NCBI GenBank assembly: GCA_002840365.1 | Contig: PHAO01000001.1 | Coordinates: 652,360 to 716,359 of the forward strand | DNA length: 64,000 nt | From: Candidatus Dojkabacteria bacterium HGW-Dojkabacteria-1 | Lineage (GTDB): Bacteria > Patescibacteriota > Dojkabacteria > SC72 | Reading direction: 5' to 3' | Part shown: piece after piece, positions 1 to 64,000 of the stretch | Layout of the letters: each line of letters opens with the position of its first letter | Numbering within the stretch: position 1 is the first letter of the stretch | Program-made: the position numbers and the translations under genes | Notes under the pieces: generated by a model | What the model was told of the DNA's origin: nothing | The model's input: only the letters and a program-made list of their open reading frames with translations | Databases searched by the model: none

Positions 1-42
1 GACTTTCTTTTTGCCATTTTTGGATATTCAGAAATTAAAAAA

Positions 43-129
43 CGGAGAGAGTGGGATTCGAACCCACGATGGTGTTACCACCATACTAGTTTTCAAGACT
101 AGCCTGTTCGGCCACTCCAGCATCTCTCC
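43..129 (-). tRNA. tRNA-Ser (anticodon TGA)
   Basis: Reverse complement folds as a cloverleaf: acceptor GGAGAGA/TCTCTCC with discriminator G, anticodon stem CTAGT/ACTAG with loop CTTGAAA (anticodon UGA), long variable arm TATGGTGGTAACACCATC, T-arm GTGGG-TTCGAAT-CCCAC. Confidence 0.85.
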
Positions 130-210
130 ATAAACTCGCCCATTATATCATGCCTAACAACTTTTTTCTTTTATTTGACTACCATTAATATCTTCAATAT
201 CATCATATAT

Positions 211-1425
211 ATGACTGTCCAGATAAAAAACAAAAAGATATTTATACTCCTTTTACTGCTATCTCTCTTTGTAGCTCCCCTATCAGTATTAGCATCAGAG
301 TTAGATTCTACAAATTTCAAAATTGTCGGAGCTACAACGCAAGGAGGAGGAATACTAGGTACAGCTAGTGGAGATTACTCTGCTTTAATAGGGATTGGAG
401 GTATTTCATCAAATCCAAGAATATATTCAACAAATTACAGACTATATACTAGTCCAGAAAAAGCTTTTGTCCCAGCAGTACCAACTACATCCTGTTTTGA
501 AACAACAACAGATGGATCTTCTAATTGTACAACCGGACCAACAGAGTTAACAACAGGTGGAATGGTTGCAATATGTGGAGCAGGAGGTTGCTACAACAGA
601 GCAAGGTTTGAGATAGATACACAGAACAATCCAACAGACACCCTTTATGCTGTAATGATTTCGGAGGACAACTTTTCTTCTGATATTAGATATGTTGATG
701 CTTCTACCTTTTGGCCAGAGAGTAGTTCTACACATAACTTAAGTGACTTTATGACTAAAACAGATTGGGAAACAGAAACATTTAATATCCAAGGCTTGGC
801 AGCAGGAACTACCTACTATATTAAAATATTTGCTCTTAAAGGAGACTTTACTCAATCAGATGCAGGACCAAGTGCAAATGCAACTACTGCACTAGGTAAT
901 GTTTTCTTTGATATTGATATTGCTGGAGAAACTGGATATACAGCAGAAAGTTCACCTCCCTACTCCATATCCTTTACAGGGGCATACCAATTAATTGGTG
1001 GTTCAGCAGCAATAACTAATGGTAACAGAATATGGATGGATGCTGAAACTAACTCAGAAGGAGGTTTTGCCATTATCATGAATGGACAATATGGAGGTCT
1101 TTACAGTCCTACTACAACACAAACAATTACATCTGCTACTGCAAATCTAGACTCAGTTCCTTCAGGTTTCGGATTACAAAGTGAATACATCGACTATGAT
1201 GACAGTTCTCCTTTGTATGGAGAGATTACAGCTACTACCGATTACAGTGGGAGTATTAATAGTGTAGGAATAATTAGTACCACCCCTAACAAGATATATG
1301 ATGGAGATGGACCAACAGTGGCAGGAAGAATGGCTCTAAAGGTTATAGCTAAGCCAGGAACTTCATATACTCCATCCAATGACTATCAAGAAACTATAAC
1401 CTTAATATTTGTACCTAGATATTAA
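211..1425 (+). CDS. Secreted Thr/Ser/Gly-rich cell-surface protein (N-terminal signal peptide, beta-rich/FN3-like region); first gene of a 4-gene surface operon
   Basis: ORF track 175..1425; the likelier start is Met at 211 (MTVQIKNKKIFILLLLLSLFVAPLSVLASE, positively charged n-region then hydrophobic core then ASE). Composition is dominated by T/S/G/N with no catalytic motifs. C-terminus SYTPSNDYQETITLIFVPRY resembles the C-terminus of the next gene. Confidence 0.6.
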   Translation: MTVQIKNKKIFILLLLLSLFVAPLSVLASELDSTNFKIVGATTQGGGILGTASGDYSALIGIGGISSNPRIYSTNYRLYTSPEKAFVPAVPTTSCFETTTDGSSNCTTGPTELTTGGMVAICGAGGCYNRARFEIDTQNNPTDTLYAVMISEDNFSSDIRYVDASTFWPESSSTHNLSDFMTKTDWETETFNIQGLAAGTTYYIKIFALKGDFTQSDAGPSANATTALGNVFFDIDIAGETGYTAESSPPYSISFTGAYQLIGGSAAITNGNRIWMDAETNSEGGFAIIMNGQYGGLYSPTTTQTITSATANLDSVPSGFGLQSEYIDYDDSSPLYGEITATTDYSGSINSVGIISTTPNKIYDGDGPTVAGRMALKVIAKPGTSYTPSNDYQETITLIFVPRY

Positions 1426-1512
1426 AAATACCTATTGACATGGAAATAAAGTATAGGTAATCTGTAATCAGAATAAAGATAGTAGTTTTAATAATTTTTT
1501 ACTCTGCCCAAT

Positions 1513-2628
1513 GTGAGAAGCTTGAAAACCCTCTTAAGAATAGGAATTCCCACATTATTAATAGTAGCTTTTGGTTCTTTCTTCATATACTTTTCATCAC
1601 AAGCAGCTTCATTAACAGCTGTATATGTATTCTTTAGTAGAATTCAAGCTGGATTAGATGGTTCAGGCGCAAATGCAGTTCAATTAATCCTAGCAGTAGC
1701 CCCAGCACAAAGTATGGGTTCTGGAGGTACAGTAACAATAGAATTTCCAGATGCAGGAGATACAACATGGTGTAGAGCTGCAGGTACTATGACTGCAACT
1801 GGAGTTACCTCATCAGCTGCTGATATGTCTGCAACAAACTGGACAATAGATAGCGCTCTTCCTGGCACCCTTTCGGCTTCATGCTCACAAGGTTCTGGTG
1901 CAGGCTCTGTTGATACAATTACAATAACAGGAGTTGGCGCTTTAACTGCAAATGAAACATATGGTGTACAGATTACAACCAGTACTGGTAGATTGGGAAC
2001 AAATGGTACCCCAGGACAACACGAATTAACAGTAACCGTTTCTAGTGGAGCTACAATTGACTCAAAAACATTCAAAGTTCAATTAGTATCAAATGATCAA
2101 GTAGTAGTTAGTGCTACTGTTTCAGATGCCCCAAGTGTTACATGTTCTATTAGTAGCAACTCTGTAAACTTAGGAACTCTTTACCCAGGGGGTGCATATG
2201 CCGTAGGTTCACATACAATAACAACAAATACTTCAGTAGCAGGATATTATTGGGCTGCGTATGGTACAGGGGATGGTTCTAGTGATGCTGGTTTATGGAA
2301 ATCAGCAGCAACGACTCACCTTATTCAATCAGGTCCAGGAGCAACTCTTGATTTAACAGTCCCAGGAAGTGAAGGTTTCGGAATGACAGTATCTGACCCA
2401 GATGCTGGAGGTTCTGCCGTTGTACCTTCAAATTTCTCTGATGCTTCAGCTGGAACATTTGGTACTCTTGATCGATTATATGCAGGAGCAAAGCTAATTC
2501 TTTACCAGAATGGTGCACAAGCTAGTGCAGAGGCAGCTACAGTAACTTACGGAGCTAGAGCAGGAGCATCTGCACCTGCAGGTTCATACCAGGAAACAGT
2601 CACCTTTATATGTGGTGGTTACTACTAG
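1513..2628 (+). CDS. Secreted Thr/Ser/Gly/Ala-rich cell-surface protein, paralog-like of the upstream gene
   Basis: N-terminal hydrophobic signal/anchor (IGIPTLLIVAFGSFFIYF). Low-complexity T/S/G/A-rich body. C-terminus ...SYQETVTFICGGYY shares a Y-Q-E-T-[IV]-T-x-I motif with gene 1. Confidence 0.6.
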   Translation: MRSLKTLLRIGIPTLLIVAFGSFFIYFSSQAASLTAVYVFFSRIQAGLDGSGANAVQLILAVAPAQSMGSGGTVTIEFPDAGDTTWCRAAGTMTATGVTSSAADMSATNWTIDSALPGTLSASCSQGSGAGSVDTITITGVGALTANETYGVQITTSTGRLGTNGTPGQHELTVTVSSGATIDSKTFKVQLVSNDQVVVSATVSDAPSVTCSISSNSVNLGTLYPGGAYAVGSHTITTNTSVAGYYWAAYGTGDGSSDAGLWKSAATTHLIQSGPGATLDLTVPGSEGFGMTVSDPDAGGSAVVPSNFSDASAGTFGTLDRLYAGAKLILYQNGAQASAEAATVTYGARAGASAPAGSYQETVTFICGGYY

Positions 2629-3601
2629 TACTTTGATAATGATATTAAAAATACTTAAGGAATATAACAGAATATTTTTACTGCCCATAATTCTACTCTG
2701 TTTAGGTGCAACCCCTATATTAGCGCAGAGTGCTTTGTCTATCGGAGTTTCCCCTACTTCTAAAGTAATAAAAGTAAGTCCTGGAGATGTTTTTTCTGAT
2801 GAAATTGTATTTTGGAATCTTTCTGAAACTGCAGATACATATTACATATATATAAGAGGATTTAGACAGATTGAGAATCAACCGGGAACTGCAATTATAC
2901 TAACTGATGAAGAAGAATCCAAAGCTTTGTATTCTGCTTCTAAATGGATAACTGTAGACAAGGAATCTATGTATCTTGAACCAAATAAAAATACCAAACT
3001 AAGATATACAATTAATGTACCAAGAGATATTACAAATGGTGAATATAATGCTCAAATATTTCTCATTTCCGAGTCAGAAGGTGGAGCCCAAGGAACTATG
3101 ACCTTTGCAAATCTTGCAGCAGGAACCCCTATCTTACTTCAAGTAGGAGATGAGTTTGTAGAAAATGCAGAACTTCTTCGCTTTATGGCAGACAAAAAGA
3201 CCTATGAAAGAGTAAATGTAGACTTTCTTACACAAATTAAAAACTTAGGTGATACACACATTACACCAGCAGGAGAAATAGTTATTGAGAATATTTTTAA
3301 ACAGGAAGTTGCTAGAATACCCTTTAACAGAAACAGACAAAGCTTACTAAGAGATAATCTAGGTAACTATATCGATAACTGGAGTCAATCAGGATATATT
3401 TCACCTGCAAAAATGCTAACAATCGGCCCTATGAAAGCCAAATTGTTAGTAACATACAGAAGTATGCAACCAGGCTTTGCAACCCTCTCTGCAGAAACAA
3501 CCTTTTGGATTATTCCATGGAAATTAATCATCGCTATCTGTGTGGTTCTTCTTACTGGTATAATCATATTTGTAAGTAAGAAGAAAATTCAAAGAAGATA
3601 A
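2612..3601 (+). CDS. Cell-surface protein with N-terminal signal peptide and C-terminal transmembrane anchor
   Basis: Signal peptide (RIFLLPIILLCLGATPILAQS) and C-terminal TM helix plus basic tail (IIPWKLIIAICVVLLTGIIIFVSKKKIQRR). Start overlaps the previous gene's end, suggesting an operon. Confidence 0.6.
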   Translation: MVVTTSTLIMILKILKEYNRIFLLPIILLCLGATPILAQSALSIGVSPTSKVIKVSPGDVFSDEIVFWNLSETADTYYIYIRGFRQIENQPGTAIILTDEEESKALYSASKWITVDKESMYLEPNKNTKLRYTINVPRDITNGEYNAQIFLISESEGGAQGTMTFANLAAGTPILLQVGDEFVENAELLRFMADKKTYERVNVDFLTQIKNLGDTHITPAGEIVIENIFKQEVARIPFNRNRQSLLRDNLGNYIDNWSQSGYISPAKMLTIGPMKAKLLVTYRSMQPGFATLSAETTFWIIPWKLIIAICVVLLTGIIIFVSKKKIQRR

Positions 3602-4497
3602 TGAAACTGATTAAAATATTCTTTACATTAATATTTTTGTATACCCTTTTAGGTATACCCTACTCCTTTGCTAATAGCCTTTATCCTGCAATAAACGAAG
3701 TTAAACTACCTCAAGGACAAAGAGCTATTGCTATGGTCACCTTTGAAAACAAAGAGGAGAGAGATACAGAGATATTACTTTCTGTATATGAATACAATCC
3801 AAAAACTGATGAAATCATTAAAGATAGTAGAAATAACTTTCTTAAAGTAGATACAGACACATTTGTAGTAAAAGCTAAGGAAAAGAAGGAGATACCATAT
3901 GAAATAGTGCCTGTTTCTAACCTACAATTAGGAACATATTTCAATATATTGGTACTAACAGAAGTAAGTAGTACAAAGGATGTATATATAGATAAAGGGA
4001 TATCACAACTAGTTGTTTTACATGTTGTAGATCCGTATGGAGAGGTGCAGGGTGTAACGACAAGTGACTACTCTGTAAGGATAGATGTCGTACAGAAAGG
4101 GATACCATTTTTAACACCAGTAGAGCTAAGATATACGATTGTAAATAATTCGAAGTATGTAATAACTCCAGGAGGGAGATTAGAGATATTCAACAAAAGA
4201 AGTAATTACAAACCAGAATATATATATGTTAATCAAGAAAAGACAAGACTTTATCCAGGAGAAAAGATAGAGAAAAAAGTTTCAGTAAAAAATTGGAATT
4301 TTTCTGATCTTTTTTCTGAGAGGATTGTAATTGGAAATATTAGTAGTGGTTTAGACAGTAGTGTTAAAACTGTACAGACGACTATAAATAGCTATGTATA
4401 TGAGATACTTGGAGTATTAACAATTGGTATAGTTACAATCTTACTAATAAAATCCCTAAAGGAAGATACTAAAAAGAAATCTAAAACATCTTCATAA
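3601..4497 (+). CDS. Cell-surface protein with signal peptide and C-terminal TM anchor (second of a pair)
   Basis: ATGA start/stop overlap with the previous gene. N-terminal signal (IFFTLIFLYTLLGIPYSFANS) and C-terminal TM plus K-rich tail (VLTIGIVTILLIKSLKEDTKKKSK). Confidence 0.6.
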   Translation: MKLIKIFFTLIFLYTLLGIPYSFANSLYPAINEVKLPQGQRAIAMVTFENKEERDTEILLSVYEYNPKTDEIIKDSRNNFLKVDTDTFVVKAKEKKEIPYEIVPVSNLQLGTYFNILVLTEVSSTKDVYIDKGISQLVVLHVVDPYGEVQGVTTSDYSVRIDVVQKGIPFLTPVELRYTIVNNSKYVITPGGRLEIFNKRSNYKPEYIYVNQEKTRLYPGEKIEKKVSVKNWNFSDLFSERIVIGNISSGLDSSVKTVQTTINSYVYEILGVLTIGIVTILLIKSLKEDTKKKSKTSS

Positions 4498-5380
4498 CAT
4501 CCTGAGTGGTTCTAAACCCTATCTTAGAAACTTTTCTTAATTCTTCAGCACCGTATTTTGATACAAACTGTTTAGCTTCATACAATACATTTGATGCACC
4601 CTTAGGAAATACAAAATCATATTCTCTGTTCATTTTCTCCCACTCTTCTAAAAATATGCCTCTTGCAATTATAGAGGCTGCAGCAACAGCTATATCTGCC
4701 TCTCCTTTGTGATACTGTTCTAATTCAACCTTCTTACCTAGTTCTCCTAATTCATTTAGTACCCTACTCTTTGATGAGGAGAACTGATCAATTACAACAT
4801 GTTTACACTCTACATTTTTGTTTTGTAAATCCAAAAGGGCATCCTCTATAACCAGGCTATGTTGTTTTGCGAGGAGTATAGAGGCATTACCATACTTTGA
4901 TGAAAGTTCATTGTACTCCTCCGGTTGAACAATACTACTGTAATAGTAAGGATACTCTTTAACAGCTTGGAAAAATTTCTGTATTTTTACATCACTAAAC
5001 TTTTTAGAATCACCAAAACCTAAAAGTCTAATCTTTTTTGCGAACTCTTCATCCACAAAACAAGCCACTACAACTAATGGACCAAAGTAGTCTCCCTTAC
5101 CTACTTCATCTACACCAATATGAGGAAGAAACTCTTCTGTATTCTCCTCTACTTCTTCCTTGATATTAGCAATTACAGAAGTGAAGTCTTCCCTTCCTTG
5201 GAACACTAACTTACCACTAGAATATATTATTGCTACAGAGCCCTGAGGGCTTTTTAAGCGATATTTAACATACAGATTACTATCTGATTCCTCCATCCAG
5301 TTATTAGCTAAAAGAACCTCTCTTGCTCTTTCTTGTTCTTCTTTGCTTAATGATATTGTAAATGTATTTTGACTACCCAT
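4481..5380 (-). CDS. rnhC: Ribonuclease HIII
   Basis: About 300 aa with an N-terminal extra domain then the RNase HII/HIII catalytic motif IGVDEVGKGDYFGPLVVVACFVDEE (DExGxGDYFGPL). Confidence 0.75.
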   Translation of the reverse strand: MGSQNTFTISLSKEEQERAREVLLANNWMEESDSNLYVKYRLKSPQGSVAIIYSSGKLVFQGREDFTSVIANIKEEVEENTEEFLPHIGVDEVGKGDYFGPLVVVACFVDEEFAKKIRLLGFGDSKKFSDVKIQKFFQAVKEYPYYYSSIVQPEEYNELSSKYGNASILLAKQHSLVIEDALLDLQNKNVECKHVVIDQFSSSKSRVLNELGELGKKVELEQYHKGEADIAVAAASIIARGIFLEEWEKMNREYDFVFPKGASNVLYEAKQFVSKYGAEELRKVSKIGFRTTQDVMKMF

Positions 5381-5381
5381 A

Positions 5382-6824
5382 TTAGACCTTTTCTATAGTT
5401 TGACCTTGAGGAGTATCTAATACCTTATACCCCTTCTCTGATATTAAGTCCCTTATCCTGTCTGATTCTAGGAAGTTTTTCTCCTCTCTTGCTTTCCTTC
5501 TCTCTTCTAAAAGAGACTGTACCTCTAAAGGCAAACTCTCTTCTTCCTTTTGGATGTTTTCTAGATTAAAACCCAATACCCTATCAAAATCATATACTGT
5601 TGCTAGAATATCTTCTGATTTGTTGTTTGATTTTAATAGGTCATTTAAAATTGCAAATGCTTCTGACATATTTAAATTGTCGTTTAATGCTTTCTCAAAT
5701 CTGACTCTGTATTCAGGTAATACATTACCATGAGAATTACTACTCTCTTTTAGACTTAATACTTTGTTAAAGATTTTTAATCTTGCATTCCTTGCACCAT
5801 CTAGAGCTTCTTTTGAGAACCTAAGTTGAACTCTGTAGTTTACTGATACAAACAAATATCTTAAATCAAGAGGGTCGTAACCTTGAGATATTAGCTCAGG
5901 AAGAGTTAGCGCTCCCCCTTTACTCTTAGAAAGTTTTCCATCATCACTATCTACTATGAACTCATTATGTATCCAATACTTAACAACAGGATGACCACAA
6001 GCACCAATATTTTGTGCTCTTTCATTTGGGTGATGAACAGATATATGGTCTACTCCACCTGTATGTATATCAAAATGCTCTCCTAATTTCTCTATACCCA
6101 TTGCTGAACACTCAATATGCCATCCAGGGAAACCATCTCCCCATGGAGATTCCCAATGCATTAAATGGTTTGCATATTTACCTGCTCTTTTCATCCAAAG
6201 GACAAAGTCTGCAGGGTTTTTCTTTTCAGGGTCTACTTCTACATCTTCTCTTGAGGCTATATTCTTCTCATCTAAATTCTGTCCTGTAAATATTGTATAG
6301 TCTTCTATTTTTGTAATATCAAAATATACAGCCAAGCCTGTTTCATATGTGTATCCCTTTGCTTCCATCTCTTTTATTTTCCCTATCATTTGCTCCACAT
6401 ATGAAGTAGCTCTTAACCATCCATAGTTATGTAATTGATTAACCTCCCAATTTGGATCTACCTTATCACCACTTGGGGAAAGAATATTTAAGTTATGGAA
6501 ATCCTCCAATACCGTCTTTATATATTGATTAGATATATCAAGAGGGTCTTTACCTGTTTGAGAAGCAGCTCTCTCTATCTTGTCCTCACCAAAATCTTCA
6601 TCCTCTGTCATATGGCCAACATCTGTAAAGTTCATAACCCTGTTTACTTTGTAACCAAGGTAAAGCAATGCTCTATGTAATACATCCCAACTTACATACG
6701 CACGAATATTACCTACATGCATTCTACTGTAAACTGTAGGACCACAGTTATACATCGAAATTTCACCTGATTTAATAGGCTCTATCTCAACTACTTTCCT
6801 ATCTAATGTGGAATACAGTTTCAT
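5382..6824 (-). CDS. cysS: Cysteinyl-tRNA synthetase
   Basis: CGPTVYSRMHVGNIRAY (HIGH-class motif), GWHIECSAM, and KLSKSKG (KMSKS motif). The 480-aa length is typical. Confidence 0.9.
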   Translation of the reverse strand: MKLYSTLDRKVVEIEPIKSGEISMYNCGPTVYSRMHVGNIRAYVSWDVLHRALLYLGYKVNRVMNFTDVGHMTEDEDFGEDKIERAASQTGKDPLDISNQYIKTVLEDFHNLNILSPSGDKVDPNWEVNQLHNYGWLRATSYVEQMIGKIKEMEAKGYTYETGLAVYFDITKIEDYTIFTGQNLDEKNIASREDVEVDPEKKNPADFVLWMKRAGKYANHLMHWESPWGDGFPGWHIECSAMGIEKLGEHFDIHTGGVDHISVHHPNERAQNIGACGHPVVKYWIHNEFIVDSDDGKLSKSKGGALTLPELISQGYDPLDLRYLFVSVNYRVQLRFSKEALDGARNARLKIFNKVLSLKESSNSHGNVLPEYRVRFEKALNDNLNMSEAFAILNDLLKSNNKSEDILATVYDFDRVLGFNLENIQKEEESLPLEVQSLLEERRKAREEKNFLESDRIRDLISEKGYKVLDTPQGQTIEKV

Positions 6825-6841
6825 TTGTATATATGAATATA

Positions 6842-7462
6842 TTAAATATCTCTTCTACCTTCTAATGCTCTCTTAAGAGTTAACCTGTCTGCATACTCTA
6901 AATCTGCGCCTGTGGGTAGTCCCATCGCTAATCTAGTTACCTTTATTTTACCCTCTTTTAATTGCATATCAAACATATCTAGGATGTAACTTGCCGTAGC
7001 CTCTCCCTCTAAGCTTGGATTAGTTGCAACTATGATTTCTAGAGATTCTTCTTTAAGTAATTCCTTAACTCTTCTTTCTAAATCTTTGAATCTTAGTTCT
7101 TCTGCTCCTATTCCCTCTGCTGGAGATATTACACCACCAAGAACAAAGTAAAGACCTTCATATATTGCAGAATTCTCAAATGCAACTACATCGAGTGGTT
7201 CTTCTACAATACATAGTTTTGTTTTATCTCTTTTTTCACTACCACAGATATCACAAACTCCCTTGTCAGAGACATTGAAACATTGGGAACAGAACATAGT
7301 GTTTTTGTCCATATCCAAGAGAGCTTGACCAAGCTTTGAAGCTTCCTTGTTAGGAGAACGAAGATAGTGGTAAGTCATTCTAGCTGCAGATTTAGGACCC
7401 ACTCCAGGTAATTTACTAAGTTCATTGATTACTTTTTCAACAGACAAAGGAAGTACAGACAT
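6842..7462 (-). CDS. recR: Recombination protein RecR
   Basis: N-terminal HhH (LPGVGPKSAARM), a C4 zinc finger (CSQC...CDIC), and a Toprim region. It follows dnaX-ybaB in the conserved order. Confidence 0.9.
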   Translation of the reverse strand: MSVLPLSVEKVINELSKLPGVGPKSAARMTYHYLRSPNKEASKLGQALLDMDKNTMFCSQCFNVSDKGVCDICGSEKRDKTKLCIVEEPLDVVAFENSAIYEGLYFVLGGVISPAEGIGAEELRFKDLERRVKELLKEESLEIIVATNPSLEGEATASYILDMFDMQLKEGKIKVTRLAMGLPTGADLEYADRLTLKRALEGRRDI

Positions 7463-7463
7463 A

Positions 7464-7754
7464 TTATCCTAATATATTTTTGAGTTGATCTAAGTCCATA
7501 TCTTTTGCCATTTCCTTTTGTAAATTCTTTTGATAGTCTTTGAATGCCTCTTTCATATCCTTTTTAAACCTATCCACCATATCGATATCCATTAATTGAT
7601 CATCTACCCATATATCTTCAAACTCTTGAGCTCCATTCATGAATAGTTTTAACATTCCATCTTTAGATTCCCCTGAGATTTTCTTTTCTCTCATTTTGTT
7701 TTGAATCTTTTTAGCCTCTTGTTGCATCTTTATTATCTCAATAGGATTTAACAT
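7464..7754 (-). CDS. ybaB: Nucleoid-associated protein YbaB/EbfC
   Basis: A 96-aa K/E-rich protein between dnaX and recR in the conserved dnaX-ybaB-recR arrangement. Start/stop is adjacent to recR. Confidence 0.75.
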   Translation of the reverse strand: MLNPIEIIKMQQEAKKIQNKMREKKISGESKDGMLKLFMNGAQEFEDIWVDDQLMDIDMVDRFKKDMKEAFKDYQKNLQKEMAKDMDLDQLKNILG

Positions 7755-7808
7755 TACAAAAATGTAAAAATTTAATATCTAAAGGATTATACCCTAAAAA
7801 GGAGATGA

Positions 7809-9407
7809 TTACATTCCAGCAAAGATTGCTTCTACATCTGCACCAAGGTTCTTTTTCTTAAATTCAGGCTTAGATTTATCTTCTTTTTTCTCCTCCGGTT
7901 CCTTTTTTTCAATTACAGGAATATTTTTCAATACTACATCTGCACTAGATTGTAATTTGGGCTTTACAGTATCATTTACAGTACAGCTTACTCTACAACT
8001 AACACCAAGTACCTCATTTATCGTTGTACATATTATCTGCTTACTAGCATAGTCCTCTATTTGGTCCTTGTAGAACTTAAATGGTACTTCAATATTTAAT
8101 AAATCACCATTAACCTCTACTGCTTTAGATACGCTTAGGAATGCTGAAAGTGTATTGTTTTGTGGTTTCACCCTATCTACAATATCTTTCCATTTCTTCT
8201 GAATATCATTTACATTAAGTACATTTGCGTCGGAATTTATAACCTCTACCTTTTCACTTTTCTTTTCTAGAATAGTGCCTGTTTTATGAGTGTCTTTCTT
8301 TTTGGTTTTCTTTTCTTTTGGTTTTTCTTCAACGATTTTTTCCTCAGAGCAAAAGGTTGGGATAAGCATTTGAACAACTAATATCGGGCTAGAAGTACTC
8401 TTTAAATCTCTTTCAGCATTAATGAATGCATTAATCAGAGAAACTAAAGTTTTTTGGTCCATATCTTTAGAGAATGGATATTGAGGAGTACTAAATCCTG
8501 AAAGTTTCGCTACTAGAATCTCTCTTAATATTTCCAATGTATATGAGACGAACTGACTAAGATTAGTACCTTTAACCTCCAACTCTTTTATACTATCCAA
8601 TGCTATTTTTGCATCTCCCTCGATTAGTGCTCCAAGAAGATTATTAACTATATTCAATTCTGGTAATCCTAAAACTTGCCTTGTTTCTTCCTCTGTTATC
8701 TCTTTAGAGCTACCCTCTTTTGGTTGTCCATTTACAACCACATCCAACAAAGAAAGGGCATCTCGGTAGCTTCCTTTGGAATTTCTAACTAATATATCCA
8801 TAGCTCCTTCCTCTATCTTTAATTTTTCTTTCTTCACTATTTCCTTAAGAGTCTTTCTTATCTCTTCATCACTTCCAAGCCTAAAATCATATCTTTGACA
8901 CCTGGAAAGTATCGTAGCTGGTAATTTATGTACATCCGTTGTAGCAAGTATGAATATTATGTGTGCAGGAGGCTCCTCTAATGTCTTTAGAAGTGCATTG
9001 AATGCCTCATTGGTTAACATATGCACCTCATCGATTATGTATACCTTAAAACGTCCCTCAGAGGGAGAGAACTCTATTCTTTCCTTAAGCTCCCTTATCT
9101 GATCAATACCTCTATTAGAAGCTGCATCAATTTCTATCAGATCTAAAAAGTTACCATTAGAAATCGAATTACATATTTCACACTTATTACAAGGATTACC
9201 ATCCTTTAGTGGAGAACCACAATTTACAGCTTTAGCCAGTATTCTTGCTGTGCTTGTTTTACCAGTACCCCTTGAACCAACCAAAAGGTATGCATGAGAA
9301 AGTTGATCTTTCTTTATTGCATTCTTAAGTATTTTGGTGATGTGATCTTGACCAACGAGTTCGTCAAAATTCTGAGAGCGATATTTTCTATACAAGACAG
9401 TGGACAT
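7809..9407 (-). CDS. dnaX: DNA polymerase III subunit gamma/tau
   Basis: AAA+ Walker A LVGSRGTGKTSTARILAKAVNC, zinc module CNKCEIC, and clamp-loader box IDEVHML. Confidence 0.9.
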   Translation of the reverse strand: MSTVLYRKYRSQNFDELVGQDHITKILKNAIKKDQLSHAYLLVGSRGTGKTSTARILAKAVNCGSPLKDGNPCNKCEICNSISNGNFLDLIEIDAASNRGIDQIRELKERIEFSPSEGRFKVYIIDEVHMLTNEAFNALLKTLEEPPAHIIFILATTDVHKLPATILSRCQRYDFRLGSDEEIRKTLKEIVKKEKLKIEEGAMDILVRNSKGSYRDALSLLDVVVNGQPKEGSSKEITEEETRQVLGLPELNIVNNLLGALIEGDAKIALDSIKELEVKGTNLSQFVSYTLEILREILVAKLSGFSTPQYPFSKDMDQKTLVSLINAFINAERDLKSTSSPILVVQMLIPTFCSEEKIVEEKPKEKKTKKKDTHKTGTILEKKSEKVEVINSDANVLNVNDIQKKWKDIVDRVKPQNNTLSAFLSVSKAVEVNGDLLNIEVPFKFYKDQIEDYASKQIICTTINEVLGVSCRVSCTVNDTVKPKLQSSADVVLKNIPVIEKKEPEEKKEDKSKPEFKKKNLGADVEAIFAGM

Positions 9408-9481
9408 AGTGACTACATATTAAACTAGAGTTTAAAACCTAACAAGTGAAAATTATTTATACACTAACTTTCTCCTTTCTT

Positions 9482-11863
9482 TTACTTACTTTTTAATTTT
9501 TCTACTGCTTCTGAAAGAAGCTGTGTATACAAACCGTAACCAATTGAGTTAATGGTACCACTCTGTTTTTTACCTAATATATCTCCAGCTCCTCTAATTT
9601 CCAAATCCCTATTAGAAAGCAGAAAGCCGGAACCAAGTGCTTGAGATTCTTTAATTGCTTCAAGTCTCAGTGCACTATCTCCTTTGAGAGATTCATAGAA
9701 GAAACAAGCGTAGGCCTGTCTTTGTCCCCTACCTACCCTTCCCCTGATTTGATACATTTGTGAAAGCCCTAACCTATTTACATCATCTACTATTAAGGTG
9801 TTGGCATTTGAGATATCTAAACCATTTTCAATTATTGTTGTACACAAAAGAACATCTATCTCTCCACCTAAAAATGAATCCATTACCTTTATTAATTTCT
9901 CTCCAGAAAGTCTACCATGAGCGACCTCTATTCTTACCTTTGGAATCATTTCTTTTATTCTTTGTGCTACAAATTGAATATTTTCGATACTGTTATGAAG
10001 ATAGTAGACCTGGCCTCCTCTTTGCACTTCCCTTTCTATACACCCCTTTATCTTCTCAAAACTAAATGGAGAAAATTCATTTCGTATCTCTACTCTTCCT
10101 TGTGGTGCTATTGCTAATACTGAAATATCTCTTACACCAAGCAAGGAAAGGTTTAGTGTTCTTGGTATTGGAGTTGCTGTCATAGAGAGAACATGTGTAT
10201 CTACCCTACTGCTTTTAAGTTTCTCTTTCTGCTTTACTCCGAACTTCTGCTCCTCATCAACGATAATTAATCCTAAATTTTTAAATTTAACATTTTCAGA
10301 AAGTATTGCATGTGTCCCTATCAATACATCGACTTTACCTTTCCAAAGCTCAGATATTGTTTTTTCTCTTTCTTTAAAATCTTGCAATCTTGATATCAAG
10401 GATATGTTAAATGGATATTTTTTAAATCTTTCCTTAAAAACTCTTAAGTGCTGATTCGCGAGTACAGTTGTTGGTGCTAACACTGCAACCTGCATTCCTG
10501 CATTGGCTACTGCAAAGGCTGCTCTCATGGCAATTTCTGTTTTACCGAAACCTACATCCCCTACAAGCAACCTATCCATTGGTTTTTCTTTTTGTAAATC
10601 TAAGGAAATTTTCTTCGTCGCTATATATTGATCCTCAGTATCTGTAAATTCAAATTCATTCGCAAATTTCCAATATTCATCACTACTTTCTTCGTCTTTA
10701 AGAATCTTAGTTCCTTTAGATATTTCTCTTAGTGCATATATTTGTAAAAGTTCTTTAGCAATGTTCTCTACATCTTCTTTTGCTTTGGAGGATATCCTAC
10801 TCCAAAGACCACTGTTTAGACCAGTTAATCTAGGTTGATATTTACCACTAGAGATATATTTCATAACCTTGGAGGATGCAGACAAGGGTATATACAGCCT
10901 ATCATTTCCCGCATATGCTATCTCAATATATTGGCCACCATCCCTATCAATGACATCAACAAATTTCCCGATTCCATGATCTTCGTGTACAACAAAATCC
11001 CCCGGAATTATTTTCTTTAAGATTTCTACAGATGATGGATCAATTTTCTTACTCTTGTATACATTCCCTAAATCAAACTCTCCTAATATTTCTCTATCTG
11101 TAAGAAACAGTATCTTACTTGGTTCATACACAAATCCAGAGTTGAGAGAGGCCTCTACAGAGTTATCTACCTCATATACCCTATCTATCCCCTCTATACT
11201 TGTCTCGTACTTGAAAATGTTTTTAGATATGTACCATACTTCATATCCTCTCTTTTTGTAATCATTAAGAATATTTATACTTGTTTTCTTACCAGAGTAG
11301 ATACTTAGATTTGGCAATCTCCCTATACCAATATCTACACAATCCTCCCCGAAAGCATCTTTTGCATTTCTTAAAAGTAACATATCCTTACTACTTTCAT
11401 TGGCAACTACACCATGATTCTCATCTACAATTCTTACAAACTCAACTCCTCCGACTCTCTTTCTACTCTCTGGTTCAAGTTTTTCTATACTTTCTATCTC
11501 ATTTCCAAAAAGAATTACTCTAAATATATTTTTAGAGCTAAAAGGCCAAATGATTACTGTCTCACCCAATACAGATATCTCTCCTGTATTCCATACTCTC
11601 TCTACATTTATATATCCCAAATCAATATATTGGTTAATGTCCCACCTATCGCCTACTTTAAGTGAACGAAACTTAGGGCTGTATTCGCTATCGAGGGGTA
11701 GTATACAAACCGCTCTCTTAAGTTTAAGCCCTATTAACTCTGCCACTAATTCCTCATATTCGTTTGGTATATATACTGTAGATTGAGTTGTTAGTTGAGG
11801 TATTTTAAATTTCTTTTCAAAATCTGAAAGAAATGTTTTAATCATGACAGGTAATTCTATCAA
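9482..11863 (-). CDS. mfd: Transcription-repair coupling factor Mfd, shortened form lacking most UvrB-homology N-terminal domains
   Basis: RNAP-interaction (CarD-like) motif FVVHEDHGIGKF. SF2 helicase motifs LLVGDVGFGKTEIAMRAAF, DEEQKFG, SMTATPIPRTL, and RGRVGRG. It is 793 aa versus about 1150 aa for canonical Mfd. Confidence 0.8.
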   Translation of the reverse strand: MIELPVMIKTFLSDFEKKFKIPQLTTQSTVYIPNEYEELVAELIGLKLKRAVCILPLDSEYSPKFRSLKVGDRWDINQYIDLGYINVERVWNTGEISVLGETVIIWPFSSKNIFRVILFGNEIESIEKLEPESRKRVGGVEFVRIVDENHGVVANESSKDMLLLRNAKDAFGEDCVDIGIGRLPNLSIYSGKKTSINILNDYKKRGYEVWYISKNIFKYETSIEGIDRVYEVDNSVEASLNSGFVYEPSKILFLTDREILGEFDLGNVYKSKKIDPSSVEILKKIIPGDFVVHEDHGIGKFVDVIDRDGGQYIEIAYAGNDRLYIPLSASSKVMKYISSGKYQPRLTGLNSGLWSRISSKAKEDVENIAKELLQIYALREISKGTKILKDEESSDEYWKFANEFEFTDTEDQYIATKKISLDLQKEKPMDRLLVGDVGFGKTEIAMRAAFAVANAGMQVAVLAPTTVLANQHLRVFKERFKKYPFNISLISRLQDFKEREKTISELWKGKVDVLIGTHAILSENVKFKNLGLIIVDEEQKFGVKQKEKLKSSRVDTHVLSMTATPIPRTLNLSLLGVRDISVLAIAPQGRVEIRNEFSPFSFEKIKGCIEREVQRGGQVYYLHNSIENIQFVAQRIKEMIPKVRIEVAHGRLSGEKLIKVMDSFLGGEIDVLLCTTIIENGLDISNANTLIVDDVNRLGLSQMYQIRGRVGRGQRQAYACFFYESLKGDSALRLEAIKESQALGSGFLLSNRDLEIRGAGDILGKKQSGTINSIGYGLYTQLLSEAVEKLKSK

Positions 11864-11908
11864 GGAAGTGTATAATTAGAAAGGAGTTTAATTTAAATAC
11901 AAAATCCA

Positions 11909-13114
11909 ATGTTTATTGCACATGGACCCCTCTCATTCATTTTGAATGAAAAGATTCAGAAAAAGGAGATTGAGAAATTAACACCAGGAGAACATATTGG
12001 TATTGCTCTTTTTAGTTTGTTTTTTGGAATATTACCAGATTTTGATTTACTACTGTTGAGTATGACAAAATATCCTCCTTTCCAGCATCATCAGGTATTT
12101 ACACACAGTATATTGTTTTGGATTCTACTTTGGTTACTTTTCAGATTTTTAATATATCTTTTCAAAAATATTACTAAAGGTAAGTACAAAAAGGTTTTAA
12201 GTGATACCTTTTTGAGTGTATTACACAAAACATTTCTGATAGGGACAATGTCACATCTTTTTGGTGATATATTGTTCTCTCATTCTCAAATATTACTTCC
12301 TTTGCAGATGGAAGTAACAATCCTAGGGGAAATATTTAGTAAGAATTACTTTAGTGGACACTTCTTTACTGTAAGTATGACATTAGAGATTCTTATTGTA
12401 ATATTTTTCACATATCTTCTTTACAAAATATTTTTTAAACAAATCAAACTTTTTGAATATTTCCTATTTATACTCGCAGGTTTCTCCACAATCATTCTGT
12501 TCTTAAATATGTATATCTCACTTAATACTTACAACAAGGCAATACATTTTCAAGATGGAATAGTGGTATATGATCAGGATTTTGACACGATAATTGATTA
12601 TCAGGATTCTGATACCGACAATGATGGAGTAAACAATATCGAAAGTATACAAAGAAGCAAACTAGCTTTTGATGTTAGGGAAATTTTAGAAGGTAAGTAC
12701 TTAACCTCCAGTGGTGACTCCATTTGGAGTAGATATATTCATTTGCATGGGGGATTAAATTCTTACAGATTAATATCACAAGCATTCTTTGAACAGAACA
12801 GACCAATAGAGCCAGTTTTAAGAGAGTTTGCACTTAGAGAATACAATATTAGGGAGTATGATATACCCTACTCCTATTCAGATTTACTTTATGGGTATTT
12901 TAAACAGAACAATCTTTTGAAAGATTTTAATGTTAATGTTGAAAGTGGAAGTATATTTTTTGTAGTTGATGATGATACAGTTGTGAATATGGGAATTGTA
13001 TTGGACAACAATATGGTTGGTATTGTGCTTGAGCAAGACACAAGAACAAGGTTACATACATTGGTATCAATTAAGGAAGAGTATTCTAAATATACTATTT
13101 TAGTGGAAAGATAG
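11909..13114 (+). CDS. Hypothetical polytopic membrane protein (His-rich N-terminal membrane domain; acidic D-rich C-terminal domain)
   Basis: About six predicted TM segments with conserved His residues (FIAHGP, FTHSILF, MSHLFGD), reminiscent of membrane-bound metal-dependent hydrolase folds. The soluble C-terminal half carries a DSDTDNDGVNN Ca-binding-like motif. Confidence 0.5.
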   Translation: MFIAHGPLSFILNEKIQKKEIEKLTPGEHIGIALFSLFFGILPDFDLLLLSMTKYPPFQHHQVFTHSILFWILLWLLFRFLIYLFKNITKGKYKKVLSDTFLSVLHKTFLIGTMSHLFGDILFSHSQILLPLQMEVTILGEIFSKNYFSGHFFTVSMTLEILIVIFFTYLLYKIFFKQIKLFEYFLFILAGFSTIILFLNMYISLNTYNKAIHFQDGIVVYDQDFDTIIDYQDSDTDNDGVNNIESIQRSKLAFDVREILEGKYLTSSGDSIWSRYIHLHGGLNSYRLISQAFFEQNRPIEPVLREFALREYNIREYDIPYSYSDLLYGYFKQNNLLKDFNVNVESGSIFFVVDDDTVVNMGIVLDNNMVGIVLEQDTRTRLHTLVSIKEEYSKYTILVER

Positions 13115-13652
13115 TGGAGAGTAGCTCTTGAGCTGCAGTTTCTGTAACAAAGAGAAGCTCTTCATAATCCTTCTTTGAGTATTTCCTTATCACGTACTCT
13201 TCGCCGGGAATGTTTCTGTCTCCTCTATTCTCAATCCCTATTCGAACTCTCCAGAAATCTGTAGAACCAAGGGATTGTTCTACACTTAATACTCCGTTGT
13301 GACCTTTTGGTGATTTTTCTCTTTGTATTTTGTATTTACCTAATTGAATATCTAAATCATCATGTAGAAGTACAAATTGATCAACATTGAATTTTTTAAT
13401 AATGGCTTTTACTGCACTCCCTGACCTATTCATATATGTAAGAGGTTTTTGTAATATACAGACTAGTTCTCCTCCCTCTTTAACTTTTGATATCTCCGAA
13501 TGAAAGAGTTTTTCTTCATTCTCCCAATCTGATACTTGATATCCTTTTTCAGAAAGATTCCATTTCAGGGATTCTAAACAAAGAAAACCTGCATTGTGAG
13601 GTGTATTCTCATATTCTTTTCCTGGATTTCCTAAACCTGTAATTAGCAACAT
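13095..13652 (-). CDS. pth: Peptidyl-tRNA hydrolase
   Basis: N-terminus MLLITGLGNPGKEYENTPHNAGF matches the Pth signature (GLGNPG...RHN[AV]GF). Confidence 0.9.
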   Translation of the reverse strand: MLLITGLGNPGKEYENTPHNAGFLCLESLKWNLSEKGYQVSDWENEEKLFHSEISKVKEGGELVCILQKPLTYMNRSGSAVKAIIKKFNVDQFVLLHDDLDIQLGKYKIQREKSPKGHNGVLSVEQSLGSTDFWRVRIGIENRGDRNIPGEEYVIRKYSKKDYEELLFVTETAAQELLSTIFPLK

Positions 13653-14086
13653 ATTTTTTTAAATCTTACAAGTAATTCTTCTTGTTGAAGAAACATTTTC
13701 TCATTAGGAGAATCATTCATACTTTCTGTATGATCTTGTCCTAATATATGTAGTGTACCATGAATTATCAATCTAAGGATTTCTTCTTCAAAGGCATCTT
13801 CTTGGAAAGATTTGTATACATACTCTGGAGATATATATATTTCTCCTTTCCTTCCGTCTTCAATATTAAAAGAAAGTACATCTGTTGGAGCATCAATCTC
13901 CCTATATCTCTTGTTTAAATCTTGGATATATTCAGGTTCTACAAATACAATGTTGATTTCTTCTAATGGATATTCAGAGAATATTCTCTCATATGCCTTT
14001 TGTATATCTTCAAAAGAGATACTAAATGTAGGCTCTATTTCTGAGACCAATTCTTTATTAAATATTTGTAATGATATTTCTTTCAT
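13643..14086 (-). CDS. ybeY: Endoribonuclease YbeY (rRNA maturation factor)
   Basis: Zinc-binding motif HGTLHILGQDH (HxxxHxxGxxH) and 147-aa size. Confidence 0.85.
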   Translation of the reverse strand: MKEISLQIFNKELVSEIEPTFSISFEDIQKAYERIFSEYPLEEINIVFVEPEYIQDLNKRYREIDAPTDVLSFNIEDGRKGEIYISPEYVYKSFQEDAFEEEILRLIIHGTLHILGQDHTESMNDSPNEKMFLQQEELLVRFKKICC

Positions 14087-14529
14087 TAAGAAAGTAATTC
14101 TTGAACTATTTCTCTCACCTTATTCCCATCTGCCTTTCCATTTAATTCTTTCATAGCAATTCCCATTACTTTTCCCATATCTCTCATATCTTGAGCGTTT
14201 GATGTTTCTACAGCCTTCTTTACAATCTCCCTAACTTTAGATTCATCTAAGAGTGCTGGTAGGTATTTTTCAAGTACTTCTAGTTGAGACTTTTCTTTCT
14301 CAACTAAATCATTTCTGTTCATTTTGGTGAATTCATTTATGGAGTCTTGGATTTTCTTACTTTCTTTTCTCAGTACTTTAACAATCTCATCCTCGGAAAG
14401 TTTATCTCCCTTGGAAATTTCTTCATTCTTCACTACAGCCAAGACCATTTTGAGGATTTCAGATTCTGAAGTATTACCTGCTTTACTAGCAGAGAACATA
14501 TCTTTACGGATATCATCTAAAAGAGGCAT
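14086..14529 (-). CDS. yqeY: GatB/YqeY domain protein
   Basis: A 147-aa K/E-rich helical protein with a GatB/YqeY-like pattern (DIRKDMFSASKAG...VVKNEEISKG...KELNGKADGNKVREIVQELL). It is adjacent to rpsU, as in many bacteria. Confidence 0.7.
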   Translation of the reverse strand: MPLLDDIRKDMFSASKAGNTSESEILKMVLAVVKNEEISKGDKLSEDEIVKVLRKESKKIQDSINEFTKMNRNDLVEKEKSQLEVLEKYLPALLDESKVREIVKKAVETSNAQDMRDMGKVMGIAMKELNGKADGNKVREIVQELLS

Positions 14530-14546
14530 ATTAAAAAAGTAAAAAA

Positions 14547-14747
14547 TTACTTAGCTCTTCTTCTTGCAGTTCTTCTTCTTCTCTTCATTTTAGCCCACTC
14601 TCTTCTTTTCTGGATGTCTAAGTCAGACTCCTTGATTCTGAATACTTTCTCTCTGTATGTCTCCAAAATCTTCTCTCTCATGACTTCTCTGTGGAGTCTT
14701 TTGAGTGCACTATCTATATTTTCGTTGGCATGAACTATTACAGCCAT
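14547..14747 (-). CDS. rpsU: 30S ribosomal protein S21
   Basis: A 66-aa highly basic protein with a C-terminal RRRTARRRAK run. The N-terminal region (ENIDSALKRLHR) is S21-like. Confidence 0.7.
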   Translation of the reverse strand: MAVIVHANENIDSALKRLHREVMREKILETYREKVFRIKESDLDIQKRREWAKMKRRRRTARRRAK

Positions 14748-14793
14748 TAGGTCTATACTTTAAATTAAAGCGATTGGATTATATCACACATTT

Positions 14794-16383
14794 TTACTTG
14801 TTTGCTACTTTCTTTTCAAAATTGTCCCTATACTTGTAGTTTGGTGCTTTCTTTTGCATTGTGAAAACTCCGTTTGGGGCATTGTAAATTAACACTCCAA
14901 AGAATACTAATGCAAATCCTGCAATTATCCTTGATATTGTAGTATCAAATATACCTGTTTGTGGTACTTCTCCTGGTTCACCTGGTTGCTCTGGTTGTTC
15001 AGGTTCTTCCCCTATTTCACAATCTGCCGTTATATTTGCTGTGGCGACAACTGCAGCAGAACCGACAGGAGTTAAGGTTACTGTGTTAGCATATGTATCA
15101 AAGTTATCTTTATCAATTACCACTTTATATGTATACGTTTTTGTTGCTCCTGCAGCAACAGAAAGAGCTGGACTAAAGGTCCATGTAATCTTCTTTGCAG
15201 CATACGTACCAGGCGCCGTTATTGAAGATGTTTGTACAAAGCTATCTTGAACTTTACTATCCATTACATCTTCAATCTTAGAAATTGTTCCAGCTCCATC
15301 ACCAGTGTTTCTAACTGTAATTGTATATGTTAGTTCTGATTTAGGATTTGTAGTACCGGCATCGATACACTGCTCTACAACTCCCTTTGTAATACTCCAG
15401 TTAGGATTTGTTTGTTGAGGTAGTACAGTAAAAGTTGTTGTCAAAGCACATGCAGCACTTGCAGCACCCTTTTTGTCTTTCCAAGACATAGAGAGTGTGT
15501 ATGTTCCTGGTGCCAACCTACTATTTGCAGTACTTAATGTACCAGAGATAGTTGTCTCTGTTGTAGCTTCTGCAAGAGTTATACAACCTACAGTTTGTCC
15601 TGTTGTACATACCGGTATATTGTCATTTCCTTTTTTTACAGATATTGATGCTTTGTCGATACCATCCGTATCTTTAGCTTTAGCACTAAAGGTAATATTG
15701 TTCTCATATGCGATATTACCAGTTGGTCTTGTTACCCAACTACCACCATCACAAACATTGGCTGGTGTACAATCATCTTTCGCATATGGATTCTTACACT
15801 CATCTTTCTTACCGTAACAGATATGTCCTGGTTTGTATTCCTCTATTGAGACAGAGCCATCGCTGATATTACACATAGCTATCCATTCCTTACATGTTCC
15901 TCTTGCTTTCGCATCTACTTTGCTTTGAGTATCTGAAGGAAATTTACAATTTACTCCACAACCATTGCTCCATGACTGACATGTACATTTTACAACTGGA
16001 ACATCTTCACAGCTTCCATATCCCCCATTATTGGAACACAAAGACTCACACCCTGTAGATGCGCTTCCAACCACCCATTGCCCATTACAACACTGGCATC
16101 TTACGCAACCATTTTGAACTTTGTTACCACAGCAATTAGACCTATTATCTCTACAAGCTTGAGCTTTACCAGGCTCCGCATACCAATCCAAACAATTTGC
16201 AGAAAGTGCAACCGTTGCGGATGAAGAACATCCACCAGGTACTGTGGCACCAGCATCACTATCAGTAGGATCTAATCTACTCTCTTCATTTACTCTCCAT
16301 ATTAAAAAACCTAGTGCAACAGAAAGAACTATTATCGCTATTGCAAATACAATCTTACTAGTCTTTGTTAATCTAACAGCCAT
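14794..16383 (-). CDS. Cys-rich cell-surface protein with an N-terminal signal anchor, a DUF11-like repeat region and a C-terminal sorting-signal-like segment
   Basis: N-terminal TM (IVFAIAIIVLSVALGFLIW). More than 40 Cys in the first 200 aa (CCGNKVQNGCVRCQCCNG...). Conserved-repeat-domain-like stretch TYTITVRNTGDGAGT. C-terminus PEQPEQPGEPGEVPQTG is followed by a hydrophobic stretch and a basic tail. Confidence 0.6.
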   Translation of the reverse strand: MAVRLTKTSKIVFAIAIIVLSVALGFLIWRVNEESRLDPTDSDAGATVPGGCSSSATVALSANCLDWYAEPGKAQACRDNRSNCCGNKVQNGCVRCQCCNGQWVVGSASTGCESLCSNNGGYGSCEDVPVVKCTCQSWSNGCGVNCKFPSDTQSKVDAKARGTCKEWIAMCNISDGSVSIEEYKPGHICYGKKDECKNPYAKDDCTPANVCDGGSWVTRPTGNIAYENNITFSAKAKDTDGIDKASISVKKGNDNIPVCTTGQTVGCITLAEATTETTISGTLSTANSRLAPGTYTLSMSWKDKKGAASAACALTTTFTVLPQQTNPNWSITKGVVEQCIDAGTTNPKSELTYTITVRNTGDGAGTISKIEDVMDSKVQDSFVQTSSITAPGTYAAKKITWTFSPALSVAAGATKTYTYKVVIDKDNFDTYANTVTLTPVGSAAVVATANITADCEIGEEPEQPEQPGEPGEVPQTGIFDTTISRIIAGFALVFFGVLIYNAPNGVFTMQKKAPNYKYRDNFEKKVANK

Positions 16384-16420
16384 TTAGAGCAGTAAATAAA
16401 TTTTTCTATTTAAAGATATA

Positions 16421-17563
16421 CTATCTAAACCAACTCTGCAACTGGTCTATATTGATTATATCCTTGAGCATGATACCTATAATTAGGAGTATGAGAAATA
16501 TGAAGCTAATATTGATAATTATAGTTTCTAATTTCTCGTTCAAATCTTTTCTTAATATTGATTCTATTGTTAGAATCATTACCCTACCACCATCCAATGC
16601 AGGTATTGGTAACAAATTTATAATTGCTAAAGATACAGAAAGGTCTGCTATGATACCAAGGAAGATGAATATTCCTAAGTTTTTAAAGTAATCTATTACA
16701 AAGTATATTCCTACTGGTCCACTGACTGTATTAGAAAGTGTTGAGTAATCACCTGTTTTCTGAGCCTCAGAGAAAAGACTTCCTAGGACAATTCCTGTCA
16801 GTTTCAATACATTTATTACATGGGTAAAACCTCCGAAAATTTTGTTGTCATTATAGTCAAGATATACAGCATAGTTGTCTCCTACATACATCCCTATCTT
16901 CCCCTCTTCATCCACTGGAACTAAGAATATACTACATTCCTCTGTTTCAAATTCACAGGCAAAGATTTCTATATCAACACTTTTTATATCTTTAAGATAT
17001 TCTCTGAACTGATCGTAGTCATCTATCTTTTCATCATTAATACTCCTTATATATCCCCTTTTGAAGAGACCACTTTCTATTGCAGGACTATCTTCTGTTA
17101 ATTCATATGGTAAATCAGAAACCCTTTCTTGAGTAATTGTTGCTCCTACAGGATTAAAGTTTGAATATTCTCTACCGATATTTAATCTCCAATCACTTCC
17201 TGCAAGAAAGATTGTATAGAAGATTACTGCAAGGACAATATTCATTGTCACACCTGCAAACATTACAAAGATTTGTGCTAACTTGCTTTTGTTTTTAAGA
17301 TTTCCCTTGTCTTCTAAGGTTTCTTTTTCTGTAGTAGGATCTCCATCTCCTAATATTTTTACAAATCCTCCAAATGGCAAGATTCTAATATTGTAAGTAG
17401 TTTCTTTAATTTTTTTAGAGAATATTTTTGGTCCAAAACCTATTGAGAAATCAAAGACCTTTGCTTTAACAAGCTTTGCAGCAAGAAAATGTCCTAATTC
17501 GTGTACGAATGTTAGGATGCTAATTACAAGAAGAAGGAGAAGTATATTTATTATTACCGACAT
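16421..17563 (-). CDS. rseP: Site-2 protease / RseP-family zinc metalloprotease (M50 with PDZ)
   Basis: HELGHFLAAK (HExxH) in the first TM helix, a central PDZ-like region, and a C-terminal LDGG motif (PIPALDGGRV). Confidence 0.85.
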   Translation of the reverse strand: MSVIINILLLLLVISILTFVHELGHFLAAKLVKAKVFDFSIGFGPKIFSKKIKETTYNIRILPFGGFVKILGDGDPTTEKETLEDKGNLKNKSKLAQIFVMFAGVTMNIVLAVIFYTIFLAGSDWRLNIGREYSNFNPVGATITQERVSDLPYELTEDSPAIESGLFKRGYIRSINDEKIDDYDQFREYLKDIKSVDIEIFACEFETEECSIFLVPVDEEGKIGMYVGDNYAVYLDYNDNKIFGGFTHVINVLKLTGIVLGSLFSEAQKTGDYSTLSNTVSGPVGIYFVIDYFKNLGIFIFLGIIADLSVSLAIINLLPIPALDGGRVMILTIESILRKDLNEKLETIIINISFIFLILLIIGIMLKDIINIDQLQSWFR

Positions 17564-17580
17564 ATTCTAGATATATGAGA

Positions 17581-18126
17581 TTAAAATGACATTAGTTCTT
17601 TTTCTTTATTTTCTTTTAATTCCTCAATTTTTGTATTACTGTCTTTTACTATCTTTTCAACTTCCGTTCTTAATCTATCTGCATCGTCTTCAGAAAAACC
17701 TGAGCCTAATGATTCATCTATATCTTTCATAAATTTTTGTCTTACTTGTCTTACTGCAATACGAGCATCTTCTACTCTTTCTTTCATAACTTTTACATAG
17801 TCTTTTCTTCTTTCCTCTGTGAGTTCAGGAATAGTTACTCTTATATGATCACCTTCTGATATTGCACTAAAGCCTAAATTCGCAGAAGTTATACCACTTA
17901 CAATACCATCCATAATGGATTTATCCCAAGGTATAACTAAAAGAGATCTTGTATCTGAAGCATTAATAGTTGCGTAATTTTTTAATGGAGCCTCTGTTCC
18001 ATATGCTTTTACATTTATATCTTGAACTAATTCAGGAGTTGCCCTCCCTGTCCTTATTTGAGAGAGATCTTCAACAAGATTCTCTACACACTTTTGAATA
18101 TCTGTTTTAAAACTTTCAATATCCAT
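17581..18126 (-). CDS. frr: Ribosome recycling factor
   Basis: 181 aa with a conserved R-rich C-terminal half (RKDYVKVMKERVEDARIAVRQVRQ) and a typical N-terminal region. Confidence 0.9.
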   Translation of the reverse strand: MDIESFKTDIQKCVENLVEDLSQIRTGRATPELVQDINVKAYGTEAPLKNYATINASDTRSLLVIPWDKSIMDGIVSGITSANLGFSAISEGDHIRVTIPELTEERRKDYVKVMKERVEDARIAVRQVRQKFMKDIDESLGSGFSEDDADRLRTEVEKIVKDSNTKIEELKENKEKELMSF

Positions 18127-18197
18127 AAAAGAAGCTTAAAAACTTATATCATATGATATTCTATATTGATTAGAATCACAATATGTGAAAGCCTTTA

Positions 18198-18226
18198 TTG
18201 ACTTAGAAGAGATGAAGAAGAATAAT
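18198..18226 (+). promoter_or_regulatory. Candidate sigma70-type promoter for the 18253 gene (TTGACT -17 nt- AATAAT)
   Basis: TTGACT at 18198-18203, a 17-nt spacer, then AATAAT at 18221-18226, about 27 nt upstream of the ATG. Confidence 0.25.
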
Positions 18227-18252
18227 AGGAGAATAAATTTATTGGTTTTTTT

Positions 18253-18894
18253 ATGTCAGACCTAGAAATTAAAGATACAAGAGATTCTACAGGAATTAAT
18301 GACTTAATGGCAGTATTAGAAGAAGGATATCCAAATGCTCATATTAAATTTCTTGACTATACCCAATCTTATGGTCCTGATAGTGAGAATCACCAGTTTC
18401 AACAGAAGGGAGATGGTGAAACATTTGTTAATCCTTTTGGAGATAAGGGTGGGCATTACAGAGCAGAACTTTTTGTACACGGAATTAGAAATTCTCTTGT
18501 AGATCCTGAAAATGAAGAGAACAAAATATTAATATATCCTTCTTTTGATAAGGAGGGAAATGTTGCTACAATAAGATTACTTAAATATCCAAGTACCCTA
18601 CTTCAAAAAATAAAAGAAGATTTTTTGCTTAGAAAAGATTCTCTAAATATTCCAAACGATACACAAAGGATTAGTAAAATCCCAAAAATTAGAAATGGGG
18701 AGCCGATCGGGAAAGACGGTGAGATTACATGCTTTGATCCTTTGTTAAATTCAGAGTCTACAAATAGAATTTTATATAGTCCTGAGAAAATTAACAAAAT
18801 AAAAAGTAATTCTAAACCTATTCAATGGGGAAAAAGCAAATCAATCTATCCTTATGAAAATAACAGTGGACAAAGAATCTTTCTTTTAGTTTAG
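18253..18894 (+). CDS. Hypothetical protein (no recognisable domain) on the opposite strand inside the rpsB-tsf-frr block
   Basis: A 213-aa ORF with normal hydrophilic composition and no TM segment. It sits in the slot where pyrH normally lies. Confidence 0.5.
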   Translation: MSDLEIKDTRDSTGINDLMAVLEEGYPNAHIKFLDYTQSYGPDSENHQFQQKGDGETFVNPFGDKGGHYRAELFVHGIRNSLVDPENEENKILIYPSFDKEGNVATIRLLKYPSTLLQKIKEDFLLRKDSLNIPNDTQRISKIPKIRNGEPIGKDGEITCFDPLLNSESTNRILYSPEKINKIKSNSKPIQWGKSKSIYPYENNSGQRIFLLV

Positions 18895-18906
18895 AATACT
18901 TAAATA

Positions 18907-19623
18907 CTACTTACCAAATTCCCAGATGAGTATTCTTCTTATCTCAATTGGTTCTCCCAATTTTGATATTGCCTCATCCAAGAGATTTTTTATAGTCTTA
19001 CTCTCGTCTTTAAACCATTTCTGTTCTAAAAGACATTTCTCTTCGAGATATTTGTTTAATTTCCCTTCTACTATTTTCTCTGCAATGTTTGCAGGTTTGC
19101 CTTCTGCTTCTGCTTCTTTTGTAAATATTCCTTTTAATTCTTCCAATTTTTCAGCAGGAATACTCTCTTGTGATACATATGTTGGTTTCATTGCAGCTAC
19201 TTGAAGTGCTACCTCATGTACAAATGTTCTAAAATCCTCGTTTCTTGCAACAAAATCTGTCTTACATGTTGCTTCTACGAGTGCTACTAATTTTTGTTCT
19301 TTACCATGTACATATGTTTCTATAAGGCCCTCACCTACTTCGGCTACAGTATCTGGTTCAATAGGTTCATCCCATCCTCTTTCTTTTATTATTGATACTG
19401 CTTTTTCAAAATCTTTCTCTGCCTCTTCGAATGCAAGCTTACAAAGACCAATCTTTGCCCCTGTAAGATTATGTAATCTGTTAATTACATCACTTCTACT
19501 ATTGATGTACTCTATTGCCTTGTTCATATCTCCTCCACTTTTAGCTAATGCCTCTTTACAAAGTGCCATACCAGCAGAAGTTTTTGCTCTAAGTAACTTT
19601 ATATCCTCTATTGTTGCTCCCAT
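18907..19623 (-). CDS. tsf: Elongation factor Ts (short form)
   Basis: N-terminal UBA-like motif LRAKTSAGMALCKEALAKSGGDMNKAIEYI, directly downstream of rpsB. Confidence 0.85.
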   Translation of the reverse strand: MGATIEDIKLLRAKTSAGMALCKEALAKSGGDMNKAIEYINSRSDVINRLHNLTGAKIGLCKLAFEEAEKDFEKAVSIIKERGWDEPIEPDTVAEVGEGLIETYVHGKEQKLVALVEATCKTDFVARNEDFRTFVHEVALQVAAMKPTYVSQESIPAEKLEELKGIFTKEAEAEGKPANIAEKIVEGKLNKYLEEKCLLEQKWFKDESKTIKNLLDEAISKLGEPIEIRRILIWEFGK

Positions 19624-19641
19624 TTTCAGTATTGTCTTAAG

Positions 19642-20793
19642 TTATTTAATAGCTTTAAGAATTTCTTCTACCGCCTTCTCTCCTACACCTTTGATACCTT
19701 TAAGGTCATCTTTTGTTTTTCCTGCCAAGTCTTCAACTGTTTCGATTCCTGATTCTTTTAATGCCTTCTCTATTCTTACTGAAAGACCTAAGTCTTCAAT
19801 TTTTCTAGAATTAGATTCTGCTTTTACTGCTTCTGCTGCTGCTATTTCCTCTTCTATATTCTTCTCTCTCTTTACTACTCTTACAACTCCTGAAGTTTGT
19901 ACATCGGTCTTTCCCTCTCTCATAGCTTTCATTCTTAATCTTTCTTCTTCTTCCATTTTTTCTTGTCTTTCTTTTTCTTCAATATATCTTGTTTGAAGAT
20001 TTCTTAAGTTTGCTTCATGGTTTGTTCTTAAAGCTCTAAGAGATTCTGATTTTTTACCATCTTTTATTACCTCTTCAAAGAGTGAAACGAAAAGTGAAAT
20101 ACTCTTTATAGAGTCATCATTTGCCGGAATTGGATAATCTACTAAATCAGGATCACAGTTCGTATCTATTAATGCTAATACAGGGATACCTGCGATTTTA
20201 GCCTCATTGATAGCATTCTTTTCTACCTTACTATCTATTACTATCAACATCTTTGGCAATTCATCCATGAACTTTATACCTTCATATACCTTGTTCATTC
20301 TTTGAACCTGTCTTTCCATTAAAAGAATTTCTTTTTTAACAAGATCTTCACCACCTGATGCAAGATTTTCTTCCATTCTTACTAATCCTTGAATACTCTT
20401 TCTCATATGATCGAAGTTTGTGAAAAGTCCACCTGGCCATCTTTTGGTTATATAGAAGGCGCCAGATTCTTTTGCACTCTTTTCAATCAATCCTGCAGCT
20501 TGACCTTTAGTTCCTACAATTAATACATTACCTTTATCAACAATATTGTTTAAATCTGTTAATGCTACTTCAAGAAGCTTTCTTGTTTTTACAAGGTCAA
20601 TGATATGTACACCATTTCTGGTTTCATATATGAATTTCTTCATCTTTGGATTCCAAGCACTTCCTTTGTGTCCGAAGTGAGATCCTGCTTGAAGGAATGT
20701 AATTAATTCTGGGATTTGAACTTTTAGGCTTTTCTTTTCTGTCTCTGCCTTAGGTGTTACAGCCTTTTTTGAGACTTCTTTTGTTTTTTCCAT
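19642..20793 (-). CDS. rpsB: 30S ribosomal protein S2 with an about 130-aa C-terminal extension ending in a helix-hairpin-helix (RNAP alpha-CTD-like) domain
   Basis: S2 core (HFGHKGSAWNPKMKKFIY...IVGTKGQAA...ALIDTNCDP). Then a KE-rich linker and LSVRIEKALKESGIETVEDLAGKTKDDLKGIKGVGEKAVEEILKAI, which resembles the RpoA alpha-CTD HhH. Confidence 0.85.
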   Translation of the reverse strand: MEKTKEVSKKAVTPKAETEKKSLKVQIPELITFLQAGSHFGHKGSAWNPKMKKFIYETRNGVHIIDLVKTRKLLEVALTDLNNIVDKGNVLIVGTKGQAAGLIEKSAKESGAFYITKRWPGGLFTNFDHMRKSIQGLVRMEENLASGGEDLVKKEILLMERQVQRMNKVYEGIKFMDELPKMLIVIDSKVEKNAINEAKIAGIPVLALIDTNCDPDLVDYPIPANDDSIKSISLFVSLFEEVIKDGKKSESLRALRTNHEANLRNLQTRYIEEKERQEKMEEEERLRMKAMREGKTDVQTSGVVRVVKREKNIEEEIAAAEAVKAESNSRKIEDLGLSVRIEKALKESGIETVEDLAGKTKDDLKGIKGVGEKAVEEILKAIK

Positions 20794-20911
20794 TTGTTTT
20801 TCCTTTTTACACCTATCTCTTGTGGGTAGAATTTTCTCTATCCAGGAAATATCAGAGATATGTGAGATTAATTAAATACGACCCTGATTATATACTCTAA
20901 GTACATATTTT

Positions 20912-21553
20912 TCAACCCATTACATTAACAGTATCCCATCTATTTTTTCCAATAATTAGGTGATCTAAGAGTTGAATTCCAACTAATTCCAAGGACTCTA
21001 GTATTCTCTTTGTAAAAAGTACATCCTCATTACTTGGAGTACTATCTCCAGAGGGATGATTATGTGCTATTAATATGAATGAAGAATTGTTAACTATTGC
21101 TGGATACAGCACCTCCCTTGGAAGAACATTTGCACAGTTAATGCTACCAACAGCAACTGTTTCTCTTGAGATATACTCAAATCTCGAATTAAGACAAAGG
21201 ATATCAACTTTTTCTTTCTTTAAATTTTCCATATCTTTAAAGATTTCGTAGGCATCTTTTGATTGTGTAATTCTTACTTTTTGAGAATCAAATATCCCAT
21301 AGACCCTTCTTCCTAACTCTATTCCTGCAACTATCCTTGTTGCTGTAACAATACCTACTCCCCTTACTTTCACCATTTCTTTTACATTAATATCTCCCCC
21401 ATCCTTTAAAGATTTTCTTACAAAAGACAGAGTACATTTAGATATTTTTTGGAAATTACTACCTTTTATACCACTACCAACCAGTAATTGAATTAATTCT
21501 GAGTCGGAAAGAGAGTCAACGCCTTTAAGGAAAAGTTTTTCTCTTGGTAGCAT
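20912..21553 (-). CDS. radC: RadC-like JAB-domain protein (UPF0758)
   Basis: JAMM/JAB motif HNHPSGDSTPSNEDVLFTKRI plus an N-terminal HhH-like region. Confidence 0.85.
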   Translation of the reverse strand: MLPREKLFLKGVDSLSDSELIQLLVGSGIKGSNFQKISKCTLSFVRKSLKDGGDINVKEMVKVRGVGIVTATRIVAGIELGRRVYGIFDSQKVRITQSKDAYEIFKDMENLKKEKVDILCLNSRFEYISRETVAVGSINCANVLPREVLYPAIVNNSSFILIAHNHPSGDSTPSNEDVLFTKRILESLELVGIQLLDHLIIGKNRWDTVNVMG

Positions 21554-21587
21554 ATACTAAATATATACTACAAAGATGAAGTAGTAC

Positions 21588-23711
21588 TTACTTTTTACTT
21601 ACTTTCTTCTTAACACTCTTTTTGATGTATTTGCAATCGGGATATCCACTACAGCCAACAAATGCTCTACCCCACTTACTTCTTCTTTCTACAAGATTTT
21701 TCCCACATTCAGGACATATTTCATTTAGCAGAAGGGGTACTGTTCCTTTGCACTCAGGATATCTTTCACATGCCCAGAATTTACCGTATTTACTGTTCTT
21801 CAATACAAGTTTAGATTCACATTTTGGACATTTCTCGGGTTTGGCATACTTCTTCAAATCCAAATTCTCTTCTCCACCACTTAAATCTTTCATACCCTTA
21901 CACTCGGGGAATCTACTACAACTGAGGAATTTCCCATACCTACCAAGTCTTACAATCATTTCACTTCCACATTCGCTACACTTTTCCTCTGACTTGGAAA
22001 GAATTACAACATCATCTTTAGAAACATTAATATCTGCCTTCTCGATGTCCTCGATAAGGGGTTTGTACTCTTTGTCGATGAAAGGAACATACTGAACTTT
22101 ACCCTGCGCAATACCATCTAATTTTTCTTCTACTCCTGCTGTATATTTGTAATCTACTAATTCTTTAAAATTGTTTTTTAGAAAGTGAGTAACGACTCTA
22201 CCGATATCCTTTGGTAGAAGATATTTTCCTTCTTTTTCGACATATTCTCTGGCTTGTATAGTACTAATAATTGTTGCATATGTGGAAGGTCTACCAATTC
22301 CAAGAGATTCTAATTTTTTCACCAAGGATGCTTCCGTATATCTTGGTTTCGGTTGTGTGAATTTTTGTTCTGTAACGAAATCTTTCTTATCAAAGATATC
22401 TTCTTTCTTAACATTATTAATCTCTTGTAATAGCTCTTCTTCATCTCCATTTCCACCATATACTACTCTAAATCCATCAAAAAGTGTTTTTTGAGCACCA
22501 ACAGAGAAGGTATATATATTTTTTAGCTTGTTTGTAGGCTCAAAATAGAGAGTAATATTCTCCACTCTCTTCTCTTTCATCTGTGAAGATACAGCTCTTT
22601 TCCAAATTAAATCGTAAAGTCTTGCTTCAGATTCTCCGAATTTACCCTTGATATATTCTCTTGTTATACCAAAGTCTGATGGCCTTATTGCTTCATGTGC
22701 TTCTTGTGCATTCTTGCTTCTGTTTTTGTAATATCTTGCTGATTCTGGAAGATATTCTTTTCCATATCTAGATGGTATGAGGTTTCGAATTTCATTTATT
22801 GCTTTTTGAGAAAGAGATACTGAGTCTGTTCTCATGTATGTAATGTAACCTGCTTGATACAGGATTTGAGCTGTAGCCATGGTCTTTTTTGCAGAATATC
22901 CCAAAACATTGTTTGCTGCTTGTTGAAGTGTGGATGTTGTATATGGAGGATATGGACTCTTCTTTAATTCCTTTTTTACAAGATCAACTACTTTATATTT
23001 TGATTCACCTAGCTCCTCTTGTAATTTTGTTACTTCTTCCTGTGTTTTAGGTATATATTTTTTAGAATCTTTCTTTATTAACTTTATCCTTAATTTTTCA
23101 CTCTCTTTTGTCACATCTACAAAAAACTCCCAGTATTCATCTGGTTTAAATGCCTCTCTTTCCTCCTCTCTCTCTACAATCAACCGAAGAGCTACTGACT
23201 GCACTCTACCCGCAGAGAGTCCATACCATATTTTTTTCCAAAGTAATTCTGAAAGTTTGTAGCCAAAGAGCCTATCAAGAACTCTTCGTGCTTTTTGAGC
23301 TTCTACAAGATTCTCGTTTACCTCATTTGGTGTTTTTAAGGCTTCTGTTATTGCATCCTTCGTTATTTCATGGAAGGTTACTCTTTTCGCACCTTTAATT
23401 GAAAGAGATGTCTTAACATGCCACGCAATAGCTTCTCCTTCTCTATCAGGGTCCATTGCAAGATATACATTCCCTTCTTTAGGAATTGCCTTTTTTAAAT
23501 CTTTTAGTATTTTTCCTTTACCATATATTGTTTCAAAGAGTGGTTCATATTTATTTTCAACATCCACCCCTAATTTACTTTTAGGTAAATCGATAACGTG
23601 ACCAACAGTGGCCATGACTTTATAATCAGGACCTAAATACTTATTTATTGTCTTTGCCTTTGCAGGTGACTCTACTATTAAAAGGTTTTTGTATTTTGTT
23701 TGTTTTGCCAT
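21588..23711 (-). CDS. topA: DNA topoisomerase I
   Basis: Toprim N-terminus LLIVESPAKAKTINKYLG, an active-site Tyr region, and three C-terminal C4 zinc ribbons (CSECG...C, CPKCES...C, CPECG...C). Confidence 0.9.
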   Translation of the reverse strand: MAKQTKYKNLLIVESPAKAKTINKYLGPDYKVMATVGHVIDLPKSKLGVDVENKYEPLFETIYGKGKILKDLKKAIPKEGNVYLAMDPDREGEAIAWHVKTSLSIKGAKRVTFHEITKDAITEALKTPNEVNENLVEAQKARRVLDRLFGYKLSELLWKKIWYGLSAGRVQSVALRLIVEREEEREAFKPDEYWEFFVDVTKESEKLRIKLIKKDSKKYIPKTQEEVTKLQEELGESKYKVVDLVKKELKKSPYPPYTTSTLQQAANNVLGYSAKKTMATAQILYQAGYITYMRTDSVSLSQKAINEIRNLIPSRYGKEYLPESARYYKNRSKNAQEAHEAIRPSDFGITREYIKGKFGESEARLYDLIWKRAVSSQMKEKRVENITLYFEPTNKLKNIYTFSVGAQKTLFDGFRVVYGGNGDEEELLQEINNVKKEDIFDKKDFVTEQKFTQPKPRYTEASLVKKLESLGIGRPSTYATIISTIQAREYVEKEGKYLLPKDIGRVVTHFLKNNFKELVDYKYTAGVEEKLDGIAQGKVQYVPFIDKEYKPLIEDIEKADINVSKDDVVILSKSEEKCSECGSEMIVRLGRYGKFLSCSRFPECKGMKDLSGGEENLDLKKYAKPEKCPKCESKLVLKNSKYGKFWACERYPECKGTVPLLLNEICPECGKNLVERRSKWGRAFVGCSGYPDCKYIKKSVKKKVSKK

Positions 23712-23793
23712 ATTGCGAGCTAAAAATACACAATGTTTCTAATTATGTCAAACTTGCCTTTACATATATTACATTATTTTTATGAAATTTCAC

Positions 23794-25812
23794 TTACTCA
23801 ACAAAACCATTTTGAACCATCCAAGTAATCATTTCTCTCATAACGGCAGATGCATTAGAACTTGATCCTCCATCTTCTAGAAATACTGTAAATGAGTATT
23901 TTGGCTTATCAAATGGGAAAAATCCAGCAACCCAAGCATGTGTATCCTCATATATTCCCTTCTCATTTACCTTACCGAATTCTGCAGTACCTGTTTTTGC
24001 AGCTACTTTGGTACCAGTGTTAGAAAGTGACCCTACTATACCTCTTGAACCATTTACAGTCTCCCACATACCTTTTCTTACGATTTCCAAAGAGCTTTGA
24101 GATGCAATGTTTTCTTGCAAAGGCTCAAACTTAACAGGATATTCAAATCCTTTCTCATCAACAAACTTTTTTGCAACATGAGGGGTATACAACGTTCCAC
24201 CATTTGCTATTGCTGCCATCCAATTAGACATCTGTATAGGGGTTACTAAAGTAATACCCTGACCTATTACTGAGTTACATGAATCTCCTTCTGGGTACCA
24301 TATTGGTTCAAGCCATGGACTTGTTGTCTTAGCAAGCTTTATCTTGTTCTCAGGAGAAGGCAATCTCCCTGGAGCTTCTCCTGGAATATCAATTTTTGTA
24401 TACGCCCCTATACCGAATTTCTCTAGGTATGGTACTAATTTATTCATATCCCAATCCCTTATCAACTCACAAAAAAATATATTTGAAGAGACTGCTAATG
24501 CATCAACAACAGTTAAAGAACCATATACATTCTTCCTATACTCTTGAAAAGGCGCTCCATTAGAGAAGGAGTAACCTGCTCTACTTACATATACTGTATT
24601 TCTAGTTATCACCTTTGAATCTAATCCTGCAGTAGCAATGACGGTTTTAAATGTTGAACCTGGTGGCATTTGTGCAGCGATTGCTCTGTTAAGTAAAGGA
24701 TTTCTTTTGTCATTGATAATTTGTGAATATTCACTTTGGGATATTCCTCCTACAAAGAGATTACCGTTGTAACTTGGATAGCTTACAATTGCCAATATCT
24801 CTCCTGTATTAACATCCTGTATTATGCCTGCTCCTCCAGCTGCATCATGTTTTGTAACAGCATCTGCTAACAGTTCATACATCTTAATTTGAATATCTTT
24901 CTTTATCGTAAGGTAAAGAGTTTTTCCTGCCTGTGGTGTTTTCAAAATATATGGCTCCTTTGAGACAGATCTTCCCAATGCATCTATTTCCTCTGCTAAT
25001 TGACCACCTATCCCTCTAAATTCTTCGTTGTAATATCTCTCAACCCCTATCTTACCTACGGTATCACCCATTCCAATGCCTTCAAGAATCTCAATATCTC
25101 TAGCAGATGCTTCACCTGTATATCCTAATATATGAGTGAAGTATTCGTTGTAAAGATATTTTCTTTTATTACCATTATCTATTGTAATACCAGGAATTTC
25201 TTGCATTCTTGCTTTGATTTTTATTGCAACATCATTATCTATATCCGAAGCTAGTAGAATCTTACTGAAATATGGACTAGACATATATATAGAGTAAACC
25301 CTATCAGAAAGGGAGTCATAGACCTCTTCAGAGTTAACAGCAACTTGCCTCCAATTATCACCAAGCATACCCCCGAGGGTATCCATACTTGCTCCAAGTT
25401 TTTCATTGTCTAGTTGACCATCTTTCTCTATATATGACTCAATAGAGAGGTATACATTCATAGATGCAACATTTTCGACTAATTTTACACCATCAGCATC
25501 GAATATTATTCCTCTTTCAGCGGGTATCTTTGATATCCTTACCTTATTTATCTCTGACCTTTGTGCCATCTTAGCCCCTTCAACAATTTGAAGTTTTGCA
25601 ATACTTGTTATCAAAAGGCCAAAGCTAAGGAAGAAGAAGATGAAGGCATATATGAAGTTCCAAGGAGAAACATCTGAATCTGGAGAACCCTTGAAAAGAC
25701 CACGTTTAACAATATCTTTGAATCCCTGCGCCTTAGAATCATTCCATACGCTAGAAGGTTTTGAAAGTTTCTTGTTCTCTAATTTTTTATCAATACTAAA
25801 TGATGAAGCCAT
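23794..25812 (-). CDS. mrdA: Penicillin-binding protein 2 (elongasome transpeptidase)
   Basis: N-terminal TM, transpeptidase motifs PPGSTFK, SSN and KTGTA, immediately downstream of mreBCD. Confidence 0.85.
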   Translation of the reverse strand: MASSFSIDKKLENKKLSKPSSVWNDSKAQGFKDIVKRGLFKGSPDSDVSPWNFIYAFIFFFLSFGLLITSIAKLQIVEGAKMAQRSEINKVRISKIPAERGIIFDADGVKLVENVASMNVYLSIESYIEKDGQLDNEKLGASMDTLGGMLGDNWRQVAVNSEEVYDSLSDRVYSIYMSSPYFSKILLASDIDNDVAIKIKARMQEIPGITIDNGNKRKYLYNEYFTHILGYTGEASARDIEILEGIGMGDTVGKIGVERYYNEEFRGIGGQLAEEIDALGRSVSKEPYILKTPQAGKTLYLTIKKDIQIKMYELLADAVTKHDAAGGAGIIQDVNTGEILAIVSYPSYNGNLFVGGISQSEYSQIINDKRNPLLNRAIAAQMPPGSTFKTVIATAGLDSKVITRNTVYVSRAGYSFSNGAPFQEYRKNVYGSLTVVDALAVSSNIFFCELIRDWDMNKLVPYLEKFGIGAYTKIDIPGEAPGRLPSPENKIKLAKTTSPWLEPIWYPEGDSCNSVIGQGITLVTPIQMSNWMAAIANGGTLYTPHVAKKFVDEKGFEYPVKFEPLQENIASQSSLEIVRKGMWETVNGSRGIVGSLSNTGTKVAAKTGTAEFGKVNEKGIYEDTHAWVAGFFPFDKPKYSFTVFLEDGGSSSNASAVMREMITWMVQNGFVE

Positions 25813-25814
25813 AC

Positions 25815-26312
25815 CTATCTAAGCCTAATTTTCTCAAAATTATTACTATCTCTAAATGAGAACAGTATTCTATCTATGAGAATACAAATTAATACTGAAA
25901 TTAGGCTGTTAAAAACAAATTTAAATATATCTGACCAGCTAAAGGAAGGGACTACGCTATCTTGTAAAATTGATGCTAGAAATGGGTTAAGTATATATCC
26001 GAAGAGAAATACAAAAAATATTACTGAGTATCTAGAACTTGTTCGATCAAGTGGAACCATTAAGCTAATTAAAAAGAATACAAAAAGAACAGTTCCTAAA
26101 ACTAGTATATTAAAACCTAGTGGTAGATGCAAAGTTACGTCTAGTGCAAGCCCAGTTAATATTACAATTAATGAAGAAAGCTTAAAATCAATCCTACCCC
26201 AAATATTGATTATTACTAACAGGGCAACAGAAAAGGCGAAGAGCGAAAGAAACATATGCTCTAAGAAAACAACTAAGAAAACCGCAATTATACCTAAAAG
26301 TACTCCTATCAT
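25815..26312 (-). CDS. mreD: Rod shape-determining protein MreD
   Basis: A 165-aa protein with about five TM helices, located between mreC and mrdA. Confidence 0.6.
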   Translation of the reverse strand: MIGVLLGIIAVFLVVFLEHMFLSLFAFSVALLVIINIWGRIDFKLSSLIVILTGLALDVTLHLPLGFNILVLGTVLFVFFLISLMVPLDRTSSRYSVIFFVFLFGYILNPFLASILQDSVVPSFSWSDIFKFVFNSLISVLICILIDRILFSFRDSNNFEKIRLR

Positions 26313-26313
26313 A

Positions 26314-27129
26314 TTAATCTATTCTAACAAATACAGTTAATAAATTGGCGTAATCAAAAGATGGAGAGACAAAACCCGATTTTGACGTAGCAGCAGGATT
26401 TTTTGAGAGTGCAACTACCCTACCTACTATCAGTAAATCCCCTATTCTCTCATCTCTTATAACTACAATATCACCATCAGAAACATCAGCATTTGCACCT
26501 ATGTTCTCTATCCTAATACCATCTAAACTACCTGTAATAACTGCTCTGGACTTAATATACCCATCTAAGTTACTAATTTCTTGCAAATTGGCTGGTACAA
26601 TGACTACTTCATATGTACTCATTCTGTTAATAGGTAATCTAACAAGAGAACCTGCCCTATCTAAACTTGATATAACTCCAACAAAAGTATTTCCAACAGA
26701 AACAACATCTCCCTCTTTAAGACCATCTTTTATTCCTGTATTTATATAAAGATCGCCTTTCTCAGACATACCTAATACCTTTGAAACTACATATTTGTAC
26801 TCAGGTATAACTATCGAGGAATTTTCTTTTAAAGCTTTGAACTCTTCATAGTCTATTAATATTTCTTTTGTAGATTTAAGCTCAATAATTTCCTCCTTCA
26901 ATGCTTTGTATTCCTCTATGTATGTTGATGCGTCAAACAGAGCTTTACTCCAATTAGAAACGGAGGAGCTAATGTCCCTTGCTACAAAAGATACTGGCTC
27001 AAATACATATGCAAATGGAATTCTTAGATATGATGAAAATGGCAACCTACCTACGAGTAGTAATAATAGTCCTAAGAGTAAAAGCAGAATTGGTTGAAGA
27101 GATTTTATCTTTAATATCGTTTTTTTCAT
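26314..27129 (-). CDS. mreC: Rod shape-determining protein MreC
   Basis: N-terminal TM, a coiled-coil segment (EEYKALKEEIIELKSTKE), then beta-rich domains. Follows mreB. Confidence 0.75.
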   Translation of the reverse strand: MKKTILKIKSLQPILLLLLGLLLLLVGRLPFSSYLRIPFAYVFEPVSFVARDISSSVSNWSKALFDASTYIEEYKALKEEIIELKSTKEILIDYEEFKALKENSSIVIPEYKYVVSKVLGMSEKGDLYINTGIKDGLKEGDVVSVGNTFVGVISSLDRAGSLVRLPINRMSTYEVVIVPANLQEISNLDGYIKSRAVITGSLDGIRIENIGANADVSDGDIVVIRDERIGDLLIVGRVVALSKNPAATSKSGFVSPSFDYANLLTVFVRID

Positions 27130-27144
27130 TTGAAAAGAATTAGG

Positions 27145-28200
27145 TTAAATAAGTTCTTCCCAAGATTTTTGTACTTTTTCGAGCAAATCAATGTGATCTA
27201 ACATCGATGCTGTTCCTCTTGCAACTGCAGAGAGTGGATCATCTACTATTTTAACGGGTATATTTAATTCTTCCATCCAAAATTCATCCAAACCTTTGAT
27301 TAATGCTCCACCACCAGCAACATGTATTCCATCATTGTATATATCCTTAAGAAGTTCTGGTGGAGTATCTTCTATTGCATCCTTTACTGCTTCAGTTATT
27401 TGACCCAAAGAAACCATAATAGCTTCTCTAACCTCTGTACTACTAAACTTGATTGATTTTGGAAGACCTGTTAACAAATCCCTTCCTTGAAGAGTAATCT
27501 CCTTTTCCTCTTTCATAGGAGATGCTGAGCCTATCTCTATCTTTACATCTTCAGCAGTTCTTTCTCCGATAAGGATGTTGTATTTATCTCTTACATAGTT
27601 CACTACATCTTGGTTCATCTCATCCCCAGCTATTCTTACAGTATTATCTACAACAATATCTCCTAAAGAAAGCACAGCTATACCAGTTGTACCACCTCCA
27701 ATATCCACTATCATACTTCCTGATGCTTCCTCTATTGGCAATCCTACTCCAATTGCGGCAGCCATAGATTCTTCTACAATAAAGACATCTCTTGCTCCAG
27801 CAGTTTTTGCGGCATCAATTACGGCTTGCCTTTCCACTTCTGTAACAGACGATGGCACTCCTACTACTACTCTTGGCTTTGGTATTTTGAAACCTTTTAC
27901 ATAGTTTTTGTGTGCACTATTAATAAAATGGTGAATCATAGCCTGAGTAGTATCAAAATCTGAGATTACTCCATCTTTTAATGGCCTAACTGCAACAATG
28001 TTTGCAGGTGTTCTACCAATCATCTCCCTTGCCTGTTGTCCAACAGCCAATACAAGCTTTGATCTTTTATCTATAGCAACAACAGAAGGTTCTGATACAA
28101 CAATACCTTCACCACGAAGATATACCATCGTGTTTGCAGTACCTAAATCTATTCCTAGATCATATGTAAATATTTCCCAAACAGAATCAAAAAGAGACAT
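27145..28200 (-). CDS. mreB: Rod shape-determining protein MreB (actin homolog)
   Basis: GIDLGTANTMVY phosphate-1, DIGGGTTGIAV phosphate-2, and GGGALIKGL adenosine motif. Confidence 0.9.
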   Translation of the reverse strand: MSLFDSVWEIFTYDLGIDLGTANTMVYLRGEGIVVSEPSVVAIDKRSKLVLAVGQQAREMIGRTPANIVAVRPLKDGVISDFDTTQAMIHHFINSAHKNYVKGFKIPKPRVVVGVPSSVTEVERQAVIDAAKTAGARDVFIVEESMAAAIGVGLPIEEASGSMIVDIGGGTTGIAVLSLGDIVVDNTVRIAGDEMNQDVVNYVRDKYNILIGERTAEDVKIEIGSASPMKEEKEITLQGRDLLTGLPKSIKFSSTEVREAIMVSLGQITEAVKDAIEDTPPELLKDIYNDGIHVAGGGALIKGLDEFWMEELNIPVKIVDDPLSAVARGTASMLDHIDLLEKVQKSWEELI

Positions 28201-28272
28201 TAAAAAATGTAATCACCTTAATTGAATGATTTTATCACTAAAATTTACTCAAGACGAGGAAATTATATACAC

Positions 28273-28488
28273 TTATTCCTGTGCTTCTTTCTGAAGCCTT
28301 TTGTAACACTTCATACAGGTATATATACTCTGAACATCACCTTCTATATCAACCTTAATCTTTCTAAGGTTTGGTTTAAAGGTACGTGTACTTCTTGGAG
28401 CCTTGTATTTCCAACCAATCGAGTGATGATGTTGGATTCTTCTCCCAGCAGCTGTAGATTTTCCACACAATTCACAAACTTTTGCCAT
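28273..28488 (-). CDS. rpmB: 50S ribosomal protein L28
   Basis: A 71-aa basic protein: MAKVCELCGKSTAAGRRIQHHHS...FKPNLRKIKV, with L28 N-terminal pattern and a zinc-ribbon variant. Confidence 0.8.
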   Translation of the reverse strand: MAKVCELCGKSTAAGRRIQHHHSIGWKYKAPRSTRTFKPNLRKIKVDIEGDVQSIYTCMKCYKRLQKEAQE

Positions 28489-28518
28489 TTCTTTCTTAAT
28501 TGAACATTTATAAGCTAG

Positions 28519-29187
28519 ATGATATTATCAAAAAGATTTCTATTTATCAAGCTTATCATGACAGAAACTTCACTAATACAAGAATATATATATTGGATAT
28601 TGGTAGCTATACCCTCTATTTTGGTTGCTGCGACTGTACATGAATACGCTCACGCATATACTGCATTCAGACTTGGAGACGCAACAGCCAAGGCCGAAGG
28701 TAGGCTTACACTTAATCCATTAAAACATATAGATCCAATTGGAGCAATATTTATGATTCTCTTCAGATTCGGATGGAGTAAACCCGTTCCTATCAATGAA
28801 TACAACTTTGAAAAGAGAGAATTATATACAGCTATCGTTGCTTTTGCTGGTCCACTTTCAAACCTACTACTCGCATTTATTACTGGATTAGTATTTAGAA
28901 TTCTTCCAGAAGATACTCATTTTCTTATAGTGTTTCTACTATATTCCTTTGCCACTATAAATATCGCTTTAGCTGTATTCAACCTTATCCCTATCCCACC
29001 ACTTGATGGCCACAAAATAGTGAGAGCTTTATTACCAGCCAAACTTCGATACTATTGGGAATATTTAGAAAGATATGCAATATTTCTAATACTTCTTTTG
29101 ATATTACCATTTTCGCCCCTTTCAAAAATTGTATTCCCATTCATAGGAAGAACTCTTACAGCAATCCTTACCTTGCTTGGATTTTAA
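28519..29187 (+). CDS. Site-2 protease family (M50) membrane metalloprotease, small form
   Basis: HEYAHAYTAF (HExxH) inside TM1, a multi-TM body, and a later PIPPLDGHKI (LDG) motif. The start could alternatively be Met at 28558. Confidence 0.7.
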   Translation: MILSKRFLFIKLIMTETSLIQEYIYWILVAIPSILVAATVHEYAHAYTAFRLGDATAKAEGRLTLNPLKHIDPIGAIFMILFRFGWSKPVPINEYNFEKRELYTAIVAFAGPLSNLLLAFITGLVFRILPEDTHFLIVFLLYSFATINIALAVFNLIPIPPLDGHKIVRALLPAKLRYYWEYLERYAIFLILLLILPFSPLSKIVFPFIGRTLTAILTLLGF

Positions 29188-29225
29188 TATCCTTTGATAT
29201 AGCTAGCAAAATATTATAAAATATA

Positions 29226-29365
29226 CTGTCCCGGTTGGGAAAAGAGGTTCATAGCTCTACAAGCAAGAGCTCGGGTTTCCAAAATCTCTTAAACCCTTGG
29301 GTTTAAGTTGAGGAAACCCACCTATTCGGTAAGGGCTCTATGATCCCTCTCCGACCGGGCGTTTT
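29226..29365 (+). ncRNA. Candidate structured small RNA (multi-hairpin, closed by a long terminal stem, ending in a T-run); identity unassigned
   Basis: Terminal pairings CCCGGT(29228-33)/ACCGGG(29352-57), GAGG/CCTC and TCATAG/CTATGA enclose internal hairpins AGCTCT-acaagca-AGAGCT, GGGTTT-12nt-AAACCC and TGGGTTT-9nt-AAACCCA. It is followed by CGTTTTT and is GC-rich relative to context. Confidence 0.35.
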
Positions 29366-29409
29366 TATTGACTATATCCCCTGTATATATTAAACTTGCC
29401 TTGTAAATT

Positions 29410-29483
29410 GCCGAAGTAGCTCAGTTGGTCAGAGCAATTGTTTTGTAAACAATAGGTCGAGAGTTCGAATCTCTCCTTCGGCT
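29410..29483 (+). tRNA. tRNA-Thr (anticodon TGT)
   Basis: Acceptor GCCGAAG/CTTCGGC, D-arm GCTC-AGTTGGTCA-GAGC, anticodon stem ATTGT/ACAAT with loop TTTGTAA, T-arm GAGAG-TTCGAAT-CTCTC. CCA is encoded after the discriminator T. Confidence 0.85.
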
Positions 29484-29490
29484 CCATTGT

Positions 29491-29573
29491 GCAGAGGTGG
29501 CGGAGTGGTCAAACGCATCGGACTGTAAATCCGACTCCTTCGGGATTCACTGGTTCAAATCCAGTCCTCTGCA
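29491..29573 (+). tRNA. tRNA-Tyr (anticodon GTA)
   Basis: Acceptor GCAGAGG/CCTCTGC with discriminator A, anticodon stem TCGGA/TCCGA with loop CTGTAAA, long variable arm CTCCTTCGGGATTC, T-arm ACTGG-TTCAAAT-CCAGT. Confidence 0.85.
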
Positions 29574-29640
29574 TATTCCCCTATTGTATTTTTTCATATC
29601 TAATATATACTTTTTAGTATATAAATTTAGCTTTTCGTAT

Positions 29641-30366
29641 ATGAACGATATGATGGGCTTTATCATAGGTATTGTATTTGTAATTGTCCCTATAGCAATA
29701 GTAGGAACAGTTGTATATATGATAGTTCAATCAGCTAAAAACAAGGATGCTAAATTTAAAATATCTGCGAAAACACTCTTTCAAATCTACCTTTTCTTGA
29801 TATCTTTCTTAACTTTAATAATTGCAGTAATTGGTGGTGCAACAGCAATTAAAGCTGCACTTTCATATCAATTTGGAATACCCTTTTCATATACACTTTA
29901 TAAGGCAAATGATTTCACAGAAGCTAAAATGTATGATCCTTACCTTGCCAGAGAAAACTTCACTCCTTGCTACGAAGGAGACCCTATGGTCTTTGGTTCA
30001 AACGAATACTGTTTTAATACACAACTACAAAAGACAGATTTAATTAATGGTCTCACCATATTTGTATCAATGGTTATACTCTTTGCTATACATCAATTTG
30101 CAATAACAAGAATCAAAGGTAAAGAGAAGCTACAATGGCTTTACAAACTATATACCTTTGCATCGTTAATACTGTATAGCATCATTGGATTAGTCTCAAT
30201 TCCAACCTCTATATATCAACTTACTAATTTCCTTTTAGCCGAGCCTGAGAAATATGTTCAATCTACTCCAGAGGCTCCTGCAATGGTTTTAGGAGTAGCA
30301 ATCCTATCTGTACCTCTCTGGATATATTTTCTTAAGAAGACTTCAGATATTAAGGAAGAGGATTAG
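29641..30366 (+). CDS. Hypothetical multi-pass membrane protein
   Basis: The ORF-track start (29497) overlaps tRNA-Tyr, so the in-frame Met at 29641 (MNDMMGFIIGIVFVIVPIAIVG...) was chosen. About six predicted TM helices and no known motifs. Confidence 0.55.
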   Translation: MNDMMGFIIGIVFVIVPIAIVGTVVYMIVQSAKNKDAKFKISAKTLFQIYLFLISFLTLIIAVIGGATAIKAALSYQFGIPFSYTLYKANDFTEAKMYDPYLARENFTPCYEGDPMVFGSNEYCFNTQLQKTDLINGLTIFVSMVILFAIHQFAITRIKGKEKLQWLYKLYTFASLILYSIIGLVSIPTSIYQLTNFLLAEPEKYVQSTPEAPAMVLGVAILSVPLWIYFLKKTSDIKEED

Positions 30367-30370
30367 GTCT

Positions 30371-30399
30371 TTAGAAAAGTTTTAAATTTGTAGTATAAT
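30371..30399 (+). promoter_or_regulatory. Candidate sigma70 promoter for tRNA-Thr(GGT) (TTAGAA -17 nt- TATAAT)
   Basis: TATAAT at 30394-30399, 12 nt upstream of the tRNA 5' end. TTAGAA at 30371-30376 with a 17-nt spacer. Confidence 0.4.
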
Positions 30400-30410
30400 C
30401 ATTTCCATAC

Positions 30411-30484
30411 GCTGGATTAGCTCAGTTGGTTAGAGCACATTCATGGTAAGAATGAGGTCCTGAGTTCGACTCTCAGATCCAGCT
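30411..30484 (+). tRNA. tRNA-Thr (anticodon GGT)
   Basis: Acceptor GCTGGAT/ATCCAGC, D-arm GCTC-AGTTGGTTA-GAGC, anticodon stem CATTC/GAATG with loop ATGGTAA, T-arm CTGAG-TTCGACT-CTCAG. CCA is encoded. Confidence 0.85.
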
Positions 30485-30722
30485 CCATTTTTTCAGAAGT
30501 TAGAAAGCAAACAAAAACACACTCAACCTTTTAAAAAGGTCTTTTTAAAAGTATTTTACTTTAGGTTTTCGTTAATCGTATGGCATTAAACTACTTACCA
30601 AAGTTACATACTAAATAGTATCATAAAAAAAGAGGAAAAACATTTGACCTAACCCTTATATTTACATATAATACTCTGTATTTCCCATAAAATCCTAATT
30701 ATTAATTTTGACGCGTAAAAAG

Positions 30723-30887
30723 ATGGCAAAGGTTAAGAGAGATATAATAGCTTTGAAGTGTACAGAATGCGATAGTAGAAACTATACATCTTACAAAACA
30801 AAGAATATTAAGGAAAAAATTGAAAAGAAAAAATATTGTCCTGTATGTCAAAAACATACTTCACATAAGGAGACTAAGGTTAAATAA
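30723..30887 (+). CDS. rpmG: 50S ribosomal protein L33
   Basis: A 54-aa ORF, below the ORF-track length cutoff: MAKVKRDIIALKCTECDSRNYTSYKTKNIKEKIEKKKYCPVCQKHTSHKETKVK. It has a C4 zinc ribbon and the classic position upstream of tRNA-Trp-secE-nusG. Confidence 0.75.
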   Translation: MAKVKRDIIALKCTECDSRNYTSYKTKNIKEKIEKKKYCPVCQKHTSHKETKVK

Positions 30888-30907
30888 TTTAGCTGTTTTA
30901 CAGACAA

Positions 30908-30979
30908 GGGCCCATAGTTTCAATGGTAAAACAGTGGTCTCCAAAACCATAGTTCTCCGTTCGAGTCGGAGTGGGCCTG
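30908..30979 (+). tRNA. tRNA-Trp (anticodon CCA)
   Basis: Acceptor GGGCCCA/TGGGCCT with discriminator G, anticodon stem GTGGT/ACCAT with loop CTCCAAA, T-arm CTCCG-TTCGAGT-CGGAG. The conserved position is between rpmG and secE. Confidence 0.8.
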
Positions 30980-30989
30980 CTTAAAAAAT

Positions 30990-31199
30990 ATGAATATAAT
31001 AAGAAATATAATAACAGAATTAAAACAGACAGAGTGGCCCAGTATGGACCAATTGGCAAAATTAACGATATATACACTGATTCTTTGTGGTATAATCGCT
31101 TTGCTAATACTCGGTATTGATCTTGTTCTTTTCTGGTTAAGAGACCTTTGGTTTGGTGAACAAGATGCAACAATAAGTAATTTAATATTAAATCTATAA
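30990..31199 (+). CDS. secE: Preprotein translocase subunit SecE
   Basis: A 69-aa protein with a single C-terminal TM (LTIYTLILCGIIALLILGIDLVLFWL) and the E-x-x-K-V-x-WP-like N-terminal region (ELKQTEWPSMDQL). Immediately upstream of nusG. Confidence 0.8.
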   Translation: MNIIRNIITELKQTEWPSMDQLAKLTIYTLILCGIIALLILGIDLVLFWLRDLWFGEQDATISNLILNL

Positions 31200-31207
31200 A
31201 ATTAGGA

Positions 31208-31759
31208 ATGGCAGACGAAGTAAAAAAAGTAAATCCTAAAGCTAAGTGGTACGTTCTAAATATTAGAACTGGATATGAAAATAGTATTAAGAAGGAATTA
31301 CAACAAAGAATTGAAGCAACAGGATTACAGAACAAAATTGAAGAAATTTTAGTACCTGTTCAAAAGAAAATTTTTGTTAAAAAAGGTAAACAGGATGTTA
31401 AGGAAGATAAGCTATTCCCTGGATATGTATTAATAAAAATGGAATTAAATGAGAATACTTGGGACATAGTTAAGAATACTGAAGGAGTAAGAGGTTTTGT
31501 AAAGACAGATAAATATCCAAAACCACTACCCGAAGCAGAAGTAAAAGCCATTATGAAATTCATGGAAGTAGAACAACCTTCATACCAAAGCTCATTTAGC
31601 GTTGGCGAAGCAGTTAAGATTACAGATGGAGCATTTGCAGGTTTCATTGGTAGTGTTCAAGCAATTGATAATACAAAAGGTAAGATAAAAGTCCTCATAT
31701 CTTTCCTTGGTAGAGAAGCACCTGTTGAACTTGATTTCTCACAAGTCAACAAGCTTTAA
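31208..31759 (+). CDS. nusG: Transcription termination/antitermination factor NusG
   Basis: NGN domain (KWYVLNIRTGYENSIKKEL...FPGYVLIKM) and C-terminal KOW (FSVGEAVKITDGAFAGFIGSVQAID). Confidence 0.9.
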   Translation: MADEVKKVNPKAKWYVLNIRTGYENSIKKELQQRIEATGLQNKIEEILVPVQKKIFVKKGKQDVKEDKLFPGYVLIKMELNENTWDIVKNTEGVRGFVKTDKYPKPLPEAEVKAIMKFMEVEQPSYQSSFSVGEAVKITDGAFAGFIGSVQAIDNTKGKIKVLISFLGREAPVELDFSQVNKL

Positions 31760-31783
31760 AATATATATTTGATTAGTACTAAT

Positions 31784-32209
31784 ATGGCAAAGGAAATAAA
31801 AAAGATAATAAAGATTACAATTCCAGCAGGACAAGCAACACCTGCACCTCCAATTGGTCCAACATTGGCACCATATGGAATCTCAACTCAGGAATTTTGT
31901 ACTCAATTTAACGAAAAAACAAGAGAGGGAAATGGTATTCTTACACCTGTAATAATTACAATCTATGAAGATAGATCGTTTGATTTCATAACTAAGACTC
32001 CTCCTACATCAGAATTGATTAGAAGAGAGATAAAGATAAAGAAAGGTTCTGCAAGACCTAACTTAGATAAAGTTGGAAAACTTTCTAAGGAGCAAATTCT
32101 AAAAATTGTAGAGGTAAAGATGCCCGACTTAAACACTTCAGACCCTGAGCAAGCAGCAAAGATTGTAGCGGGAACTGCAAGACAGATGGGTGTAGAAACA
32201 GAAATATAA
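31784..32209 (+). CDS. rplK: 50S ribosomal protein L11
   Basis: MAKEIKKIIKITIPAGQATPAPPIGPTLAPYGI matches the L11 N-terminal signature. The start is taken at MAKE, internal to ORF-track 31769. Confidence 0.9.
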   Translation: MAKEIKKIIKITIPAGQATPAPPIGPTLAPYGISTQEFCTQFNEKTREGNGILTPVIITIYEDRSFDFITKTPPTSELIRREIKIKKGSARPNLDKVGKLSKEQILKIVEVKMPDLNTSDPEQAAKIVAGTARQMGVETEI

Positions 32210-32227
32210 CGTATTAATAAAAATAGA

Positions 32228-32917
32228 ATGAAAAGAGGTAAAAAATATACAAAAGTAGTAAAGAACCTAGATAGGACAGTAGCATATACAGTAGAGTCTG
32301 CTGTTAAGGAGGCTAAAAAGACTTCTTACAGTAGCTTTGTTGGTACATTAGAGGTTCACTTTGATATTAAGATTCCAAAGGACAAAGATCCAAAATCTAT
32401 CAAAGGAGCATTAGCACTCCCCCACTCTAGTGGAAGTAAGAATGTAAAAGTTGCAGTATTTGCAACACCTGATATGGATAAAATAGCTACAGATGCTGGT
32501 GCAGATTTTGTTGGATTAGATAGTCTAATTAAAGATATTAAAGCAGGTAAGATTGAATTTGATGTCGCAATTGCTACTCCATCTGTAATGCCAAAGATTG
32601 CAATATTAGGTAAAGAATTAGGTCCAAAAGGATTAATGCCTAATCCCAAAAACGGGACTGTAACAGATGATATTGCTCAAGCAGTAAGTGAATACAAAAA
32701 AGGTAAACAGACATTCGCATGTGATACCTCAGGGGTTATTCATATGACAGCAGGAAAACTAGATTTGGATGATGAAAAATTGGTAGAAAATGTACACGCA
32801 TGTGTAATTGCTTTAGAAGAAGTATTAGGAAAAGTATATACCCAAGCAATAGACAGGATGCATTTAGCACCAACAATGGGGCCTAGCTTCAAGATTGAGT
32901 ACAGCAAACCAGAATAG
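32228..32917 (+). CDS. rplA: 50S ribosomal protein L1
   Basis: 229 aa with L1 pattern (KRGKKYTKVVKNLD...FDVAIATPSVMPKIAILGKELGPKGLMPNPKNGTVT). Confidence 0.9.
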   Translation: MKRGKKYTKVVKNLDRTVAYTVESAVKEAKKTSYSSFVGTLEVHFDIKIPKDKDPKSIKGALALPHSSGSKNVKVAVFATPDMDKIATDAGADFVGLDSLIKDIKAGKIEFDVAIATPSVMPKIAILGKELGPKGLMPNPKNGTVTDDIAQAVSEYKKGKQTFACDTSGVIHMTAGKLDLDDEKLVENVHACVIALEEVLGKVYTQAIDRMHLAPTMGPSFKIEYSKPE

Positions 32918-32940
32918 CATATTCAAAAAAATAAGTATTA

Positions 32941-32966
32941 AAGACCTCTTTTAAGAGGTCTTTTTG
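32941..32966 (+). terminator. Rho-independent terminator-like hairpin after rplA
   Basis: AAGACCTCTT-tt-AAGAGGTCTT perfect 10-bp stem followed by TTTTGTTTG. Confidence 0.6.
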
Positions 32967-32985
32967 TTTGATATGCTAAATATCC

Positions 32986-33014
32986 TTTACCAAAGGGCTT
33001 TTTTCAAGTATAAT
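32986..33014 (+). promoter_or_regulatory. Candidate internal promoter (PL10-like) in the rplA-rplJ spacer
   Basis: TATAAT at 33009-33014. TTTACC 17 nt upstream is a weak -35. The position is analogous to the E. coli rplJ promoter. Confidence 0.3.
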
Positions 33015-33083
33015 TCGTCGCAACAAACCAACCGGTATTGTTAGCTCTCGAAAAATCCGACAAAAACATTACAAGGAGAAATC

Positions 33084-33281
33084 ATGACCCCAACAGCACG
33101 TACGAACGGTAACGTTAATTGTGTTGATTGCACTCGCGAAGGCGCTGAGTGCGAAGGTTGTAAAACCGATGGATTGACTGCCGCTGACCTCATAGGGGTC
33201 TACACAGAGGGGATGTCAATTGAGGAATTGGCAGAATTTTATGAGAATATCTTGGAAACGGAGGATTTAAAGCCGATATAA
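33084..33281 (+). CDS. Small Cys-containing acidic protein (CxxC-x6-CxxC) encoded in the rplA-rplJ leader region; GC-rich relative to genome
   Basis: Consensus Shine-Dalgarno AAGGAG sits 5 nt upstream of the ATG, which is rare in this window. The ORF is about 50% GC against roughly 33% background. Product: MTPTARTNGNVNCVDCTREGAECEGCKTDG...EELAEFYENILETEDLKPI. Confidence 0.45.
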   Translation: MTPTARTNGNVNCVDCTREGAECEGCKTDGLTAADLIGVYTEGMSIEELAEFYENILETEDLKPI

Positions 33282-33310
33282 TTGTTTTAATATTGGTAAT
33301 TAGGTTGGTT

Positions 33311-33372
33311 TGACAAGAGAGAACGGTAGATTGCTTTCTACATCGCATCATATTGCCGTTCTCTCTTGACCA
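33311..33372 (+). promoter_or_regulatory. Stable stem-loop in the rplJ 5' leader (candidate L10 autoregulatory leader element or attenuator)
   Basis: CAAGAGAGAACGG (33315-27) pairs perfectly with CCGTTCTCTCTTG (33356-68), a 13-bp stem with a 28-nt loop, about 115 nt upstream of the rplJ start. Confidence 0.4.
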
Positions 33373-33486
33373 ATCCTAAGTATATCATATATAATCACCT
33401 CAGTAATTATCCTAAGAAACATGGTACAAAAATAAATCCATGCGAGGAAATTGATAATTCAACATATTAATTAAGTAATACATACG

Positions 33487-34008
33487 ATGTCTAAAAGTCG
33501 TACCCAAAAGGAAGAGTTACTTAAAAAGTATAAAGATTTAATAGAATCTAAATCTGGATACCTTTTAGTAAACTCCGATAAGATTGATACTGCAACAGTA
33601 ACAGGTCTTAAAATACAACTAAAGGATGTAGATGCAAACTTTACAGTTGTAAAAAACAGTATTTTTAAAGTAGCTTTGCAAGAAACAGATCAACCATTAC
33701 AAGTACAGGAATTTGATGGTCCAACAGCTATCATTTCATTTGAAGAAGATCCAACAGCACCAGCAAAGCTAGTAAAGAAGATGCAAAAAGAAACAGAACT
33801 CTTAGAGCCAAGAAGCGGTGTATATGAGGGAGAGTTCTTAAGTGCAGAAAGAGTTATGCAATTAGCAGAAATTCCATCAAGAGAAGTTCTATTATCAAGA
33901 CTTGTTGGAACTATGAATGCTCCTTTAACTGGCTTTATGAATGCAGTTACAGGTAACGTAAGAGGTTTAACAGTAGTACTAAAAGGTATTGCTGAAAGTA
34001 AATCGTAA
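33487..34008 (+). CDS. rplJ: 50S ribosomal protein L10
   Basis: 173 aa with L10 pattern ([29 protein letters not shown]...). Confidence 0.9.
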
Positions 34009-34040
34009 TATATTTTAATTTAATTTATTTATTTACCCAA

Positions 34041-34445
34041 ATGTCAGACGAAGCAAAAACACTTCCAACATTAACAGAGAATGCACAGAAAGTAATCGAA
34101 ATGGTTGAAAAAATGACCGTTTTAGAACTTGCAGACCTTGTTAAGGTTATGGAAGACAAGTTTGGAGTAAGTGCAGCTGCTCCAGTAGCAGTAGCAGCAG
34201 CTCCAGCAGAAGCAGCTCCAGTAGAAGAAGAGAAATCTTCATTCAACATTGTTCTTAAAGATGCAGGAGCAAACAAGATTGGTGTAATCAAGGTAGTAAG
34301 AGAGATTACAGAGCTTGGATTAAAAGAAGCTAAAGATCTTGTAGAAGCAGCTCCTCAAACAGTAAAAGAATCTGTTAAGAAGGAAGATGCAGAAGCTATT
34401 AAAGCTAAATTTGAAGAAGCAGGTGCAACTGTAGAGTTAGCATAA
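34041..34445 (+). CDS. rplL: 50S ribosomal protein L7/L12
   Basis: Ala/Pro-rich hinge ([20 protein letters not shown]) and conserved CTD ([27 protein letters not shown]...[16 protein letters not shown]). Confidence 0.9.
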
Positions 34446-34466
34446 TTGCATATCAAATTAAGAAAT

Positions 34467-34494
34467 TAAAGAGGTCTTTATGACCTCTTTTTTC
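34467..34494 (+). terminator. Rho-independent terminator after rplL
   Basis: AAAGAGGTC-ttta-GACCTCTTT stem followed by TTTTCTTT. Confidence 0.6.
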
Positions 34495-34503
34495 TTTATA
34501 TAT

Positions 34504-34534
34504 ATTCGACAATACATACTAATACAAAGTATAA
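34504..34534 (+). promoter_or_regulatory. Candidate promoter of the 7TM/ATP-grasp operon
   Basis: TTCGAC at 34504-09, a 19-nt spacer, then TATAAT at 34529-34, about 38 nt upstream of the 34572 start. Confidence 0.3.
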
Positions 34535-34571
34535 TGATGCGGGAATATTCTAATTTTTCAATGTATTATAT

Positions 34572-35237
34572 ATGTTTGAAACTTCAGGCTTAACAGAATG
34601 GATATTACAACATGGAGTATCAAAAATGGCACTTGAGTTACTCATAGCAGTAGCTGTTTTAGCTACTATTGTCAGTATAGCAAGATACGTTATTGGCTCT
34701 AAAACATATGGTATATATGCACCAATACTTTTGGCAATTGCATATTCATATACTGGATTAAAATATGGCCTAGCTATTACCATTATTGTAATACTAACAT
34801 CCCTACTCTCTTACAATGTACTCAAGAGAATTAGAATGCACTACATTACTCGTATTGCTACAAACTATACAATTTTAGCAATGGTATTAGTTCTTTTCTT
34901 TGTGTTGATAGATATGTTTGGATTGGGGTTAGAGAATATGGCAAATATACCACCACTAGCTTTCATCTCTATCGCAGCTCTCTCAGACTTTTTCATCAAA
35001 CAGTATGTTAAAAAATCTTTTGCAGGTTCAATATTAACCTTAACAGGAACAATATTAGTGGCTGCAATCGGATGGTTTGTAATAACTAGGGAAATTATCT
35101 CTGAATATATGATAAACAATCTTTGGGTTCTCCCCTTGCTAACATTAGTAAACTTACTACTCGGTCAGTTTACAGGTTTAAGAATCAAGGATTACTTTAG
35201 ATTCAAACTATCAAACAGAGATGATTCATCTAATTAA
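34572..35237 (+). CDS. Stand-alone 7-transmembrane protein (7TM module of the kind found fused to inactive transglutaminase in ATP-grasp-associated systems)
   Basis: A 221-aa protein with seven hydrophobic helices (ALELLIAVAVLATIVSIA; IYAPILLAIAYSY; LAITIIVILTSLLSY; ILAMVLVLFFVLIDMF; PLAFISIAALSDFFI; ILTLTGTILVAAIGWFVI; LWVLPLLTLVNLLLGQF). Its 3' end overlaps the next ATP-grasp gene by 17 nt. Confidence 0.65.
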   Translation: MFETSGLTEWILQHGVSKMALELLIAVAVLATIVSIARYVIGSKTYGIYAPILLAIAYSYTGLKYGLAITIIVILTSLLSYNVLKRIRMHYITRIATNYTILAMVLVLFFVLIDMFGLGLENMANIPPLAFISIAALSDFFIKQYVKKSFAGSILTLTGTILVAAIGWFVITREIISEYMINNLWVLPLLTLVNLLLGQFTGLRIKDYFRFKLSNRDDSSN

Positions 35238-36696
35238 CAACAAATACAAACAGGTTTTAGGATTAAACAGAAGGAACCAAGAGTATGTAAGACCTTATAA
35301 TTCTCCCTCTGCGAAAGCTATTGCAGATAACAAGATTCTTACAAAGAGAATTCTCAAAAAAGAATTCATTCAGACTCCTGATGTATACAAATTAATTAGA
35401 ACAAAAAAACAACTACAGTTTCTAGATTGGGATAGCCTTCCAAAGAGTTTTGTAATAAAGCCTAACAAGGGAACAGGTGGAAACGGAATAATAGTCTTCT
35501 ATGGAAAAAAGAAAGGCCAAGAGGCTTGGATTAGGCCTAATGGCACCATTATGAGTAAAAGAGATATCATTCTTCACATTGAAAATATTCTCGAAGGAAG
35601 ATTCTCAATGGGTTCGAAAAACGACATTGCAATAATAGAAGAAAGAATAAAGACCGATCCACTCCTTAAGCAGTACTCTTACAAAGGTGTTCCTGATATT
35701 AGAATAATCTGTTTTAATCAGGTCCCAGTAATGGGAATGCTTAGATTACCTACTAAAAGGTCAAATGGTACTGCAAACTTACATTCAGGTGCAATATGTA
35801 CAGGTATAGATATGGAATCAGGAATAACTACCTACTCTATGCATATGCAAGCATCAGCTTTTAGATCAGATTCATATAAACTAATAGATTCAACATTAGA
35901 TTTACAAGAAAACAAACAATTAAGTGGAGTACAAATACCATATTGGAATGAAATGTTAGAGATTGCACTTAAGTGTCAAAAAGCTAGTAGACTTGGGTAT
36001 ATAGGGGTAGACATAGCAATAGATGCAGAAAAAGGTCCAGTAGTATTTGAAATAAATGCAAGACCAGGACTTGGCATACAAGTCGCTAATCAAGCAGGTC
36101 TAAGATGGAGATTAGAAAAGGTTAAAGATTTGAAAATAAAGAGCATAAAGCATGGAATTAGAGTTTCAAAAAATCTCTTTGGTGGTGAAATTGAGGAAAG
36201 TATTGAAGCAATTAGTGGTAGAAAAGTTCTAAATATTACAGAAAGAATATCTGTATTTAACAAAGGTACTGATGTATTAAAAATTAAAAGAACAAAAAAT
36301 ATTAAAAAGGAAATAGTTAAAGCATTCATGGATACAGGAATACTTACATCAAGAATCTCCTCTACCCTTGCAAACAGAATAGGGTATCTAAAAGCTACTA
36401 AAGATTTCGAAAACTTTGATATTCCTAAGAGATTTACCAGTTTTAAGGAGGCTCAGGAATATATTGATAAGTATGAGAAAGAGATATGTGAACATCCTGA
36501 TATAAAAAGATTAGCTAAAATCCTAGAAGATGGTGAGATAAAGATAAGGCCTGTTTTTGATATACCAATAAAAATTTCTGATACAGTTAAAGTAACAGAA
36601 TTTGTATCTACGGACGCAGAAGATAGTACATATCAAGTAGTACTTGGTAGATCTGATCTTTCTGGATATTTGATTGATACAAGCAATACCTTCTAA
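35221..36696 (+). CDS. ATP-grasp amidoligase 1: alpha-L-glutamate-ligase-like (RimK-related) domain fused to a C-terminal retropepsin-like (ATP-dependent Zn-protease-type) domain
   Basis: N-terminus LGLNRRNQEYVRPYNSPSAKAIADNKILTKRIL...FVIKPNKGTGGNGIIVF...DIRIICFN...FEINARPGLGIQ is typical of the alpha-L-glutamate ligase-like family. The C-terminal roughly 180 aa end in YQVVLGRSDLSGYLIDTSNTF, which resembles the retropepsin-like domain of these systems. Confidence 0.75.
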   Translation: MIHLINNKYKQVLGLNRRNQEYVRPYNSPSAKAIADNKILTKRILKKEFIQTPDVYKLIRTKKQLQFLDWDSLPKSFVIKPNKGTGGNGIIVFYGKKKGQEAWIRPNGTIMSKRDIILHIENILEGRFSMGSKNDIAIIEERIKTDPLLKQYSYKGVPDIRIICFNQVPVMGMLRLPTKRSNGTANLHSGAICTGIDMESGITTYSMHMQASAFRSDSYKLIDSTLDLQENKQLSGVQIPYWNEMLEIALKCQKASRLGYIGVDIAIDAEKGPVVFEINARPGLGIQVANQAGLRWRLEKVKDLKIKSIKHGIRVSKNLFGGEIEESIEAISGRKVLNITERISVFNKGTDVLKIKRTKNIKKEIVKAFMDTGILTSRISSTLANRIGYLKATKDFENFDIPKRFTSFKEAQEYIDKYEKEICEHPDIKRLAKILEDGEIKIRPVFDIPIKISDTVKVTEFVSTDAEDSTYQVVLGRSDLSGYLIDTSNTF

Positions 36697-36714
36697 TATA
36701 TTTTAGGAAAATAT

Positions 36715-37695
36715 ATGCAAAAAACTTACGAACAATATTTACAAGAAGCAGGAAACGTACATCTTGCCTACTATATTGAAGCTGCAGATATTTTAGGAAT
36801 TAAATACGAAATAGTTAAGAAATCCTTAATGGCTAGATTTGAATACAACAACAGACACTGGTTTATCATTAATACTGCAACACCTCTTACTAATACAACA
36901 AGTACGACTATAGCTAAAAGAAAAAATCTTACTAATGAGGTATTAGCGAAAGCAGGAATTGCAGTACCAAAACAGGTACCACTAAGAGATAAGAAAGATG
37001 CAGTAAAGTTTTTTGATGAATATAAAAATATTGTCATAAAGCCATCTCAACAACTTGGAGGGATAGGCGTTACCCTACTTCCCAAAGATAAGAGACAGGT
37101 AGAAAAAGCCTTTAAGCATGCTCTCTCAAAATCAAAATCAGGAGATACAGCAAAAGTAATAGGAGAAGAATTCATAGAAGGAGAAAATTATAGACTTCTG
37201 GTTGTTGGTGATTCTGTTGTAGGCATTGTAAGAAGAAAGGCAGCATTTGTCATAGGTAATGGAAAGGATAATATTAAAAAATTGATTGAAGAGAAGAATA
37301 CTTTAAGAAAACAAAATATGCTTAAACCAATTCTCATAGATAACGAGGTAAAGCTGAGATTGGAAAATTTAAAAATAAATCTAAGATATATTCCAAAAGA
37401 TGGTGAGGAAGTTTTATTAAGATATAACTGTAACCTAACAACTGGTGGTACTACACAAGAGTGTGCTAGTGAGGCACATCAGTACTATAAAGATTTAGCT
37501 ATTAATGCTGTAAAAGCAATTGGTACACAGTTTGGTGGAGTAGATATAATTACTCCTGATATTACACAACCTGCCAAATGTGGTGTGAATGAAATAAACT
37601 ACAACCCTGGACTTCGTTTACACTATAAGGCAGACGAAGGAGAGGCCGTAAAGGTTGCTGTTCCAATAATGGAATATATAGTAAATAATATTTAA
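36715..37695 (+). CDS. ATP-grasp amidoligase 2: cyanophycin-synthetase-like ATP-grasp (G-domain only, no Mur-ligase domain)
   Basis: ILGIKYEIV...FIINTATPLTNTTSTTIAKRKNLTNEVLAKAGIAVPK, VIKPSQQLGGIGVTL, GENYRLLVVGDSVVGIVRRKAAFVIGNGKDNIKKLIEEKN, and EINYNPGLRLH. The pattern parallels the CphA N-terminal ATP-grasp region. Confidence 0.75.
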   Translation: MQKTYEQYLQEAGNVHLAYYIEAADILGIKYEIVKKSLMARFEYNNRHWFIINTATPLTNTTSTTIAKRKNLTNEVLAKAGIAVPKQVPLRDKKDAVKFFDEYKNIVIKPSQQLGGIGVTLLPKDKRQVEKAFKHALSKSKSGDTAKVIGEEFIEGENYRLLVVGDSVVGIVRRKAAFVIGNGKDNIKKLIEEKNTLRKQNMLKPILIDNEVKLRLENLKINLRYIPKDGEEVLLRYNCNLTTGGTTQECASEAHQYYKDLAINAVKAIGTQFGGVDIITPDITQPAKCGVNEINYNPGLRLHYKADEGEAVKVAVPIMEYIVNNI

Positions 37696-37705
37696 TGCCC
37701 AAAAC

Positions 37706-39400
37706 ATGTCAAAAACTATACAAGGTTTAAATCTAGAATCACAATTTACAACAGTAAAGATAGAATTAAAAGGTAAAGATATTGGGCAAATAACAAAGCT
37801 TCTAGACACTATTAGCTCTTTTCACCCTATTTTCTTTAAAGAATATATTCTCTCAAGTGAAGAATTAAGCATTCGTTCAAAGCTTCCTGCAATATGGAGA
37901 GAATCTGATGAATATATTCAAAAGCTCTCAAGTGGAGACATTACATATGAGAAAGCATATGAAGGAGTTGTTAATACAGTAATTACTAAAAGAGTTAAGT
38001 CCATGTCTACAATTCCCCTACTACATGCTGCTCATAATAAGAATATTGAAACAAGCTTAGCAGTTATAAATAGAAACATTGTGGAAGGATATGAACTTGG
38101 ATATAGCAATACTTTTAACAGATACTATGTAATAGGCTGTGGTAAAGGATCACAAATAACAGGTTCTATTGCTTCAAGTAAAGATGCCGCTATAGCACAA
38201 AAAATACAGAGAGATAAATGGTCTACAAATACCATAATAGAAAGATTAGGATTACCAATGCCAAAGTGGCAGATATTGGATAAAGAGAGTGACATAGAAA
38301 AGGTTTGGAAGGAGTATGAGAAGCCAGTCGTTATTAAGCCCACTGGTTTAACAGGTGGTAAAGGAGTAACAGTAGGAATAGAGAATATTGAGAATGCAAA
38401 GAAAGCTTTTAATAGGGCAAAAAAAGAGACAAGCAATAAAGTTCGGTCCCCTTGGCAAACTAAAATTATGATTCAGGAACAGGTCGCAGGAGAAGATTAC
38501 AGGCTTTTAGTTATAAATGGTAAGTTAGAAGTAGCTACAAAAAGAATACCCGCATTTGTTGTTGGAGATGGGAAGAAAAACATTAAGGAATTAATTGAAG
38601 AAACAAATTCTGATCCAAGAAGAGATGTCACAAATCCAGCTCACATACTCAAACCAATTGTAATTGATGAGCCTCTGTTAGATCTATTAGAAAAAAACAA
38701 ATTAACTCTTGAATCTATCCCAGAGAAAGATATGAAAGTCTTTGTAAGAAATATCGCAAGTATGAGTCAAGGTGGAATAACAGAAGATTTTACAGATAAT
38801 GTAAGTAAGGAAATTAAAATTTTGGTAGAGAGTATTGCTCAATCAATACATGCATTTACACTTGGAGTAGATGTAATGTGTAAGGATTCGTCTAAACCAC
38901 TTACTAAAGAAAATGGCGCTATACTAGAGATTAATACTATGCCAGAGGCATATTTGAATCTTTTCCCTGTATTGGGTAAAGAAAGAGGATACGTTGCAGA
39001 CAGATTTGTCGATGGACTACTTTCAGAAAATAAATGTCAAAAGTATGTAGTTGTGGGACAAAGTATTAATGACATACCAACAACATTAAGGAAATGGTGG
39101 AGACAAGACAAGAATCAAAATATTGGAGAGATAATTGAAGACAGATACTATGTAAATGGCCTTCAGATTAACGATGGACTAGAAAGATGGCATGCATTTG
39201 AAGCAATTAAGTGTAACGCTTCATTAGATACAATAATATTACACCATAGAGATTGGAATAATGTTAAAGAGGATGGTTTGGGTTTTGACCATATTAATAC
39301 ACTGTATATAACAAAAGATATGGCTAGAGAGAAAGAGTACATGAAGTTAATGAAGAAATATAAAGGTATGAAGTTAATAGATAATATTAAAATAATATAA
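37706..39400 (+). CDS. ATP-grasp amidoligase 3: CphA-like ATP-grasp with about 190-aa N-terminal and about 130-aa C-terminal extra domains
   Basis: Central region PVVIKPTGLTGGKGVTVGIEN, GEDYRLLVINGKLEVATKRIPAFVVGDGKKNIKELIEETNSDPRR, and GAILEINTMPE. The N-terminal domain precedes the ligase core as in CphA. No Mur-ligase motifs. Confidence 0.7.
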   Translation: MSKTIQGLNLESQFTTVKIELKGKDIGQITKLLDTISSFHPIFFKEYILSSEELSIRSKLPAIWRESDEYIQKLSSGDITYEKAYEGVVNTVITKRVKSMSTIPLLHAAHNKNIETSLAVINRNIVEGYELGYSNTFNRYYVIGCGKGSQITGSIASSKDAAIAQKIQRDKWSTNTIIERLGLPMPKWQILDKESDIEKVWKEYEKPVVIKPTGLTGGKGVTVGIENIENAKKAFNRAKKETSNKVRSPWQTKIMIQEQVAGEDYRLLVINGKLEVATKRIPAFVVGDGKKNIKELIEETNSDPRRDVTNPAHILKPIVIDEPLLDLLEKNKLTLESIPEKDMKVFVRNIASMSQGGITEDFTDNVSKEIKILVESIAQSIHAFTLGVDVMCKDSSKPLTKENGAILEINTMPEAYLNLFPVLGKERGYVADRFVDGLLSENKCQKYVVVGQSINDIPTTLRKWWRQDKNQNIGEIIEDRYYVNGLQINDGLERWHAFEAIKCNASLDTIILHHRDWNNVKEDGLGFDHINTLYITKDMAREKEYMKLMKKYKGMKLIDNIKII

Positions 39401-39402
39401 AT

Positions 39403-40356
39403 ATGAACTACTTAATTATAGATAAAAGACAAAGAGTCGAAACAGGTAATGAGGACAAAATCGCCACTGCCAATCTAAGACTCATGGAAGAGTTGGATAA
39501 AAAAGGTATACCCCACTCTCTTGCATACAATGATGAACTAGAATTTCAGTTCATTGATGGTGAAACAGTGATAAAAGCGAAAGGTGAAGATATTCGAAAA
39601 TACACTCATATACTGCTTAGAGGGCATGCTTTACATAACGAAATGGAGTATCAATTCAAGAGATACATAGTGGACTATATAGATGAACATAATAGAAAAA
39701 ATCCAAATGAAAAGGTATTAATACAAAATAGTGAAGCTATGAAAAGGTTTCCTTACTACAATAAGATAGCTCTTGCCCTATTCTGCTCTATCAATGATAT
39801 ACCTTACTTCAATACATATTTTAGAACAGATGGAAATTATTTAGCACACAGGGACATACTCGAAGCTTTTCCTCTTATAATTAAGGAGTATGCAGGAGCA
39901 AATAGAGTTGAAATTATTGATGGTAAGGAAAAAATTAAAAAGAACGTCTTTAAAATAAGTAATGAAGATGATTATAGACAGGAGTATTTAAAGGATTTAG
40001 ATCACTCTAGGTTTTTCATACAGGAATTCTCTGATAGCGGTAAGGATATGAGAATCTTCGTAAAATTAGGCAAAGTCATTGGTGGATGGAAGAGAGAGGC
40101 AGTGGATGGTTTCATGACTGTAAAGGATGGAAATTACACTATGTACAACGAACCCGAGAAGGAAATAAAGGAATTTGCTGAAAATGTTGCACAAAAACTC
40201 TCAGCAGATTTTGTAGCAGTAGATATTATGTATATGGGAGACAAACCCTTACTACAGGAGATTAGTTATCACCCAGGTTTCAAAGCATACGAAACAAAAA
40301 TAGAGGGAGAACCTGTAAATATAGCAGAAGCAATAGTAACAGCATTTAAGGAGTAA
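39403..40356 (+). CDS. ATP-grasp amidoligase 4: RimK/glutathione-synthetase-like
   Basis: FFIQEFSDSGKDMRIFVKLGKVIGGWKREAVDGFMTV...AENVAQKLSADFVAVDIMYMGDKPLLQEISYHPGF is a RimK-like C-terminal ATP-grasp core. The start is 2 nt after the previous gene. Confidence 0.7.
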   Translation: MNYLIIDKRQRVETGNEDKIATANLRLMEELDKKGIPHSLAYNDELEFQFIDGETVIKAKGEDIRKYTHILLRGHALHNEMEYQFKRYIVDYIDEHNRKNPNEKVLIQNSEAMKRFPYYNKIALALFCSINDIPYFNTYFRTDGNYLAHRDILEAFPLIIKEYAGANRVEIIDGKEKIKKNVFKISNEDDYRQEYLKDLDHSRFFIQEFSDSGKDMRIFVKLGKVIGGWKREAVDGFMTVKDGNYTMYNEPEKEIKEFAENVAQKLSADFVAVDIMYMGDKPLLQEISYHPGFKAYETKIEGEPVNIAEAIVTAFKE

Positions 40357-41523
40357 CTAAATACCTGCTTTCTTAAATATTGATTTCCAAAGTTCTTTGG
40401 TAGGAACTATGTGAGCATTCGGAATTAACCCTTCATCTACCCATTCACATTGATTAAAATCAATCTTTCCTGCATAGAGCTTTTCATACAATGAAGGATC
40501 TTTTTCAAGTTGCCTAATAACCTTTCTAAATCCTCTGAAATACACAATATCCTTTGCATATATTCCTGGATAACTAGTATCCCCTAGTCCTCTTTTTACC
40601 CTATATACAACATCAAAAGCTGATCTCCTTGGAAGTGCACCTAATACACTGTTATACAACTCTCTAAACGTTAGTTCTTCTCCAATATATATTGCCCATA
40701 CAAGTGCTGCTTTCTCTTTTAACCATCTAAGAGTTAACAAATCCATATTAGATTCATTCCATGTAGCCAAACCCTCCTCGACATCTAGATAACTGGGTAA
40801 ATTGGCTTTTGCTAAAGCATCAAAACCACTCTTCGCACCATTAGTAGACCTAAGAACATGGGTACCAACTTCATGTACAATTGTTTTTCTTAGTTTAAAC
40901 TTTGATCTCTCTATATTTGGATCTAAGAGTACCTGCTTTGTCTTTATACCAACCTTAGCTCCATTTTTTGCAATATTCATAGATTTAGCAACACTCCATC
41001 CATCTAAATATAATTCCTTAAACACAATATCAAAAACCTCTTGTATATCATCAAACCTTAGCATATCCTCAGGTTTAGCCTTTTTCATATTTGCCAACTT
41101 ATATGCATCTACCTTACCCCTTAATACTCTAGTTGCATTTCTAAATAGCTTTGGAGATGGCTTGGAATATTTCTTGTATGAGAGATCTGTAACTAATTCG
41201 TTATTACCTACTGAATGCATAAGGTCGCTAGAGTCTTTTTTAGATTCGATAAGTTGGATATAGAAGTCGGAAATTCTAGGATCTACATCAGTAATTTCTT
41301 TCAATGAAGAAAGTTTCTTAAAAATCTCTTCATTTTTGTTTTTAATTAATCTATATGTAAATTGCGGCTCATAGTTATCTGAGTCGAAAAATTTCTTTTT
41401 CTCTACATCTAAATTAGTAGGAGTAAACACTAAGCCAATGGGAATTCTTAATTGTGAGAGGTGATTTGTAACCTCCTCGAGCTTCATTGTTGATTTATCC
41501 TTTTTAGAGAAGATATTTACCAT
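40357..41523 (-). CDS. DUF1704 / QEGLA-motif zinc metallopeptidase (MATCAP-like carboxypeptidase family)
   Basis: TIVHEVGTHVLRSTNG (HExxxH-type zinc site) and downstream DVEEGLATWNE (QEGLA-like motif). About 390 aa, typical for this family. Convergent with the ATP-grasp operon and co-directional with the MreB paralog upstream. Confidence 0.65.
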   Translation of the reverse strand: MVNIFSKKDKSTMKLEEVTNHLSQLRIPIGLVFTPTNLDVEKKKFFDSDNYEPQFTYRLIKNKNEEIFKKLSSLKEITDVDPRISDFYIQLIESKKDSSDLMHSVGNNELVTDLSYKKYSKPSPKLFRNATRVLRGKVDAYKLANMKKAKPEDMLRFDDIQEVFDIVFKELYLDGWSVAKSMNIAKNGAKVGIKTKQVLLDPNIERSKFKLRKTIVHEVGTHVLRSTNGAKSGFDALAKANLPSYLDVEEGLATWNESNMDLLTLRWLKEKAALVWAIYIGEELTFRELYNSVLGALPRRSAFDVVYRVKRGLGDTSYPGIYAKDIVYFRGFRKVIRQLEKDPSLYEKLYAGKIDFNQCEWVDEGLIPNAHIVPTKELWKSIFKKAGI

Positions 41524-41540
41524 TACAAGAATAAAAAATA

Positions 41541-42557
41541 TTAATTATACCCCTTGTTAAAAGAGAATACTCTTTCTCCTGTCACCATTAATTCTAATGC
41601 TATACCAGTACCCTTTACAACACAATACATAGGTTCATCTGCAACATGGGCAGGGACACCTATTGCCTTTGTAAATAGCTTATCAAGGTTTCTTAATTTT
41701 GAAGTACCACCACTCATAACCATTCCCCTGTCCATAATATCTGCTGAAAGCTCAGGTGGAGTTTTCTCCAATACACCCTTAATACTATTAATAATACTTA
41801 ACAATGGTCTTTTCACTGCAAATGCAACATCATTGGAATCAATATTAATTGCTTTTGGAAGACCAGCCCCTACATCCCTTCCTCTAACTTCCATACTCTT
41901 CGGGTTCTTTATTTCAATTGCACTTCCAATCCTTATCTTAATATTCTCTGCAGTTTGCTCTCCAATCAATACACCCTTCTTCTTACGCATATAGTTTATT
42001 ATTGCCTCATTAATAGCATCTCCAGCAATCCTTAGTGAGTCATACTCTACAATACCATCCAAAGAAAGAACCGCTATCTCTGCAGTACCACCTCCTAAAT
42101 TCACAATCATATTCCCTGAAGAAGTCTCTATTGGTAGACCAGCACCAAGTGCTGCTAAAAGAGGTTCTGGTAACATAGTAACTTGCCTTGCACCTGCATT
42201 ACTTGCTGCTTTAATAACTGCTCTTTGCTCAACAGTGGTAATACCTGCAGGTACACTTATCACAACCTCTGGTTTAAAAAATCTAGATTTACCAAGAGCT
42301 TTATTCAAAAAATACTTAAGCAAAGCTTCCGTTACTCTAGAGTCTGCGATTACACCATTTCTCATTGGCCTTCTTGCAACAATATTCTCAGGAGTCTTAC
42401 CAATCATTCTTTTAGCTTCAGAACCTACTGCTATAACCTTATAATTATTTACATCTATTGCAACAACAGTTGGCTCAACAAAGGATATCCCTTCCCCTTG
42501 GACAAATACTATTGAATTAGCAGTACCTAAATCTATACCTAACTTCTTTCCTAACAT
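41541..42557 (-). CDS. Second MreB-family actin homolog (paralog of mreB at 27145)
   Basis: LGIDLGTANSIVFVQGEGI, NLGGGTAEIAVLSL, and MSGGTSKLRNL actin-fold motifs. About 45-50% identity to the first MreB by eye. The next gene on the same strand, 17 nt downstream, is the DUF1704 peptidase. Confidence 0.8.
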   Translation of the reverse strand: MLGKKLGIDLGTANSIVFVQGEGISFVEPTVVAIDVNNYKVIAVGSEAKRMIGKTPENIVARRPMRNGVIADSRVTEALLKYFLNKALGKSRFFKPEVVISVPAGITTVEQRAVIKAASNAGARQVTMLPEPLLAALGAGLPIETSSGNMIVNLGGGTAEIAVLSLDGIVEYDSLRIAGDAINEAIINYMRKKKGVLIGEQTAENIKIRIGSAIEIKNPKSMEVRGRDVGAGLPKAINIDSNDVAFAVKRPLLSIINSIKGVLEKTPPELSADIMDRGMVMSGGTSKLRNLDKLFTKAIGVPAHVADEPMYCVVKGTGIALELMVTGERVFSFNKGYN

Positions 42558-42612
42558 GACTCGATTATATCACTAAGATACTGTTTTTAGAAAAGTTAGT
42601 TAAATTAGAAAT

Positions 42613-44211
42613 ATGATATACTTAGACACAATGACAAAAGAAAAGAGGAACAAAAAAATCCTTACTTTAATATCAATAATTGCATCTGTTTCTGTTTACA
42701 TAGGAGCTGTCTTAGTATATCTGTATGCAAATGGTTGGAGAATAGATCCCTTTAATCAACAAGTTATCAAAACAGGAGTACTTACAGTAGAATCAGATCC
42801 TTTCTTAGCCTCACTTTTTATAGAGGGAGAAAGCAGAGGAAGAACACCACGAAGCACAAGTCTTCATGTTGGAGAATACAATATTTCTGTACGAAGAGAT
42901 GGATATTTAGAATGGCAAAAGAGAGTTGAAATTAAGGAGGAGAAGTCTACTAATGTATACCCATGGCTTATAAGGGAGAGGATAGAAAAACAGAATCTCT
43001 CTACTATCGAAGGGAGAAAATATTTACAAAGCTGGGAAAGTGAAAACAGCGATAGAATATTAATCCTTACAAGTAAATTGAATGAGGAGACTACACTTTT
43101 TGATTTTGAACTATGGCTATACATAGTGAACACAACCTTTTGGGACCTAAGTTCTAATCCAAAAGTTGTACTCTCATTTCAATCCGCACAAGAACCTACA
43201 ATTGACCTACTCTCCTCTCCAGCTGGAGTATATTGGCTACTTAAATATACCCAAGATAGCATCAGTACTTCATACCTATTAGATACTTCTAAAAGTACTA
43301 CTTTAGAAAACTTAGTAGTACTAAACACCTCTCCTTTTGACTCATACGAAATTAGTTGGGCTAGAAACAATCAATATTTAATGTTTGAATCAGACCAAGA
43401 TTTAATTTCCTTTAGTATAGATAGACAAAATAGATATCTTTTAATAAAGAAGACAGCTGATAACCAATATATCTGGAATACCGACGAACAAGGATACTTC
43501 TATATATTAGAGAGTGCATTGGAAAATGAAACCGAAAGAGTATATGCATATGTTTTAACTCAACAAGAAATGGATGGCTCTAATCCCAAGGTTTTAGTAA
43601 GTGACCTATTCTTTCAAAAGAATAAAGATTACTTGACCAGATATATAGAGGATACAACACCTTTTAGATTTACTGCTTTTACCAATTCTACTGCAAGTAC
43701 ACGCAGTGTTGGTAAGGTTGAACACATTAGAGTAAATCAAAGTGCGCAGGGAATATATATTCAAACCTCAGTAGCTTCTTACTGGTACAATATGAAAACA
43801 AAGAGATATCATATGATTACTCCATTCAAGTCTGAATTTGTTTCTTTTGCCCCAGATAATAGTAAATTAATTTACAAAGATGAGAATGAATACAGTATCT
43901 TTACTTTCCTTAAAGAAGAAAGCAATCCTAATGTAGAAATTGGAGCTAAAAGAATTGATAATCTCTCCCTGAGCAATGGAAAGATACTTGGTTGGCTATC
44001 AAATTCTTCATATATCTACTTTGTAGAAGATAATCGCTTGTATATTGCTGATAAAGACGGAGATAACAAAACATTAATTTTAAGTAGTGTCGATACAAAT
44101 TTACACTTAGGAATGACATCCTCTAGAGATTACCTCTTTACTATATCTATCTTAGTAAACCCGGTAGATGGACAAGAGATAATATCAATAGACAGGTATC
44201 TAGTTCACTAA
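42613..44211 (+). CDS. Membrane-anchored PEGA-domain protein with large beta-rich extracytoplasmic region
   Basis: N-terminal TM (ILTLISIIASVSVYIGAVLVYLY). PEGA-like domain (SDPFLASLFIEGESRGRTPRSTSLHVGEYNISVRRDGYLEWQKRVEI). The remainder is Y/S/T/N-rich and repetitive. Confidence 0.55.
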   Translation: MIYLDTMTKEKRNKKILTLISIIASVSVYIGAVLVYLYANGWRIDPFNQQVIKTGVLTVESDPFLASLFIEGESRGRTPRSTSLHVGEYNISVRRDGYLEWQKRVEIKEEKSTNVYPWLIRERIEKQNLSTIEGRKYLQSWESENSDRILILTSKLNEETTLFDFELWLYIVNTTFWDLSSNPKVVLSFQSAQEPTIDLLSSPAGVYWLLKYTQDSISTSYLLDTSKSTTLENLVVLNTSPFDSYEISWARNNQYLMFESDQDLISFSIDRQNRYLLIKKTADNQYIWNTDEQGYFYILESALENETERVYAYVLTQQEMDGSNPKVLVSDLFFQKNKDYLTRYIEDTTPFRFTAFTNSTASTRSVGKVEHIRVNQSAQGIYIQTSVASYWYNMKTKRYHMITPFKSEFVSFAPDNSKLIYKDENEYSIFTFLKEESNPNVEIGAKRIDNLSLSNGKILGWLSNSSYIYFVEDNRLYIADKDGDNKTLILSSVDTNLHLGMTSSRDYLFTISILVNPVDGQEIISIDRYLVH

Positions 44212-44214
44212 GTC

Positions 44215-45816
44215 TTACTTCTTCATCTGTACCTTGTCAGTAGCATAGAAGTTCTTCTTGAACCCCCTACCTAACATCATTTCAGTATCTGCCTGAAGAT
44301 ACGGTATGAATCCAAAGGACAACATCTGTACTGCAATTAAAGCGACTTCTCCGAAATCTATAAGGTGTCTCCACCATTTCCAATCTGAAGGTATTGGTGT
44401 AATTTTTCTCCTATAGTACACTATAAATACATTACATATAAGTAAGGTTGTAAGTAAAAAGCTCATTGCATTAGGAAGATTGTAAGAAGCAGAACTAAAC
44501 AAATAGTCCTTACTAATCAATCCCAAAAGATTTAAACCAAATGTCATAAGATATACAACAGTTGTAAAAAATATATATGTTCTGTACATAGCAAAAAATA
44601 TAAATATTTTCTTGTATACAGGTATGCTCTTCTCATATATTAGAGATGCTAATGTTGTGGGAAATATAATAACACCCCACCCCCATCTATGCTGCTGTTT
44701 GTAAAAAGATTTATATGATTTAATAGTACTTTCATTTTCAACTGCATCACTATGAGTTGGAATATATACCTCTTCACCCTGAAATTCCCCCTTAAAACGA
44801 ATAAGGGCATTCCAAAAGAATGTTGAATCATCAATACCAAGCTGTGGATCCCAATAGTGAACCTCTTTCAATGTTTTTAAATTTACAACATAAGAAGAAA
44901 ATGTTTCTTTTGCACTTAAAACATTCTTTACAAAAGGCATATGTTCATACTTTTCAGTAACCCAAGTATGTAAAATTACTAATGTGAGCATTGAAGATTG
45001 AACCCTAATCAATGTAGGTACTCTCCATATATTGTTGTTTAATGTATATACAGCACTTGTGTAGTATCTTTTTTCAGGATTTTCTACTGTTAGATATTTG
45101 TAAGTAATTGCAGATAGATACTTTGGATCTGGCCTGAGGTCACAGTCACAAGTAATTAAGAGATATTTTGAAATATCCTTTCCCTCTGATTCTAGTTTCT
45201 GTACAAACTTTCTTGTTGCCCAGTTAATATTTGCTCCCTTTACTCCTGTAGCTTCTCCCTCAATATCTTTGGGATGGACATAATACTGCATACTTGCAAA
45301 TTTATCTCCATATTTCTCTTTCAATATCTTGAAATTGGGTATTTGTATATCATCAGCTGTTCTTTCCTCCATAGCAACAACTACATGTATCTTGTCCGCA
45401 CCAACATCACTCTTACTCCATGCTTCAAAAGATGGTTCTAAAACATCCAAACCCTCCTTGTATACAGGACAAAGATATATGTAACTTAATTCATCAAATC
45501 CTTCTTTGTTCCCTTCCTTAATCTTTGCGACAAAATCTGTATTTAAATCTCTTTTCATTCTACTTACACCAATGGCTATACCAATTACGAACTTCACTCC
45601 CCTATACATCCAATATATGATTAAGAAGGAAACATAGAAAACAAATATCCGTTCTAAACCGAATAGGCCAAGTAGAATTGGTGAAAGAACAAGTAACCAA
45701 ACTAAAAACCCTGGTACAATTTCCAATGTTCTTCTTAACCATTTAGGTGTTTGAGCAGGATACCCATCTACCCTGTCTGGAGCTTTTAATTCCTCAAGTC
45801 TTGGTTTCTCGTTCAT
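44215..45816 (-). CDS. Family-2 glycosyltransferase, processive membrane synthase type (cellulose/chitin/hyaluronan-synthase-like)
   Basis: N-terminal TMs, DCD (LITCDCDLRP), QQHRWGWG (QxxRW), KGANINWA, and four C-terminal TM helices. Confidence 0.75.
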   Translation of the reverse strand: MNEKPRLEELKAPDRVDGYPAQTPKWLRRTLEIVPGFLVWLLVLSPILLGLFGLERIFVFYVSFLIIYWMYRGVKFVIGIAIGVSRMKRDLNTDFVAKIKEGNKEGFDELSYIYLCPVYKEGLDVLEPSFEAWSKSDVGADKIHVVVAMEERTADDIQIPNFKILKEKYGDKFASMQYYVHPKDIEGEATGVKGANINWATRKFVQKLESEGKDISKYLLITCDCDLRPDPKYLSAITYKYLTVENPEKRYYTSAVYTLNNNIWRVPTLIRVQSSMLTLVILHTWVTEKYEHMPFVKNVLSAKETFSSYVVNLKTLKEVHYWDPQLGIDDSTFFWNALIRFKGEFQGEEVYIPTHSDAVENESTIKSYKSFYKQQHRWGWGVIIFPTTLASLIYEKSIPVYKKIFIFFAMYRTYIFFTTVVYLMTFGLNLLGLISKDYLFSSASYNLPNAMSFLLTTLLICNVFIVYYRRKITPIPSDWKWWRHLIDFGEVALIAVQMLSFGFIPYLQADTEMMLGRGFKKNFYATDKVQMKK

Positions 45817-45846
45817 TTGTATATTAAAAGAAATTATCTTTACAAA

Positions 45847-45920
45847 CGCACCCGACCGGAATCGAACCAGTAACCTACGCGTTAGGAGTGCGTTGCTCTA
45901 TCCTATTGAGCTACGGGTGC
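45847..45920 (-). tRNA. tRNA-Arg (anticodon CCT)
   Basis: The reverse complement folds with acceptor GCACCCG/CGGGTGC, D-arm GCTC-AATAGGATA-GAGC, anticodon loop CTCCTAA, and T-arm ACTGG-TTCGATT-CCGGT. Confidence 0.8.
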
Positions 45921-45941
45921 AAGCGCATAATTATATCATTT

Positions 45942-46139
45942 CTAATGATTTTGTTTTAAGCGTACAAGAAATTCTTTTACTGAAGTTTCGTAAGCTTGTG
46001 GTGTTTTGTGCTCCTCTGTTTGAGATTTAAACCATGAAAAGAAAAAAGTTGAGGATACTCTAAGGGCTTCTTGTTCAGAAAAACCGCTAGCAAGAAGTAT
46101 ATTAACAAACTTTTCTTGAATACTTCGAAATTCTTCCAT
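45942..46139 (-). CDS. Possible small protein (65 aa), hypothetical
   Basis: An ORF with balanced composition immediately downstream of the 46141..46509 gene on the same strand. An overlapping alternative frame (45977..46222) makes the assignment uncertain. Confidence 0.3.
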   Translation of the reverse strand: MEEFRSIQEKFVNILLASGFSEQEALRVSSTFFFSWFKSQTEEHKTPQAYETSVKEFLVRLKQNH

Positions 46140-46140
46140 T

Positions 46141-46509
46141 CTATCTTTGTTGAAGATATCCTATTACAATACCTGCAACTACTCCAATACCTGTAGTAAA
46201 CCCCACTATTGTACATCCACATCCATGAGCAGGATCAGGATGTTGACCTGCCACTAAATTTTTTCTTTCAAGATTGTAATATATGTTTGTCAGGATAAGG
46301 CCAATACCAAATCCCGCAACAGCCCCTATTCCTGCATATATACCAACTAACTCGAAATTAGTCTCAAGTAAGCTCTGAGTCCAAGGCTTTGATAGCTCAT
46401 ATGACTCTGATACGACTTGATTACCAAACATCTCACTCATTATTTCAAGTGTTCTGTTTTCTGCTTCTGAAGCTATTTCTATATTGTTACTTAATATTTC
46501 TTGGTTCAC
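46141..46509 (-). CDS. Hypothetical small membrane protein (two TM helices)
   Basis: Acidic N-terminal half, then two Gly-rich TM helices (LVGIYAGIGAVAGFGIGLILTNIYY; TIVGFTTGIGVVAGIVIGYL) separated by HPDPAHGCGC. Confidence 0.5.
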   Translation of the reverse strand: MNQEILSNNIEIASEAENRTLEIMSEMFGNQVVSESYELSKPWTQSLLETNFELVGIYAGIGAVAGFGIGLILTNIYYNLERKNLVAGQHPDPAHGCGCTIVGFTTGIGVVAGIVIGYLQQR

Positions 46510-46555
46510 TATAGGGGCAAATTATATCACATTTCATGGTATAATAAAGGCTGCT

Positions 46556-49417
46556 ATGAGTGAAGAAAGTATAAAAATAAAGGGTGCAAGAGAACACAAT
46601 CTTAAAAACATTTCTCTTGAAATACCTAAAAACAAATTAATAGTATTTACAGGTGTTTCAGGAAGTGGGAAATCATCCCTGGCTTTTGATACTCTGTATG
46701 CAGAAGGACAAAGAAGATATGTTGAATCCCTCTCCTCTTACGCTAGACAATTTTTGGGGTTGATGCACAAACCAGATGTAGATTCCATTACGGGTCTTTC
46801 CCCAGCAATCTCAATTGATCAAAAAACTACCAGTAGCAATCCTAGGTCAACTGTAGGAACCATTACAGAAATATATGGATATCTCAGATTGTTGTTTGGT
46901 CATATAGGAAAAGCATACTGTCCAAACTGTGGAACATTGATTTCTTCACAAAGTATACAAGAAATTTCTGAACAAATATTGAAAAAAGTCTCAAAGGAAG
47001 ACGCAAGATTTCAAGTATTAGCGCCATTAGTTAAAGGTCGTAAAGGAGAGTACAAGGCACTCCTATCAAAACTTCTTACAAAAGGTTTCTCAAGAGTAAT
47101 TATCGATGGGAATTTGTATCACCTAGATGATGTAGAGAACCTAAATTTAGAATCTAATGTAAAGCATACAATTGATTTAGTAGTTGACAGACTGGACAGT
47201 CAAATGCTAAAAGACGACAAAGATTCGTTCTCTAAAAGACTTAACGACTCATTAGAGTTAGCTACTTCCATGTCTGATGGAGAGGTAAAAATGAAAATTG
47301 ATGAAGAAGAATTCTTTTTCTCAGAGAAAAATACCTGTTTTAATTGTCAAATATCATATCCAAAAATCTCACCTGCATCATTTTCTTTTAACTCACCAGA
47401 AGGTGCATGTTCAAAGTGTGCTGGCTTAGGAAGTATAAATGAGATAGATATTACAAAAACATATAATCCTAATTTAACAATAAACGAGGGAGGAATATTC
47501 CCATGGGGAAATAGGACTACAAAAGATTCTTGGACAAAAAGAATCTTGGATAGTGTAGCGAAAGAGCATAATTTCGATCTTAAAACTCCAATTGCGAAAT
47601 ATCCTAAAGAGATTTTTGACTTAATATTTTTTGGATATGGAGCTAAAGATTCTTATAAAATCCTTTATACAAACAGATTCGGAAGAGAAAGAGTTTACGA
47701 TACTCAATATGAGGGAGTTGTAAGTGAATTAGAAAGACTTTACAAGGAAACAGATTCTGAATTCAGAAGGGCTGAAATAGAGAAATATATGACAGAAAGA
47801 ACTTGTGATATGTGTAAGGGAAATAGGCTCAAACCTTACTCTCTCGGTGTAAGAATTGGAAAGTTGAATATAATTGAGATGACAGATTTGACAATAGAAA
47901 GACTAAAAAAATATTTAAAGAACCTCGAACTAGAAGGAGGTAGTAAAGAAATTGCCAAACCAATATTAAAAGAGATAAATAGTAGATTGGAATTTCTCTC
48001 TAATGTTGGGCTAACATATATAACCCTATCTAGAAAAGCGAACACCCTCTCTGGTGGAGAATCACAGAGAATTAGATTAGCTTCACAAATTGGAACTGGA
48101 CTCTCAGGTGTTTTGTATGTATTAGACGAACCTTCAATAGGGTTACATCCAAGAGATGTAGACAAACTTCTAACTTCGATTGAATCACTTAGAGATACTG
48201 GTAATACTGTTGTTGTAGTTGAACATGATGAAGAAACAATGGAAAGGGCTGACTGGATAGTCGATATTGGACCAAAGGCAGGTGAACATGGAGGAGAAAT
48301 TGTAGCTGAAGGTAAGATAAAAGATATCAAGCAGTCTAACTCTTTAACTGCGAAATACCTTAAAAAAGAGCTTCAGGTAGGGCAAGAGATAGGGAGACCC
48401 CTACTACTCACAAATAGCACATCAGAGAAGCTTTCTTTGAAAGGTGTTCGTACTCATAATCTTAAAGATGTAAATATTGATATCCCACTGAAAACTTTAA
48501 CCTGTATTACAGGAGTGTCAGGAAGTGGTAAGTCTTCTTTAATTAATGACACACTTTATCCTGCCTTAATGAATATAAAGATGCATGGTAAACAAATAGA
48601 GGGACAATACAACGAGTTAAATGGCGTAGAAAACATTGATAAAGTAATAGGAATTGATCAAAAGCCAATAGGAAAGACACCTAGATCTAACCCTGCAACA
48701 TATACAGGCTTGTTTACATATATTAGGGAAATATTTGCACAAACCCAAGAAGCCAGAACAAGGGGATACAAGGCAGGAAGATTTAGCTTCAATGTTAAGG
48801 GAGGAAGATGCGAAAAATGTAAAGGAGACGGACAAATACGCGTAGAAATGCAATTTCTACCTGATATGTATATCCTTTGTGATGAATGTAATGGTAAAAG
48901 GTATAATAATGATGCTTTGAGTATTGACTACAAGGGAAAAAATATCGCAGATATTCTTGAGATGACCGTAGACAATGCCTTAGATTTTTTCAAAGATATT
49001 CCATCTCTAAAAAATAAGCTGAAAATTTTAGAAGAGGTTGGACTTGGATATCTCAGATTAGGACAGTCAGCTCTTACACTCTCAGGGGGAGAATCACAGA
49101 GAATTAAACTAGCAAAAGAACTTTCTAAACAAACTAGAGGGCATACTCTATACATTCTTGACGAACCAACTACAGGTCTTCACTTCTATGATGTAGACAA
49201 GCTTCTCACATTGGTAAAGAAACTAGTTTCGAAAGGAAATACTGTACTCATTATCGAGCATAATCTGGATGTAATTAGATATGCAGATTGGATAATAGAT
49301 CTTGGTCCTGAAGGAGGTGAAAAAGGAGGAGAAATTGTTGCAGAGGGTAACCTAGAAGACATAATGAATAACCCAAAGAGCTGGACAGGTATGTGGCTTA
49401 AGAGAAAATTACTCTAA
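46556..49417 (+). CDS. uvrA: Excinuclease ABC subunit A
   Basis: Start taken at [24 protein letters not shown]. Two ABC modules ([12 protein letters not shown] and [12 protein letters not shown]), zinc fingers (CPNCG, CFNCQ...[14 protein letters not shown]), and signature LSGGESQRI twice. Confidence 0.9.
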
Positions 49418-49858
49418 ACTGTATACATAATCGGTTAACCACTTACATCTTGTATTTACATCAACCAATTGCTCCTTTGTAAGCCTTTCCCATGGTTCAA
49501 CATCTTCGTTGTAGGCCTTGTCTAACTCCATTAATGCTTCAGGAAACCAATCATTCTCTTGACCGTTTATCATATATGTATCGAAAGCTTTCCTTTGAAC
49601 TTCCCTAGCCCATTCATATGCACTTTTGGGTTTCTTTTCCTCTACAAATTGATTAAAGTTGAAAAATTCATCAAGTGGAATATCTATATCAAGTAGAATG
49701 GACCTTAAATATGCAAGATTGTTATCTCTCTGAAAGATTTTAATTCTCCATCCATTTTGTAAAGCAACCCTTATCACATCAAGACTGTATACAAATGCCT
49801 CTCTTTCTCCTCTAGTCATTAGCTTGGTATCTACTTTTTCCCCTTCCATATACTTCAC
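49409..49858 (-). CDS. Hypothetical protein (149 aa)
   Basis: A clean ORF between uvrA and proS with no TM segment and no recognisable motif. Confidence 0.5.
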   Translation of the reverse strand: MKYMEGEKVDTKLMTRGEREAFVYSLDVIRVALQNGWRIKIFQRDNNLAYLRSILLDIDIPLDEFFNFNQFVEEKKPKSAYEWAREVQRKAFDTYMINGQENDWFPEALMELDKAYNEDVEPWERLTKEQLVDVNTRCKWLTDYVYSLE

Positions 49859-50111
49859 CTCTCAAATATTTTACTTGTATATTATATCTCTTTTTGAAAA
49901 TTTTCTTAAGTGGTGAAACTTCCGTCACCATTTTGACCCTCTTTGAATTCAGCATACCCGAGAAGACACTAGTTCAAACATTGAAAACATCTAAGAATAG
50001 GTTACTGGATAGACCTTTCCTCTTACCGATGTTCAAATATTAGATATACTAAGTATACGGATTGAGAACAAATCAGAATTAACATTGATGATATAATTTC
50101 GCCAAGTTTCA

Positions 50112-51578
50112 CTAGTAAGGGATAGCAAATACCCACTCGTCCGCTGTTTCCTTACCACAATATATACAATTACCCTCGCCTTCCTTTGAGAAGCATCTAG
50201 TGGTTGCCTTTGTTTCGTACTTAATATTTTCCTCGCATTCTTCCCTACCACACCAATATGCCTTTACAAAGCCTTTTTTACCTTTTAATATCTTCTTAAA
50301 TTCTGTATATGATGATACTTCATGGGTGTTGTTTTGAAGAATTTCGGTAGATCTTTTTAGTAAATTTTGTTGAATTTCTTCTAGCAATGCAAGGACTCTA
50401 ACTCCAATTTCTCTTGAATTAACGCTGTTTTTCTCATTTGTATCTCTTCGAACAATTACTACCTCATCTTTTTCTATATCTCTTTTCCCAATTTCAATTC
50501 TAATAGGGACACCCTTCTTCTCCCACTCATTGAATTTGAAACCGGGTGATAAAAATTCTCTCTGATCTAATTCTACACCATCAACTACTTTTGAAATTTC
50601 TTCATAAAGATTTTCTGAGAACTGCAAAACTTCGTTTTGTGATTCATCATTGAAGATAGGGATTATAGCTATTTTTATAGGCGCAATTCTTGGAGGCAAA
50701 ATCAAGCCCAAATCATCGCTATGAGACATTATTACCGCACCCATCATCCTCGTACTTACACCCCAACTTGTTTGCCATGGATGCTTCGTTTTACCATCAT
50801 CATCTGCAAACGATATTCCAAATACCTTTGCAAAATTCTGACCTAAGTCATGGGATGTTCCAAATTGTAATGCTTTACCATCTTGCATAAGTGCTTCTAC
50901 TCCATAGGTGTTTAAAGCTCCTGCAAATTTCTCAGATTCAGACTTTCTACCCGAGTATACCTCTAGTGCTAAGACTTCCTTAGCGAAGTCAGAATACATC
51001 TTAAGGGCTCTTAATACTTCTTTTTCAGATTCCCCATGGGTAGCATGAACTGTATGACCTTCCTGCCAAAGAAATTCTGTAGTTCTTAAAAATGGTCTTG
51101 TTCTTTTCTCCCATCTGACAATATTGGCCCATTGATTTATACGAAGTGGTAAATCTCTCCAAGAGGATATCCATCTTGAGAATGTATCATACATGATAGT
51201 TTCAGAAGTTGGCCTTACAACCAATTCTTCTTCTAATTTCGCTTCAGGATCCACTATTACACCCTTTCCATCTTCAGATTCCTTTAATCTGTAGTGAGTT
51301 ACTACTGCACACTCTTTGGCAAATCCTTTTACATGACTTGCTTCTTTAGAGAAGAATGATTTAGGTATAAAGATTGGGAAATACGCATTCTTAGCACCAC
51401 TCTCTTTAATTCTCCTATCTAATTCTTTTTGTATATTCTCCCATATAGCAAAACCATATGGTTTGATTACCATACAGCCACGAACAGAGGAATTTTCTGC
51501 TAAATCAGCTCTTTCAATGACATCTAAGTACCACTGAGAGTAATTCTCACTTCTTGGTGTAATACCTTTGTTTGACAT
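50112..51578 (-). CDS. proS: Prolyl-tRNA synthetase (archaeal/eukaryote-like type, C-terminal Zn-binding domain)
   Basis: Class II motifs (FRDLPLRINQWANIVRWE; GYGFAIWE; HDLGQNFAK), anticodon-binding domain, and C-terminal CGREEC...CIYCG...IPY ending in Tyr. Confidence 0.85.
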   Translation of the reverse strand: MSNKGITPRSENYSQWYLDVIERADLAENSSVRGCMVIKPYGFAIWENIQKELDRRIKESGAKNAYFPIFIPKSFFSKEASHVKGFAKECAVVTHYRLKESEDGKGVIVDPEAKLEEELVVRPTSETIMYDTFSRWISSWRDLPLRINQWANIVRWEKRTRPFLRTTEFLWQEGHTVHATHGESEKEVLRALKMYSDFAKEVLALEVYSGRKSESEKFAGALNTYGVEALMQDGKALQFGTSHDLGQNFAKVFGISFADDDGKTKHPWQTSWGVSTRMMGAVIMSHSDDLGLILPPRIAPIKIAIIPIFNDESQNEVLQFSENLYEEISKVVDGVELDQREFLSPGFKFNEWEKKGVPIRIEIGKRDIEKDEVVIVRRDTNEKNSVNSREIGVRVLALLEEIQQNLLKRSTEILQNNTHEVSSYTEFKKILKGKKGFVKAYWCGREECEENIKYETKATTRCFSKEGEGNCIYCGKETADEWVFAIPY

Positions 51579-51606
51579 AATGCGTGTATTTTACACTAAT
51601 TATATG

Positions 51607-52995
51607 TTAATACACAATTCTTGGATCAAATCCCCAATGCTGAGCAGCCTTTGCAAGTGCGGATTCGGGATGTTCAACAATCCACTTCTTAATATCCCCT
51701 TTCTCCATAGCAATATCTCTAGCTTGTACCACAGCCTCTACACCGGCTTCAATGCCCCATGGATGTCCTAATGTTCCACCACCTGCTTGTATAACTAAAT
51801 CTTCACCAAGTTGTGTAATTGATTCCCCTATAGTTCCAGCGTGAAGACCACCTGAAGCAGTATGCCAAACACCCTTCATACCAAACCAATTTTGACCAAG
51901 GGTAATATGCGATTCTGGTGTAATATCAGCCTGTAGAGCTTCTTGTATTAGTTTTGGTTCACCATAGTTTTCCATTTTTGTTTTAGGAGCACCACCATGT
52001 AACGAATCTACACCAAGTAGTCTCATTATCTTTGCAATAACGACCATAGACATAGAGAAATCTAATATCTCCCCCTTATCATGTACCCCAGGACCAGATT
52101 CTCTATCAAGTAAGCCATGCATTGCTCTGTGAGCATGTATAGCCAATCCAGGATTGTGTTTTCTCATGGTTTGTACTGCTGTAAAACCAGTGGTAACAAC
52201 ATCTATCATCATCCACCTACCACCTTCCTTCTTAATCATATCTGCCCTATCAAGCATAATATCTAAATCTGAGTGAGTAACATTACATAGATAGAATTTC
52301 TTTTTACCAGATTTCTTTTCAATATCTCTTTGTACTGCATGAACTCTCTTACATCTATCCTCAAACTTGTTAAAGTAAAGGCTTGTTAAATTTTCATCAT
52401 CCTTTATACCTTGATATTCACCATTTGCAGCAGTAAAAAGAACTTTCGCTAATTCTGCTTGTTCTTTTGCTGTCCTACCTACCTTAGGTTTAGGTACTGT
52501 ACAAAGCATTGGCCCACTTGGTAGTTCCATAAAGTCTCTAACTCCCTTAATACCAAACATTGGTCCAGGAAAGCTTTTGACAAGACTTTCAGGAAATCTT
52601 ACATCGATAAGTCTAAATGCTTTAAGCATTTTCATACTATCAATATTTCCTGCAATTCCTGCTAATATCCCTGACATATTACCCTCTTCAAAGATTTCCT
52701 TCTTATATGCTATCTTGAATGTTTTTGTTTTAGGATCTAAATCATATGCGATAGCTTTAAGTTTGTCAGCCATTTTTATACCGGAGTTTTTACCTGCATA
52801 TACCTCAGTCCATGTACCTGTTGAGCTTTCAGCTGCACAACTTGCTGCAGCATCCTCAAACTTATCATCAGAGATACCATCTGCCAATTCAATATCTAGG
52901 TATGTAATTAAGTAATCTTTGTCAGGATTTTTTGGTTTCCAACCTTTAGGGGCTAGATAATCGAGCTGAACAGCCACGGGCAGTAAAAAAAACAA
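51607..52995 (-). CDS. rbcL: Ribulose-1,5-bisphosphate carboxylase/oxygenase large subunit, form II/III-like
   Basis: GIKDDENLTS (GxDFxKDDE), VPKPKVGRT (catalytic KPK), GGGTLGHPWGIEAG, and dimer-interface residues. No small-subunit gene is adjacent. Confidence 0.85.
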   Translation of the reverse strand: MFFLLPVAVQLDYLAPKGWKPKNPDKDYLITYLDIELADGISDDKFEDAAASCAAESSTGTWTEVYAGKNSGIKMADKLKAIAYDLDPKTKTFKIAYKKEIFEEGNMSGILAGIAGNIDSMKMLKAFRLIDVRFPESLVKSFPGPMFGIKGVRDFMELPSGPMLCTVPKPKVGRTAKEQAELAKVLFTAANGEYQGIKDDENLTSLYFNKFEDRCKRVHAVQRDIEKKSGKKKFYLCNVTHSDLDIMLDRADMIKKEGGRWMMIDVVTTGFTAVQTMRKHNPGLAIHAHRAMHGLLDRESGPGVHDKGEILDFSMSMVVIAKIMRLLGVDSLHGGAPKTKMENYGEPKLIQEALQADITPESHITLGQNWFGMKGVWHTASGGLHAGTIGESITQLGEDLVIQAGGGTLGHPWGIEAGVEAVVQARDIAMEKGDIKKWIVEHPESALAKAAQHWGFDPRIVY

Positions 52996-52996
52996 T

Positions 52997-53476
52997 TTAA
53001 TTGTTCTTTAATTCTACATTAGGCTCATCATTCTGTAAATCAAAATATCTTTGTAAATCAGAGAGGATTTCTTCTTCTTTCAAAGTAAAATCTGATTTAC
53101 TTAAAATCCATTGATGATTTGTTGCATGATTGGAAAGAATTTCTTCTAATACAATATTTTGGTCGTCACTCATCGTAGAACCTGCGAGAAGAATACCTCC
53201 CTCACTTGGATGCTCTCTTAAAATAACTTCTTTTAATATCTTTGATCCCAAAACTTCATTGCCAAGATTTTCGTCTAATATTACAAAAGGAATAAGGCCC
53301 TCAGAGTATATTTGTTCTAAAGCAAAAAGTACTTCTTCCTCCATTTCACCCTCTGTAACCATTAATATTTTCGCAGGGGATAACCTACTTGCAAAGAGTT
53401 CATAGTCCCAAGCCTTATGTTCATCATCATCTACTATTAGAAAGGCCAATTTCTCTTGGAGAATAGCTTTATTCAT
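52997..53476 (-). CDS. Stand-alone degenerate receiver (CheY/REC-like) domain protein, paralog A
   Basis: LAFLIVDDDEHKAW...LIPFVILDENLGNEVLGSKILKEVI...ILLAGSTMSD resembles REC beta1 (DD), beta3 (LD) and beta4 (T/S). It is paralogous to the next gene (GLIPFVILDENLG vs GLIPLIILEQYLG). Confidence 0.5.
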   Translation of the reverse strand: MNKAILQEKLAFLIVDDDEHKAWDYELFASRLSPAKILMVTEGEMEEEVLFALEQIYSEGLIPFVILDENLGNEVLGSKILKEVILREHPSEGGILLAGSTMSDDQNIVLEEILSNHATNHQWILSKSDFTLKEEEILSDLQRYFDLQNDEPNVELKNN

Positions 53477-53559
53477 ATCTTTTGTAATCGATATTAGTAT
53501 TATAGGATATCATAATTCTTTTATCTCTACCACTTGAAAAGTCTAGTAATAATTGGAAA

Positions 53560-54006
53560 TTACCGTATTAGTTTGTATTCTAAATTTGTCTCTATCAAGT
53601 ATTCACTACATACTTCCTCTATATCATTTGGATGCGCTCCACACCCTACGCACCAATCACTCCCTTCCACAATACTTTCTAATATTTCTCTTTGCCCATC
53701 AATACAACCATTTCCATCTGGAAGAACAATTCCCCTTTTCACTTCAGAAGAATCGAGTGCTTTCATAAAGATATCAGTTCCTACACAATAGTGTTTACCA
53801 AGGTATTGTTCAAGTATTATTAATGGAATTAACCCTTCTCTTGAAGATTGTAATATTGCTTCTTGCAGTTCAAAAAGCATATCTCCCTCTGAAATGATAA
53901 TTGGTATTTTATCGTTGTATTCAAAATATCTTATAACTTTAGCTTTCTTGGAAGGTTTAATATTCACTATTATTGGAGAGAATCTGGACAGTAGATCTTG
54001 ATTCAT
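53560..54006 (-). CDS. Stand-alone degenerate receiver-like domain protein, paralog B (Cys-rich C-terminus)
   Basis: Shares the core with paralog A but lacks the N-terminal acidic DD pair. It has a C-terminal CIDGQ...WCVGCGAHP cluster. Confidence 0.5.
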   Translation of the reverse strand: MNQDLLSRFSPIIVNIKPSKKAKVIRYFEYNDKIPIIISEGDMLFELQEAILQSSREGLIPLIILEQYLGKHYCVGTDIFMKALDSSEVKRGIVLPDGNGCIDGQREILESIVEGSDWCVGCGAHPNDIEEVCSEYLIETNLEYKLIR

Positions 54007-54110
54007 TCACTCTCTTTTCTTCACCTTATATACTCAAGGGTTTGCACTAGTCAAAGATAGCACACGAAGAATAAGAAGCAAAGGAAAGTTAGATGCATAA
54101 ATAATTAATA

Positions 54111-54184
54111 TCGGGATGACCTGATTTGAACAGGCGACCTCTACGTCCCGAACGTAGCGTTCTAGCCATCTGAACTACATCCCG
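54111..54184 (-). tRNA. tRNA-Pro (anticodon CGG)
   Basis: The reverse complement gives C1-G72 acceptor CGGGATG/CATCCCG with discriminator A, anticodon stem CTACG/CGTAG with loop TTCGGGA, and T-arm GCCTG-TTCAAAT-CAGGT. Confidence 0.8.
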
Positions 54185-54187
54185 GAA

Positions 54188-55981
54188 TTACATCCTTTCT
54201 ACTACATTAATACCTAAGATATTTAATCCATGCTGCATTGTTTTTGCTGTTGCATCAACAACTAAAAGAAGATTATCTTTATCTTCAGAATCTAAAATTC
54301 TTACATTTTGATAGAAAGAATTAAAAGCTTGAGCTAAGTCAAACAGATATGAGGCAAGTGTACTAGGAGTATAGTTTACAGACGAGCTTAGCAGTGTGTT
54401 TTGATATCTGACAATTTGCCTAATTAATCCCTCTGTTTCAACCGCTAGGGAGAAATCAGTGGAGAATGAACTCAAAAGATTCTGACTCTCAAGTAAAGAT
54501 TTGGATCTTGCGTATACATAAAGAAGATATGGACCTGTATCACCATCGAAGCTAATAGATTTGTCGAAATCAAAAACCACATCTTTACCTACTGATACTT
54601 TCAAAAATGCATATTTGATTGCCGCTACTGCTATTCTATCGCTTTTTTCCTCTATTTCCTCTGGAGCAAACTTTCCTGTTTCCTTCATTAGTTCAGAGAC
54701 CTTCTCTTTTGTTTCATCTAACAACCATTCCCCTCCAATTATCTTACCTTTCCTGCTTGACATTTTTTCTGCCCCAGGGAGCTTAACCATACCATGAGGG
54801 AAGTGCTTAGACCTATTAGCAACCTCAGGTTCTATTTGCGAAAGAGCCTCTAAAACCACTTTAAAGTAGGCCGATTGTTCATCGGCAGTTATCATTATGG
54901 ATTCGTCTAACTCCCTCTCTTCAAACTTCTTAAATGCCAAAGCAAGCTCCTTTGCTTCATAGGTTGGAAGTCCTTCTTTGTTTATAAACACTCTGGTGTG
55001 AAGTCCCTTTGATTCGTCACCCTTAAATATTACTGACCCATCATCCTCTTGGAAAACACTCTTACCGTTGGGCTTTGTATTTTCTTCAACTATTTTCAAT
55101 CCAATATCACTCATTGCGCTTTCTAGGTAGTAATTATCAAATTTGGTTCCTGTTCTAGCATAAATTCTTTCAAAGTATTCCATACACCACTCTTTCCCAA
55201 GCATATACCACTCTCGCATTCCTATAGATTCAAAATCATCAAAATGTTCTTGAGTCTCAATTGAAGGGATATAGAATGAGAAAATATAGCTATTAATCTC
55301 CCTTATCTCCGCTATTGCCTTTTCTTCTTTTAAATCATCATAATGATTAAACCCGAGCATGTATGCATCTCCAAGATAGGATACTCTTTCTGAGAGTTCT
55401 TTCTCTTTGAGATCAACAAAGGAGATACCATCCTTTTCCAAGAGCAACTTTAAACCATACATTGTTTTAGCAACATGTAATCCTACATCCCCTTGATAGT
55501 TGGCACGATATACTTGGGCTCCTAGAGCCTCTTGTAGCCTTGCAAATGATTCTCCAACCATATTGGTATACAAATGCCCAATATGAAGTGTTTTAAAGGG
55601 GTTGGGGTCTGTGTATTCAATCATGCATTTCTCACCCCTCCTTGTATTCATTTTAAAATATTCAGAGCCTTTCTGAGATATTTCTTGTATTCGATTAAGA
55701 AGGAACTTCTTTGAAAGGTAGAAATTAATAAAGCCAGGACCAGCAACTTCGACCTTCTCGAGATCCTCTCCTAATGGATATATTTCTTGAATTTTTTGAG
55801 CTAATTCTCTGGGAGATAGGTTTAAATCCTTTGATACCTGAAGTGCAATATTCGAAGTGAAGTCCCCACGGCTTAAATCTTGTGGCTCTTCTACAACAAT
55901 ATTATCTATATCCAAACCCAGATTATTTAATATTGTTCGAAGATTTTCTGTAATTTCTTCTTTTATCTTTATCATATTCAC
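54188..55981 (-). CDS. argS: Arginyl-tRNA synthetase
   Basis: PNPFKTLHIGHL (HIGH), a class I catalytic core, and the DALR anticodon-binding C-terminus. The 597-aa length is typical. Confidence 0.9.
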   Translation of the reverse strand: MNMIKIKEEITENLRTILNNLGLDIDNIVVEEPQDLSRGDFTSNIALQVSKDLNLSPRELAQKIQEIYPLGEDLEKVEVAGPGFINFYLSKKFLLNRIQEISQKGSEYFKMNTRRGEKCMIEYTDPNPFKTLHIGHLYTNMVGESFARLQEALGAQVYRANYQGDVGLHVAKTMYGLKLLLEKDGISFVDLKEKELSERVSYLGDAYMLGFNHYDDLKEEKAIAEIREINSYIFSFYIPSIETQEHFDDFESIGMREWYMLGKEWCMEYFERIYARTGTKFDNYYLESAMSDIGLKIVEENTKPNGKSVFQEDDGSVIFKGDESKGLHTRVFINKEGLPTYEAKELALAFKKFEERELDESIMITADEQSAYFKVVLEALSQIEPEVANRSKHFPHGMVKLPGAEKMSSRKGKIIGGEWLLDETKEKVSELMKETGKFAPEEIEEKSDRIAVAAIKYAFLKVSVGKDVVFDFDKSISFDGDTGPYLLYVYARSKSLLESQNLLSSFSTDFSLAVETEGLIRQIVRYQNTLLSSSVNYTPSTLASYLFDLAQAFNSFYQNVRILDSEDKDNLLLVVDATAKTMQHGLNILGINVVERM

Positions 55982-55998
55982 AAAGTATACTACAAAAA

Positions 55999-56890
<892 letters not shown>

Positions 56891-58357
56891 CTGATATAGG
56901 ATATTTTAACAAACAAAGAAGGATAAGGAGGAACAATATGAGAAATGAAATCTTAGTTGCATTAAATTGTACCTCTAAAGGTCTTATTCTAGAAGATATT
57001 TCAACAATATATTTAAATATATTGAGCTGTACATATGGTAGAAAAAAGAAAAATTGAAACTTAGAAGAAAGAATATTAAGGGAGATAGATACGAGTCCAA
57101 AATAGATTGTACTTCGTATAACTAGTGTTGCTAGAAGGTTACTTATTATCGACACTATAGAAACCTTACCGAAGAAATATATTACAACAGGTAAAGTACA
57201 AATTGCACAGGTTAATGTTGGTATAAAACTATCTTTGATCCAATTTGATTTATAACTGAAACACTTTGGTAAAAAGATGAGTCCTAAGGTAGCACTGGAT
57301 GATAATAAGAAACCGATATCATAAAGAATAAAGGGGTTAAGAATGACAAGAACAGTTATACAAAATATTATTAATACGCCTTTAGAAACATCTCTACCAA
57401 GCAATATTGCAAAGAAATATATACTACTCATAGTTGATGCTCTAACTATTGATGAGGATAATCCCGCAAAGATTGCGAAGATCCAAATTATGAAAATCTT
57501 CAGAAAATATACAAACCTACTCCTTAATTTTCCAAAAATCGTATCTACAAAGGATGCTAGTAGTGAGACATTGTATCCTGAAGCAGAAATTATATGAGAA
57601 AGACCAGATGCTTGTAATGAGGAATTGAATTTTTCTGTAAATACTCTTTTACTTCCAAAGAGAATTCCAACTAAAAGAGAACTCTCTGGTTCAGAGATGC
57701 TTTTGTTTACAATCCTTTCTACTCTAGATCTTATATTTAATATGTTTAATCTTTTGTTTGAACAATCATACTTCCCTATTTCCAATATACTATATATTCC
57801 TTTCCTATAAAGATATTTTTTGTAATCAAAATCTTCAAAACTCTTCGGTTCCACAAGTTTTCCTTGTATAAAGCAGTAATCTCCAGGATGTATCACGCTA
57901 TACTCCTTACTTTTTAGTAATACATTTCCCAGGTTTCTTTGCTTTGGTTGAAGAATATATCTACCCTCCCCCTCTTGCGATATAATACTGCCACTCAAAG
58001 AGACTTCTTTGCCAATGAAACTTTGGATATTTTGAACTTCCCTTACCTTCTTAGAAGAAATGTACGATAGAGAGAAATACAACAAAAAGGCTAGTATAGA
58101 AGATATTAGGAAGGTTGATAATAATTTTTGAACAGTACTTCCCGCCCCTTGTGAAACCAAGAAAGCTCCAAAGAGTATGAATAGAATACAGACTTTACTA
58201 AGAATTGGAGAGGAAATACCCTGATAGATACCCTCTTCAACTGATTTAATAGATAAAAGGGTGACAGTTAGAATTGTAAAACAGGATATTAGTATTCCAA
58301 AGTCCTTGCAAAACAGTATTAAGGTAAGAATTCTTCGTAAAAAGTACTTTATGGCCT

Positions 58358-59050
58358 TTATAAACATATCTGGTCTTTGAATTTGTCAAATGTAGCCTGC
58401 CCTATTCCACTAACATTCATAATGTCTTCTAATTTTTCATATGGCCTACCATCGATAATCTTCTGTGCGGTAGAGGGTCCTACACCATTTAAGGTCTCTA
58501 ATTGTGTCTTACTTGCACTATTTATACTTATACAATCACTCTCCTCTTCTCCAGGCTCTACAGGAGGTTTAGGTTCAGTTATATTAGTAATCTCTTTAGG
58601 TAATTTGAAGTCTATTATCTGGCATATGGAATCCTCTTCGAATGGTATATATACCTTAGAGTTATCTGTAAGTAATGTTGCTAGATTCACTCTCATAGAG
58701 ACATACTTTTGTGCAAAACCGTCAACAAATCCGTTTGCCTTCTTAACAAGATCCACTACCGCGCTATCCTTTTCTAGACAATATACTCCTGGCTTCTTTA
58801 CAGCTCCTGATATATCTACACGTATTGGACATAGTTCTCTCTCTTCATCCTTTTCTATTAATGGTTGTTCTATTTCCGTTTTTTCTTCTTCTACAATACC
58901 TATATCTACAACCTTTTCCCCCTTTATTTCTTCTAATATTACTAATATATCTTCCTTACCCATGGATGCTACTACAAAACCACAAAGAAAACCTAAAAGA
59001 AAAAAAGAGGAAAGGACTAAGATGTTTTTTGTTTTAACAGAGGATTCCAT
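58358..59050 (-). CDS. comEA: Competence protein ComEA (SLBB plus tandem HhH DNA-binding)
   Basis: N-terminal TM and C-terminal INSASKTQLETLNGVGPSTAQKIIDGRPYEKLEDIMNVSGIGQATFDKF (HhH x2). Directly upstream of comEC. Confidence 0.8.
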   Translation of the reverse strand: MESSVKTKNILVLSSFFLLGFLCGFVVASMGKEDILVILEEIKGEKVVDIGIVEEEKTEIEQPLIEKDEERELCPIRVDISGAVKKPGVYCLEKDSAVVDLVKKANGFVDGFAQKYVSMRVNLATLLTDNSKVYIPFEEDSICQIIDFKLPKEITNITEPKPPVEPGEEESDCISINSASKTQLETLNGVGPSTAQKIIDGRPYEKLEDIMNVSGIGQATFDKFKDQICL

Positions 59051-59110
59051 TTACACAATTGTAAATGGTACTTATGAAGTAAAAATGAATATTAATATCC
59101 TCTAGCGCGC

Positions 59111-59737
59111 CTATTCTGTAATTTGTATGCTATTGATTACAATTTTGTTTAAGGGCCTATAGCTTTCGTTTGTCTCTGCTTTCGAAATAGCATCAACAAC
59201 AGAGAACCCGCTTGTGACTCTTCCTATTACAGAATACTCTCCGTTGAATTCACTTTTGTCGGAATTTGGAAGAACTATGAAAAATTGCGATGCATTTGCC
59301 ATTCCTACTGTGTAATCAGAAAAGTTTTCTCTCGTATTCTCTAGGCCTACTATATATCCCGGATCTCCATTACCATCTCCCTTCGCATCACCTGTTTGTA
59401 TCACAAAATCTTTTATTACCTTATGAAATGTTAATCCTTCGTAGTATCTTTCACTTATTAGAAATAGTAGACTGTTAACATTTTGAGGTGCTTTATCTTC
59501 GTACAAATCGATATTTATATCCCCAATGTTTTCTACTTTAATAGTAATGCTGTAATCAACACCCTCTTGTAGAAACTGCCTAGGTTGAGTATATGATCCC
59601 CTGTTATTAGTAAGGGGGCCTGTAGGCGAATACAAACCTGAGTTTAAAGAGAACATTATTATTACGCTTACAACAAGAAGTGCAAATGCTAAAAAAAGAA
59701 ACTTTTTGTTATCTCCCAATGCCTCTTTTACTCCCAT
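59111..59737 (-). CDS. Cyclophilin-type peptidyl-prolyl cis-trans isomerase, membrane-anchored/secreted
   Basis: N-terminal TM (FLFLAFALLVVSVIIMF), then YEGLTFHKVIKDFVIQTGDAKGDGNGDPGY and FSVVDAISK, a PPIase cyclophilin signature. Confidence 0.85.
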   Translation of the reverse strand: MGVKEALGDNKKFLFLAFALLVVSVIIMFSLNSGLYSPTGPLTNNRGSYTQPRQFLQEGVDYSITIKVENIGDINIDLYEDKAPQNVNSLLFLISERYYEGLTFHKVIKDFVIQTGDAKGDGNGDPGYIVGLENTRENFSDYTVGMANASQFFIVLPNSDKSEFNGEYSVIGRVTSGFSVVDAISKAETNESYRPLNKIVINSIQITE

Positions 59738-59754
59738 ATATTTTATTTAAAAAA

Positions 59755-62625
59755 TTATTTAGCCCACCAGAAAGGCTGTTTCTCGCCATCATTGAACCAT
59801 TTTCCATGTCTCATTATTTGATCCATACTTGGACCAGCACTAATATAGTTTATATTAACACTTGAAAGATATGGTGTTAAGTATGGTAGCTTCGTTGTGA
59901 ATATGAATTTGTATTGAAGATATGGATTTTCTACGCTACCAGAAAATGCAGAATATTCATTTTCTTTTATAGGAGATATAAAATGTATATCCTTAATTCT
60001 TGAAGAATCTTGGCTAAGAAGGAAAAGTGTTTCAAGGTTTGTTTCATTATCAATATACAACTGTATTGGTATATGCTCTCTTTGCCATTTATATATTTTT
60101 ACATTTTCACTAAATCCTCCCAAAGGAAATTCTCCTATCCAATCTTTAATTTCCAAAAGACCCGTTACTTTGTTAATCTGAGTAACTTCTCCCTCTAATA
60201 TGTATTTCTTACCCTCTATCTCCTCTTCTAGAACAATAGTTTCACCAACATAAAGGTTTTGAATATAGTTTGAAGACATACTACCTTCCTCTCTTATATA
60301 TATACTCTTGTTTTCAAGTGAGGAGAATGTTGAAGGATTTTGTAATTTAGCAATAAAGGATGGTTTAAATGTATATCTCCTATTACTGACACTAAATACG
60401 GAGTATACGTCTACATTCTCATCTTCAGATATCCTAAAGTTCTCTATAGTACTATTATTAGCTGCTTGTTCATCACTACACCCCATTCCAATATTGTAAT
60501 CACCAACATTATTCAACGAACTAGGTATTTGGGCAGTAGATTTGTTTCCATTTAAATATACAGATATAGATCCATCTTCTACCTTTAAAGCAACATGATT
60601 ATCAATGTTTTGTATATATGAATCATCAGAGAGGATCTTCCTATTTTGATTTTCTACCGATATCTTACCCTCCAATGTACTGTACATAGATATATCACCT
60701 ATTCTTAACAGACATGAGTATGAATTTGTTTCAGGTTTAAACCAAAGATCTGTATATTTTAGATTTTCTAAAGAATAATGCCCTTGTGAATTCTCTAATA
60801 TTGTCGTATTCAAAGACTGCAAACCTGCATCTATGGGATTCTTACTTATATATATCTCTTCTTCTTTATCTCCTTTGTAAAGGAAAGATATTAAATCATA
60901 TCCAACAAGAGAACCACTATCGGTAGTAAGATATATTCCACCATCCTTCTCTTCAATTTGAGGTGTTAGTTTAGAATTGTATATCCACTCCCCCCATTTA
61001 TTTCCTTCATTACTACTTCTGTATGTTAGGTACACATTTGCATATTGAGAATTAGAGACAACCTCATAGCTTGTCAAAAGCCTATTGTATGCCCTTAACA
61101 TTTCAATATATCCGAAAATGCTTGAATTCCCCCCAAGTATAATTGAGCCTAGAGTGTTTTGAGTACCAAATACAACTGGTATTTTTTCTTCCTTACCATC
61201 GATATAAAGGTGGATTTGACTATTATTCAAATCAAATATTACTGCAACATGATTCCATTTGTTATATTCAACAATCATATTTGAATCGAAAGTTTCTCCA
61301 TTACTATTTTGGAAAGAATATTTTCCATTCTTTACTATTAAATTTCCAAGGTTTGATCTAAAGATATTTTCTTGTATATTTTCATCCCTGTATCTCTGAT
61401 ATTTCCAAAGCTCAATAGTGAAGTATGAGCTACTTGCAGAGTTAATATTATACGTCTTAGACTGGCTATCTACTCCAACAGGAAGTTTTTCTAATTTTTC
61501 CTCTACCAATATGCCCAACTTAGAGAATGGTACATGCTTATCTCCTGTTGCTGACCCAAAAGCATTCCAATATATATTCTCTAAGATAGCACTACCCCCT
61601 AGAGGCAATACTCCAGAGATATATTCTCCGCTAAGAAATTCCTTAAGTCTAATTGAATATGTTTGATCTTGGATGGTTCTATCATATACACCCATATCGA
61701 ATGATAAACTACTGTCATGAACTATACTTGGATCTATCCTTATAGGGAAAACTCTTTCCTCACTTAGTAGCCAATTGGCATCCAATATTAACTCATATAT
61801 ATATTCATTCTCCTTCTCCGTTGCCCTTATATCTACGAATACATTACTTGTCTTGTTTCCCAAAGCATCTACAGCAAATTCAGGTAAAAAATGTGCGAAA
61901 TAGTTACCCTGCCCATCTGTTAGATACTGCGTACCCGAAGGAAAGCCTGGAAGACTTGTAATACTTCTCTTGAGCTCAAGTCCTTCATCTAGTGTAATCC
62001 TAAATACATACCTGTTTGCAGGTAATATGCATTCCTTTTCATTACACTCAGAAGTATATTCAGGTAGCTCATTTAAAATTATTTCTTCTTTAAGACCTTT
62101 ACCTTCTACTATTTGATATTCAATATCTATACCTTTGTATATGCCTCTTGAAACAATTGTATCCTTAGAAACAGCTTGAGAATCGTCCCCATATATATTT
62201 TTCCCACTTTGAACAAGCTCTATACTCTTTCTAAGTTCCAAATCTTCGAATTCTTTTCCTGCGATGCTAGAGATTGTCTCATCATATGATATTGTTTCAA
62301 GCCTAAGCTCTAAACCTAATTTCTTTCTTTCAAGTCCTAAGTAATACTTTATTTTCTCCCATATATTTCCTTTTGTTTCTTCAAAAGGATTCTTGTAGGA
62401 CTTTACACTTTCAAACCTTATATATTCCCCATCTATGAAATCTACACTAAATTTTGGATTAACATTTCTAAAATATGTACCTCCTTCTTGAGCTTTAACA
62501 ATATTGCCATTTTCCCTACTAGAGGTTTTCTGTATTAAAAAGAAAATAGAGAAGATTAGAAAGATACCTATTAAAAGGTACCCACTACATATGAGTACTT
62601 TCTTAAAAGTATATTTCTTTTTCAT
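59755..62625 (-). CDS. Large secreted/membrane-anchored protein with two LamG-like (concanavalin A-like lectin) jellyroll domains
   Basis: N-terminal TM (VLICSGYLLIGIFLIFSIFFLI). LamG-type segments NHVAVIFDLNNSQIHLYIDGKEE...GYIEMLRAYNRLLTSYEV and DNHVALKVEDGSISVYLNGNKS. 956 aa. Confidence 0.6.
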   Translation of the reverse strand: MKKKYTFKKVLICSGYLLIGIFLIFSIFFLIQKTSSRENGNIVKAQEGGTYFRNVNPKFSVDFIDGEYIRFESVKSYKNPFEETKGNIWEKIKYYLGLERKKLGLELRLETISYDETISSIAGKEFEDLELRKSIELVQSGKNIYGDDSQAVSKDTIVSRGIYKGIDIEYQIVEGKGLKEEIILNELPEYTSECNEKECILPANRYVFRITLDEGLELKRSITSLPGFPSGTQYLTDGQGNYFAHFLPEFAVDALGNKTSNVFVDIRATEKENEYIYELILDANWLLSEERVFPIRIDPSIVHDSSLSFDMGVYDRTIQDQTYSIRLKEFLSGEYISGVLPLGGSAILENIYWNAFGSATGDKHVPFSKLGILVEEKLEKLPVGVDSQSKTYNINSASSSYFTIELWKYQRYRDENIQENIFRSNLGNLIVKNGKYSFQNSNGETFDSNMIVEYNKWNHVAVIFDLNNSQIHLYIDGKEEKIPVVFGTQNTLGSIILGGNSSIFGYIEMLRAYNRLLTSYEVVSNSQYANVYLTYRSSNEGNKWGEWIYNSKLTPQIEEKDGGIYLTTDSGSLVGYDLISFLYKGDKEEEIYISKNPIDAGLQSLNTTILENSQGHYSLENLKYTDLWFKPETNSYSCLLRIGDISMYSTLEGKISVENQNRKILSDDSYIQNIDNHVALKVEDGSISVYLNGNKSTAQIPSSLNNVGDYNIGMGCSDEQAANNSTIENFRISEDENVDVYSVFSVSNRRYTFKPSFIAKLQNPSTFSSLENKSIYIREEGSMSSNYIQNLYVGETIVLEEEIEGKKYILEGEVTQINKVTGLLEIKDWIGEFPLGGFSENVKIYKWQREHIPIQLYIDNETNLETLFLLSQDSSRIKDIHFISPIKENEYSAFSGSVENPYLQYKFIFTTKLPYLTPYLSSVNINYISAGPSMDQIMRHGKWFNDGEKQPFWWAK

Positions 62626-62628
62626 TTA

Positions 62629-64000
62629 CTATAGCCCCCTGTTATAGTTTAGAGAGATGTCACCAACCCTTACATAATAATTCTCTTTCGAATACATAGA
62701 GAGTCGTAATGTACATGAATCACCTGCTTTCTTACATTGCGTAATATCTACTGCTTTAAGGGTCATTCTTTCCCATGCTCCAGGCATCTTACTTATACCG
62801 TTCTTTGTCTCTGTATCTATACCGCTATCTCCCATAAGGGCTATTTCTACTTTATTGTTTGTAATTGATGCAGAATTCTCTGTCATAAAGTCCAAAGCTA
62901 TTGCATCTTCTTTCCAACTTACAAAGTCACTTGGTAGCGTGATTCTTACTAATATATCGTAATCTTGAAGTGTTTCTCTGTCTGATTTCCATTCGTAGTA
63001 ATTCTTAAATACTCCTCCCGTATTTATAGCATCAGAGGTCATTCTCCCATGATTATCACTTCCATCAGCATATAGGATTGCTCCACTATATTCAGGAGAT
63101 ATTACTACGTTAGATGTTAAATCTCCCATTTCTACCCAATTTATTCCATCATTAGAAAATTCTAACCTCTTCTTTTCAACGTTATACCTTATTCCTCCCT
63201 CACTACTACCACTTCCAAGCCTAATGGTGCCTTTTGTATATATATCATTCCATCTATTACCACTATTTCCTATATCAGAGAACATACCAGACGTGTAAAG
63301 TGTACCTGAGGTTGTTAGACCATCTTTTGTTACCGCAAAATTGTCACTAACTCCTAAAAGTATATTGTTTAATGAGTACTCTTTCGTTGTAGTATTAGAG
63401 CCTACATATGTAAAAGATACAACAGACCACCCACTACCCGTTTCTGGTAGCACCTTCACAATATTATTGTTTGTATTCTCTATGTACATTTCAAGATATG
63501 TAACTCCATTTACATTGTTTATCCTTACTTTCGAGAAATTGTTACCTCCTGAAATGAAGTTTGAGATAATGTTTATATTAGATTCACTCCCCATTCTATT
63601 TACTTCTAATACAGAATTTTGAGATGATCCCAGACTTGTATTACTTATTCTAATTCTCCCAAAGGCTTGGTCAGAATCAGCTTTTGCAACACGATACCAT
63701 CCTGCTTGACCAGTGATAGTGCCCACTGCATTTCCAACAGGAGCATTAATTGATGCCAGGGTCCCTTGTATCTCTTTTATCTGTTTTTCATGTTTCTGGA
63801 GTTCTTTCATGTTTAGGACGCTGATCAGCTCATATACTACAGAAAGTATCTCTCCGTTTTCCCTATACCTTACTAACTCTGGAATATATTTCTCTACCTC
63901 TTCGGCTATTAAACCGAATGTTTTTGGAGTACCTGCAGAATCTGTTTTCCAGTTAAAACTAGTTGGTCTAAGGTTGTAAATTAGACTACTATCTATTTCT
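62629..64000 (-). CDS. Partial CDS (5' end beyond window): protein with a phage-tail-fibre-type intramolecular chaperone / peptidase S74-like segment followed by about 390-aa beta-rich C-terminal region
   Basis: The reading frame stays open upstream of the Met at 63810 to the window edge. The encoded segment ...DSAGTPKTFGLIAEEVEKYIPELVRYRENGEILSVVYELISVLNMKELQKHEKQIKEIQGTL resembles an endosialidase-chaperone (ICA) domain. The ORF-track annotation 62629..63810 is the trimmed portion. Confidence 0.55.
   Translation of the reverse strand, partial: EIDSSLIYNLRPTSFNWKTDSAGTPKTFGLIAEEVEKYIPELVRYRENGEILSVVYELISVLNMKELQKHEKQIKEIQGTLASINAPVGNAVGTITGQAGWYRVAKADSDQAFGRIRISNTSLGSSQNSVLEVNRMGSESNINIISNFISGGNNFSKVRINNVNGVTYLEMYIENTNNNIVKVLPETGSGWSVVSFTYVGSNTTTKEYSLNNILLGVSDNFAVTKDGLTTSGTLYTSGMFSDIGNSGNRWNDIYTKGTIRLGSGSSEGGIRYNVEKKRLEFSNDGINWVEMGDLTSNVVISPEYSGAILYADGSDNHGRMTSDAINTGGVFKNYYEWKSDRETLQDYDILVRITLPSDFVSWKEDAIALDFMTENSASITNNKVEIALMGDSGIDTETKNGISKMPGAWERMTLKAVDITQCKKAGDSCTLRLSMYSKENYYVRVGDISLNYNRGL

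What the first reader, a model, noticed from the sequence alone, without database searches (positions are those of the whole stretch)
19642..20793. Ribosomal protein S2 with a C-terminal RNA-polymerase alpha-CTD-like helix-hairpin-helix domain
rpsB encodes 383 aa, whereas typical S2 is about 240-260 aa. After the S2 core comes a long KE-rich coiled linker. The terminus is LSVRIEKALKESGIETVEDLAGKTKDDLKGIKGVGEKAVEEILKAI. This closely follows the alpha-CTD pattern LSVR(S)xNCLKxxGIxTVGDLxxxTExELLKxxNxGKKSLxEI. A nucleic-acid-binding HhH module tethered to S2 lies near the mRNA entry and S1-binding region of the 30S subunit. It could act as a built-in mRNA/DNA-binding or transcription-translation coupling element.
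Basis: seen in the sequence. Interest (0 to 1): 0.55.

Follow-up and report, generated by a model that had tools for sequence, protein, structure and literature searches.

The report
Ribosomal protein S2 carrying RNA-polymerase alpha-CTD
In this ultra-small bacterium (Candidatus Dojkabacteria) and its relatives, ribosomal protein S2 carries, at the end of a long conserved helical arm, a copy of the small DNA-binding domain normally found on RNA polymerase; it sits on the ribosome face where RNA polymerase and fresh mRNA arrive, which hints at a built-in link between transcription and translation.

Summary
**Observation:** confirmed. Window 19642-20793 (minus strand) is one uninterrupted 383-aa rpsB ORF.
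- Residues 32-248 are the uS2 core (Pfam E 4e-73).
- Residues 324-382 are an RNA_pol_A_CTD domain (62.5 bits against a cut-off of 23.8). Its predicted fold superposes on solved alpha-CTDs at 0.9-1.5 A.

**Not an artefact.** The window is 100% identical to Candidatus Dojkabacteria HGW-1, and 182 of 190 related S2 clusters, down to 48% identity, keep the fusion.

**The "linker" is not a loose spacer.** It is gap-free and almost as conserved as the core. It comprises a 47-residue helix and an invariant GVVRVVK block.

**Three end types share this stalk.** Sister lineages either stop after it or replace the alpha-CTD with a Lys/Ala/Pro-rich, histone-H1-like tail.

**DNA-contact residues are kept.** The equivalents of E. 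coli R265, G296 and K298 are conserved at 97% or more. The sigma-contact residue E261 is not kept, and the CAP-contact patch is lost or altered.

**Best reading:** a tethered, sequence-nonspecific nucleic-acid-binding arm at the uS2 face, where mRNA exits and bS1 and RNAP dock, in a genome that almost lacks Shine-Dalgarno motifs.

**Main rival:** a hook for NusA or RNAP.

**Function is untested.** The lineage's own rpoA could not be retrieved. I found no description in the literature.

**Rating:** new variant of a known kind, of moderate-to-high interest.

The parts
19642..20793 (-). rpsB: complete 383-aa ORF (stop codon 19642-19644) encoding uS2 with N- and C-terminal extensions
   Evidence: single frame; Pfam; 100% identical to S2 of Candidatus Dojkabacteria HGW-Dojkabacteria-1
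20701..20793 (-). N-terminal Lys-rich extension, residues 1-31, ahead of the S2 core
   Evidence: The core HMM starts at residue 32. pLDDT is below 50 for residues 1-20. T18 and K21 are nearly invariant.
20050..20700 (-). uS2 core, residues 32-248
   Evidence: Pfam PF00318 E 4e-73 and TIGR01011 264.7 bits. The model superposes on solved bacterial uS2 at TM 0.93 and rmsd ~1.5 A.
19915..20049 (-). Stalk helix, residues 249-293 (predicted helix 247-293, about 70 A). The first half has a hydrophobic stripe. The second half is ER/K-rich with conserved basic residues (R285, R287, K289, R292).
   Evidence: AF2 helix with pLDDT 76-96. It is gap-free with a consensus fraction of 0.74 against 0.80 for the core. 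Invariant residues are listed. It is present in all three end-types.
19858..19914 (-). Conserved loop with the invariant GVVRVVK block, residues 294-312 (G294, G302-K308)
   Evidence: Invariant V304, R305, V306 and K308. It is kept in the alpha-CTD, KAP and short forms and in L002 at 48% identity. pLDDT is low in both models, so a partner is inferred.
19810..19857 (-). Second short acidic helix, residues 313-328. It is variable and is deleted in the L002/P0271 branch.
   Evidence: AF2 helix 313-328. It is absent in P0271-P0279.
19645..19809 (-). alpha-CTD-type (HhH)2 domain, residues 329-383. R340, G371 and K373 correspond to E. coli alpha R265, G296 and K298.
   Evidence: PF03118 62.5 bits against 23.8. 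PDB alpha-CTDs at E 1e-9. Foldseek rmsd 0.9-1.5 A. Determinant conservation across 182 tails.
20794..20915 (-). rpsB promoter (TTGAAA-17-TATAAT, 20915..20887) and conserved ~87-nt leader ending in AAAGGAAAAACAA-ATG
   Evidence: Promoter scan, 11 of 12 matches. The leader aligns across 5 loci. The predicted hairpin is inconclusive.
18907..19623 (-). tsf (EF-Ts, 238 aa), 18 nt downstream of rpsB: the canonical rpsB-tsf pair
   Evidence: The same order, with the EF_TS Pfam family, is seen in L081, L082 and L083.

Best explanation
**What it is (shown).** This is a genuine, selected domain fusion, inherited throughout a Dojkabacteria-level clade of Patescibacteria. The parts, in order, are:
1. a uS2 core;
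2. a conserved ~47-residue helix;
3. an invariant GVVRVVK element;
4. a variable short helix;
5. an RNA-polymerase alpha-CTD-type (HhH)2 domain.

**How it most likely works (inferred).** The helix and the GVVRVVK element form a stalk that anchors on or projects from the 30S subunit at the uS2 face. In E. coli that face borders the SD/anti-SD duplex. It also carries the bS1 anchor and is a docking site for RNA polymerase. The stalk holds a sequence-nonspecific nucleic-acid-binding module that can sweep up to roughly 100-150 A from the core.

The module binds a nucleic-acid backbone or minor groove through its two hairpins (R340, G371, K373). The most likely target is duplex nucleic acid near the ribosome: DNA of the transcribing complex or nucleoid, or structured RNA at the 5' side of the message. 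This would keep 30S subunits next to nascent transcripts and help load mRNA in an organism that hardly uses Shine-Dalgarno pairing.

**Confidence.** That this is a real S2-alpha-CTD fusion, about 0.97. That the module's job is nucleic-acid binding, about 0.5. The specific recruitment or coupling role, about 0.3. The figure given is for the explanation as a whole.
For: **Identity and fold**
- Pfam, NCBIfam and PDB sequence hits.
- AF2 models.
- Foldseek: core = uS2; end domain = alpha-CTD at 0.9-1.5 A.

**Selection**
- All 120 closest clusters (62-100% identity) and most of a second set down to 48% carry PF00318 + PF03118.
- 182 of 190 sequences match my tail HMM.
- The stalk is gap-free and nearly as conserved as the core.

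**Nucleic-acid binding**
- The equivalents of E. coli R265, G296 and K298 are R in 177, G in 176 and K in 177 of 182 tails.
- N268 becomes K in 128 tails and E286 becomes K in 161. I take these as extra positive charge near the DNA-facing surface; that placement rests on my own knowledge of alpha-CTD-DNA structures.
- Residues that serve RNAP-specific partners are not kept: E261 becomes G, and the G315/R317/L318 part of the 287 determinant is absent.
- On the same conserved stalk, sister lineages carry a 50-70-aa Lys/Ala/Pro-rich tail instead (P0304, P0318, P0337) or nothing (P0310, P0316, P0321, P0328, P0338). An HhH domain and a polycationic tail share only generic nucleic-acid affinity.

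**Location**
- uS2 borders the SD-aSD duplex and anchors bS1. A transcribing RNAP sits flexibly at this site in mRNA-delivery complexes (PMC10983998).
- The RNAP beta' zinc finger binds S2 and S21 (PMC5655137).
- A polypeptide appended to the S2 C-terminus reaches the S1 site (S2-S1NTD chimera 4TOI; PMC4288201; also hit 4).

**Context**
- SD-like motifs are almost absent: 3 of 52 genes in the window against a 12% background, 1 of 20 in L081 and 1 of 19 in L083.
Against: - No binding assay or complex model was possible. Everything about function is inference.
- alpha-CTD is also a protein-interaction hub, and conserved R265-type residues could serve a protein partner.
- The tail has no net charge (12 K/R against 12 D/E), unlike the KAP tails.
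- Five lineages manage with no end module at all, so the module is dispensable. SD avoidance is the same in a tail-less genome, so the tail does not track SD usage.
- HhH domains normally bind duplexes, not the single-stranded A/U-rich leaders expected here.
- The target could simply be 16S rRNA in cis.
- The tree that supports 'alpha-CTD ancestral, later replaced' is a plain NJ tree without support values.
Confidence: 0.45

Rival explanations
1. **Protein hook for the transcription machinery.** The uS2-borne alpha-CTD binds NusA (N-terminal domain) or another RNAP-associated factor in the way the polymerase's own alpha-CTDs do. This would hard-wire the ribosome-NusA-RNAP bridge that E. coli builds from separate contacts, giving obligatory transcription-translation coupling.
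For: - In E. coli NusA-NusG-TTC-B, NusA KH1 binds S2 and S5, while NusA AR2 and NusA-N each bind an alpha-CTD (10.1101/2020.03.01.972380). uS2, NusA and alpha-CTD therefore already meet in one assembly.
- RNAP docks on S2 directly.
- The domain belongs to the alpha-CTD family proper and is not a generic HhH: PF03118 scores 62.5 bits against 31.9 for HHH_5.
- The long tether resembles the flexible alpha linker, which lets alpha-CTD search for partners.
Against: - Replacement by a low-complexity Lys/Ala/Pro tail, or by nothing, in sister lineages with the same stalk is hard to reconcile with a specific protein-protein interface.
- Known partner patches are not conserved: E261 is replaced by G, and the 287 determinant is lost or altered.
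- NusA and RpoA of the lineage could not be examined.
Confidence: 0.2
2. **Cis-acting ribosome architecture.** The whole extension, end domain included, binds 16S rRNA or neighbouring proteins of the same 30S subunit. It would stabilise the reduced CPR ribosome, or cover or sequester the 3' end (anti-SD region) of 16S rRNA, with no role in reaching out to DNA or RNAP.
For: - The stalk has conserved basic residues (R285, R287, K289, R292) and an invariant GVVRVVK block that AF2 cannot place on its own. This is typical of segments that order on rRNA.
- CPR ribosomes lack several rRNA tips and proteins (PMC9297842).
- Basic tails on ribosomal proteins usually bind rRNA (my own knowledge).
- uS2 borders the SD-aSD site, the genome avoids SD motifs, and rpsB alone keeps an SD-like tract in three genomes.
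Against: - The end module varies (alpha-CTD, KAP tail or none) while the stalk is constant. A fixed rRNA site would be expected to constrain the module more.
- The tether of about 85 residues is far longer than needed for a neighbouring rRNA helix.
- No solved S2 shows anything comparable.
- The 16S rRNA of the lineage was not available.
Confidence: 0.2
3. **Ribosome-ribosome or hibernation contact.** The arm mediates 30S-30S pairing (100S-like dimers) or binds a hibernation factor, because uS2 lies at the dimer interface in Gram-positive and Thermus 100S particles.
For: uS2 features prominently in the S. aureus and T. thermophilus 100S papers listed (19 and 28 mentions of uS2). That uS2 lies at the dimer interface is from my own knowledge.
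Against: Nothing in the sequence points to dimerisation. alpha-CTD is not known to self-associate (my own knowledge). The swap for a KAP tail argues for charge-based nucleic-acid contact.
Confidence: 0.05
4. **Near-neutral passenger.** A promiscuous HhH module was captured once and is carried along without an important function.
For: - alpha-CTD-like modules are promiscuous. The representative search found 1915 proteins, many with 3-12 tandem copies, and fusions to unrelated enzymes such as the P0158/P0341 cluster named tRNA(His) guanylyltransferase.
- Some lineages lost the module.
Against: - The domain is retained in 182 of 190 clusters across divergence down to 48% identity, with 97% or higher conservation of specific surface residues. 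That is not neutral drift in genomes under strong reduction (a contig of about 0.73 Mb).
Confidence: 0.05

Closest known systems
C-terminal domain of the bacterial RNA polymerase alpha subunit (alpha-CTD, Pfam PF03118)
   Same: Same domain family and fold. It has five helices with two helix-hairpin-helix motifs. It is 30-46% identical to solved alpha-CTDs and superposes at 0.9-1.5 A. The key DNA-contact residues R265, G296 and K298 are conserved. Like alpha-CTD, it sits at the end of a long tether.
   Different: It is attached to ribosomal protein uS2, not to the alpha N-terminal domain. The tether is a conserved helix plus a conserved block of about 85 residues, not a short flexible linker. 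It ends at about the position of E. coli residue 308, so the last part of the CAP-contact patch is missing. E261 is not kept. N268 and E286 are mostly Lys.
Bacterial ribosomal protein uS2 (PF00318 / TIGR01011), including forms with C-terminal extensions
   Same: The core is an ordinary uS2 with rpsB-tsf synteny. C-terminal extensions of S2 are common: up to 147 aa in the Gemmatimonadota, Leptospira and cyanobacterial genomes sampled here.
   Different: Those other extensions are acidic or basic low-complexity tails with no alpha-CTD and no match to the stalk HMM. No solved uS2 aligns beyond about 239 columns of the model.
NCBIfam NF051451 '30S ribosomal protein S2, sunset domain variant'
   Same: It is a curated example of S2 with a long extra C-terminal region of similar total length (382-position profile). 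This shows that extended S2 variants are recognised by annotators.
   Different: The window protein scores 181 bits against a cut-off of 710, and only over profile positions 9-297. The end domain is a different one. I could not identify the lineage of that variant, and there is no literature on it.
E. coli NusA 'coupling pantograph' and RNAP-30S contacts at uS2
   Same: The same players are in the same place. uS2 contacts NusA KH1 and the RNAP beta' zinc finger, and alpha-CTDs bind NusA. A transcribing RNAP delivers mRNA next to uS2 and bS1.
   Different: In E. coli these are contacts between separate proteins, and the alpha-CTDs belong to RNAP. Here an alpha-CTD is covalently part of the ribosome. 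Whether it takes part in such a bridge is unknown.
Helix-hairpin-helix domains fused to other ribosomal proteins (haloarchaeal L32e, NCBIfam PRK12766)
   Same: This is a precedent for an HhH module appended to a ribosomal protein. The tail gives a weak hit to that model (E 0.0013).
   Different: The ribosomal protein, the subunit, the domain of life and the HhH subfamily all differ. The hit is far below that model's cut-off (18 bits against 239).

Membership tests
Ribosomal protein uS2 (bacterial type) | Matches the curated S2 profiles above their cut-offs | tested here: met
   PF00318 245.7 bits against 26.1; TIGR01011 264.7 bits against 76.3
Ribosomal protein uS2 (bacterial type) | uS2 fold (alpha/beta globular domain plus helical hairpin) | tested here: met
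   The AF2 model superposes on about 50 solved bacterial uS2 chains at TM ~0.9 and rmsd 1.3-2.5 A.
Ribosomal protein uS2 (bacterial type) | Genomic context: rpsB followed by tsf | tested here: met
   tsf starts 18 nt downstream. The same order is seen in L081, L082 and L083.
Ribosomal protein uS2 (bacterial type) | It is the organism's only S2 and is incorporated into 30S subunits | not testable with these tools
   Only 64 kb of a ~734-kb contig is available. There is no second S2 in the window (ORF set; the core HMM was not run on it separately). Incorporation needs proteomics or cryo-EM.
RNA polymerase alpha-CTD domain family (PF03118) | Matches the Pfam model above the gathering score | tested here: met
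   62.5 bits against 23.8, covering model positions 7-65 of 67. Precomputed PF03118 calls are listed on nearly all orthologues.
RNA polymerase alpha-CTD domain family (PF03118) | Compact (HhH)2 fold superposable on solved alpha-CTDs | tested here: met
   Foldseek: 7vpd_S TM 0.89 / 0.9 A; 9dvt_A 0.85 / 1.1 A; 8y5t_A2 0.80 / 1.0 A; 1lb2 0.78 / 1.2 A. Domain pLDDT is only about 73.
RNA polymerase alpha-CTD domain family (PF03118) | DNA-binding '265 determinant' (E. coli R265, N268, C269, G296, K298, S299) | tested here: inconclusive
   R265, G296 and K298 are conserved at 97% or more. N268 is K or N, C269 is A or S, and S299 is A, S or T. The core of the determinant is kept and the periphery is changed. 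Binding itself was not tested.
RNA polymerase alpha-CTD domain family (PF03118) | Partner-contact patches for sigma region 4 (261 determinant) and CAP (287 determinant) | tested here: not met
   E261 becomes G in 128 of 182 tails. E286 becomes K in 161 of 182. G315, R317 and L318 lie beyond the end of the protein.
RNA polymerase alpha subunit (RpoA) as a protein | alpha-CTD joined to the alpha N-terminal dimerisation domain (RNA_pol_A_bac / RNA_pol_L) | tested here: not met
   There is no RpoA N-terminal domain in this protein or anywhere in the window. rpoA equivalog models match only over their last ~50-80 positions and far below cut-off. It is a member of the domain family, not an RpoA.
NCBIfam S2 'sunset domain variant' (NF051451) | Scores above the curated cut-off over the full 382-position profile | tested here: not met
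   181.2 bits against 710, covering profile positions 9-297 only.
ER/K single alpha-helix (SAH) spacers | Long isolated helix rich in E and K/R with i/i+4 salt bridges and little sequence constraint | tested here: inconclusive
   Residues 271-293 are 70% charged, and there are 10 opposite-charge i/i+4 pairs in the 47-residue helix. AF2 predicts an isolated helix with pLDDT above 90. However, the sequence is strongly conserved, including hydrophobic and invariant basic residues, which suggests contacts beyond a spacer role.

The most novel reading that the evidence does not exclude
The ribosome of this lineage carries its own RNA-polymerase alpha-CTD as a hard-wired coupling device. The uS2 arm would grasp NusA, RNAP or the DNA just upstream of the transcribing polymerase. 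30S subunits would then be physically handed each nascent, Shine-Dalgarno-less mRNA. In the strongest version, the polymerase's own alpha subunit has lost or diverged its CTD, so the domain has in effect moved from RNAP to the ribosome. My evidence does not exclude this, because rpoA, nusA and rpsA of the lineage could not be retrieved.
Probability: 0.15. Interest if true: 0.85.

Novelty: new variant of a known kind. Interest (0 to 1): 0.6.

Why it matters
- **A natural experiment on coupling.** uS2 is where the bacterial ribosome meets bS1, the 5' side of the mRNA, NusA and RNA polymerase. A signature domain of RNA polymerase permanently attached at that spot, and conserved across a whole candidate class, bears on how transcription and translation are linked.
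- **It concerns organisms that cannot be cultured.** They have minimal genomes, reduced ribosomes and almost no Shine-Dalgarno signals.
- **It offers a testable handle.** The three natural end-types (alpha-CTD, polycationic tail, none) on one conserved stalk make a ready-made comparative series.
- **If the arm only binds rRNA in cis,** it is still a new ribosomal-protein architecture for the catalogue of CPR ribosome peculiarities. The main survey (PMC9297842) does not mention uS2.

Tried and rejected
1. **Artefact or frameshift: rejected.** It is a single ORF conserved in more than 180 clusters.
2. **A second alpha-CTD or rpoA in the window: none**.
3. **Finding the lineage's rpoA: failed.**
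   - The window ends hold no ribosomal-protein cluster.
   - L001 and L002 have no RpoA N-terminal domain within 10 kb.
   - Synteny around rpsB is rigid in divergent genomes.
   - None of the 150 representative hits is a CPR RpoA.
   - No remaining tool path reaches other parts of the 734-kb contig.
   - I left the third large homology search unused, because no available query would bring Dojkabacteria RpoA into its top 120.
4. **Representative-library search with the tail: uninformative for distribution.** It was swamped by proteins with 3-12 tandem alpha-CTD-like repeats. Only two S2 fragments (P0133, P0216) and an 89-aa relative (P0178, on a 651-bp contig) were informative.
6. **'Sunset domain variant' of S2:** the window protein is not a member. 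The variant's lineage was not identified, and there is no literature.
7. **Correlation between tail type and Shine-Dalgarno usage: none.** Both the alpha-CTD-type and the tail-less genomes avoid SD.
8. **Conserved secondary structure in the rpsB leader: inconclusive**. There is no Rfam match.
9. **Literature searches:** searches for S2/alpha-CTD fusion, Dojkabacteria ribosome, alpha-CTD-like and PF03118 found no description.
Full report
**1.

Window 19642-20793 is a single 383-codon ORF on the minus strand. It starts with ATG and has no stop or frame change anywhere.

Profile searches give:
- Pfam Ribosomal_S2 at residues 34-246 (E 4e-73).
- RNA_pol_A_CTD at 324-382 (62.5 bits against a gathering score of 23.8, E 3e-17).
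- HHH_5 at 340-383 (31.9 against 27).
- NCBIfam calls the core rpsB_bact (264.7 bits against 76.3). The tail matches rpoA models only over their last 50-80 positions.

A sequence search of the PDB with the last 54 residues returns alpha-CTDs of T. thermophilus and B. subtilis first (E about 1e-9).

**2. It is a lineage trait, not an artefact.**

The protein is 100% identical to S2 of Candidatus Dojkabacteria bacterium HGW-Dojkabacteria-1, a CPR/Patescibacteria organism whose contig is about 734 kb. The 120 closest clusters (62-100% identity, 333-405 aa, mostly 376-384) all carry PF00318 + PF03118.

A second search started from the most divergent fusion I found: L002/P0271, at 48% identity, from 'bacterium DTUPAT1'. 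It again returned mostly fusions. Overall, 182 of 190 S2 sequences match an HMM of the tail.

I also sampled 80 S2 genes from about 15 phyla in species-representative genomes.
- Only the Dojkabacteria locus L001 and L002 have the stalk and the tail.
- Two other Patescibacteria (L018, L022) have plain S2 proteins, each with only 26-27 residues after the core.
- Long S2 tails in Gemmatimonadota, Leptospira and cyanobacteria are unrelated low-complexity sequence.

**3. Anatomy.**

AlphaFold2 was run on a 46-sequence alignment (mean pLDDT 78.6) and on the extension alone. The two models agree on these parts:
- A disordered Lys-rich N-terminus (residues 1-31).
- A confident uS2 core, which superposes on solved uS2 at TM about 0.93.
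- One long helix, residues 247-293, about 70 A long, with pLDDT up to 96.
- A low-confidence stretch, residues 294-312.
- A short helix, residues 313-328.
- A five-helix end domain.

The end domain superposes on solved alpha-CTDs at 0.9-1.5 A over 51-62 residues, with TM up to 0.89. RAD51-type HhH domains are the next-best fold class. No solved S2 aligns beyond about 239 columns of the model.

Its invariant residues include R256, A261, E282, R292, G294, V304, R305, V306 and K308. The block GVVRVVK is conserved even at 48% overall identity, yet both models give it low confidence. I read that as an element that orders only against a partner. That reading is an inference.

**4. A natural swap experiment.**

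Among S2 proteins of the same clade, all share the core, the helix (MEExEReRiKalkEGK) and the VVRVV block. All of them match my stalk HMM (E 1e-13 to 1e-19). The C-terminal end comes in three forms:

| End type | Examples | Length |
|---|---|---|
| alpha-CTD domain | the majority, including the window | mostly 376-384 aa |
| none (stop just after VRVV) | P0310, P0316, P0321, P0328, P0338 | 296-299 aa |
| Lys/Ala/Pro-rich, H1-like tail of 50-70 aa | P0304, P0318, P0337 | 354-393 aa |

On a neighbour-joining tree of the core, the eight non-alpha-CTD forms nest among alpha-CTD-bearing branches. The tree has no support values, so this is only suggestive. It points to the alpha-CTD end being ancestral in the clade, later replaced or lost.

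An HhH domain and a polycationic tail have little in common except generic affinity for nucleic-acid backbones.

**5. Which alpha-CTD functions are kept.**

I aligned 182 tails with E. coli, B. subtilis and T. thermophilus alpha-CTDs.

| E. coli alpha-CTD position | Known role | Residue in the 182 S2 tails |
|---|---|---|
| R265 | DNA contact | R in 177 |
| G296 | DNA contact | G in 176 |
| K298 | DNA contact | K in 177 |
| N268 | DNA contact | K in 128, N in 50 |
| E286 | CAP contact patch (287 determinant) | K in 161 |
| E261 | sigma region 4 contact | G in 128 |
| G315, R317, L318 | CAP contact patch | beyond the end of the protein |

So the nucleic-acid-binding face is under selection, and the RNAP-specific partner patches are not.

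**6. Where the arm sits.**

From the literature read here:
- The SD/anti-SD duplex is bordered by bS1, uS2, bS21 and bS18. bS1 is anchored on uS2. In mRNA-delivery complexes a transcribing RNAP sits flexibly at the platform, the mRNA exit and bS1 (PMC10983998).
- Core RNAP docks on the 30S subunit with its beta' zinc finger on S2 and S21 (PMC5655137).
- The engineered S2-S1NTD chimera (4TOI) shows that a chain leaving the S2 C-terminus can reach the S1 site (PMC4288201).

The arm consists of a helix of about 70 A, about 19 flexible residues and a helix of about 24 A. It could therefore reach roughly 100-150 A. This reach is my own estimate, based on the helix length computed.

**7. Context.**

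Synteny is rigid across deep branches: mreBCD-pbp2-topA-radC-rpsB-tsf-frr-rseP...rpsU-yqeY-ybeY-pth.

Shine-Dalgarno-like motifs are almost absent.
- In the window, 3 of 52 genes have one, against a 12% background.
- Allowing any start in the first 40 codons, 4 of 44 genes have one.
- The 20 nt upstream of starts are 80% A+T.
- The pattern is the same in an alpha-CTD-type genome (1 of 20) and in a tail-less genome (1 of 19), so the tail type does not track SD usage.

**8. Explanation and rivals.**

- **Best-supported reading (overall confidence 0.45):** a tethered, sequence-nonspecific nucleic-acid-binding arm at the mRNA-exit, bS1 and RNAP-docking face of the 30S subunit. It would help keep subunits at nascent transcripts.
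- **NusA/RNAP protein hook (0.2):** attractive because of the E. coli pantograph, but weakened by the swap for a KAP tail.
- **Cis-acting rRNA binder or anti-SD cover (0.2).**
- **Hibernation contact (0.05).**
- **Neutral passenger (0.05).**

What is shown: the domain identity, the fold, the conservation, the distribution and the modular swap. What is inferred: every functional step.

**9. Known or new.**

Databases already carry the two Pfam calls on these proteins. The full-text library, however, has no description of an S2-alpha-CTD fusion, and the main CPR ribosome survey does not mention uS2. NCBIfam's 'S2 sunset domain variant' is a different extended S2; the window protein scores 181 bits against its cut-off of 710. 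I rate the finding a new variant of a known kind: a lineage-specific ribosomal-protein extension built from a known domain.

**10. Main gap.**

I could not reach the lineage's rpoA, nusA, rpsA or 16S rRNA. Whether RNAP keeps its own alpha-CTD, and whether the S2 copy derives from it, therefore remains open.

Noticed in passing
window, all genes; also L081 and L083: Shine-Dalgarno-like motifs are nearly absent upstream of genes: 3 of 52 in the window against a 12% random background, 1 of 20 in L081 and 1 of 19 in L083. The 20 nt before start codons are 80% A+T. In each of the three genomes, the gene that does have a purine tract (AAAGGAAAA) at SD distance is rpsB itself.
   Followed up: partly
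window 20794-20915 (minus strand); L001, L002, L081, L083 upstream of rpsB: The rpsB promoter (TTGAAA-17-TATAAT) and an ~87-nt leader are conserved across genomes whose S2 proteins are only 48-59% identical. The conserved blocks are ATCTCACATAT, TTTCCTGGA and TAGGTGAAGAAAGGAAAAA. A hairpin is predicted, with some compensatory changes, but the covariation term is unfavourable and z is -0.58. There is no Rfam match. It may be an S2 autoregulatory leader.
   Followed up: partly
window 34572-41523: Directly after nusG-rplK-rplA-rplJ-rplL, where rpoB and rpoC would usually follow, lies a different cluster. It holds a 7TM_transglut protein, an ATPgrasp_ST ligase, three more RimK-like ATP-grasp proteins and a MATCAP-like carboxypeptidase. 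This looks like a peptide-tailing and trimming system next to ribosomal genes.
   Followed up: no
proteins P0121-P0270 (representative search, not in the window): alpha-CTD-like modules are widely reused outside RpoA. 1915 cluster representatives match the tail. Many carry 3-12 tandem copies (for example P0121: 806 aa, 12 matched stretches). One cluster (P0158/P0341) joins two copies to a protein named tRNA(His) 5'-end guanylyltransferase.
   Followed up: partly
protein P0178 (89 aa, ENA contig of 651 bp): This is a small free-standing protein whose C-terminal 55 residues are 58% identical to the S2 tail, including the pre-domain residues SRQIEDLGLSAR. It could be a fission product of the S2 tail or an assembly fragment. 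No context is available.
   Followed up: partly
window 18253-18894 (+ strand): A 213-aa ORF with no Pfam match is wedged on the opposite strand between tsf and frr. It is absent from that position in L081 and L083, where frr follows tsf directly.
   Followed up: no
window 175-4497 (+ strand) and 52997-54006, 62629-63810 (- strand): There are several runs of ORFs with no Pfam family at E <= 1e-5. They include four consecutive plus-strand ORFs of 416, 371, 329 and 298 aa at the start of the window.
   Followed up: no
window 20701-20793 (minus strand), residues 1-31 of S2: S2 also has a ~25-30-residue Lys-rich N-terminal extension ahead of the core. It is predicted to be disordered and is partly conserved (T18 and K21 are nearly invariant).
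   Followed up: no
window 56847-59050 (minus strand): A ComEC homologue and a ComEA-like HHH_3 protein lie side by side. This is a DNA-uptake pair, and ComEA is the only other HhH protein in the window. It gives a weak 14-bit hit to the tail HMM.
   Followed up: no

Follow-up and report, generated by a model that had tools for sequence, protein, structure and literature searches.

A Dojkabacteria gene cluster encoding a 7TM membrane protein, four ATP-grasp ligases and two peptidases: a putative relative of the Pseudomonas Rlo system

Gene organization of the locus

The window analyzed here is a 64,000-nucleotide stretch of Candidatus Dojkabacteria bacterium HGW-Dojkabacteria-1, a small and uncultured member of candidate division WS6 (contig PHAO01000001.1, positions 652,360 to 716,359). 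An earlier note, made from the sequence alone, had read positions 34572-40356 as one operon for a 7TM protein and four ATP-grasp ligases. The ORF layout confirmed this, with all five genes on the forward strand.

34468-34490, + strand: rplL terminator-like hairpin, 9-bp stem with 4 G-C pairs and a T tail
34506-34535, + strand: sigma-70-like promoter candidate, TCGACA-18-TATAAT, 11/12 consensus match
34572-35237, + strand: 7TM protein gene, 221 aa, ORF
35221-36696, + strand: ligase 1 gene, 491 aa, ORF
36715-37695, + strand: ligase 2 gene, 326 aa, 18-nt gap after ligase 1
37706-39400, + strand: ligase 3 gene, 564 aa, 10-nt gap after ligase 2
39403-40356, + strand: ligase 4 gene, 317 aa, 2-nt gap after ligase 3
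40357-41523, - strand: MATCAP/DUF1704/QEGLA-type metallocarboxypeptidase gene, 388 aa, convergent, PF08014 E=1.6e-29
41541-42557, - strand: gene of a second MreB paralogue (mreB2), from synteny

The 3' end of the 7TM gene shares 17 nt with the start of ligase 1, as the note had reported together with the short spacings downstream, and this overlap recurs in distant Patescibacteria loci. Upstream, the operon is bounded by the rplL hairpin. The promoter candidate lies directly 3' of it and is the site previously given as TTCGAC-19-TATAAT, shifted by one base; it is a consensus match only, and promoter-like sites across the whole region showed no excess over shuffled sequence. A search of the forward strand within the operon (34572-40356) found no terminator-like site, and the operon holds no candidate carrier or precursor gene. 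No signal peptides were found in the sequences of the soluble system proteins.

The operon sits between rplJL and the second mreB. The system itself extends beyond 40356, the limit set in the note, and includes the MATCAP-like gene, whose stop codon abuts that of ligase 4. Among the best 150 clusters (50% identity) related to ligase 1, 47 carry a MATCAP-like domain fused to the ligase-1-type protein, and in 43 of 66 loci the MATCAP-like gene overlaps ligase 4 or lies at most 10 nt from it. Membership of mreB2 is uncertain: it is a conserved neighbor in Dojkabacteria only, with no linkage to the system in other Patescibacteria.

The 7TM protein, ligase 1 and the two peptidases

The hydropathy profile of the 7TM protein displays about seven hydrophobic segments, and a topology with the N-terminus out and the C-terminus in would fit its K/R-rich loops and tail. 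It matches PF14402 (E=9e-18, 65 bits for a cut-off of 25), and its match to the RloB model NF052267 is confined to model positions 315-504. Judged by these profiles it is a stand-alone module, RloB-like but lacking the transglutaminase domain. The conserved residues are R38, Y39, G42, K44, YGIYAP, H89, Y90 and R93, the polar ones falling in predicted cytoplasmic loops. In 6 of the same best 150 clusters, a 7TM module is fused N-terminally to the ligase-1-type ATP-grasp domain. Membership of a known transporter family was considered and rejected, the protein being a 7TM_transglut module.

Ligase 1 consists of two domains:

35269-36126, + strand: ATP-grasp domain, aa 17-302, RloC / alpha-L-glutamate-ligase-like
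36223-36693, + strand: C-terminal retropepsin-like aspartic peptidase domain, aa ~335-491

The ATP-grasp domain is of the type matched by PF14397, and the closest structural neighbors of ligase 1 are ArgX, LysX and RimK, enzymes that ligate onto protein C-terminal carboxylates. The earlier note had missed the second domain, naming a retropepsin-like protease domain only as background on related systems; here it is fused to the C-terminus of ligase 1, with its catalytic motif D371-T372-G373 (nt 36331-36339) conserved. A retropepsin region is found in at least 35 of the best 150 clusters. In the Pseudomonas retropepsin RloA, the basic residues K46 and R137 hold poly-Glu. The K46 equivalent is F or Y in 18/18 Dojkabacteria retropepsin sequences and that of R137 is absent, whereas both are kept in 40/40 other CPR sequences. 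Because these two basic residues were lost, the Dojkabacteria substrate may be something other than plain poly-Glu.

The MATCAP-like protein matches TIGR02421 (3.6e-33) and human MATCAP 7z5g (8e-14). Its H217-E218-x3-H222 (nt 40858-40875) and E249-E250-G251 (nt 40771-40779) motifs are intact, and across 62 sequences HExxxH and EEGLA show no variation. Enzymes of the MATCAP/TMCP type take residues off C-termini and trim poly-Glu chains (PMC10499314).

Ligases 2 and 3 resemble cyanophycin synthetases, ligase 4 is RimK-like

Ligase 2 matches PRK14016 (E=3e-63) and the PDB entries of CphA1 (4e-32). Its residues R160, R174, N240, G299 and R301 correspond to TeCphA1 R309, R323, N394, G456 and R458, and across 76 sequences each of these five Asp-recognition residues reaches a conservation of 98% or more. 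From this alignment, ligase 2 is assigned as a G-domain homologue of cyanophycin synthetase that stands alone and keeps Asp recognition.

All three domains of CphA2 have counterparts in ligase 3:

37706-38125, + strand: N domain, aa 1-140, of CphA type, peptidase motif Cx19HxxEH absent
38126-39043, + strand: G (ATP-grasp) domain, aa 141-446, altered nucleophile pocket
39044-39400, + strand: vestigial M-domain remnant and stop codon, aa 447-564, Mur-type P-loop lost

In the AF2 model (pLDDT 90.4), the whole chain aligned by Foldseek to CphA2 7ta5 (TMq 0.72, TMt 0.69, 590 columns); in sequence searches the G domain matched PRK14016 (E=5e-74) and 7lg5 (E=3e-46). HxxEH, the core of the CphA N-domain peptidase motif as defined in PMC9262961, was looked for in the ligase 3 sequence and not found. 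In the G domain, R266 and R280 are retained (CphA1 R309 and R323), but N394, G456 and R458 are replaced by S352, E414 and Y416, swaps that are invariant across the ligase 3 family. In the M remnant, GTNGKTT of CphA1 aligns with GQSINDIPTT; the M domain of CphA2 is likewise truncated and inactive (PMC10273328). The claim that both ligases are the ATP-grasp part of CphA without its Mur-like half thus holds for ligase 2, a bare G domain, and not for ligase 3, which keeps an N domain and an M remnant.

One could read ligases 2 and 3 as a split cyanophycin synthetase producing multi-L-arginyl-poly-L-aspartate as a nitrogen store, since ligase 3 is annotated "cyanophycin synthetase" in MAGs and CphA1 and CphA2 are the best sequence and fold matches. 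However, there is no active M (Mur-like) domain for arginine addition, the residues for binding Asp (Asn394 and Arg458) and the primer (Glu215) are absent from ligase 3, and His267 is missing from both ligases. NCBIfam scores reach 212-250 bits for cut-offs of 850-877, the cluster has no cyanophycinase, and its RloC-like ligase, 7TM, retropepsin and MATCAP partners are foreign to cyanophycin loci. Cyanophycin synthesis was rejected on the M domain, the pocket and the partners, and we consider it scarcely credible.

Ligase 4 matches PF08443 (E=6.4e-9) and, under their cut-offs, MptN (6.8e-12) and rimK_fam (4.7e-10), and is classed from these matches as a divergent ATP-grasp protein of the RimK/MptN/LysX type. 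K161, D274 and E286 are invariant, but E-I-S replaces the usual E-x-N (the last residue being Ser in 70 of 74 sequences and Gly in 4), which ligase-4-like proteins of other CPR retain. With E-x-S instead of E-x-N, ligase 4 could be impaired or non-catalytic.

Together, profile and fold searches upheld the families initially assigned to all five proteins, although no ligase reaches the equivalog cut-off of any named NCBIfam family. Similarity to PurK, Ddl and carbamoyl-phosphate synthetase is weak, of a kind general to ATP-grasp proteins and far under the cut-offs, and a primary-metabolism identity was rejected, in agreement with the note. The catalytic residues are conserved: ATP-grasp Lys, Asp and Glu, retropepsin DTG, and MATCAP HExxxH and EEG.

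Conservation and genomic context

A scan of one genome per species in the collection found 102 that encode a ligase 3 relative, and the best 80 of these were kept as loci. All six genes are present in 51/80, always in the same order and orientation, and of the remaining 29, all but two are truncated at a contig or flank end; at locus L081 MATCAP was not found within the flank, and at L054 ligase 4 was only partly matched. All 51 Dojkabacteria loci of sufficient length carry the six genes in one order. Identity to the window (47-97% for ligase 1, 42-92% for ligase 3) is comparable to that of ribosomal protein L10 (45-97%). The ORFs are true genes and not chance.

Other Patescibacteria carry a simpler core in a different genomic context, in which the 7TM protein and the ligase-retropepsin fusion are accompanied by a RimK-like and a single CphA-G-like ligase, and frequently by MATCAP. 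The note's author knew of no described system with four ligases beside a minimal 7TM module, yet sets of three or four are usual in many Patescibacteria; Dojkabacteria stand apart by their second, CphA2-shaped ligase.

Three readings depend partly on these surroundings. Amino acids might be added at the membrane to a peptidoglycan precursor or another envelope glycopolymer, as by D-aspartate ligase and pseudomurein ATP-grasp ligases. Neighbors of system loci include class A PBP genes (at a distance of 1-3 genes downstream in three loci of other CPR), glycosyltransferases, a PEGA protein and MreB2, rlo mutation in Pseudomonas affects cell shape and the response to beta-lactams, PF14397 is named "sugar-transfer associated", and there are weak matches to Ddl and a pseudomurein ATP-grasp model. 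Those matches, however, are generic (25-49 bits for cut-offs of 243-500), neither dedicated peptidase has a known muropeptide role, and the neighborhood evidence comes from few, partly related loci, which leaves cell-wall chemistry quite improbable.

We judge equally improbable a soluble pathway in which sequential ligases build a defined di- to tetrapeptide, such as N-acetylglutaminylglutamine amide or glutathione, that the peptidases degrade on osmotic change. Ligases 2 and 3 do match the ATP-grasp halves of GshAB (1e-54 for ligase 2, in the C-terminal half, and 5e-43) and of NAGGN synthetase (2e-35 and 3e-32), a GNAT acetyltransferase gene follows the ligases in Moranbacteria-type loci, the Rlo phenotype is also osmotic, and a QEGLA protein of Photobacterium shows 27-fold induction when salinity is low. 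But RloA requires at least 8 consecutive Glu and MATCAP relatives use long tails, neither being of dipeptidase type; ligase 3 carries a polymerase N domain and M remnant, the operon lacks a glutamate-cysteine ligase or amidotransferase partner, and a soluble pathway needs no 7TM tether.

Less improbable than these, though still rather unlikely, is a tagging cycle in which one particular protein receives a short tail, acidic or mixed, from the ligases at its C-terminus or at a side chain and loses it again to the two peptidases, as in the writer/eraser pairs RimK/RimB on S6 or TTL/TTLL and MATCAP/CCP on tubulin. Possible targets are ribosomal, cytoskeletal (the MreB paralogue) and cell-wall-synthesis proteins. 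The structural neighbors of ligase 1 and the characterized relatives of both peptidases all act on protein tails, and the position between rplJL and mreB2 and the PBP genes of other CPR offer candidates. No target is consistently linked, however, the flanks being rplJL and mreB2 in Dojkabacteria and yebC-ruvC in other lineages. The C-termini of MreB2 and L7/L12 are non-acidic, that of MreB2 is not conserved, and 0 proteins of the window end in an acidic run. Moreover, the three-domain CphA2-like ligase has a polymerase architecture, and a soluble target would leave the tight 7TM linkage unexplained.

Proposed function

We favor, at about even chances, a cytoplasmic, membrane-tethered amidoligase/peptidase system, related to RloBC and RimK/RimB, for the ribosome-free synthesis and trimming of an acidic (Glu/Asp-rich) oligo- or polypeptide. 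Acidic chains are what all of the studied relatives work on. The membrane-associated, template-independent peptide-forming machine of the earlier note agrees with all findings, and we infer it as its author did. The domain identities, intact motifs, operon structure, conservation and the fusions linking 7TM, ligase 1, retropepsin and MATCAP are observed; what is said below on substrates, sequence of steps, product and export is proposed.

The 7TM protein, with its predicted cytoplasmic C-terminus, its translational coupling to ligase 1 and the fusions of other lineages, would hold ligase 1 at the inner membrane face. Ligase 1 may convert a C-terminal or side-chain carboxylate to an acyl-phosphate and add Glu-type residues. 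Because ligase 2 keeps the residues that bind the incoming aspartate in CphA1, we propose that it adds an acidic amino acid onto the peptide carboxyl end. Ligase 3, with a polymerase layout and a pocket changed from Asn, Gly and Arg to Ser, Glu and Tyr, might form a different bond, possibly with a non-acidic or pre-made unit, and ligase 4 could perform one further step. The retropepsin, cleaving within acidic stretches, and the MATCAP-like carboxypeptidase, trimming stepwise from the C-terminus, would limit, edit or recycle the chain. Finally, the 7TM module might hand the product, or a carrier of it, on to the envelope side, an export role that is purely conjectural, or couple synthesis to membrane state or osmotic stress. 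The cluster would then be a richer relative of the Pseudomonas Rlo stress-tolerance system, with one membrane protein, four ligases and two peptide-trimming enzymes.

Comparison with known systems

A Rlo-type system was reportedly predicted by comparative genomics by Iyer et al. 2009, in Mol Biosyst. The closest studied system is RloABC, followed by RimK/RimB. Such systems are no longer experimentally uncharacterized, as the earlier note had it, genetics and biochemistry of the RloABC operon of Pseudomonas aeruginosa having appeared in 2025 (Lormand et al. 2025, PMC12239564). There, the effect of deleting the three RloA peptidases is suppressed when rloB or rloC is lost as well, which means that whatever the ligase and 7TM protein produce has to be cleared by the peptidases. 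Both loci link an RloC-type ATP-grasp protein (PF14397, TIGR02291-like), an RloB-type 7TM protein (PF14402) and a retropepsin-like peptidase. Here, however, the 7TM protein has no transglutaminase domain, the retropepsin is ligase-fused and cytoplasmic rather than a secreted stand-alone enzyme, and three ligases and a MATCAP-like metallopeptidase are added; the hosts are Patescibacteria, whereas 96% of RloB matches are proteobacterial (PMC12239564). The RloA peptidases are periplasmic and both peptidases here are predicted to be cytoplasmic, so the Pseudomonas logic may not carry over.

RimK/RimB likewise pairs a cytoplasmic ATP-grasp ligase, making poly-alpha-L-glutamate on ribosomal protein S6, with a cytoplasmic retropepsin; RimB and RloA both cut runs of at least 8 Glu (PMC12239564). 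It differs from the present system, which has a membrane partner and several ligases, these scoring 39-70 bits for a RimK family cut-off of 143; no linkage of the system to rpsF was seen.

CphA2 (PDB 7ta5, 8fxh) shares the N, G and inactive M layout of ligase 3 over its full length, and CphA1 the Asp recognition of ligase 2, but identity is only ~20-30%, ligase 3 is ~65-80 aa shorter than CphA2, and the genomic partners are unrelated to cyanophycin metabolism. LysW/LysX/ArgX systems differ in that genes for a LysW-like carrier and for the lysine or arginine pathway are absent here, the LysX model giving 21-39 bits for a cut-off of 276.

In the eukaryotic "tubulin code", MATCAP/TMCP and TTL/TTLL similarly pair a metallopeptidase of the same family (HExxxH and EEG, PF08014) with ATP-grasp amino-acid ligases that write and erase acidic tails. 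The present system is bacterial and has no tubulin, its peptidase is often ligase-fused, and the MATCAP-like protein stays under the proteobacterial QEGLA equivalog cut-off (115 vs 339 bits). The poly-gamma-glutamate synthetase PgsBCA/CapBCA also combines an amide ligase with a small polytopic membrane protein and a dedicated depolymerase and makes an acidic polymer at the membrane; PgsB is a Mur-type and not an ATP-grasp ligase, and the PgsBCA proteins are non-homologous to those described here, so that the likeness is one of analogy.

Organization of the operon and its flanks

The genes and signals of the region are as follows.

34468-34490: terminator-like hairpin after rplL
34506-34535: promoter-like sequence TCGACA-18-TATAAT, 11/12 consensus match
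34572-35237, plus strand: 7TM protein, 221 aa; its final 17 nt are shared with the beginning of the ligase 1 gene
35221-36696, plus strand: ligase 1, 491 aa
36715-37695, plus strand: ligase 2, 326 aa, after an 18-nt gap
37706-39400, plus strand: ligase 3, 564 aa, after a 10-nt gap
39403-40356, plus strand: ligase 4, 317 aa, after a 2-nt gap
40357-41523, minus strand: MATCAP-type gene, 388 aa, convergent; its stop codon directly abuts that of ligase 4

These coordinates bear out the ORF layout described in the earlier note, and no terminator-like site was found on the plus strand inside the operon. The 2-18-nt intergenic gaps contain no small ORFs and no protein of the window ends in an acidic run, so that a carrier or precursor peptide gene was rejected.

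The Rfam scan of the window detected tRNAs only. From rplA to rplJ, 570 nt (32918-33486) are non-coding and gave no match, including to the L10-leader at gathering threshold; in the related locus L003, a 239-aa ORF on the opposite strand sits at this position. A tRNA cluster (29410-30980; Thr-Tyr, then Thr, then Trp) lies upstream of nusG-rplKAJL, and the approximately 840 nt from tRNA-Tyr to the next tRNA-Thr hold nothing except a dubious ORF overlapping the tRNA-Tyr gene. On the other side, the gene of the second MreB paralogue, MreB2 (41541-42557, minus strand), and that of a PEGA-domain membrane protein (42613-44211, plus strand) adjoin the system in every Dojkabacteria locus. The canonical mreB-mreC-mreD-PBP2 cluster is located 13 kb upstream (23794-28200, minus strand).

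The 7TM protein and ligase 1

Hydropathy analysis of the 7TM protein revealed about seven hydrophobic segments. The K/R-rich loops and the tail are all located on the same side, so that the implied topology is N-out, C-in. The protein matches PF14402 (65 bits), and its match to the RloB model covers only positions 315-504 of 508 (34.8 bits, cut-off 900). No transglutaminase domain was found among its Pfam/NCBIfam profile matches. A variant with N-terminal, presumably extracellular, PKD domains is encoded in the related locus L087 (3436-4980).

Ligase 1 matches PF14397 at 230.7 bits (cut-off 31.4) and TIGR02291 at 283.5 bits, slightly below the equivalog cut-off of 314.2. The TIGR02291-type assignment anticipated in the earlier note therefore holds at the level of the family and not of the equivalog, and ligase 1 is best classified by these profiles as a member of the RloC-like ATP-grasp family. 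Its C-terminal part (36223-36693) is a retropepsin domain with a DTG motif, and the protein has no signal peptide.

Poly-Glu is coordinated in RloA by the residues K46, R114 and R137 (PMC12239564). R443, which corresponds to R114, is present in all 58 sequences compared. At the K46 position, Lys or Arg is found in 40/40 sequences from other Patescibacteria and Phe or Tyr in 18/18 from Dojkabacteria (F369 in the window). Likewise, the R137 equivalent, the Arg of a 'TDRS' motif, is present in 40/40 sequences from other Patescibacteria and absent in Dojkabacteria. The Dojkabacteria domain has also gained an invariant Arg at DTG+5 (R378).

Ligases 2 and 3 are related to the cyanophycin synthetase G domain

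Ligases 2 and 3 match PRK14016 (E=3e-63 and 5e-74, respectively) and PDB entries of CphA1 (4e-32 and 3e-46), and are homologous to the G domain, the ATP-grasp part, of cyanophycin synthetase. They share only 33% identity with each other, and cyanophycin synthetase models score 212-250 bits against cut-offs of 850-877. According to the earlier note, both lacked the Mur-ligase-like half. This is correct for ligase 2, a bare G domain without M domain, and not for ligase 3, which keeps an M remnant of about 118 aa with GQSINDIPTT where the Mur-type P-loop GTNGKTT would be. The AF2 model of ligase 3 (pLDDT 90.4) has CphA2 (7ta5) as its top Foldseek match over the full length (TMq 0.72, TMt 0.69, 590 columns), with the CphA1 structures ranking below it. 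CphA2 consists of an N domain, a G domain and a truncated inactive M domain (PMC10273328), and by the full-length alignment ligase 3 therefore consists of the same N, G and truncated M domains. The Cx19HxxEH motif of the primer-generating peptidase in the CphA1 N domain is absent from the ligase 3 sequence, and a peptidase site in its N domain was rejected.

In order to map pocket residues, both ligases were aligned to cyanophycin synthetase 1 (TeCphA1), in which Arg309 holds the acyl-phosphate and Arg323, Asn394 and Arg458 bind the incoming aspartate (residue roles from PMC9427784). Ligase 2 keeps R160 (Arg309), R174 (Arg323), N240 (Asn394), G299 (Gly456) and R301 (Arg458), each at least 98% conserved, and its predicted pocket would suit an enzyme that joins an acidic amino acid to the carboxyl end of a peptide. 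In ligase 3, R266 (R309) and R280 (R323) are retained. Ser352, Glu414 and Tyr416 replace Asn394, Gly456 and Arg458 and are invariant in the ligase 3 family; aspartate and beta-Asp-Arg are therefore unlikely to be its nucleophile. Neither ligase has His267 or the Glu215 that binds the primer, and ligase 3 has G217 and a variable K166 at these positions.

Many public MAG records and JGI annotations call ligase 3 homologues 'cyanophycin synthetase', and the homology itself would favor true cyanophycin synthesis. The residue and domain evidence indicates that this label is misleading: with no active M domain and with key residues altered, a true cyanophycin synthetase was rejected, and we consider cyanophycin as the product to be extremely improbable. 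An exact-sequence look-up of ligase 3 of the window matched no record, and a literature search for cyanophycin synthetase or CphA2 in CPR/Dojkabacteria found no mention of cyanophycin synthetase.

Ligase 4 and the exclusion of primary metabolism

Ligase 4 gave RimK/MptN/LysX-type matches with E=1e-9 to 1e-12, all below cut-offs, and is a divergent ATP-grasp enzyme of this type. The E-x-N motif of ATP-grasp enzymes binds Mg. Ligase 4 has E-I-S at this place (residues 286-288), and in 74 Dojkabacteria sequences the Asn position is occupied by Ser (70) or Gly (4); ligase-4-like proteins of other Patescibacteria retain E-x-N. Dojkabacteria ligase 4 may thus be altered or non-catalytic.

The earlier note had considered that the ligases might turn out to be primary-metabolism enzymes. 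Matches to PurK, PurD, PurT, Ddl, CPSase and biotin carboxylase profiles reached only 14-49 bits against cut-offs of 243-1027, and no purine, pyrimidine or fatty-acid genes are adjacent to the operon. A primary-metabolism ATP-grasp (PurK, PurD, Ddl, CPSase) was rejected on account of these generic sub-cut-off matches and the absence of partner genes.

A convergent MATCAP-type metallopeptidase

The convergent gene matches PF08014 (E=1.6e-29, 103.5 bits, cut-off 27), and its product matches TIGR02421 (3.6e-33, 115.3 bits, below the equivalog cut-off of 338.65) and human MATCAP (7z5g) at 8e-14. H217-E218-x3-H222 and E249-E250-G251 (EEGLA) are invariant in 62 sequences. The HExxxH and EEG motifs, the latter providing the third zinc ligand, define the tubulin carboxypeptidases TMCP1 and TMCP2, and MATCAP/TMCP enzymes take off C-terminal residues and shorten poly-Glu side chains (PMC10499314). 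These motifs and profiles assign the protein to the MATCAP/DUF1704/QEGLA metallopeptidases. A literature search pairing DUF1704/MATCAP with ATP-grasp, and another for the Pfam names, found no match.

Conservation in Dojkabacteria

One genome per species was scanned with the ligase 3 alignment as query; 102 genomes with relatives were found and the best 80 kept. All of these best 80 are of the Dojkabacteria/WS6 lineage, several of their records being labelled generic 'Saccharibacteria' and one Microgenomates. All six genes were present in 51/80 loci, always in the order 7TM, ligases 1-4 and MATCAP on the opposite strand, and the other 29 loci are, all but two, cut by contig or flank ends. No MATCAP gene was detected in the 7 kb downstream in L081, and L054 gave only a partial match to ligase 4. 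The block always lies between rplKAJL and the MreB2 gene, followed by the PEGA-domain protein.

Compared with the window proteins, ligase 1 shows 47-97% identity, ligase 2 50-94%, ligase 3 42-92%, ligase 4 39-92%, MATCAP 50-93% and the 7TM protein 35-94%; the range of ribosomal protein L10 is 45-97%. The cluster is strongly conserved, and almost all members of this minimal-genome lineage carry it. Such ribosomal-protein-level conservation in minimal genomes suggests an important function. MreB2 is 65-99% identical across the Dojkabacteria loci and has no linkage to the system in the loci of other Patescibacteria.

Related kits in other Patescibacteria

Relatives of ligase 1 were collected by an exhaustive profile-free search, and the 150 best 50%-identity clusters were submitted to domain scans. 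Among these, a MATCAP-like domain was fused to the ligase C-terminus in 47, a retropepsin region was present in at least 35, and the 7TM module, with or without transglutaminase, was fused to the N-terminus in 6; an additional ATP-grasp or YdjC domain occurred in single cases. Of the 8000 best word-sharing candidates that were scored, more than 5000 proteins matched a profile of non-Dojkabacteria ligase-retropepsin fusions at E<=1e-10, with names including Moranbacteria, Paceibacterota, Parcubacteria and other Patescibacteria.

Seven non-Dojkabacteria loci were read. They have yebC-ruvC as left flank and share the core with Dojkabacteria. Their 7TM gene (216-248 aa, or 514 aa with PKD domains in one) overlaps or abuts a ligase-retropepsin or ligase-MATCAP gene, and one to three additional ATP-grasp genes follow this fusion gene. 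MATCAP is a separate gene in 3/7 and fused in 1/7. By BLAST, the extra ligases of L005 and L006 are one ligase-4-like and one ligase-2/3-like. Fusions and changed flanks together argue that 7TM, ligase 1, retropepsin and MATCAP form one functional unit, with the extra ligases as regular neighbours. The earlier note named no described system with four distinct ligases around a minimal 7TM module; in Patescibacteria, several ligases around such a module are the rule. Dojkabacteria stand apart by their second CphA-like enzyme, which has the CphA2 layout.

Several individual features were observed in these loci. A class A PBP gene lies 1-3 genes downstream in three of them (L004 12027-14558, L087 10406-13321, L088 11888-14425), and a GNAT acetyltransferase gene directly follows the ligases in L004 and L088. 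In L087 (4990-7377) the ligase is fused to MATCAP. In L090 (7001-9781) a single 926-aa protein combines an RloC-like ATP-grasp, a retropepsin and a second ATP-grasp, and is flanked by two further RimK-like genes and a DUF3541 gene.

A proposed acidic-peptide machine

RimK polymerises alpha-linked Glu, free or on the S6 C-terminus; RimB and RloA cleave stretches of 8 or more Glu; and deletion of rloB or rloC suppresses the defects of a triple rloA mutant (PMC12239564). This suppression indicates that the ligase and the 7TM protein make something that peptidases must remove. We infer the function of the cluster from such relatives, and consider it rather likely that the operon encodes an amidoligase-peptidase system whose targets are the carboxylates of peptides. 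As acidic chains are the common theme among the characterised relatives of the core parts, we propose, with belief and doubt about evenly balanced, that it would be a membrane-tethered, template-independent machine building an acidic oligo- or polypeptide. Each ligase would form a different bond, and the retropepsin (endo-cleavage) and MATCAP (C-terminal trimming) would edit or recycle the chain. The 7TM module would serve the outward passage of the product or couple its synthesis to the membrane state; export is the more questionable part of the model.

Protein tail tagging would recall the action of RimK on S6. MreB2 and L7/L12 were rejected as tagged substrates because their C-termini are non-acidic and the MreB2 tail is unconserved, and we regard tagging as unlikely. 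In Pseudomonas, RloABC, the sole studied relative of the kit, affects low-osmolarity survival, cell shape, biofilm formation and beta-lactam tolerance (PMC12239564). Low salinity induces the gene of a QEGLA-motif (MATCAP-family) protein in Photobacterium damselae 27-fold, one of the strongest responses there (PMC10308900), and this echoes the Rlo hypo-osmotic phenotype. These phenotypes could also point to synthesis of a small osmolyte peptide or to cell-wall peptide chemistry. The long Glu runs cut by RloA speak against the former; either seems quite improbable, and the acidic-peptide model is preferred.

The changes in the retropepsin channel and the E-I-S of ligase 4 make the Dojkabacteria system look re-tuned, and its product is probably not plain poly-glutamate. 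A bolder and doubtful extension is that an as yet undescribed heteropolymer or branched peptide would be made without ribosomes at the cytoplasmic membrane of Patescibacteria, by a cyanophycin-like logic with three or four separate ATP-grasp ligases and two built-in erasers. Dojkabacteria would have elaborated it, their product gaining a non-acidic, possibly basic, component, as suggested by Glu414/Tyr416 of the CphA2-shaped ligase, the retropepsin loss of two poly-Glu-binding basic residues and the Asn-to-Ser change of ligase 4. If so, the polymer would have a role in the envelope or an osmotic one, of such importance that ligase 1 is conserved like a ribosomal protein.

Patescibacteria (CPR) have tiny genomes and very few biosynthetic pathways, yet spend about 7 kb on this six-gene kit. 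Their version holds ligase, both peptidase kinds and membrane anchor in fused or translationally coupled proteins, a compactness that could make it a simpler handle for finding the product of the whole Rlo-type family. Moreover, the MATCAP family, known for tubulin tail-trimming in eukaryotes, is here wired to ATP-grasp amino-acid ligases in bacteria, which is relevant to how the tubulin writers and erasers arose.

Comparison with known systems

None of the six proteins matched a PADLOC defence model, and anti-phage defence was rejected. All four ligases stay below the RimK cut-off (TIGR00768, 143.4 bits), with 49, 70, 40 and 39 bits for ligases 1-4, respectively. The substrate in the RimK/RimB system is ribosomal protein S6 ending in Glu-Glu, and the window does not contain its gene, rpsF. 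CphA1 differs by its active M domain with P-loop and by Cx19HxxEH, both absent here. The N, G and truncated inactive M layout is common to CphA2 and ligase 3, whereas the Asp/beta-Asp-Arg and primer residues (E215, H267, N394 and R458 in TeCphA1) are not kept in ligase 3. The window peptidase shares HExxxH and EEG with MATCAP/TMCP and falls below the QEGLA equivalog cut-off.

The RloC-like ATP-grasp (PF14397/TIGR02291) is common to RloABC and this cluster. However, RloB is a 7TM protein fused to an inactive periplasmic transglutaminase, whereas the 7TM protein stands alone here, and RloA is a stand-alone secreted retropepsin with a signal peptide, whereas the retropepsin is fused here to a cytoplasmic ligase. 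The soluble parts of the cluster have no signal peptides, which places the chemistry in the cytoplasm, whereas the peptidases are periplasmic in Pseudomonas. Of the three features that define RloABC as described, two are thus missing here, namely a transglutaminase fused to the 7TM protein and a peptidase secreted on its own. The cluster adds ligases of the CphA and RimK types and a MATCAP-type peptidase, never described with RloABC. A literature search found no paper describing this cluster. It is not categorically new, since each enzyme type and the ligase-peptidase pairing are known. It is a member of the broad class that Iyer et al. reportedly predicted in 2009 by comparative genomics, now exemplified by RloABC.

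What the first reader, a model, noticed from the sequence alone, without database searches (positions are those of the whole stretch)
35221..36696. ATP-grasp ligase 1 carries a fused C-terminal retropepsin-like (Zn-protease-type) domain
The first about 300 aa form the ligase. The last about 180 aa (from KVKDLKIKSIKHGIRV to YQVVLGRSDLSGYLIDTSNTF) have no ATP-grasp features. They end in the (V/I)LGRxxLxxxxIDxxN(T)F pattern typical of the retropepsin-like domain. That domain is normally a separate gene in the 7TM/ATP-grasp three-gene systems. Fusing ligase and peptidase-like domain in one polypeptide would support a coupled add-and-trim or autoprocessing mechanism. The DTG-like catalytic motif appears degenerate (ISDT), so the domain may be a non-catalytic substrate-binding module.
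Basis: partly seen in the sequence, partly recalled or inferred. Interest (0 to 1): 0.6.

Follow-up and report, generated by a model that had tools for sequence, protein, structure and literature searches.

The report
Ligase fused to an intact retropepsin-like protease
This Dojkabacteria gene joins an ATP-dependent amino-acid ligase to a small HIV-protease-like peptidase whose catalytic Asp-Thr-Gly motif is intact, so one cytoplasmic protein probably both builds and cuts a peptide tail; it is a new arrangement of the known RloABC/RimBK systems.

Summary
The ORF 35221-36696 (+, 491 aa) is real. It is PKN03074.1 of Candidatus Dojkabacteria HGW-Dojkabacteria-1, publicly named only 'hypothetical protein' or 'ATP-grasp domain-containing protein'.

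Residues 1-320 are an RloC-type (TIGR02291/PF14397) ATP-grasp ligase. Residues 321-333 are a conserved acidic linker, GGEIEESIEAISG. Residues 334-491 are a retropepsin-like domain of the RimB/RloA (PF05618) lineage.

Evidence for the protease domain:
- Its AlphaFold model matches only retropepsins in the PDB.
- Profile-profile comparison with canonical RloA and relatives gives 99.7% probability.
- More canonical relatives with the same fusion pass Pfam's PF05618 threshold.

A canonical D371-T372-G373 is present and almost invariant (65, 66 and 63 of 66 orthologs). 'ISDT' is an unrelated strand.

The fusion and its operon (7TM protein, three more ATP-grasp ligases, a MATCAP-like carboxypeptidase) are syntenic in 77 Dojkabacteria genomes. 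I read it as a cytoplasmic add-and-trim enzyme. Its closest precedents are RloABC, where the protease is secreted and separate, and the RimBK hybrid, which has the opposite domain order.

Substrate, dimerisation and activity are inferred. New variant of a known kind; moderate interest.

The parts
34572..35237 (+). 7TM membrane protein, 221 aa. Corresponds to the 7TM half of RloB only; it has no inactive-transglutaminase or other extracytoplasmic domain. It overlaps the ligase start by 17 nt.
   Evidence: PF14402 7TM_transglut, E 9e-18. NF052267 RloB profile positions 315-504 of 508 only. Present upstream of the fusion in the Dojkabacteria loci.
35221..36180 (+). ATP-grasp amino-acid ligase module, residues 1-320 (RloC / TIGR02291 / ATPgrasp_ST type). 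No signal peptide, pI 9.85.
   Evidence: PF14397 positions 1-277 of 278, E 2.5e-68. TIGR02291 283.5 bits against a cut-off of 314.2. 40% identical to Legionella RloC, which ends at the position of F320. AF2 pLDDT mostly above 85. Composition.
36181..36219 (+). Conserved acidic inter-domain linker GGEIEESIEAISG, residues 321-333. Found only in the fusion proteins.
   Evidence: The surrounding junction (residues 303-332) averages 80% identity across 66 orthologs, more than either domain (78% and 55%). G321, E329 and G333 are invariant. The linker is kept in distant fusions as GGEIEEEVENLTG, GGEVEEEIEAIAG, GGEIEQEIEEISG and GGEIEREIEEPTG, and is absent from stand-alone RloC and stand-alone proteases. 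Predicted as a short helix 323-332 followed by a low-confidence hinge 331-336. pI 4.05.
36220..36693 (+). Retropepsin-like aspartic peptidase domain, residues 334-491. A divergent member of the PF05618 RimB/RloA lineage.
   Evidence: Foldseek PDB top hits are Ddi1 RVP, HIV-1 and EIAV proteases, RloA2 (9g59), RloA (9g58), Lpg0085 (2pma) and APRc. The top 3 PDB profile hits are 9g59, 9g58 and 2pma. NF052264 RloA3 E 7e-7. hhalign 99.7%. Relatives with the same fusion pass the PF05618 gathering score.
36331..36339 (+). Catalytic motif D371-T372-G373, in the context KAFMDTGILTSR.
   Evidence: Translation. Kept in 65, 66 and 63 of 66 orthologs. Aligned to the DTG of RloA2, RloA and Legionella RloA. 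Sits at the end of strand 363-371.
36361..36486 (+). Two-helix insertion, residues ~381-422, between the catalytic loop and the flap hairpin. It replaces the beta-rich segment of canonical RloA.
   Evidence: DSSP helices 381-397 and 408-422 with pLDDT ~90. The region aligns poorly with Legionella RloA. It is shared by the other candidate-phyla-radiation (CPR) fusions and stand-alone relatives.
36547..36555 (+). R443-P444-V445 motif at the base of the flap hairpin. R443 is the equivalent of RloA R114, a polyglutamate-binding residue.
   Evidence: R in 58 of 66, P and V in 66 of 66 orthologs. Invariant R in alignment A5, which includes canonical RloA. Role of R114 taken from PMC12239564.
36643..36693 (+). 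C-terminal LGR...YLIDTSNTF, residues 475-491.
   Evidence: G476, L480, Y483, L484, D486 and F491 are invariant. Aligned with LLGR..IDPSK of RloA. pLDDT below 50 for 485-491 in the monomer model. The dimer-platform role is an inference from RloA and HIV protease structures.
36715..37695 (+). Second ATP-grasp ligase, 326 aa. Resembles the ATP-grasp domain of cyanophycin synthetase and of bifunctional GshAB.
   Evidence: NF010623 E 3e-63 over profile 166-471. Syntenic in the Dojkabacteria loci.
37706..39400 (+). Third ATP-grasp ligase, 564 aa, cyanophycin-synthetase-like.
   Evidence: NF010623 E 5e-74 over profile 186-567. Syntenic.
39403..40356 (+). Fourth ATP-grasp ligase, 317 aa, RimK/MptN-like.
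   Evidence: PF08443 E 6e-9. NF040720 E 7e-12. Syntenic.
40357..41523 (-). MATCAP / QEGLA-motif metallocarboxypeptidase-like protein, 388 aa. Convergent with the ligase operon and 18 nt downstream of mreB.
   Evidence: PF08014 E 1.6e-29. TIGR02421 E 3.6e-33. Syntenic. Functionally linked through the triple fusion P0113, which carries ligase, retropepsin and MATCAP domains.

Best explanation
The gene encodes a cytoplasmic, bifunctional 'write-and-cut' enzyme.

Anatomy:
- Residues 1-320 are an RloC-type ATP-grasp ligase. It would add amino acids, most likely glutamate or another acidic residue, to a carboxylate of a peptide or protein tail.
- A 13-residue conserved acidic linker follows.
- Residues 334-491 are a retropepsin-like aspartic endopeptidase of the RimB/RloA lineage with an intact Asp-Thr-Gly.

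Proposed mechanism:
- Like all retropepsins, the protease domain should work only as a homodimer, each chain giving one Asp. The fusion would therefore also pair two ligase modules.
- The protease cuts back the product that the ligase makes, alone or with the three other ATP-grasp ligases of the operon.
- By analogy with RimB-RimK, it may also stimulate the ligase.
- The upstream 7TM protein, translationally coupled by a 17-nt overlap, would tether the enzyme to the membrane or take up its product.
- The MATCAP-like carboxypeptidase would trim the product from the C-terminal end.

Shown here: domain identities, the intact and conserved catalytic motif, conservation of the fusion and of the operon, absence of a signal peptide.

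Inferred: dimerisation, proteolytic activity, acidic substrate, role of the 7TM protein.
For: Fold and homology of the C-terminal domain:
- AF2 model with pLDDT above 85 over the core.
- The top 30 Foldseek PDB hits are all retropepsins, including RloA2 (9g59), RloA (9g58) and 2pma.
- The three best PDB sequence-profile hits are those same proteins, with the DTG and RPV...LGR segments colinear.
- NCBIfam RloA3 E 7e-7 and RloA2 E 4e-4.
- hhalign 99.7%, E 2.7e-26.
- Relatives P0044, P0048, P0050, P0080, P0083 and P0115 have the same ATPgrasp_ST + C-terminal architecture and score above Pfam's PF05618 threshold.

Catalytic competence:
- D371, T372 and G373 are kept in 65, 66 and 63 of 66 orthologs, while the domain averages 55% identity.
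- R443, the equivalent of RloA R114 whose mutation abolishes polyE cleavage, is conserved.

Selection on the fusion:
- The single ORF is intact (482-516 aa) in 65 of 69 loci not cut by a contig end, from 77 species-level genomes.
- The order 7TM, fusion, three ligases, MATCAP is syntenic in essentially all.

Functional coupling of the modules:
- Canonical rloABC has them as three genes.
- Genetics in P. aeruginosa places RloA, RloB and RloC in one pathway, and RloA and RimB cleave polyglutamate (PMC12239564; PMC11957791).
- Other natural fusions exist: ligase-retropepsin-MATCAP (P0113) and retropepsin x2-7TM (P0086).

Cytoplasmic location:
- No N-terminal hydrophobic segment.
- Only one Cys in the protease domain, so the RloA disulfide cannot form.
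- Fused to an ATP-using domain.
Against: - The window's own domain falls below every curated threshold: PF05618 17.5 bits against 27; RloA3 29 bits against 210.
- Two of the four basic residues that bind polyglutamate in RloA are not conserved in Dojkabacteria. The Lys two residues before the catalytic Asp is Phe. The Arg of the 'TDR' motif is Ala or Asp, or deleted. The substrate may therefore not be polyglutamate.
- The residue after DTG is Ile or Val rather than the Ala typical of retropepsins.
- Foldseek TM-scores are modest (0.45-0.62 on the target) because of the helical insertion and the disordered linker.
- Dimerisation could not be modelled.
- No product of any RloC-type ligase is known.
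- One Dojkabacteria ortholog in the 66-sequence alignment and one more distant fusion (P0039, NTG) have lost the catalytic Asp.
Confidence: 0.65

Rival explanations
1. Self-releasing polyprotein. The retropepsin domain cuts the conserved acidic linker in cis or trans, as retroviral proteases excise themselves. This frees a stand-alone protease and a ligase that ends in ...GGEIEE.
For: The linker is the most conserved stretch of the protein. It is fusion-specific and Glu-rich, and is followed by a low-confidence hinge. Relatives RloA and RimB cut Glu-rich sequences, including internal ones. Stand-alone relatives start exactly where the linker ends.
Against: The linker has at most 2 consecutive Glu in this protein (EE at 325-326) and 3 in distant fusions. 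RimB needs 5-6 and RloA 8 contiguous Glu, and interruption by other residues abolishes cleavage. The linker is predicted helical rather than extended. The characterised RimBK hybrid was purified as a hybrid protein and was active as such. Strong selection for an uninterrupted ORF fits a permanent fusion as well as a polyprotein.
Confidence: 0.15
2. Non-catalytic module. The retropepsin fold is kept only to bind the substrate tail or to dimerise and activate the ligase, without peptide-bond hydrolysis.
For: RimB stimulates RimK ATPase and polyglutamate synthesis by binding it. Several polyE-binding residues of RloA are lost. The residue after DTG is not Ala. A few relatives have lost the Asp: P0039 has NTG, and 1 of 66 Dojkabacteria orthologs has N. 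In Kerfeldbacteria a second, more canonical stand-alone retropepsin follows the fusion, whose own copy looks more degenerate.
Against: D-T-G is kept in 65, 66 and 63 of 66 orthologs, in a domain that is otherwise only 39-97% identical to the window copy. Such invariance is not needed for binding or dimerisation alone.
Confidence: 0.13
3. The C-terminal region is an unrelated oligomerisation tail, and the resemblance to retropepsins is chance.
For: Direct matches of this sequence to curated models are below threshold.
Against: Independent lines agree: structure search, PDB profile search, profile-profile comparison, and transitive homology through relatives above the Pfam threshold with the same architecture. 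All motifs are colinear.
Confidence: 0.02

Closest known systems
RloABC system of Pseudomonas aeruginosa / P. fluorescens (PMC12239564); a canonical example was read here in Legionella adelaidensis plasmid 5 (L079)
   Same: Same three module types, adjacent in one operon: a TIGR02291/PF14397 ATP-grasp ligase (RloC; 40% identical over 309 aa), a PF14402 7TM protein (RloB) and a PF05618-lineage retropepsin with DTG, RPV and LGR..ID motifs (RloA).
   Different: - Here the protease is fused to the C-terminus of the ligase. It has no signal peptide and no disulfide pair, so it is cytoplasmic rather than secreted.
- The 7TM protein lacks the inactive transglutaminase domain.
- The protease carries a two-helix insertion and has lost two of the four polyE-binding basic residues.
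- The operon adds three further ATP-grasp ligases and a MATCAP-like peptidase.
- The host is a candidate-phyla-radiation bacterium. The paper reports 96% of RloB hits in Proteobacteria.
RimB-RimK and the RimBK hybrid enzyme (Desulfotalea psychrophila DP2392; PMC11957791)
   Same: A cytoplasmic retropepsin-like endopeptidase works with, or is fused to, an ATP-grasp alpha-L-glutamate ligase. The precedent shows that such a fusion keeps protease activity and that the protease both trims the product and stimulates the ligase.
   Different: - Opposite domain order: RimB is N-terminal in RimBK.
- The ligase belongs to a different ATP-grasp family. The window protein scores 49 bits against a 143-bit cut-off on the RimK family model TIGR00768.
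- RimBK has no 7TM partner.
- The target of RimK is ribosomal protein S6; no target is known here.
Retropepsins proper and Ddi1 RVP domains (HIV-1 protease, EIAV protease, Ddi1 of yeast, Leishmania, Toxoplasma)
   Same: Best structural matches of the model: same fold and DTG loop. The 'DTGx..S.I....A..LG' helix-after-loop pattern is closer to Ddi1 and Asp_protease_2 than to canonical RloA.
   Different: 12-19% sequence identity. A 40-residue helical insertion is present. Fused to a ligase. No evidence for polyprotein processing.
Eukaryotic tubulin tail code: TTL/TTLL ATP-grasp ligases with MATCAP/VASH/CCP peptidases (my own knowledge)
   Same: Logic of ATP-grasp ligases that add residues to a protein C-terminal tail, opposed by dedicated peptidases. 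The operon's convergent neighbour is a PF08014 MATCAP homologue.
   Different: Analogy only. No substrate has been identified, the proteins are bacterial, and an additional endopeptidase is involved.

Membership tests
Clan AA retropepsin-like peptidases | Retropepsin fold (beta-rich half-barrel with a psi loop carrying the catalytic Asp) | tested here: met
   AF2 model with core pLDDT above 85. The top 30 Foldseek PDB hits are all retropepsins at probability 1.00, with TM 0.45-0.62 on the target.
Clan AA retropepsin-like peptidases | Hydrophobic-hydrophobic-Asp-Thr/Ser-Gly catalytic motif | tested here: met
   F369-M370-D371-T372-G373. D, T and G are kept in 65, 66 and 63 of 66 orthologs.
Clan AA retropepsin-like peptidases | Ala after DTG (typical of retroviral-type enzymes and of the RloA proteins) | tested here: not met
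   Position 374 is Ile or Val in 54 of 66 orthologs and Ala in 4. The more canonical candidate-phyla-radiation (CPR) fusions have DTGA.
Clan AA retropepsin-like peptidases | Obligate homodimer with two Asp at the interface | not testable with these tools
   Only monomer prediction is available. The invariant C-terminal strand has pLDDT below 50 in the monomer model, which is compatible with ordering on dimerisation.
Clan AA retropepsin-like peptidases | Aspartic endopeptidase activity | not testable with these tools
   Needs biochemistry.
Pfam PF05618 (Zn_protease / RimB-like) and NCBIfam RloA models | Score above the curated cut-off | tested here: not met
   PF05618 17.5 bits against 27. NF052264 RloA3 29 bits against 210. 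NF052263 RloA2 19.8 bits against 250. Homology is nevertheless shown by hhalign at 99.7% and by relatives that pass PF05618. It is a divergent member of the lineage, not an RloA equivalog.
RloA (secreted osmotic-stress retropepsins) | N-terminal signal peptide and a conserved Cys pair forming a disulfide | tested here: not met
   The domain is internal to a cytoplasmic ATP-grasp fusion. It has one Cys only, and no hydrophobic N-terminus.
RloA/RimB (polyglutamate-specific) | Basic residues that coordinate polyE (RloA K46, R92, R114, R137) | tested here: inconclusive
   The R114 equivalent (R443) is conserved. The K46 equivalent is F369. The R137 equivalent ('TDR') is Ala or Asp, or deleted, in Dojkabacteria but present in other CPR fusions. 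R92 was not mapped. A lineage-specific invariant R378 exists.
RloC / TIGR02291 alpha-L-glutamate ligase-like ATP-grasp | Full-length match to the family model | tested here: inconclusive
   TIGR02291 283.5 bits against a cut-off of 314.2, covering profile 9-291 of 317. PF14397 230.7 bits against 31.4. 40% identity to an annotated Legionella RloC.
RloABC three-gene system | Inactive transglutaminase domain fused to the 7TM protein | tested here: not met
   The 221-aa protein matches only RloB profile positions 315-504 and PF14402.
RloABC three-gene system | Adjacent ligase, 7TM and retropepsin modules in one operon | tested here: met
   Window 34572-36696, with a 17-nt gene overlap. Conserved in 77 genomes.
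RimBK hybrid | RimB domain N-terminal to a RimK-family ligase | tested here: not met
   The protease is C-terminal. The RimK family model TIGR00768 scores 49 bits against 143. Architecture of RimBK.

The most novel reading that the evidence does not exclude
The fusion-specific, highly conserved acidic linker (GGEIEESIEAISG) may be a built-in pseudo-substrate or primer. It would either occupy the basic groove of the protease as an autoinhibitor, or be cut once to leave the ligase with a Glu-ended tail that it then extends on itself.

More broadly, these cytoplasmic ligase-protease fusions, set beside relatives whose protease lies outside the membrane fused to the 7TM protein (P0086), would mean that the 7TM protein passes a ligase-made acidic polymer across the membrane. 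That would resolve how cytoplasmic RloC and periplasmic RloA share a substrate in Pseudomonas.
Probability: 0.15. Interest if true: 0.65.

Novelty: new variant of a known kind. Interest (0 to 1): 0.45.

Why it matters
The Rlo system affects osmotic tolerance, cell shape, biofilm formation and antibiotic sensitivity in Pseudomonas, yet its chemistry is unknown. It is also unclear how a cytoplasmic ligase (RloC) and a secreted protease (RloA) act on the same thing (PMC12239564).

A natural, strongly conserved RloC-RloA fusion in minimal-genome Dojkabacteria is 'Rosetta-stone' evidence that the ligase product is the protease substrate. Sister fusions to a MATCAP-like carboxypeptidase and to the 7TM protein point the same way. 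The fusion also offers a compact one-polypeptide system for biochemical reconstitution.

The result further corrects a public annotation: PKN03074.1 and its orthologs are named only as ATP-grasp or hypothetical proteins, and the precomputed Pfam domains listed for the close homologues found here include no protease family.

Tried and rejected
- Iyer et al. 2009 (PMC3268129), which first described the 7TM/ATP-grasp/pepsin-like systems, is not held. I therefore could not check whether this C-terminal fusion was already mentioned there.
- The word-indexed protein search returned only truncated records (122-335 aa). This first suggested stand-alone 122-aa proteases starting at 'MDTG'. Reading the genomes showed they are split or partial gene calls. 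For example, P0026 comes from DIFL01000046 (locus L018), where the gene is interrupted, while 65 of 69 loci carry an intact 482-516-aa ORF. The exact full-length protein is in the collection.
- BLASTP of the P0113 C-terminus against the window's MATCAP-like protein was not significant (E 0.14). The Pfam profile settled it (40.4 bits).
- I scanned the window for genome-encoded polyGlu or acidic runs as possible substrates. Only one EEEE was found, in an unrelated ORF at 19645-20871.
- I considered co-transcription with rplJ-rplL, and hence a ribosomal target as for RimK. A terminator-like hairpin (34468-34490) followed by an 11/12 promoter-like site (34506-34535) separates them. These are consensus matches only, so the idea is weakened but not excluded.
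- The ligase module has no close solved structure. The best matches are Ddl and RimK at E 7e-6 to 4e-3.
Full report
**1. What is in the sequence**

The ORF listing shows one ORF at 35221..36696 on the + strand, 491 aa. Its start overlaps by 17 nt the end of a 221-aa membrane-protein gene (34572..35237). The only ORF on the opposite strand inside it (36090..36329, 79 aa) has no support and was not pursued.

An exact-sequence look-up identifies the protein as PKN03074.1 / UniRef100_A0A2N2F4E0 of Candidatus Dojkabacteria bacterium HGW-Dojkabacteria-1. It lies on a 734-kb contig and is named only 'hypothetical protein' or 'ATP-grasp domain-containing protein'.

**2. The N-terminal module**

- Pfam ATPgrasp_ST (PF14397) covers residues 17-302 over the whole profile, E 2.5e-68.
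- NCBIfam TIGR02291 'alpha-L-glutamate ligase-like protein' covers residues 9-303 with 283.5 bits, against a cut-off of 314.2.
- A tblastn search of plasmids found a textbook rloA-rloB-rloC operon in Legionella adelaidensis. Its RloC is 40% identical to the window protein and ends (...KEMFAR) at the position of window F320.

**3. The C-terminal module is a retropepsin-like domain**

Direct matches are weak but point one way:
- PF05618 gives E 0.004, 17.5 bits, below the gathering score of 27.
- NCBIfam RloA3 gives E 7e-7 and RloA2 gives E 4e-4, far below their equivalog cut-offs.

Four further tests make the assignment firm.

(a) A profile of Dojkabacteria C-terminal domains searched against PDB sequences puts RloA2 (9g59), RloA (9g58) and Lpg0085 (2pma) in the first three places. 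The DTG segment and the RPV...LGR segment align in the same order.

(b) An AlphaFold2 model of residues 301-491 has mean pLDDT 77.6, with the core above 85. Against the PDB with Foldseek, its top 30 matches are retropepsins only: Ddi1 RVP domains, HIV-1, EIAV and XMRV proteases, RloA2, RloA, Lpg0085 and Rickettsia APRc. All have probability 1.00. TM-scores are modest (0.45-0.62 normalised on the target) because the model contains a disordered linker and a 40-residue insertion.

(c) An exhaustive HMM search of 1.84 billion representatives found 91 relatives. About fifteen are 431-511-aa proteins (plus one of 688 aa) with the domain at the C-terminus. Pfam shows these to be ATPgrasp_ST plus Zn_protease. 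PF05618 scores above its gathering score in P0044, P0048, P0050, P0080, P0083, P0094 and P0115.

(d) hhalign of the Dojkabacteria profile against a profile seeded with Legionella RloA plus those relatives gives 99.7% probability, E 2.7e-26, over 147 columns.

**4. The catalytic motif is intact**

That tetrapeptide (about residues 453-456) lies in a strand after the RPV motif.

The real motif is K-A-F-M-D371-T372-G373-I-L-T-S-R, at window 36331-36339:
- It sits at the end of strand 363-371 in the model.
- It aligns with AKLDTGAKS of RloA.
- I extracted the orthologous ORF from 77 species-level genomes and aligned the 65 intact ones with the window protein. D371 is kept in 65 of 66, T372 in 66 and G373 in 63. 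Meanwhile the domain averages 55% identity, with a minimum of 39%.

Also invariant or nearly so are R378, R443-P444-V445, G476-R477 and the C-terminal Y483-L-I-D-T...T-F491. This pattern is that of an enzyme under selection for catalysis, not of a decayed binding module.

**5. Ways the domain departs from characterised relatives**

- The residue after DTG is Ile or Val, not Ala (feature).
- Two helices (381-397 and 408-422) replace the beta-rich segment that follows the catalytic loop in RloA.
- Four basic residues coordinate polyglutamate in RloA (K46, R92, R114, R137). The R114 equivalent (R443) is kept. The K46 equivalent is Phe. The R137 equivalent (the R of 'TDR') is Ala or Asp, or deleted, in Dojkabacteria. 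The other candidate-phyla-radiation (CPR) fusions keep AKIDTGA, DRS and IDPSK.
- There is no signal peptide and only one Cys, so the RloA disulfide is impossible. In that respect the domain resembles cytosolic RimB.

**6. The linker**

Between F320 and the first strand of the protease lies GGEIEESIEAISG (321-333):
- The junction around it (residues 303-332) averages 80% identity in Dojkabacteria, against 78% for the ligase and 55% for the protease.
- It recurs in fusions that are only 38-46% identical overall: GGEIEEEVENLTG, GGEVEEEIEAIAG, GGEIEQEIEEISG and GGEIEREIEEPTG.
- It is absent from stand-alone RloC and from stand-alone proteases, which start just after it.
- In the full-length model (mean pLDDT 84.9) it is a short helix, 323-332, of middling confidence, followed by a hinge with pLDDT below 50.

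Its function is not explained. Self-cleavage there is possible in principle. However, RimB needs five to six and RloA eight consecutive glutamates, and the linker has at most two or three.

**7. Context**

The gene order is as follows:
- rplJ, rplL, then a terminator-like hairpin and a promoter-like site.
- 7TM protein, then the ligase-protease fusion.
- Two cyanophycin-synthetase-like ATP-grasp ligases, then a RimK-like ATP-grasp ligase.
- Convergent with these, mreB followed by a MATCAP/QEGLA-like carboxypeptidase.

This order is conserved in essentially all 77 Dojkabacteria loci. The fusion ORF is intact in 65 of 69 loci that are not cut by a contig end. The 7TM protein corresponds only to the membrane half of RloB and lacks the inactive transglutaminase domain.

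Other natural fusions tie the modules together:
- P0113 carries ligase, acidic linker, retropepsin and a MATCAP domain (PF08014 40.4 bits against a threshold of 27).
- P0086 has a signal anchor, two tandem retropepsin domains and the 7TM domain.
- P0094 adds a YdjC domain.
- In a Kerfeldbacteria contig the fusion has a degenerate linker and is followed by an extra, more canonical stand-alone retropepsin.

**8. How it most likely works**

From established knowledge of the families:
- RimK adds glutamates to the S6 tail.
- RimB, a dimeric retropepsin, removes them and also stimulates RimK (PMC11957791).
- RloA cleaves polyglutamate, and loss of RloB or RloC suppresses loss of RloA (PMC12239564).

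I therefore read the window protein as a cytoplasmic add-and-trim enzyme. The ligase extends an acidic peptide or tail. The protease, dimerising through its conserved C-terminal strands, cuts it back and perhaps activates the ligase. The 7TM protein localises the enzyme or receives the product. The MATCAP-like enzyme trims from the end.

The domain assignments, the intact motif and the conserved fusion and synteny are shown. The substrate, dimerisation, activity and the role of the membrane protein are inferred. The loss of two polyE-binding residues means the substrate may differ from pure polyglutamate.

**9. Comparison with what is known, and novelty**

The closest systems are RloABC and RimBK. 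The window protein works like them, but it is not an RloA equivalog:
- It is below the curated cut-offs.
- It has no signal peptide or disulfide.

It is not a RimBK either, because the domain order is opposite and the ligase belongs to another ATP-grasp family.

Ligase-retropepsin fusions as such are already described (RimBK). The more canonical CPR fusions are detectable with Pfam. The kind is therefore known. The variant is new as far as I could check: RloC-type ligase with a C-terminal protease, acidic linker, helical insertion, TGase-less 7TM partner and an expanded four-ligase operon in Dojkabacteria. A literature search found nothing on it, and the 2009 Aravind-group survey could not be read.

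**10. Verdict**

- It is wrong on non-catalytic status.
- Interest is moderate. For the specialists, the fusion gives direct comparative evidence that ligase and protease act on the same molecule, and a compact system for reconstitution.

Noticed in passing
P0113 (703 aa, metagenomic, N-terminally truncated record): Triple fusion. The end of an ATPgrasp_ST ligase, the acidic linker (GGEVEEEIEDISG) and a PF05618 retropepsin are followed by a C-terminal MATCAP (PF08014, 40.4 bits) domain with HEIVH...YQEGIA motifs. It links the MATCAP-like gene of the window (40357-41523, -) functionally to the ligase-protease.
   Followed up: partly
P0086 (487 aa, metagenomic): An N-terminal signal anchor is followed by two tandem retropepsin domains (RIDTGAD..., RVDSGSE...) and then a 7TM_transglut domain. 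This is a single-chain pseudo-dimeric protease in the place where RloB has its inactive transglutaminase domain, presumably outside the membrane. That is the opposite side from the cytoplasmic fusion studied here.
   Followed up: partly
L078 6418-9883 (Candidatus Kerfeldbacteria, JACQPW010000039.1): The operon encodes a PKD-PKD-7TM protein (527 aa), then a ligase-retropepsin fusion P0057 whose linker has lost the acidic motif and whose protease lacks the 'DR' Arg, then an extra stand-alone canonical retropepsin (158 aa; AKIDTGA, VDRK, IDPTK). This suggests a heterodimer, or replacement of a decaying fused copy.
   Followed up: partly
window 40357-42557 (-): The MATCAP/QEGLA-like carboxypeptidase gene lies 18 nt downstream of mreB on the same strand, and the pair is conserved next to the ligase operon in most Dojkabacteria loci. 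In eukaryotes MATCAP trims a cytoskeletal protein, and rloA mutants of Pseudomonas have cell-shape defects. No evidence was obtained here that MreB is a substrate; its C-terminus (...FNKGYN) is not acidic.
   Followed up: no
window 34468-34535: A terminator-like hairpin (9 bp stem plus a T-run) sits directly after rplL. It is followed by a promoter-like site matching 11 of 12 consensus positions, 37 nt upstream of the 7TM gene. The ligase cluster therefore looks like its own transcription unit rather than part of the rplJL operon. These are consensus matches only.
   Followed up: no
P0039 (501 aa) and one of 66 Dojkabacteria orthologs (alignment): The catalytic Asp is replaced by Asn (INTGDS in P0039) in a few fusion proteins. 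These are possibly inactive variants or sequencing errors.
   Followed up: no
P0034 (290 aa, 3.4-kb JGI contig); P0026 / L018 (DIFL01000046.1): Protein databases hold many truncated or odd versions of this gene. P0034 joins ligase residues ~1-138 directly to the protease (a deletion between two 'AI(S/I)' sites, possibly an assembly chimera). 122-aa records start exactly at MDTG, and L018, L028 and L045 have interrupted genes. They give a false impression of stand-alone Dojkabacteria proteases.
   Followed up: partly
window 33084-33281 (+): A 65-aa Cys-rich ORF (…NCVDCTREGAECEGCKTDG…) lies in the rplA-rplJ spacer, where the L10 leader is expected. It is probably not a gene.
   Followed up: no
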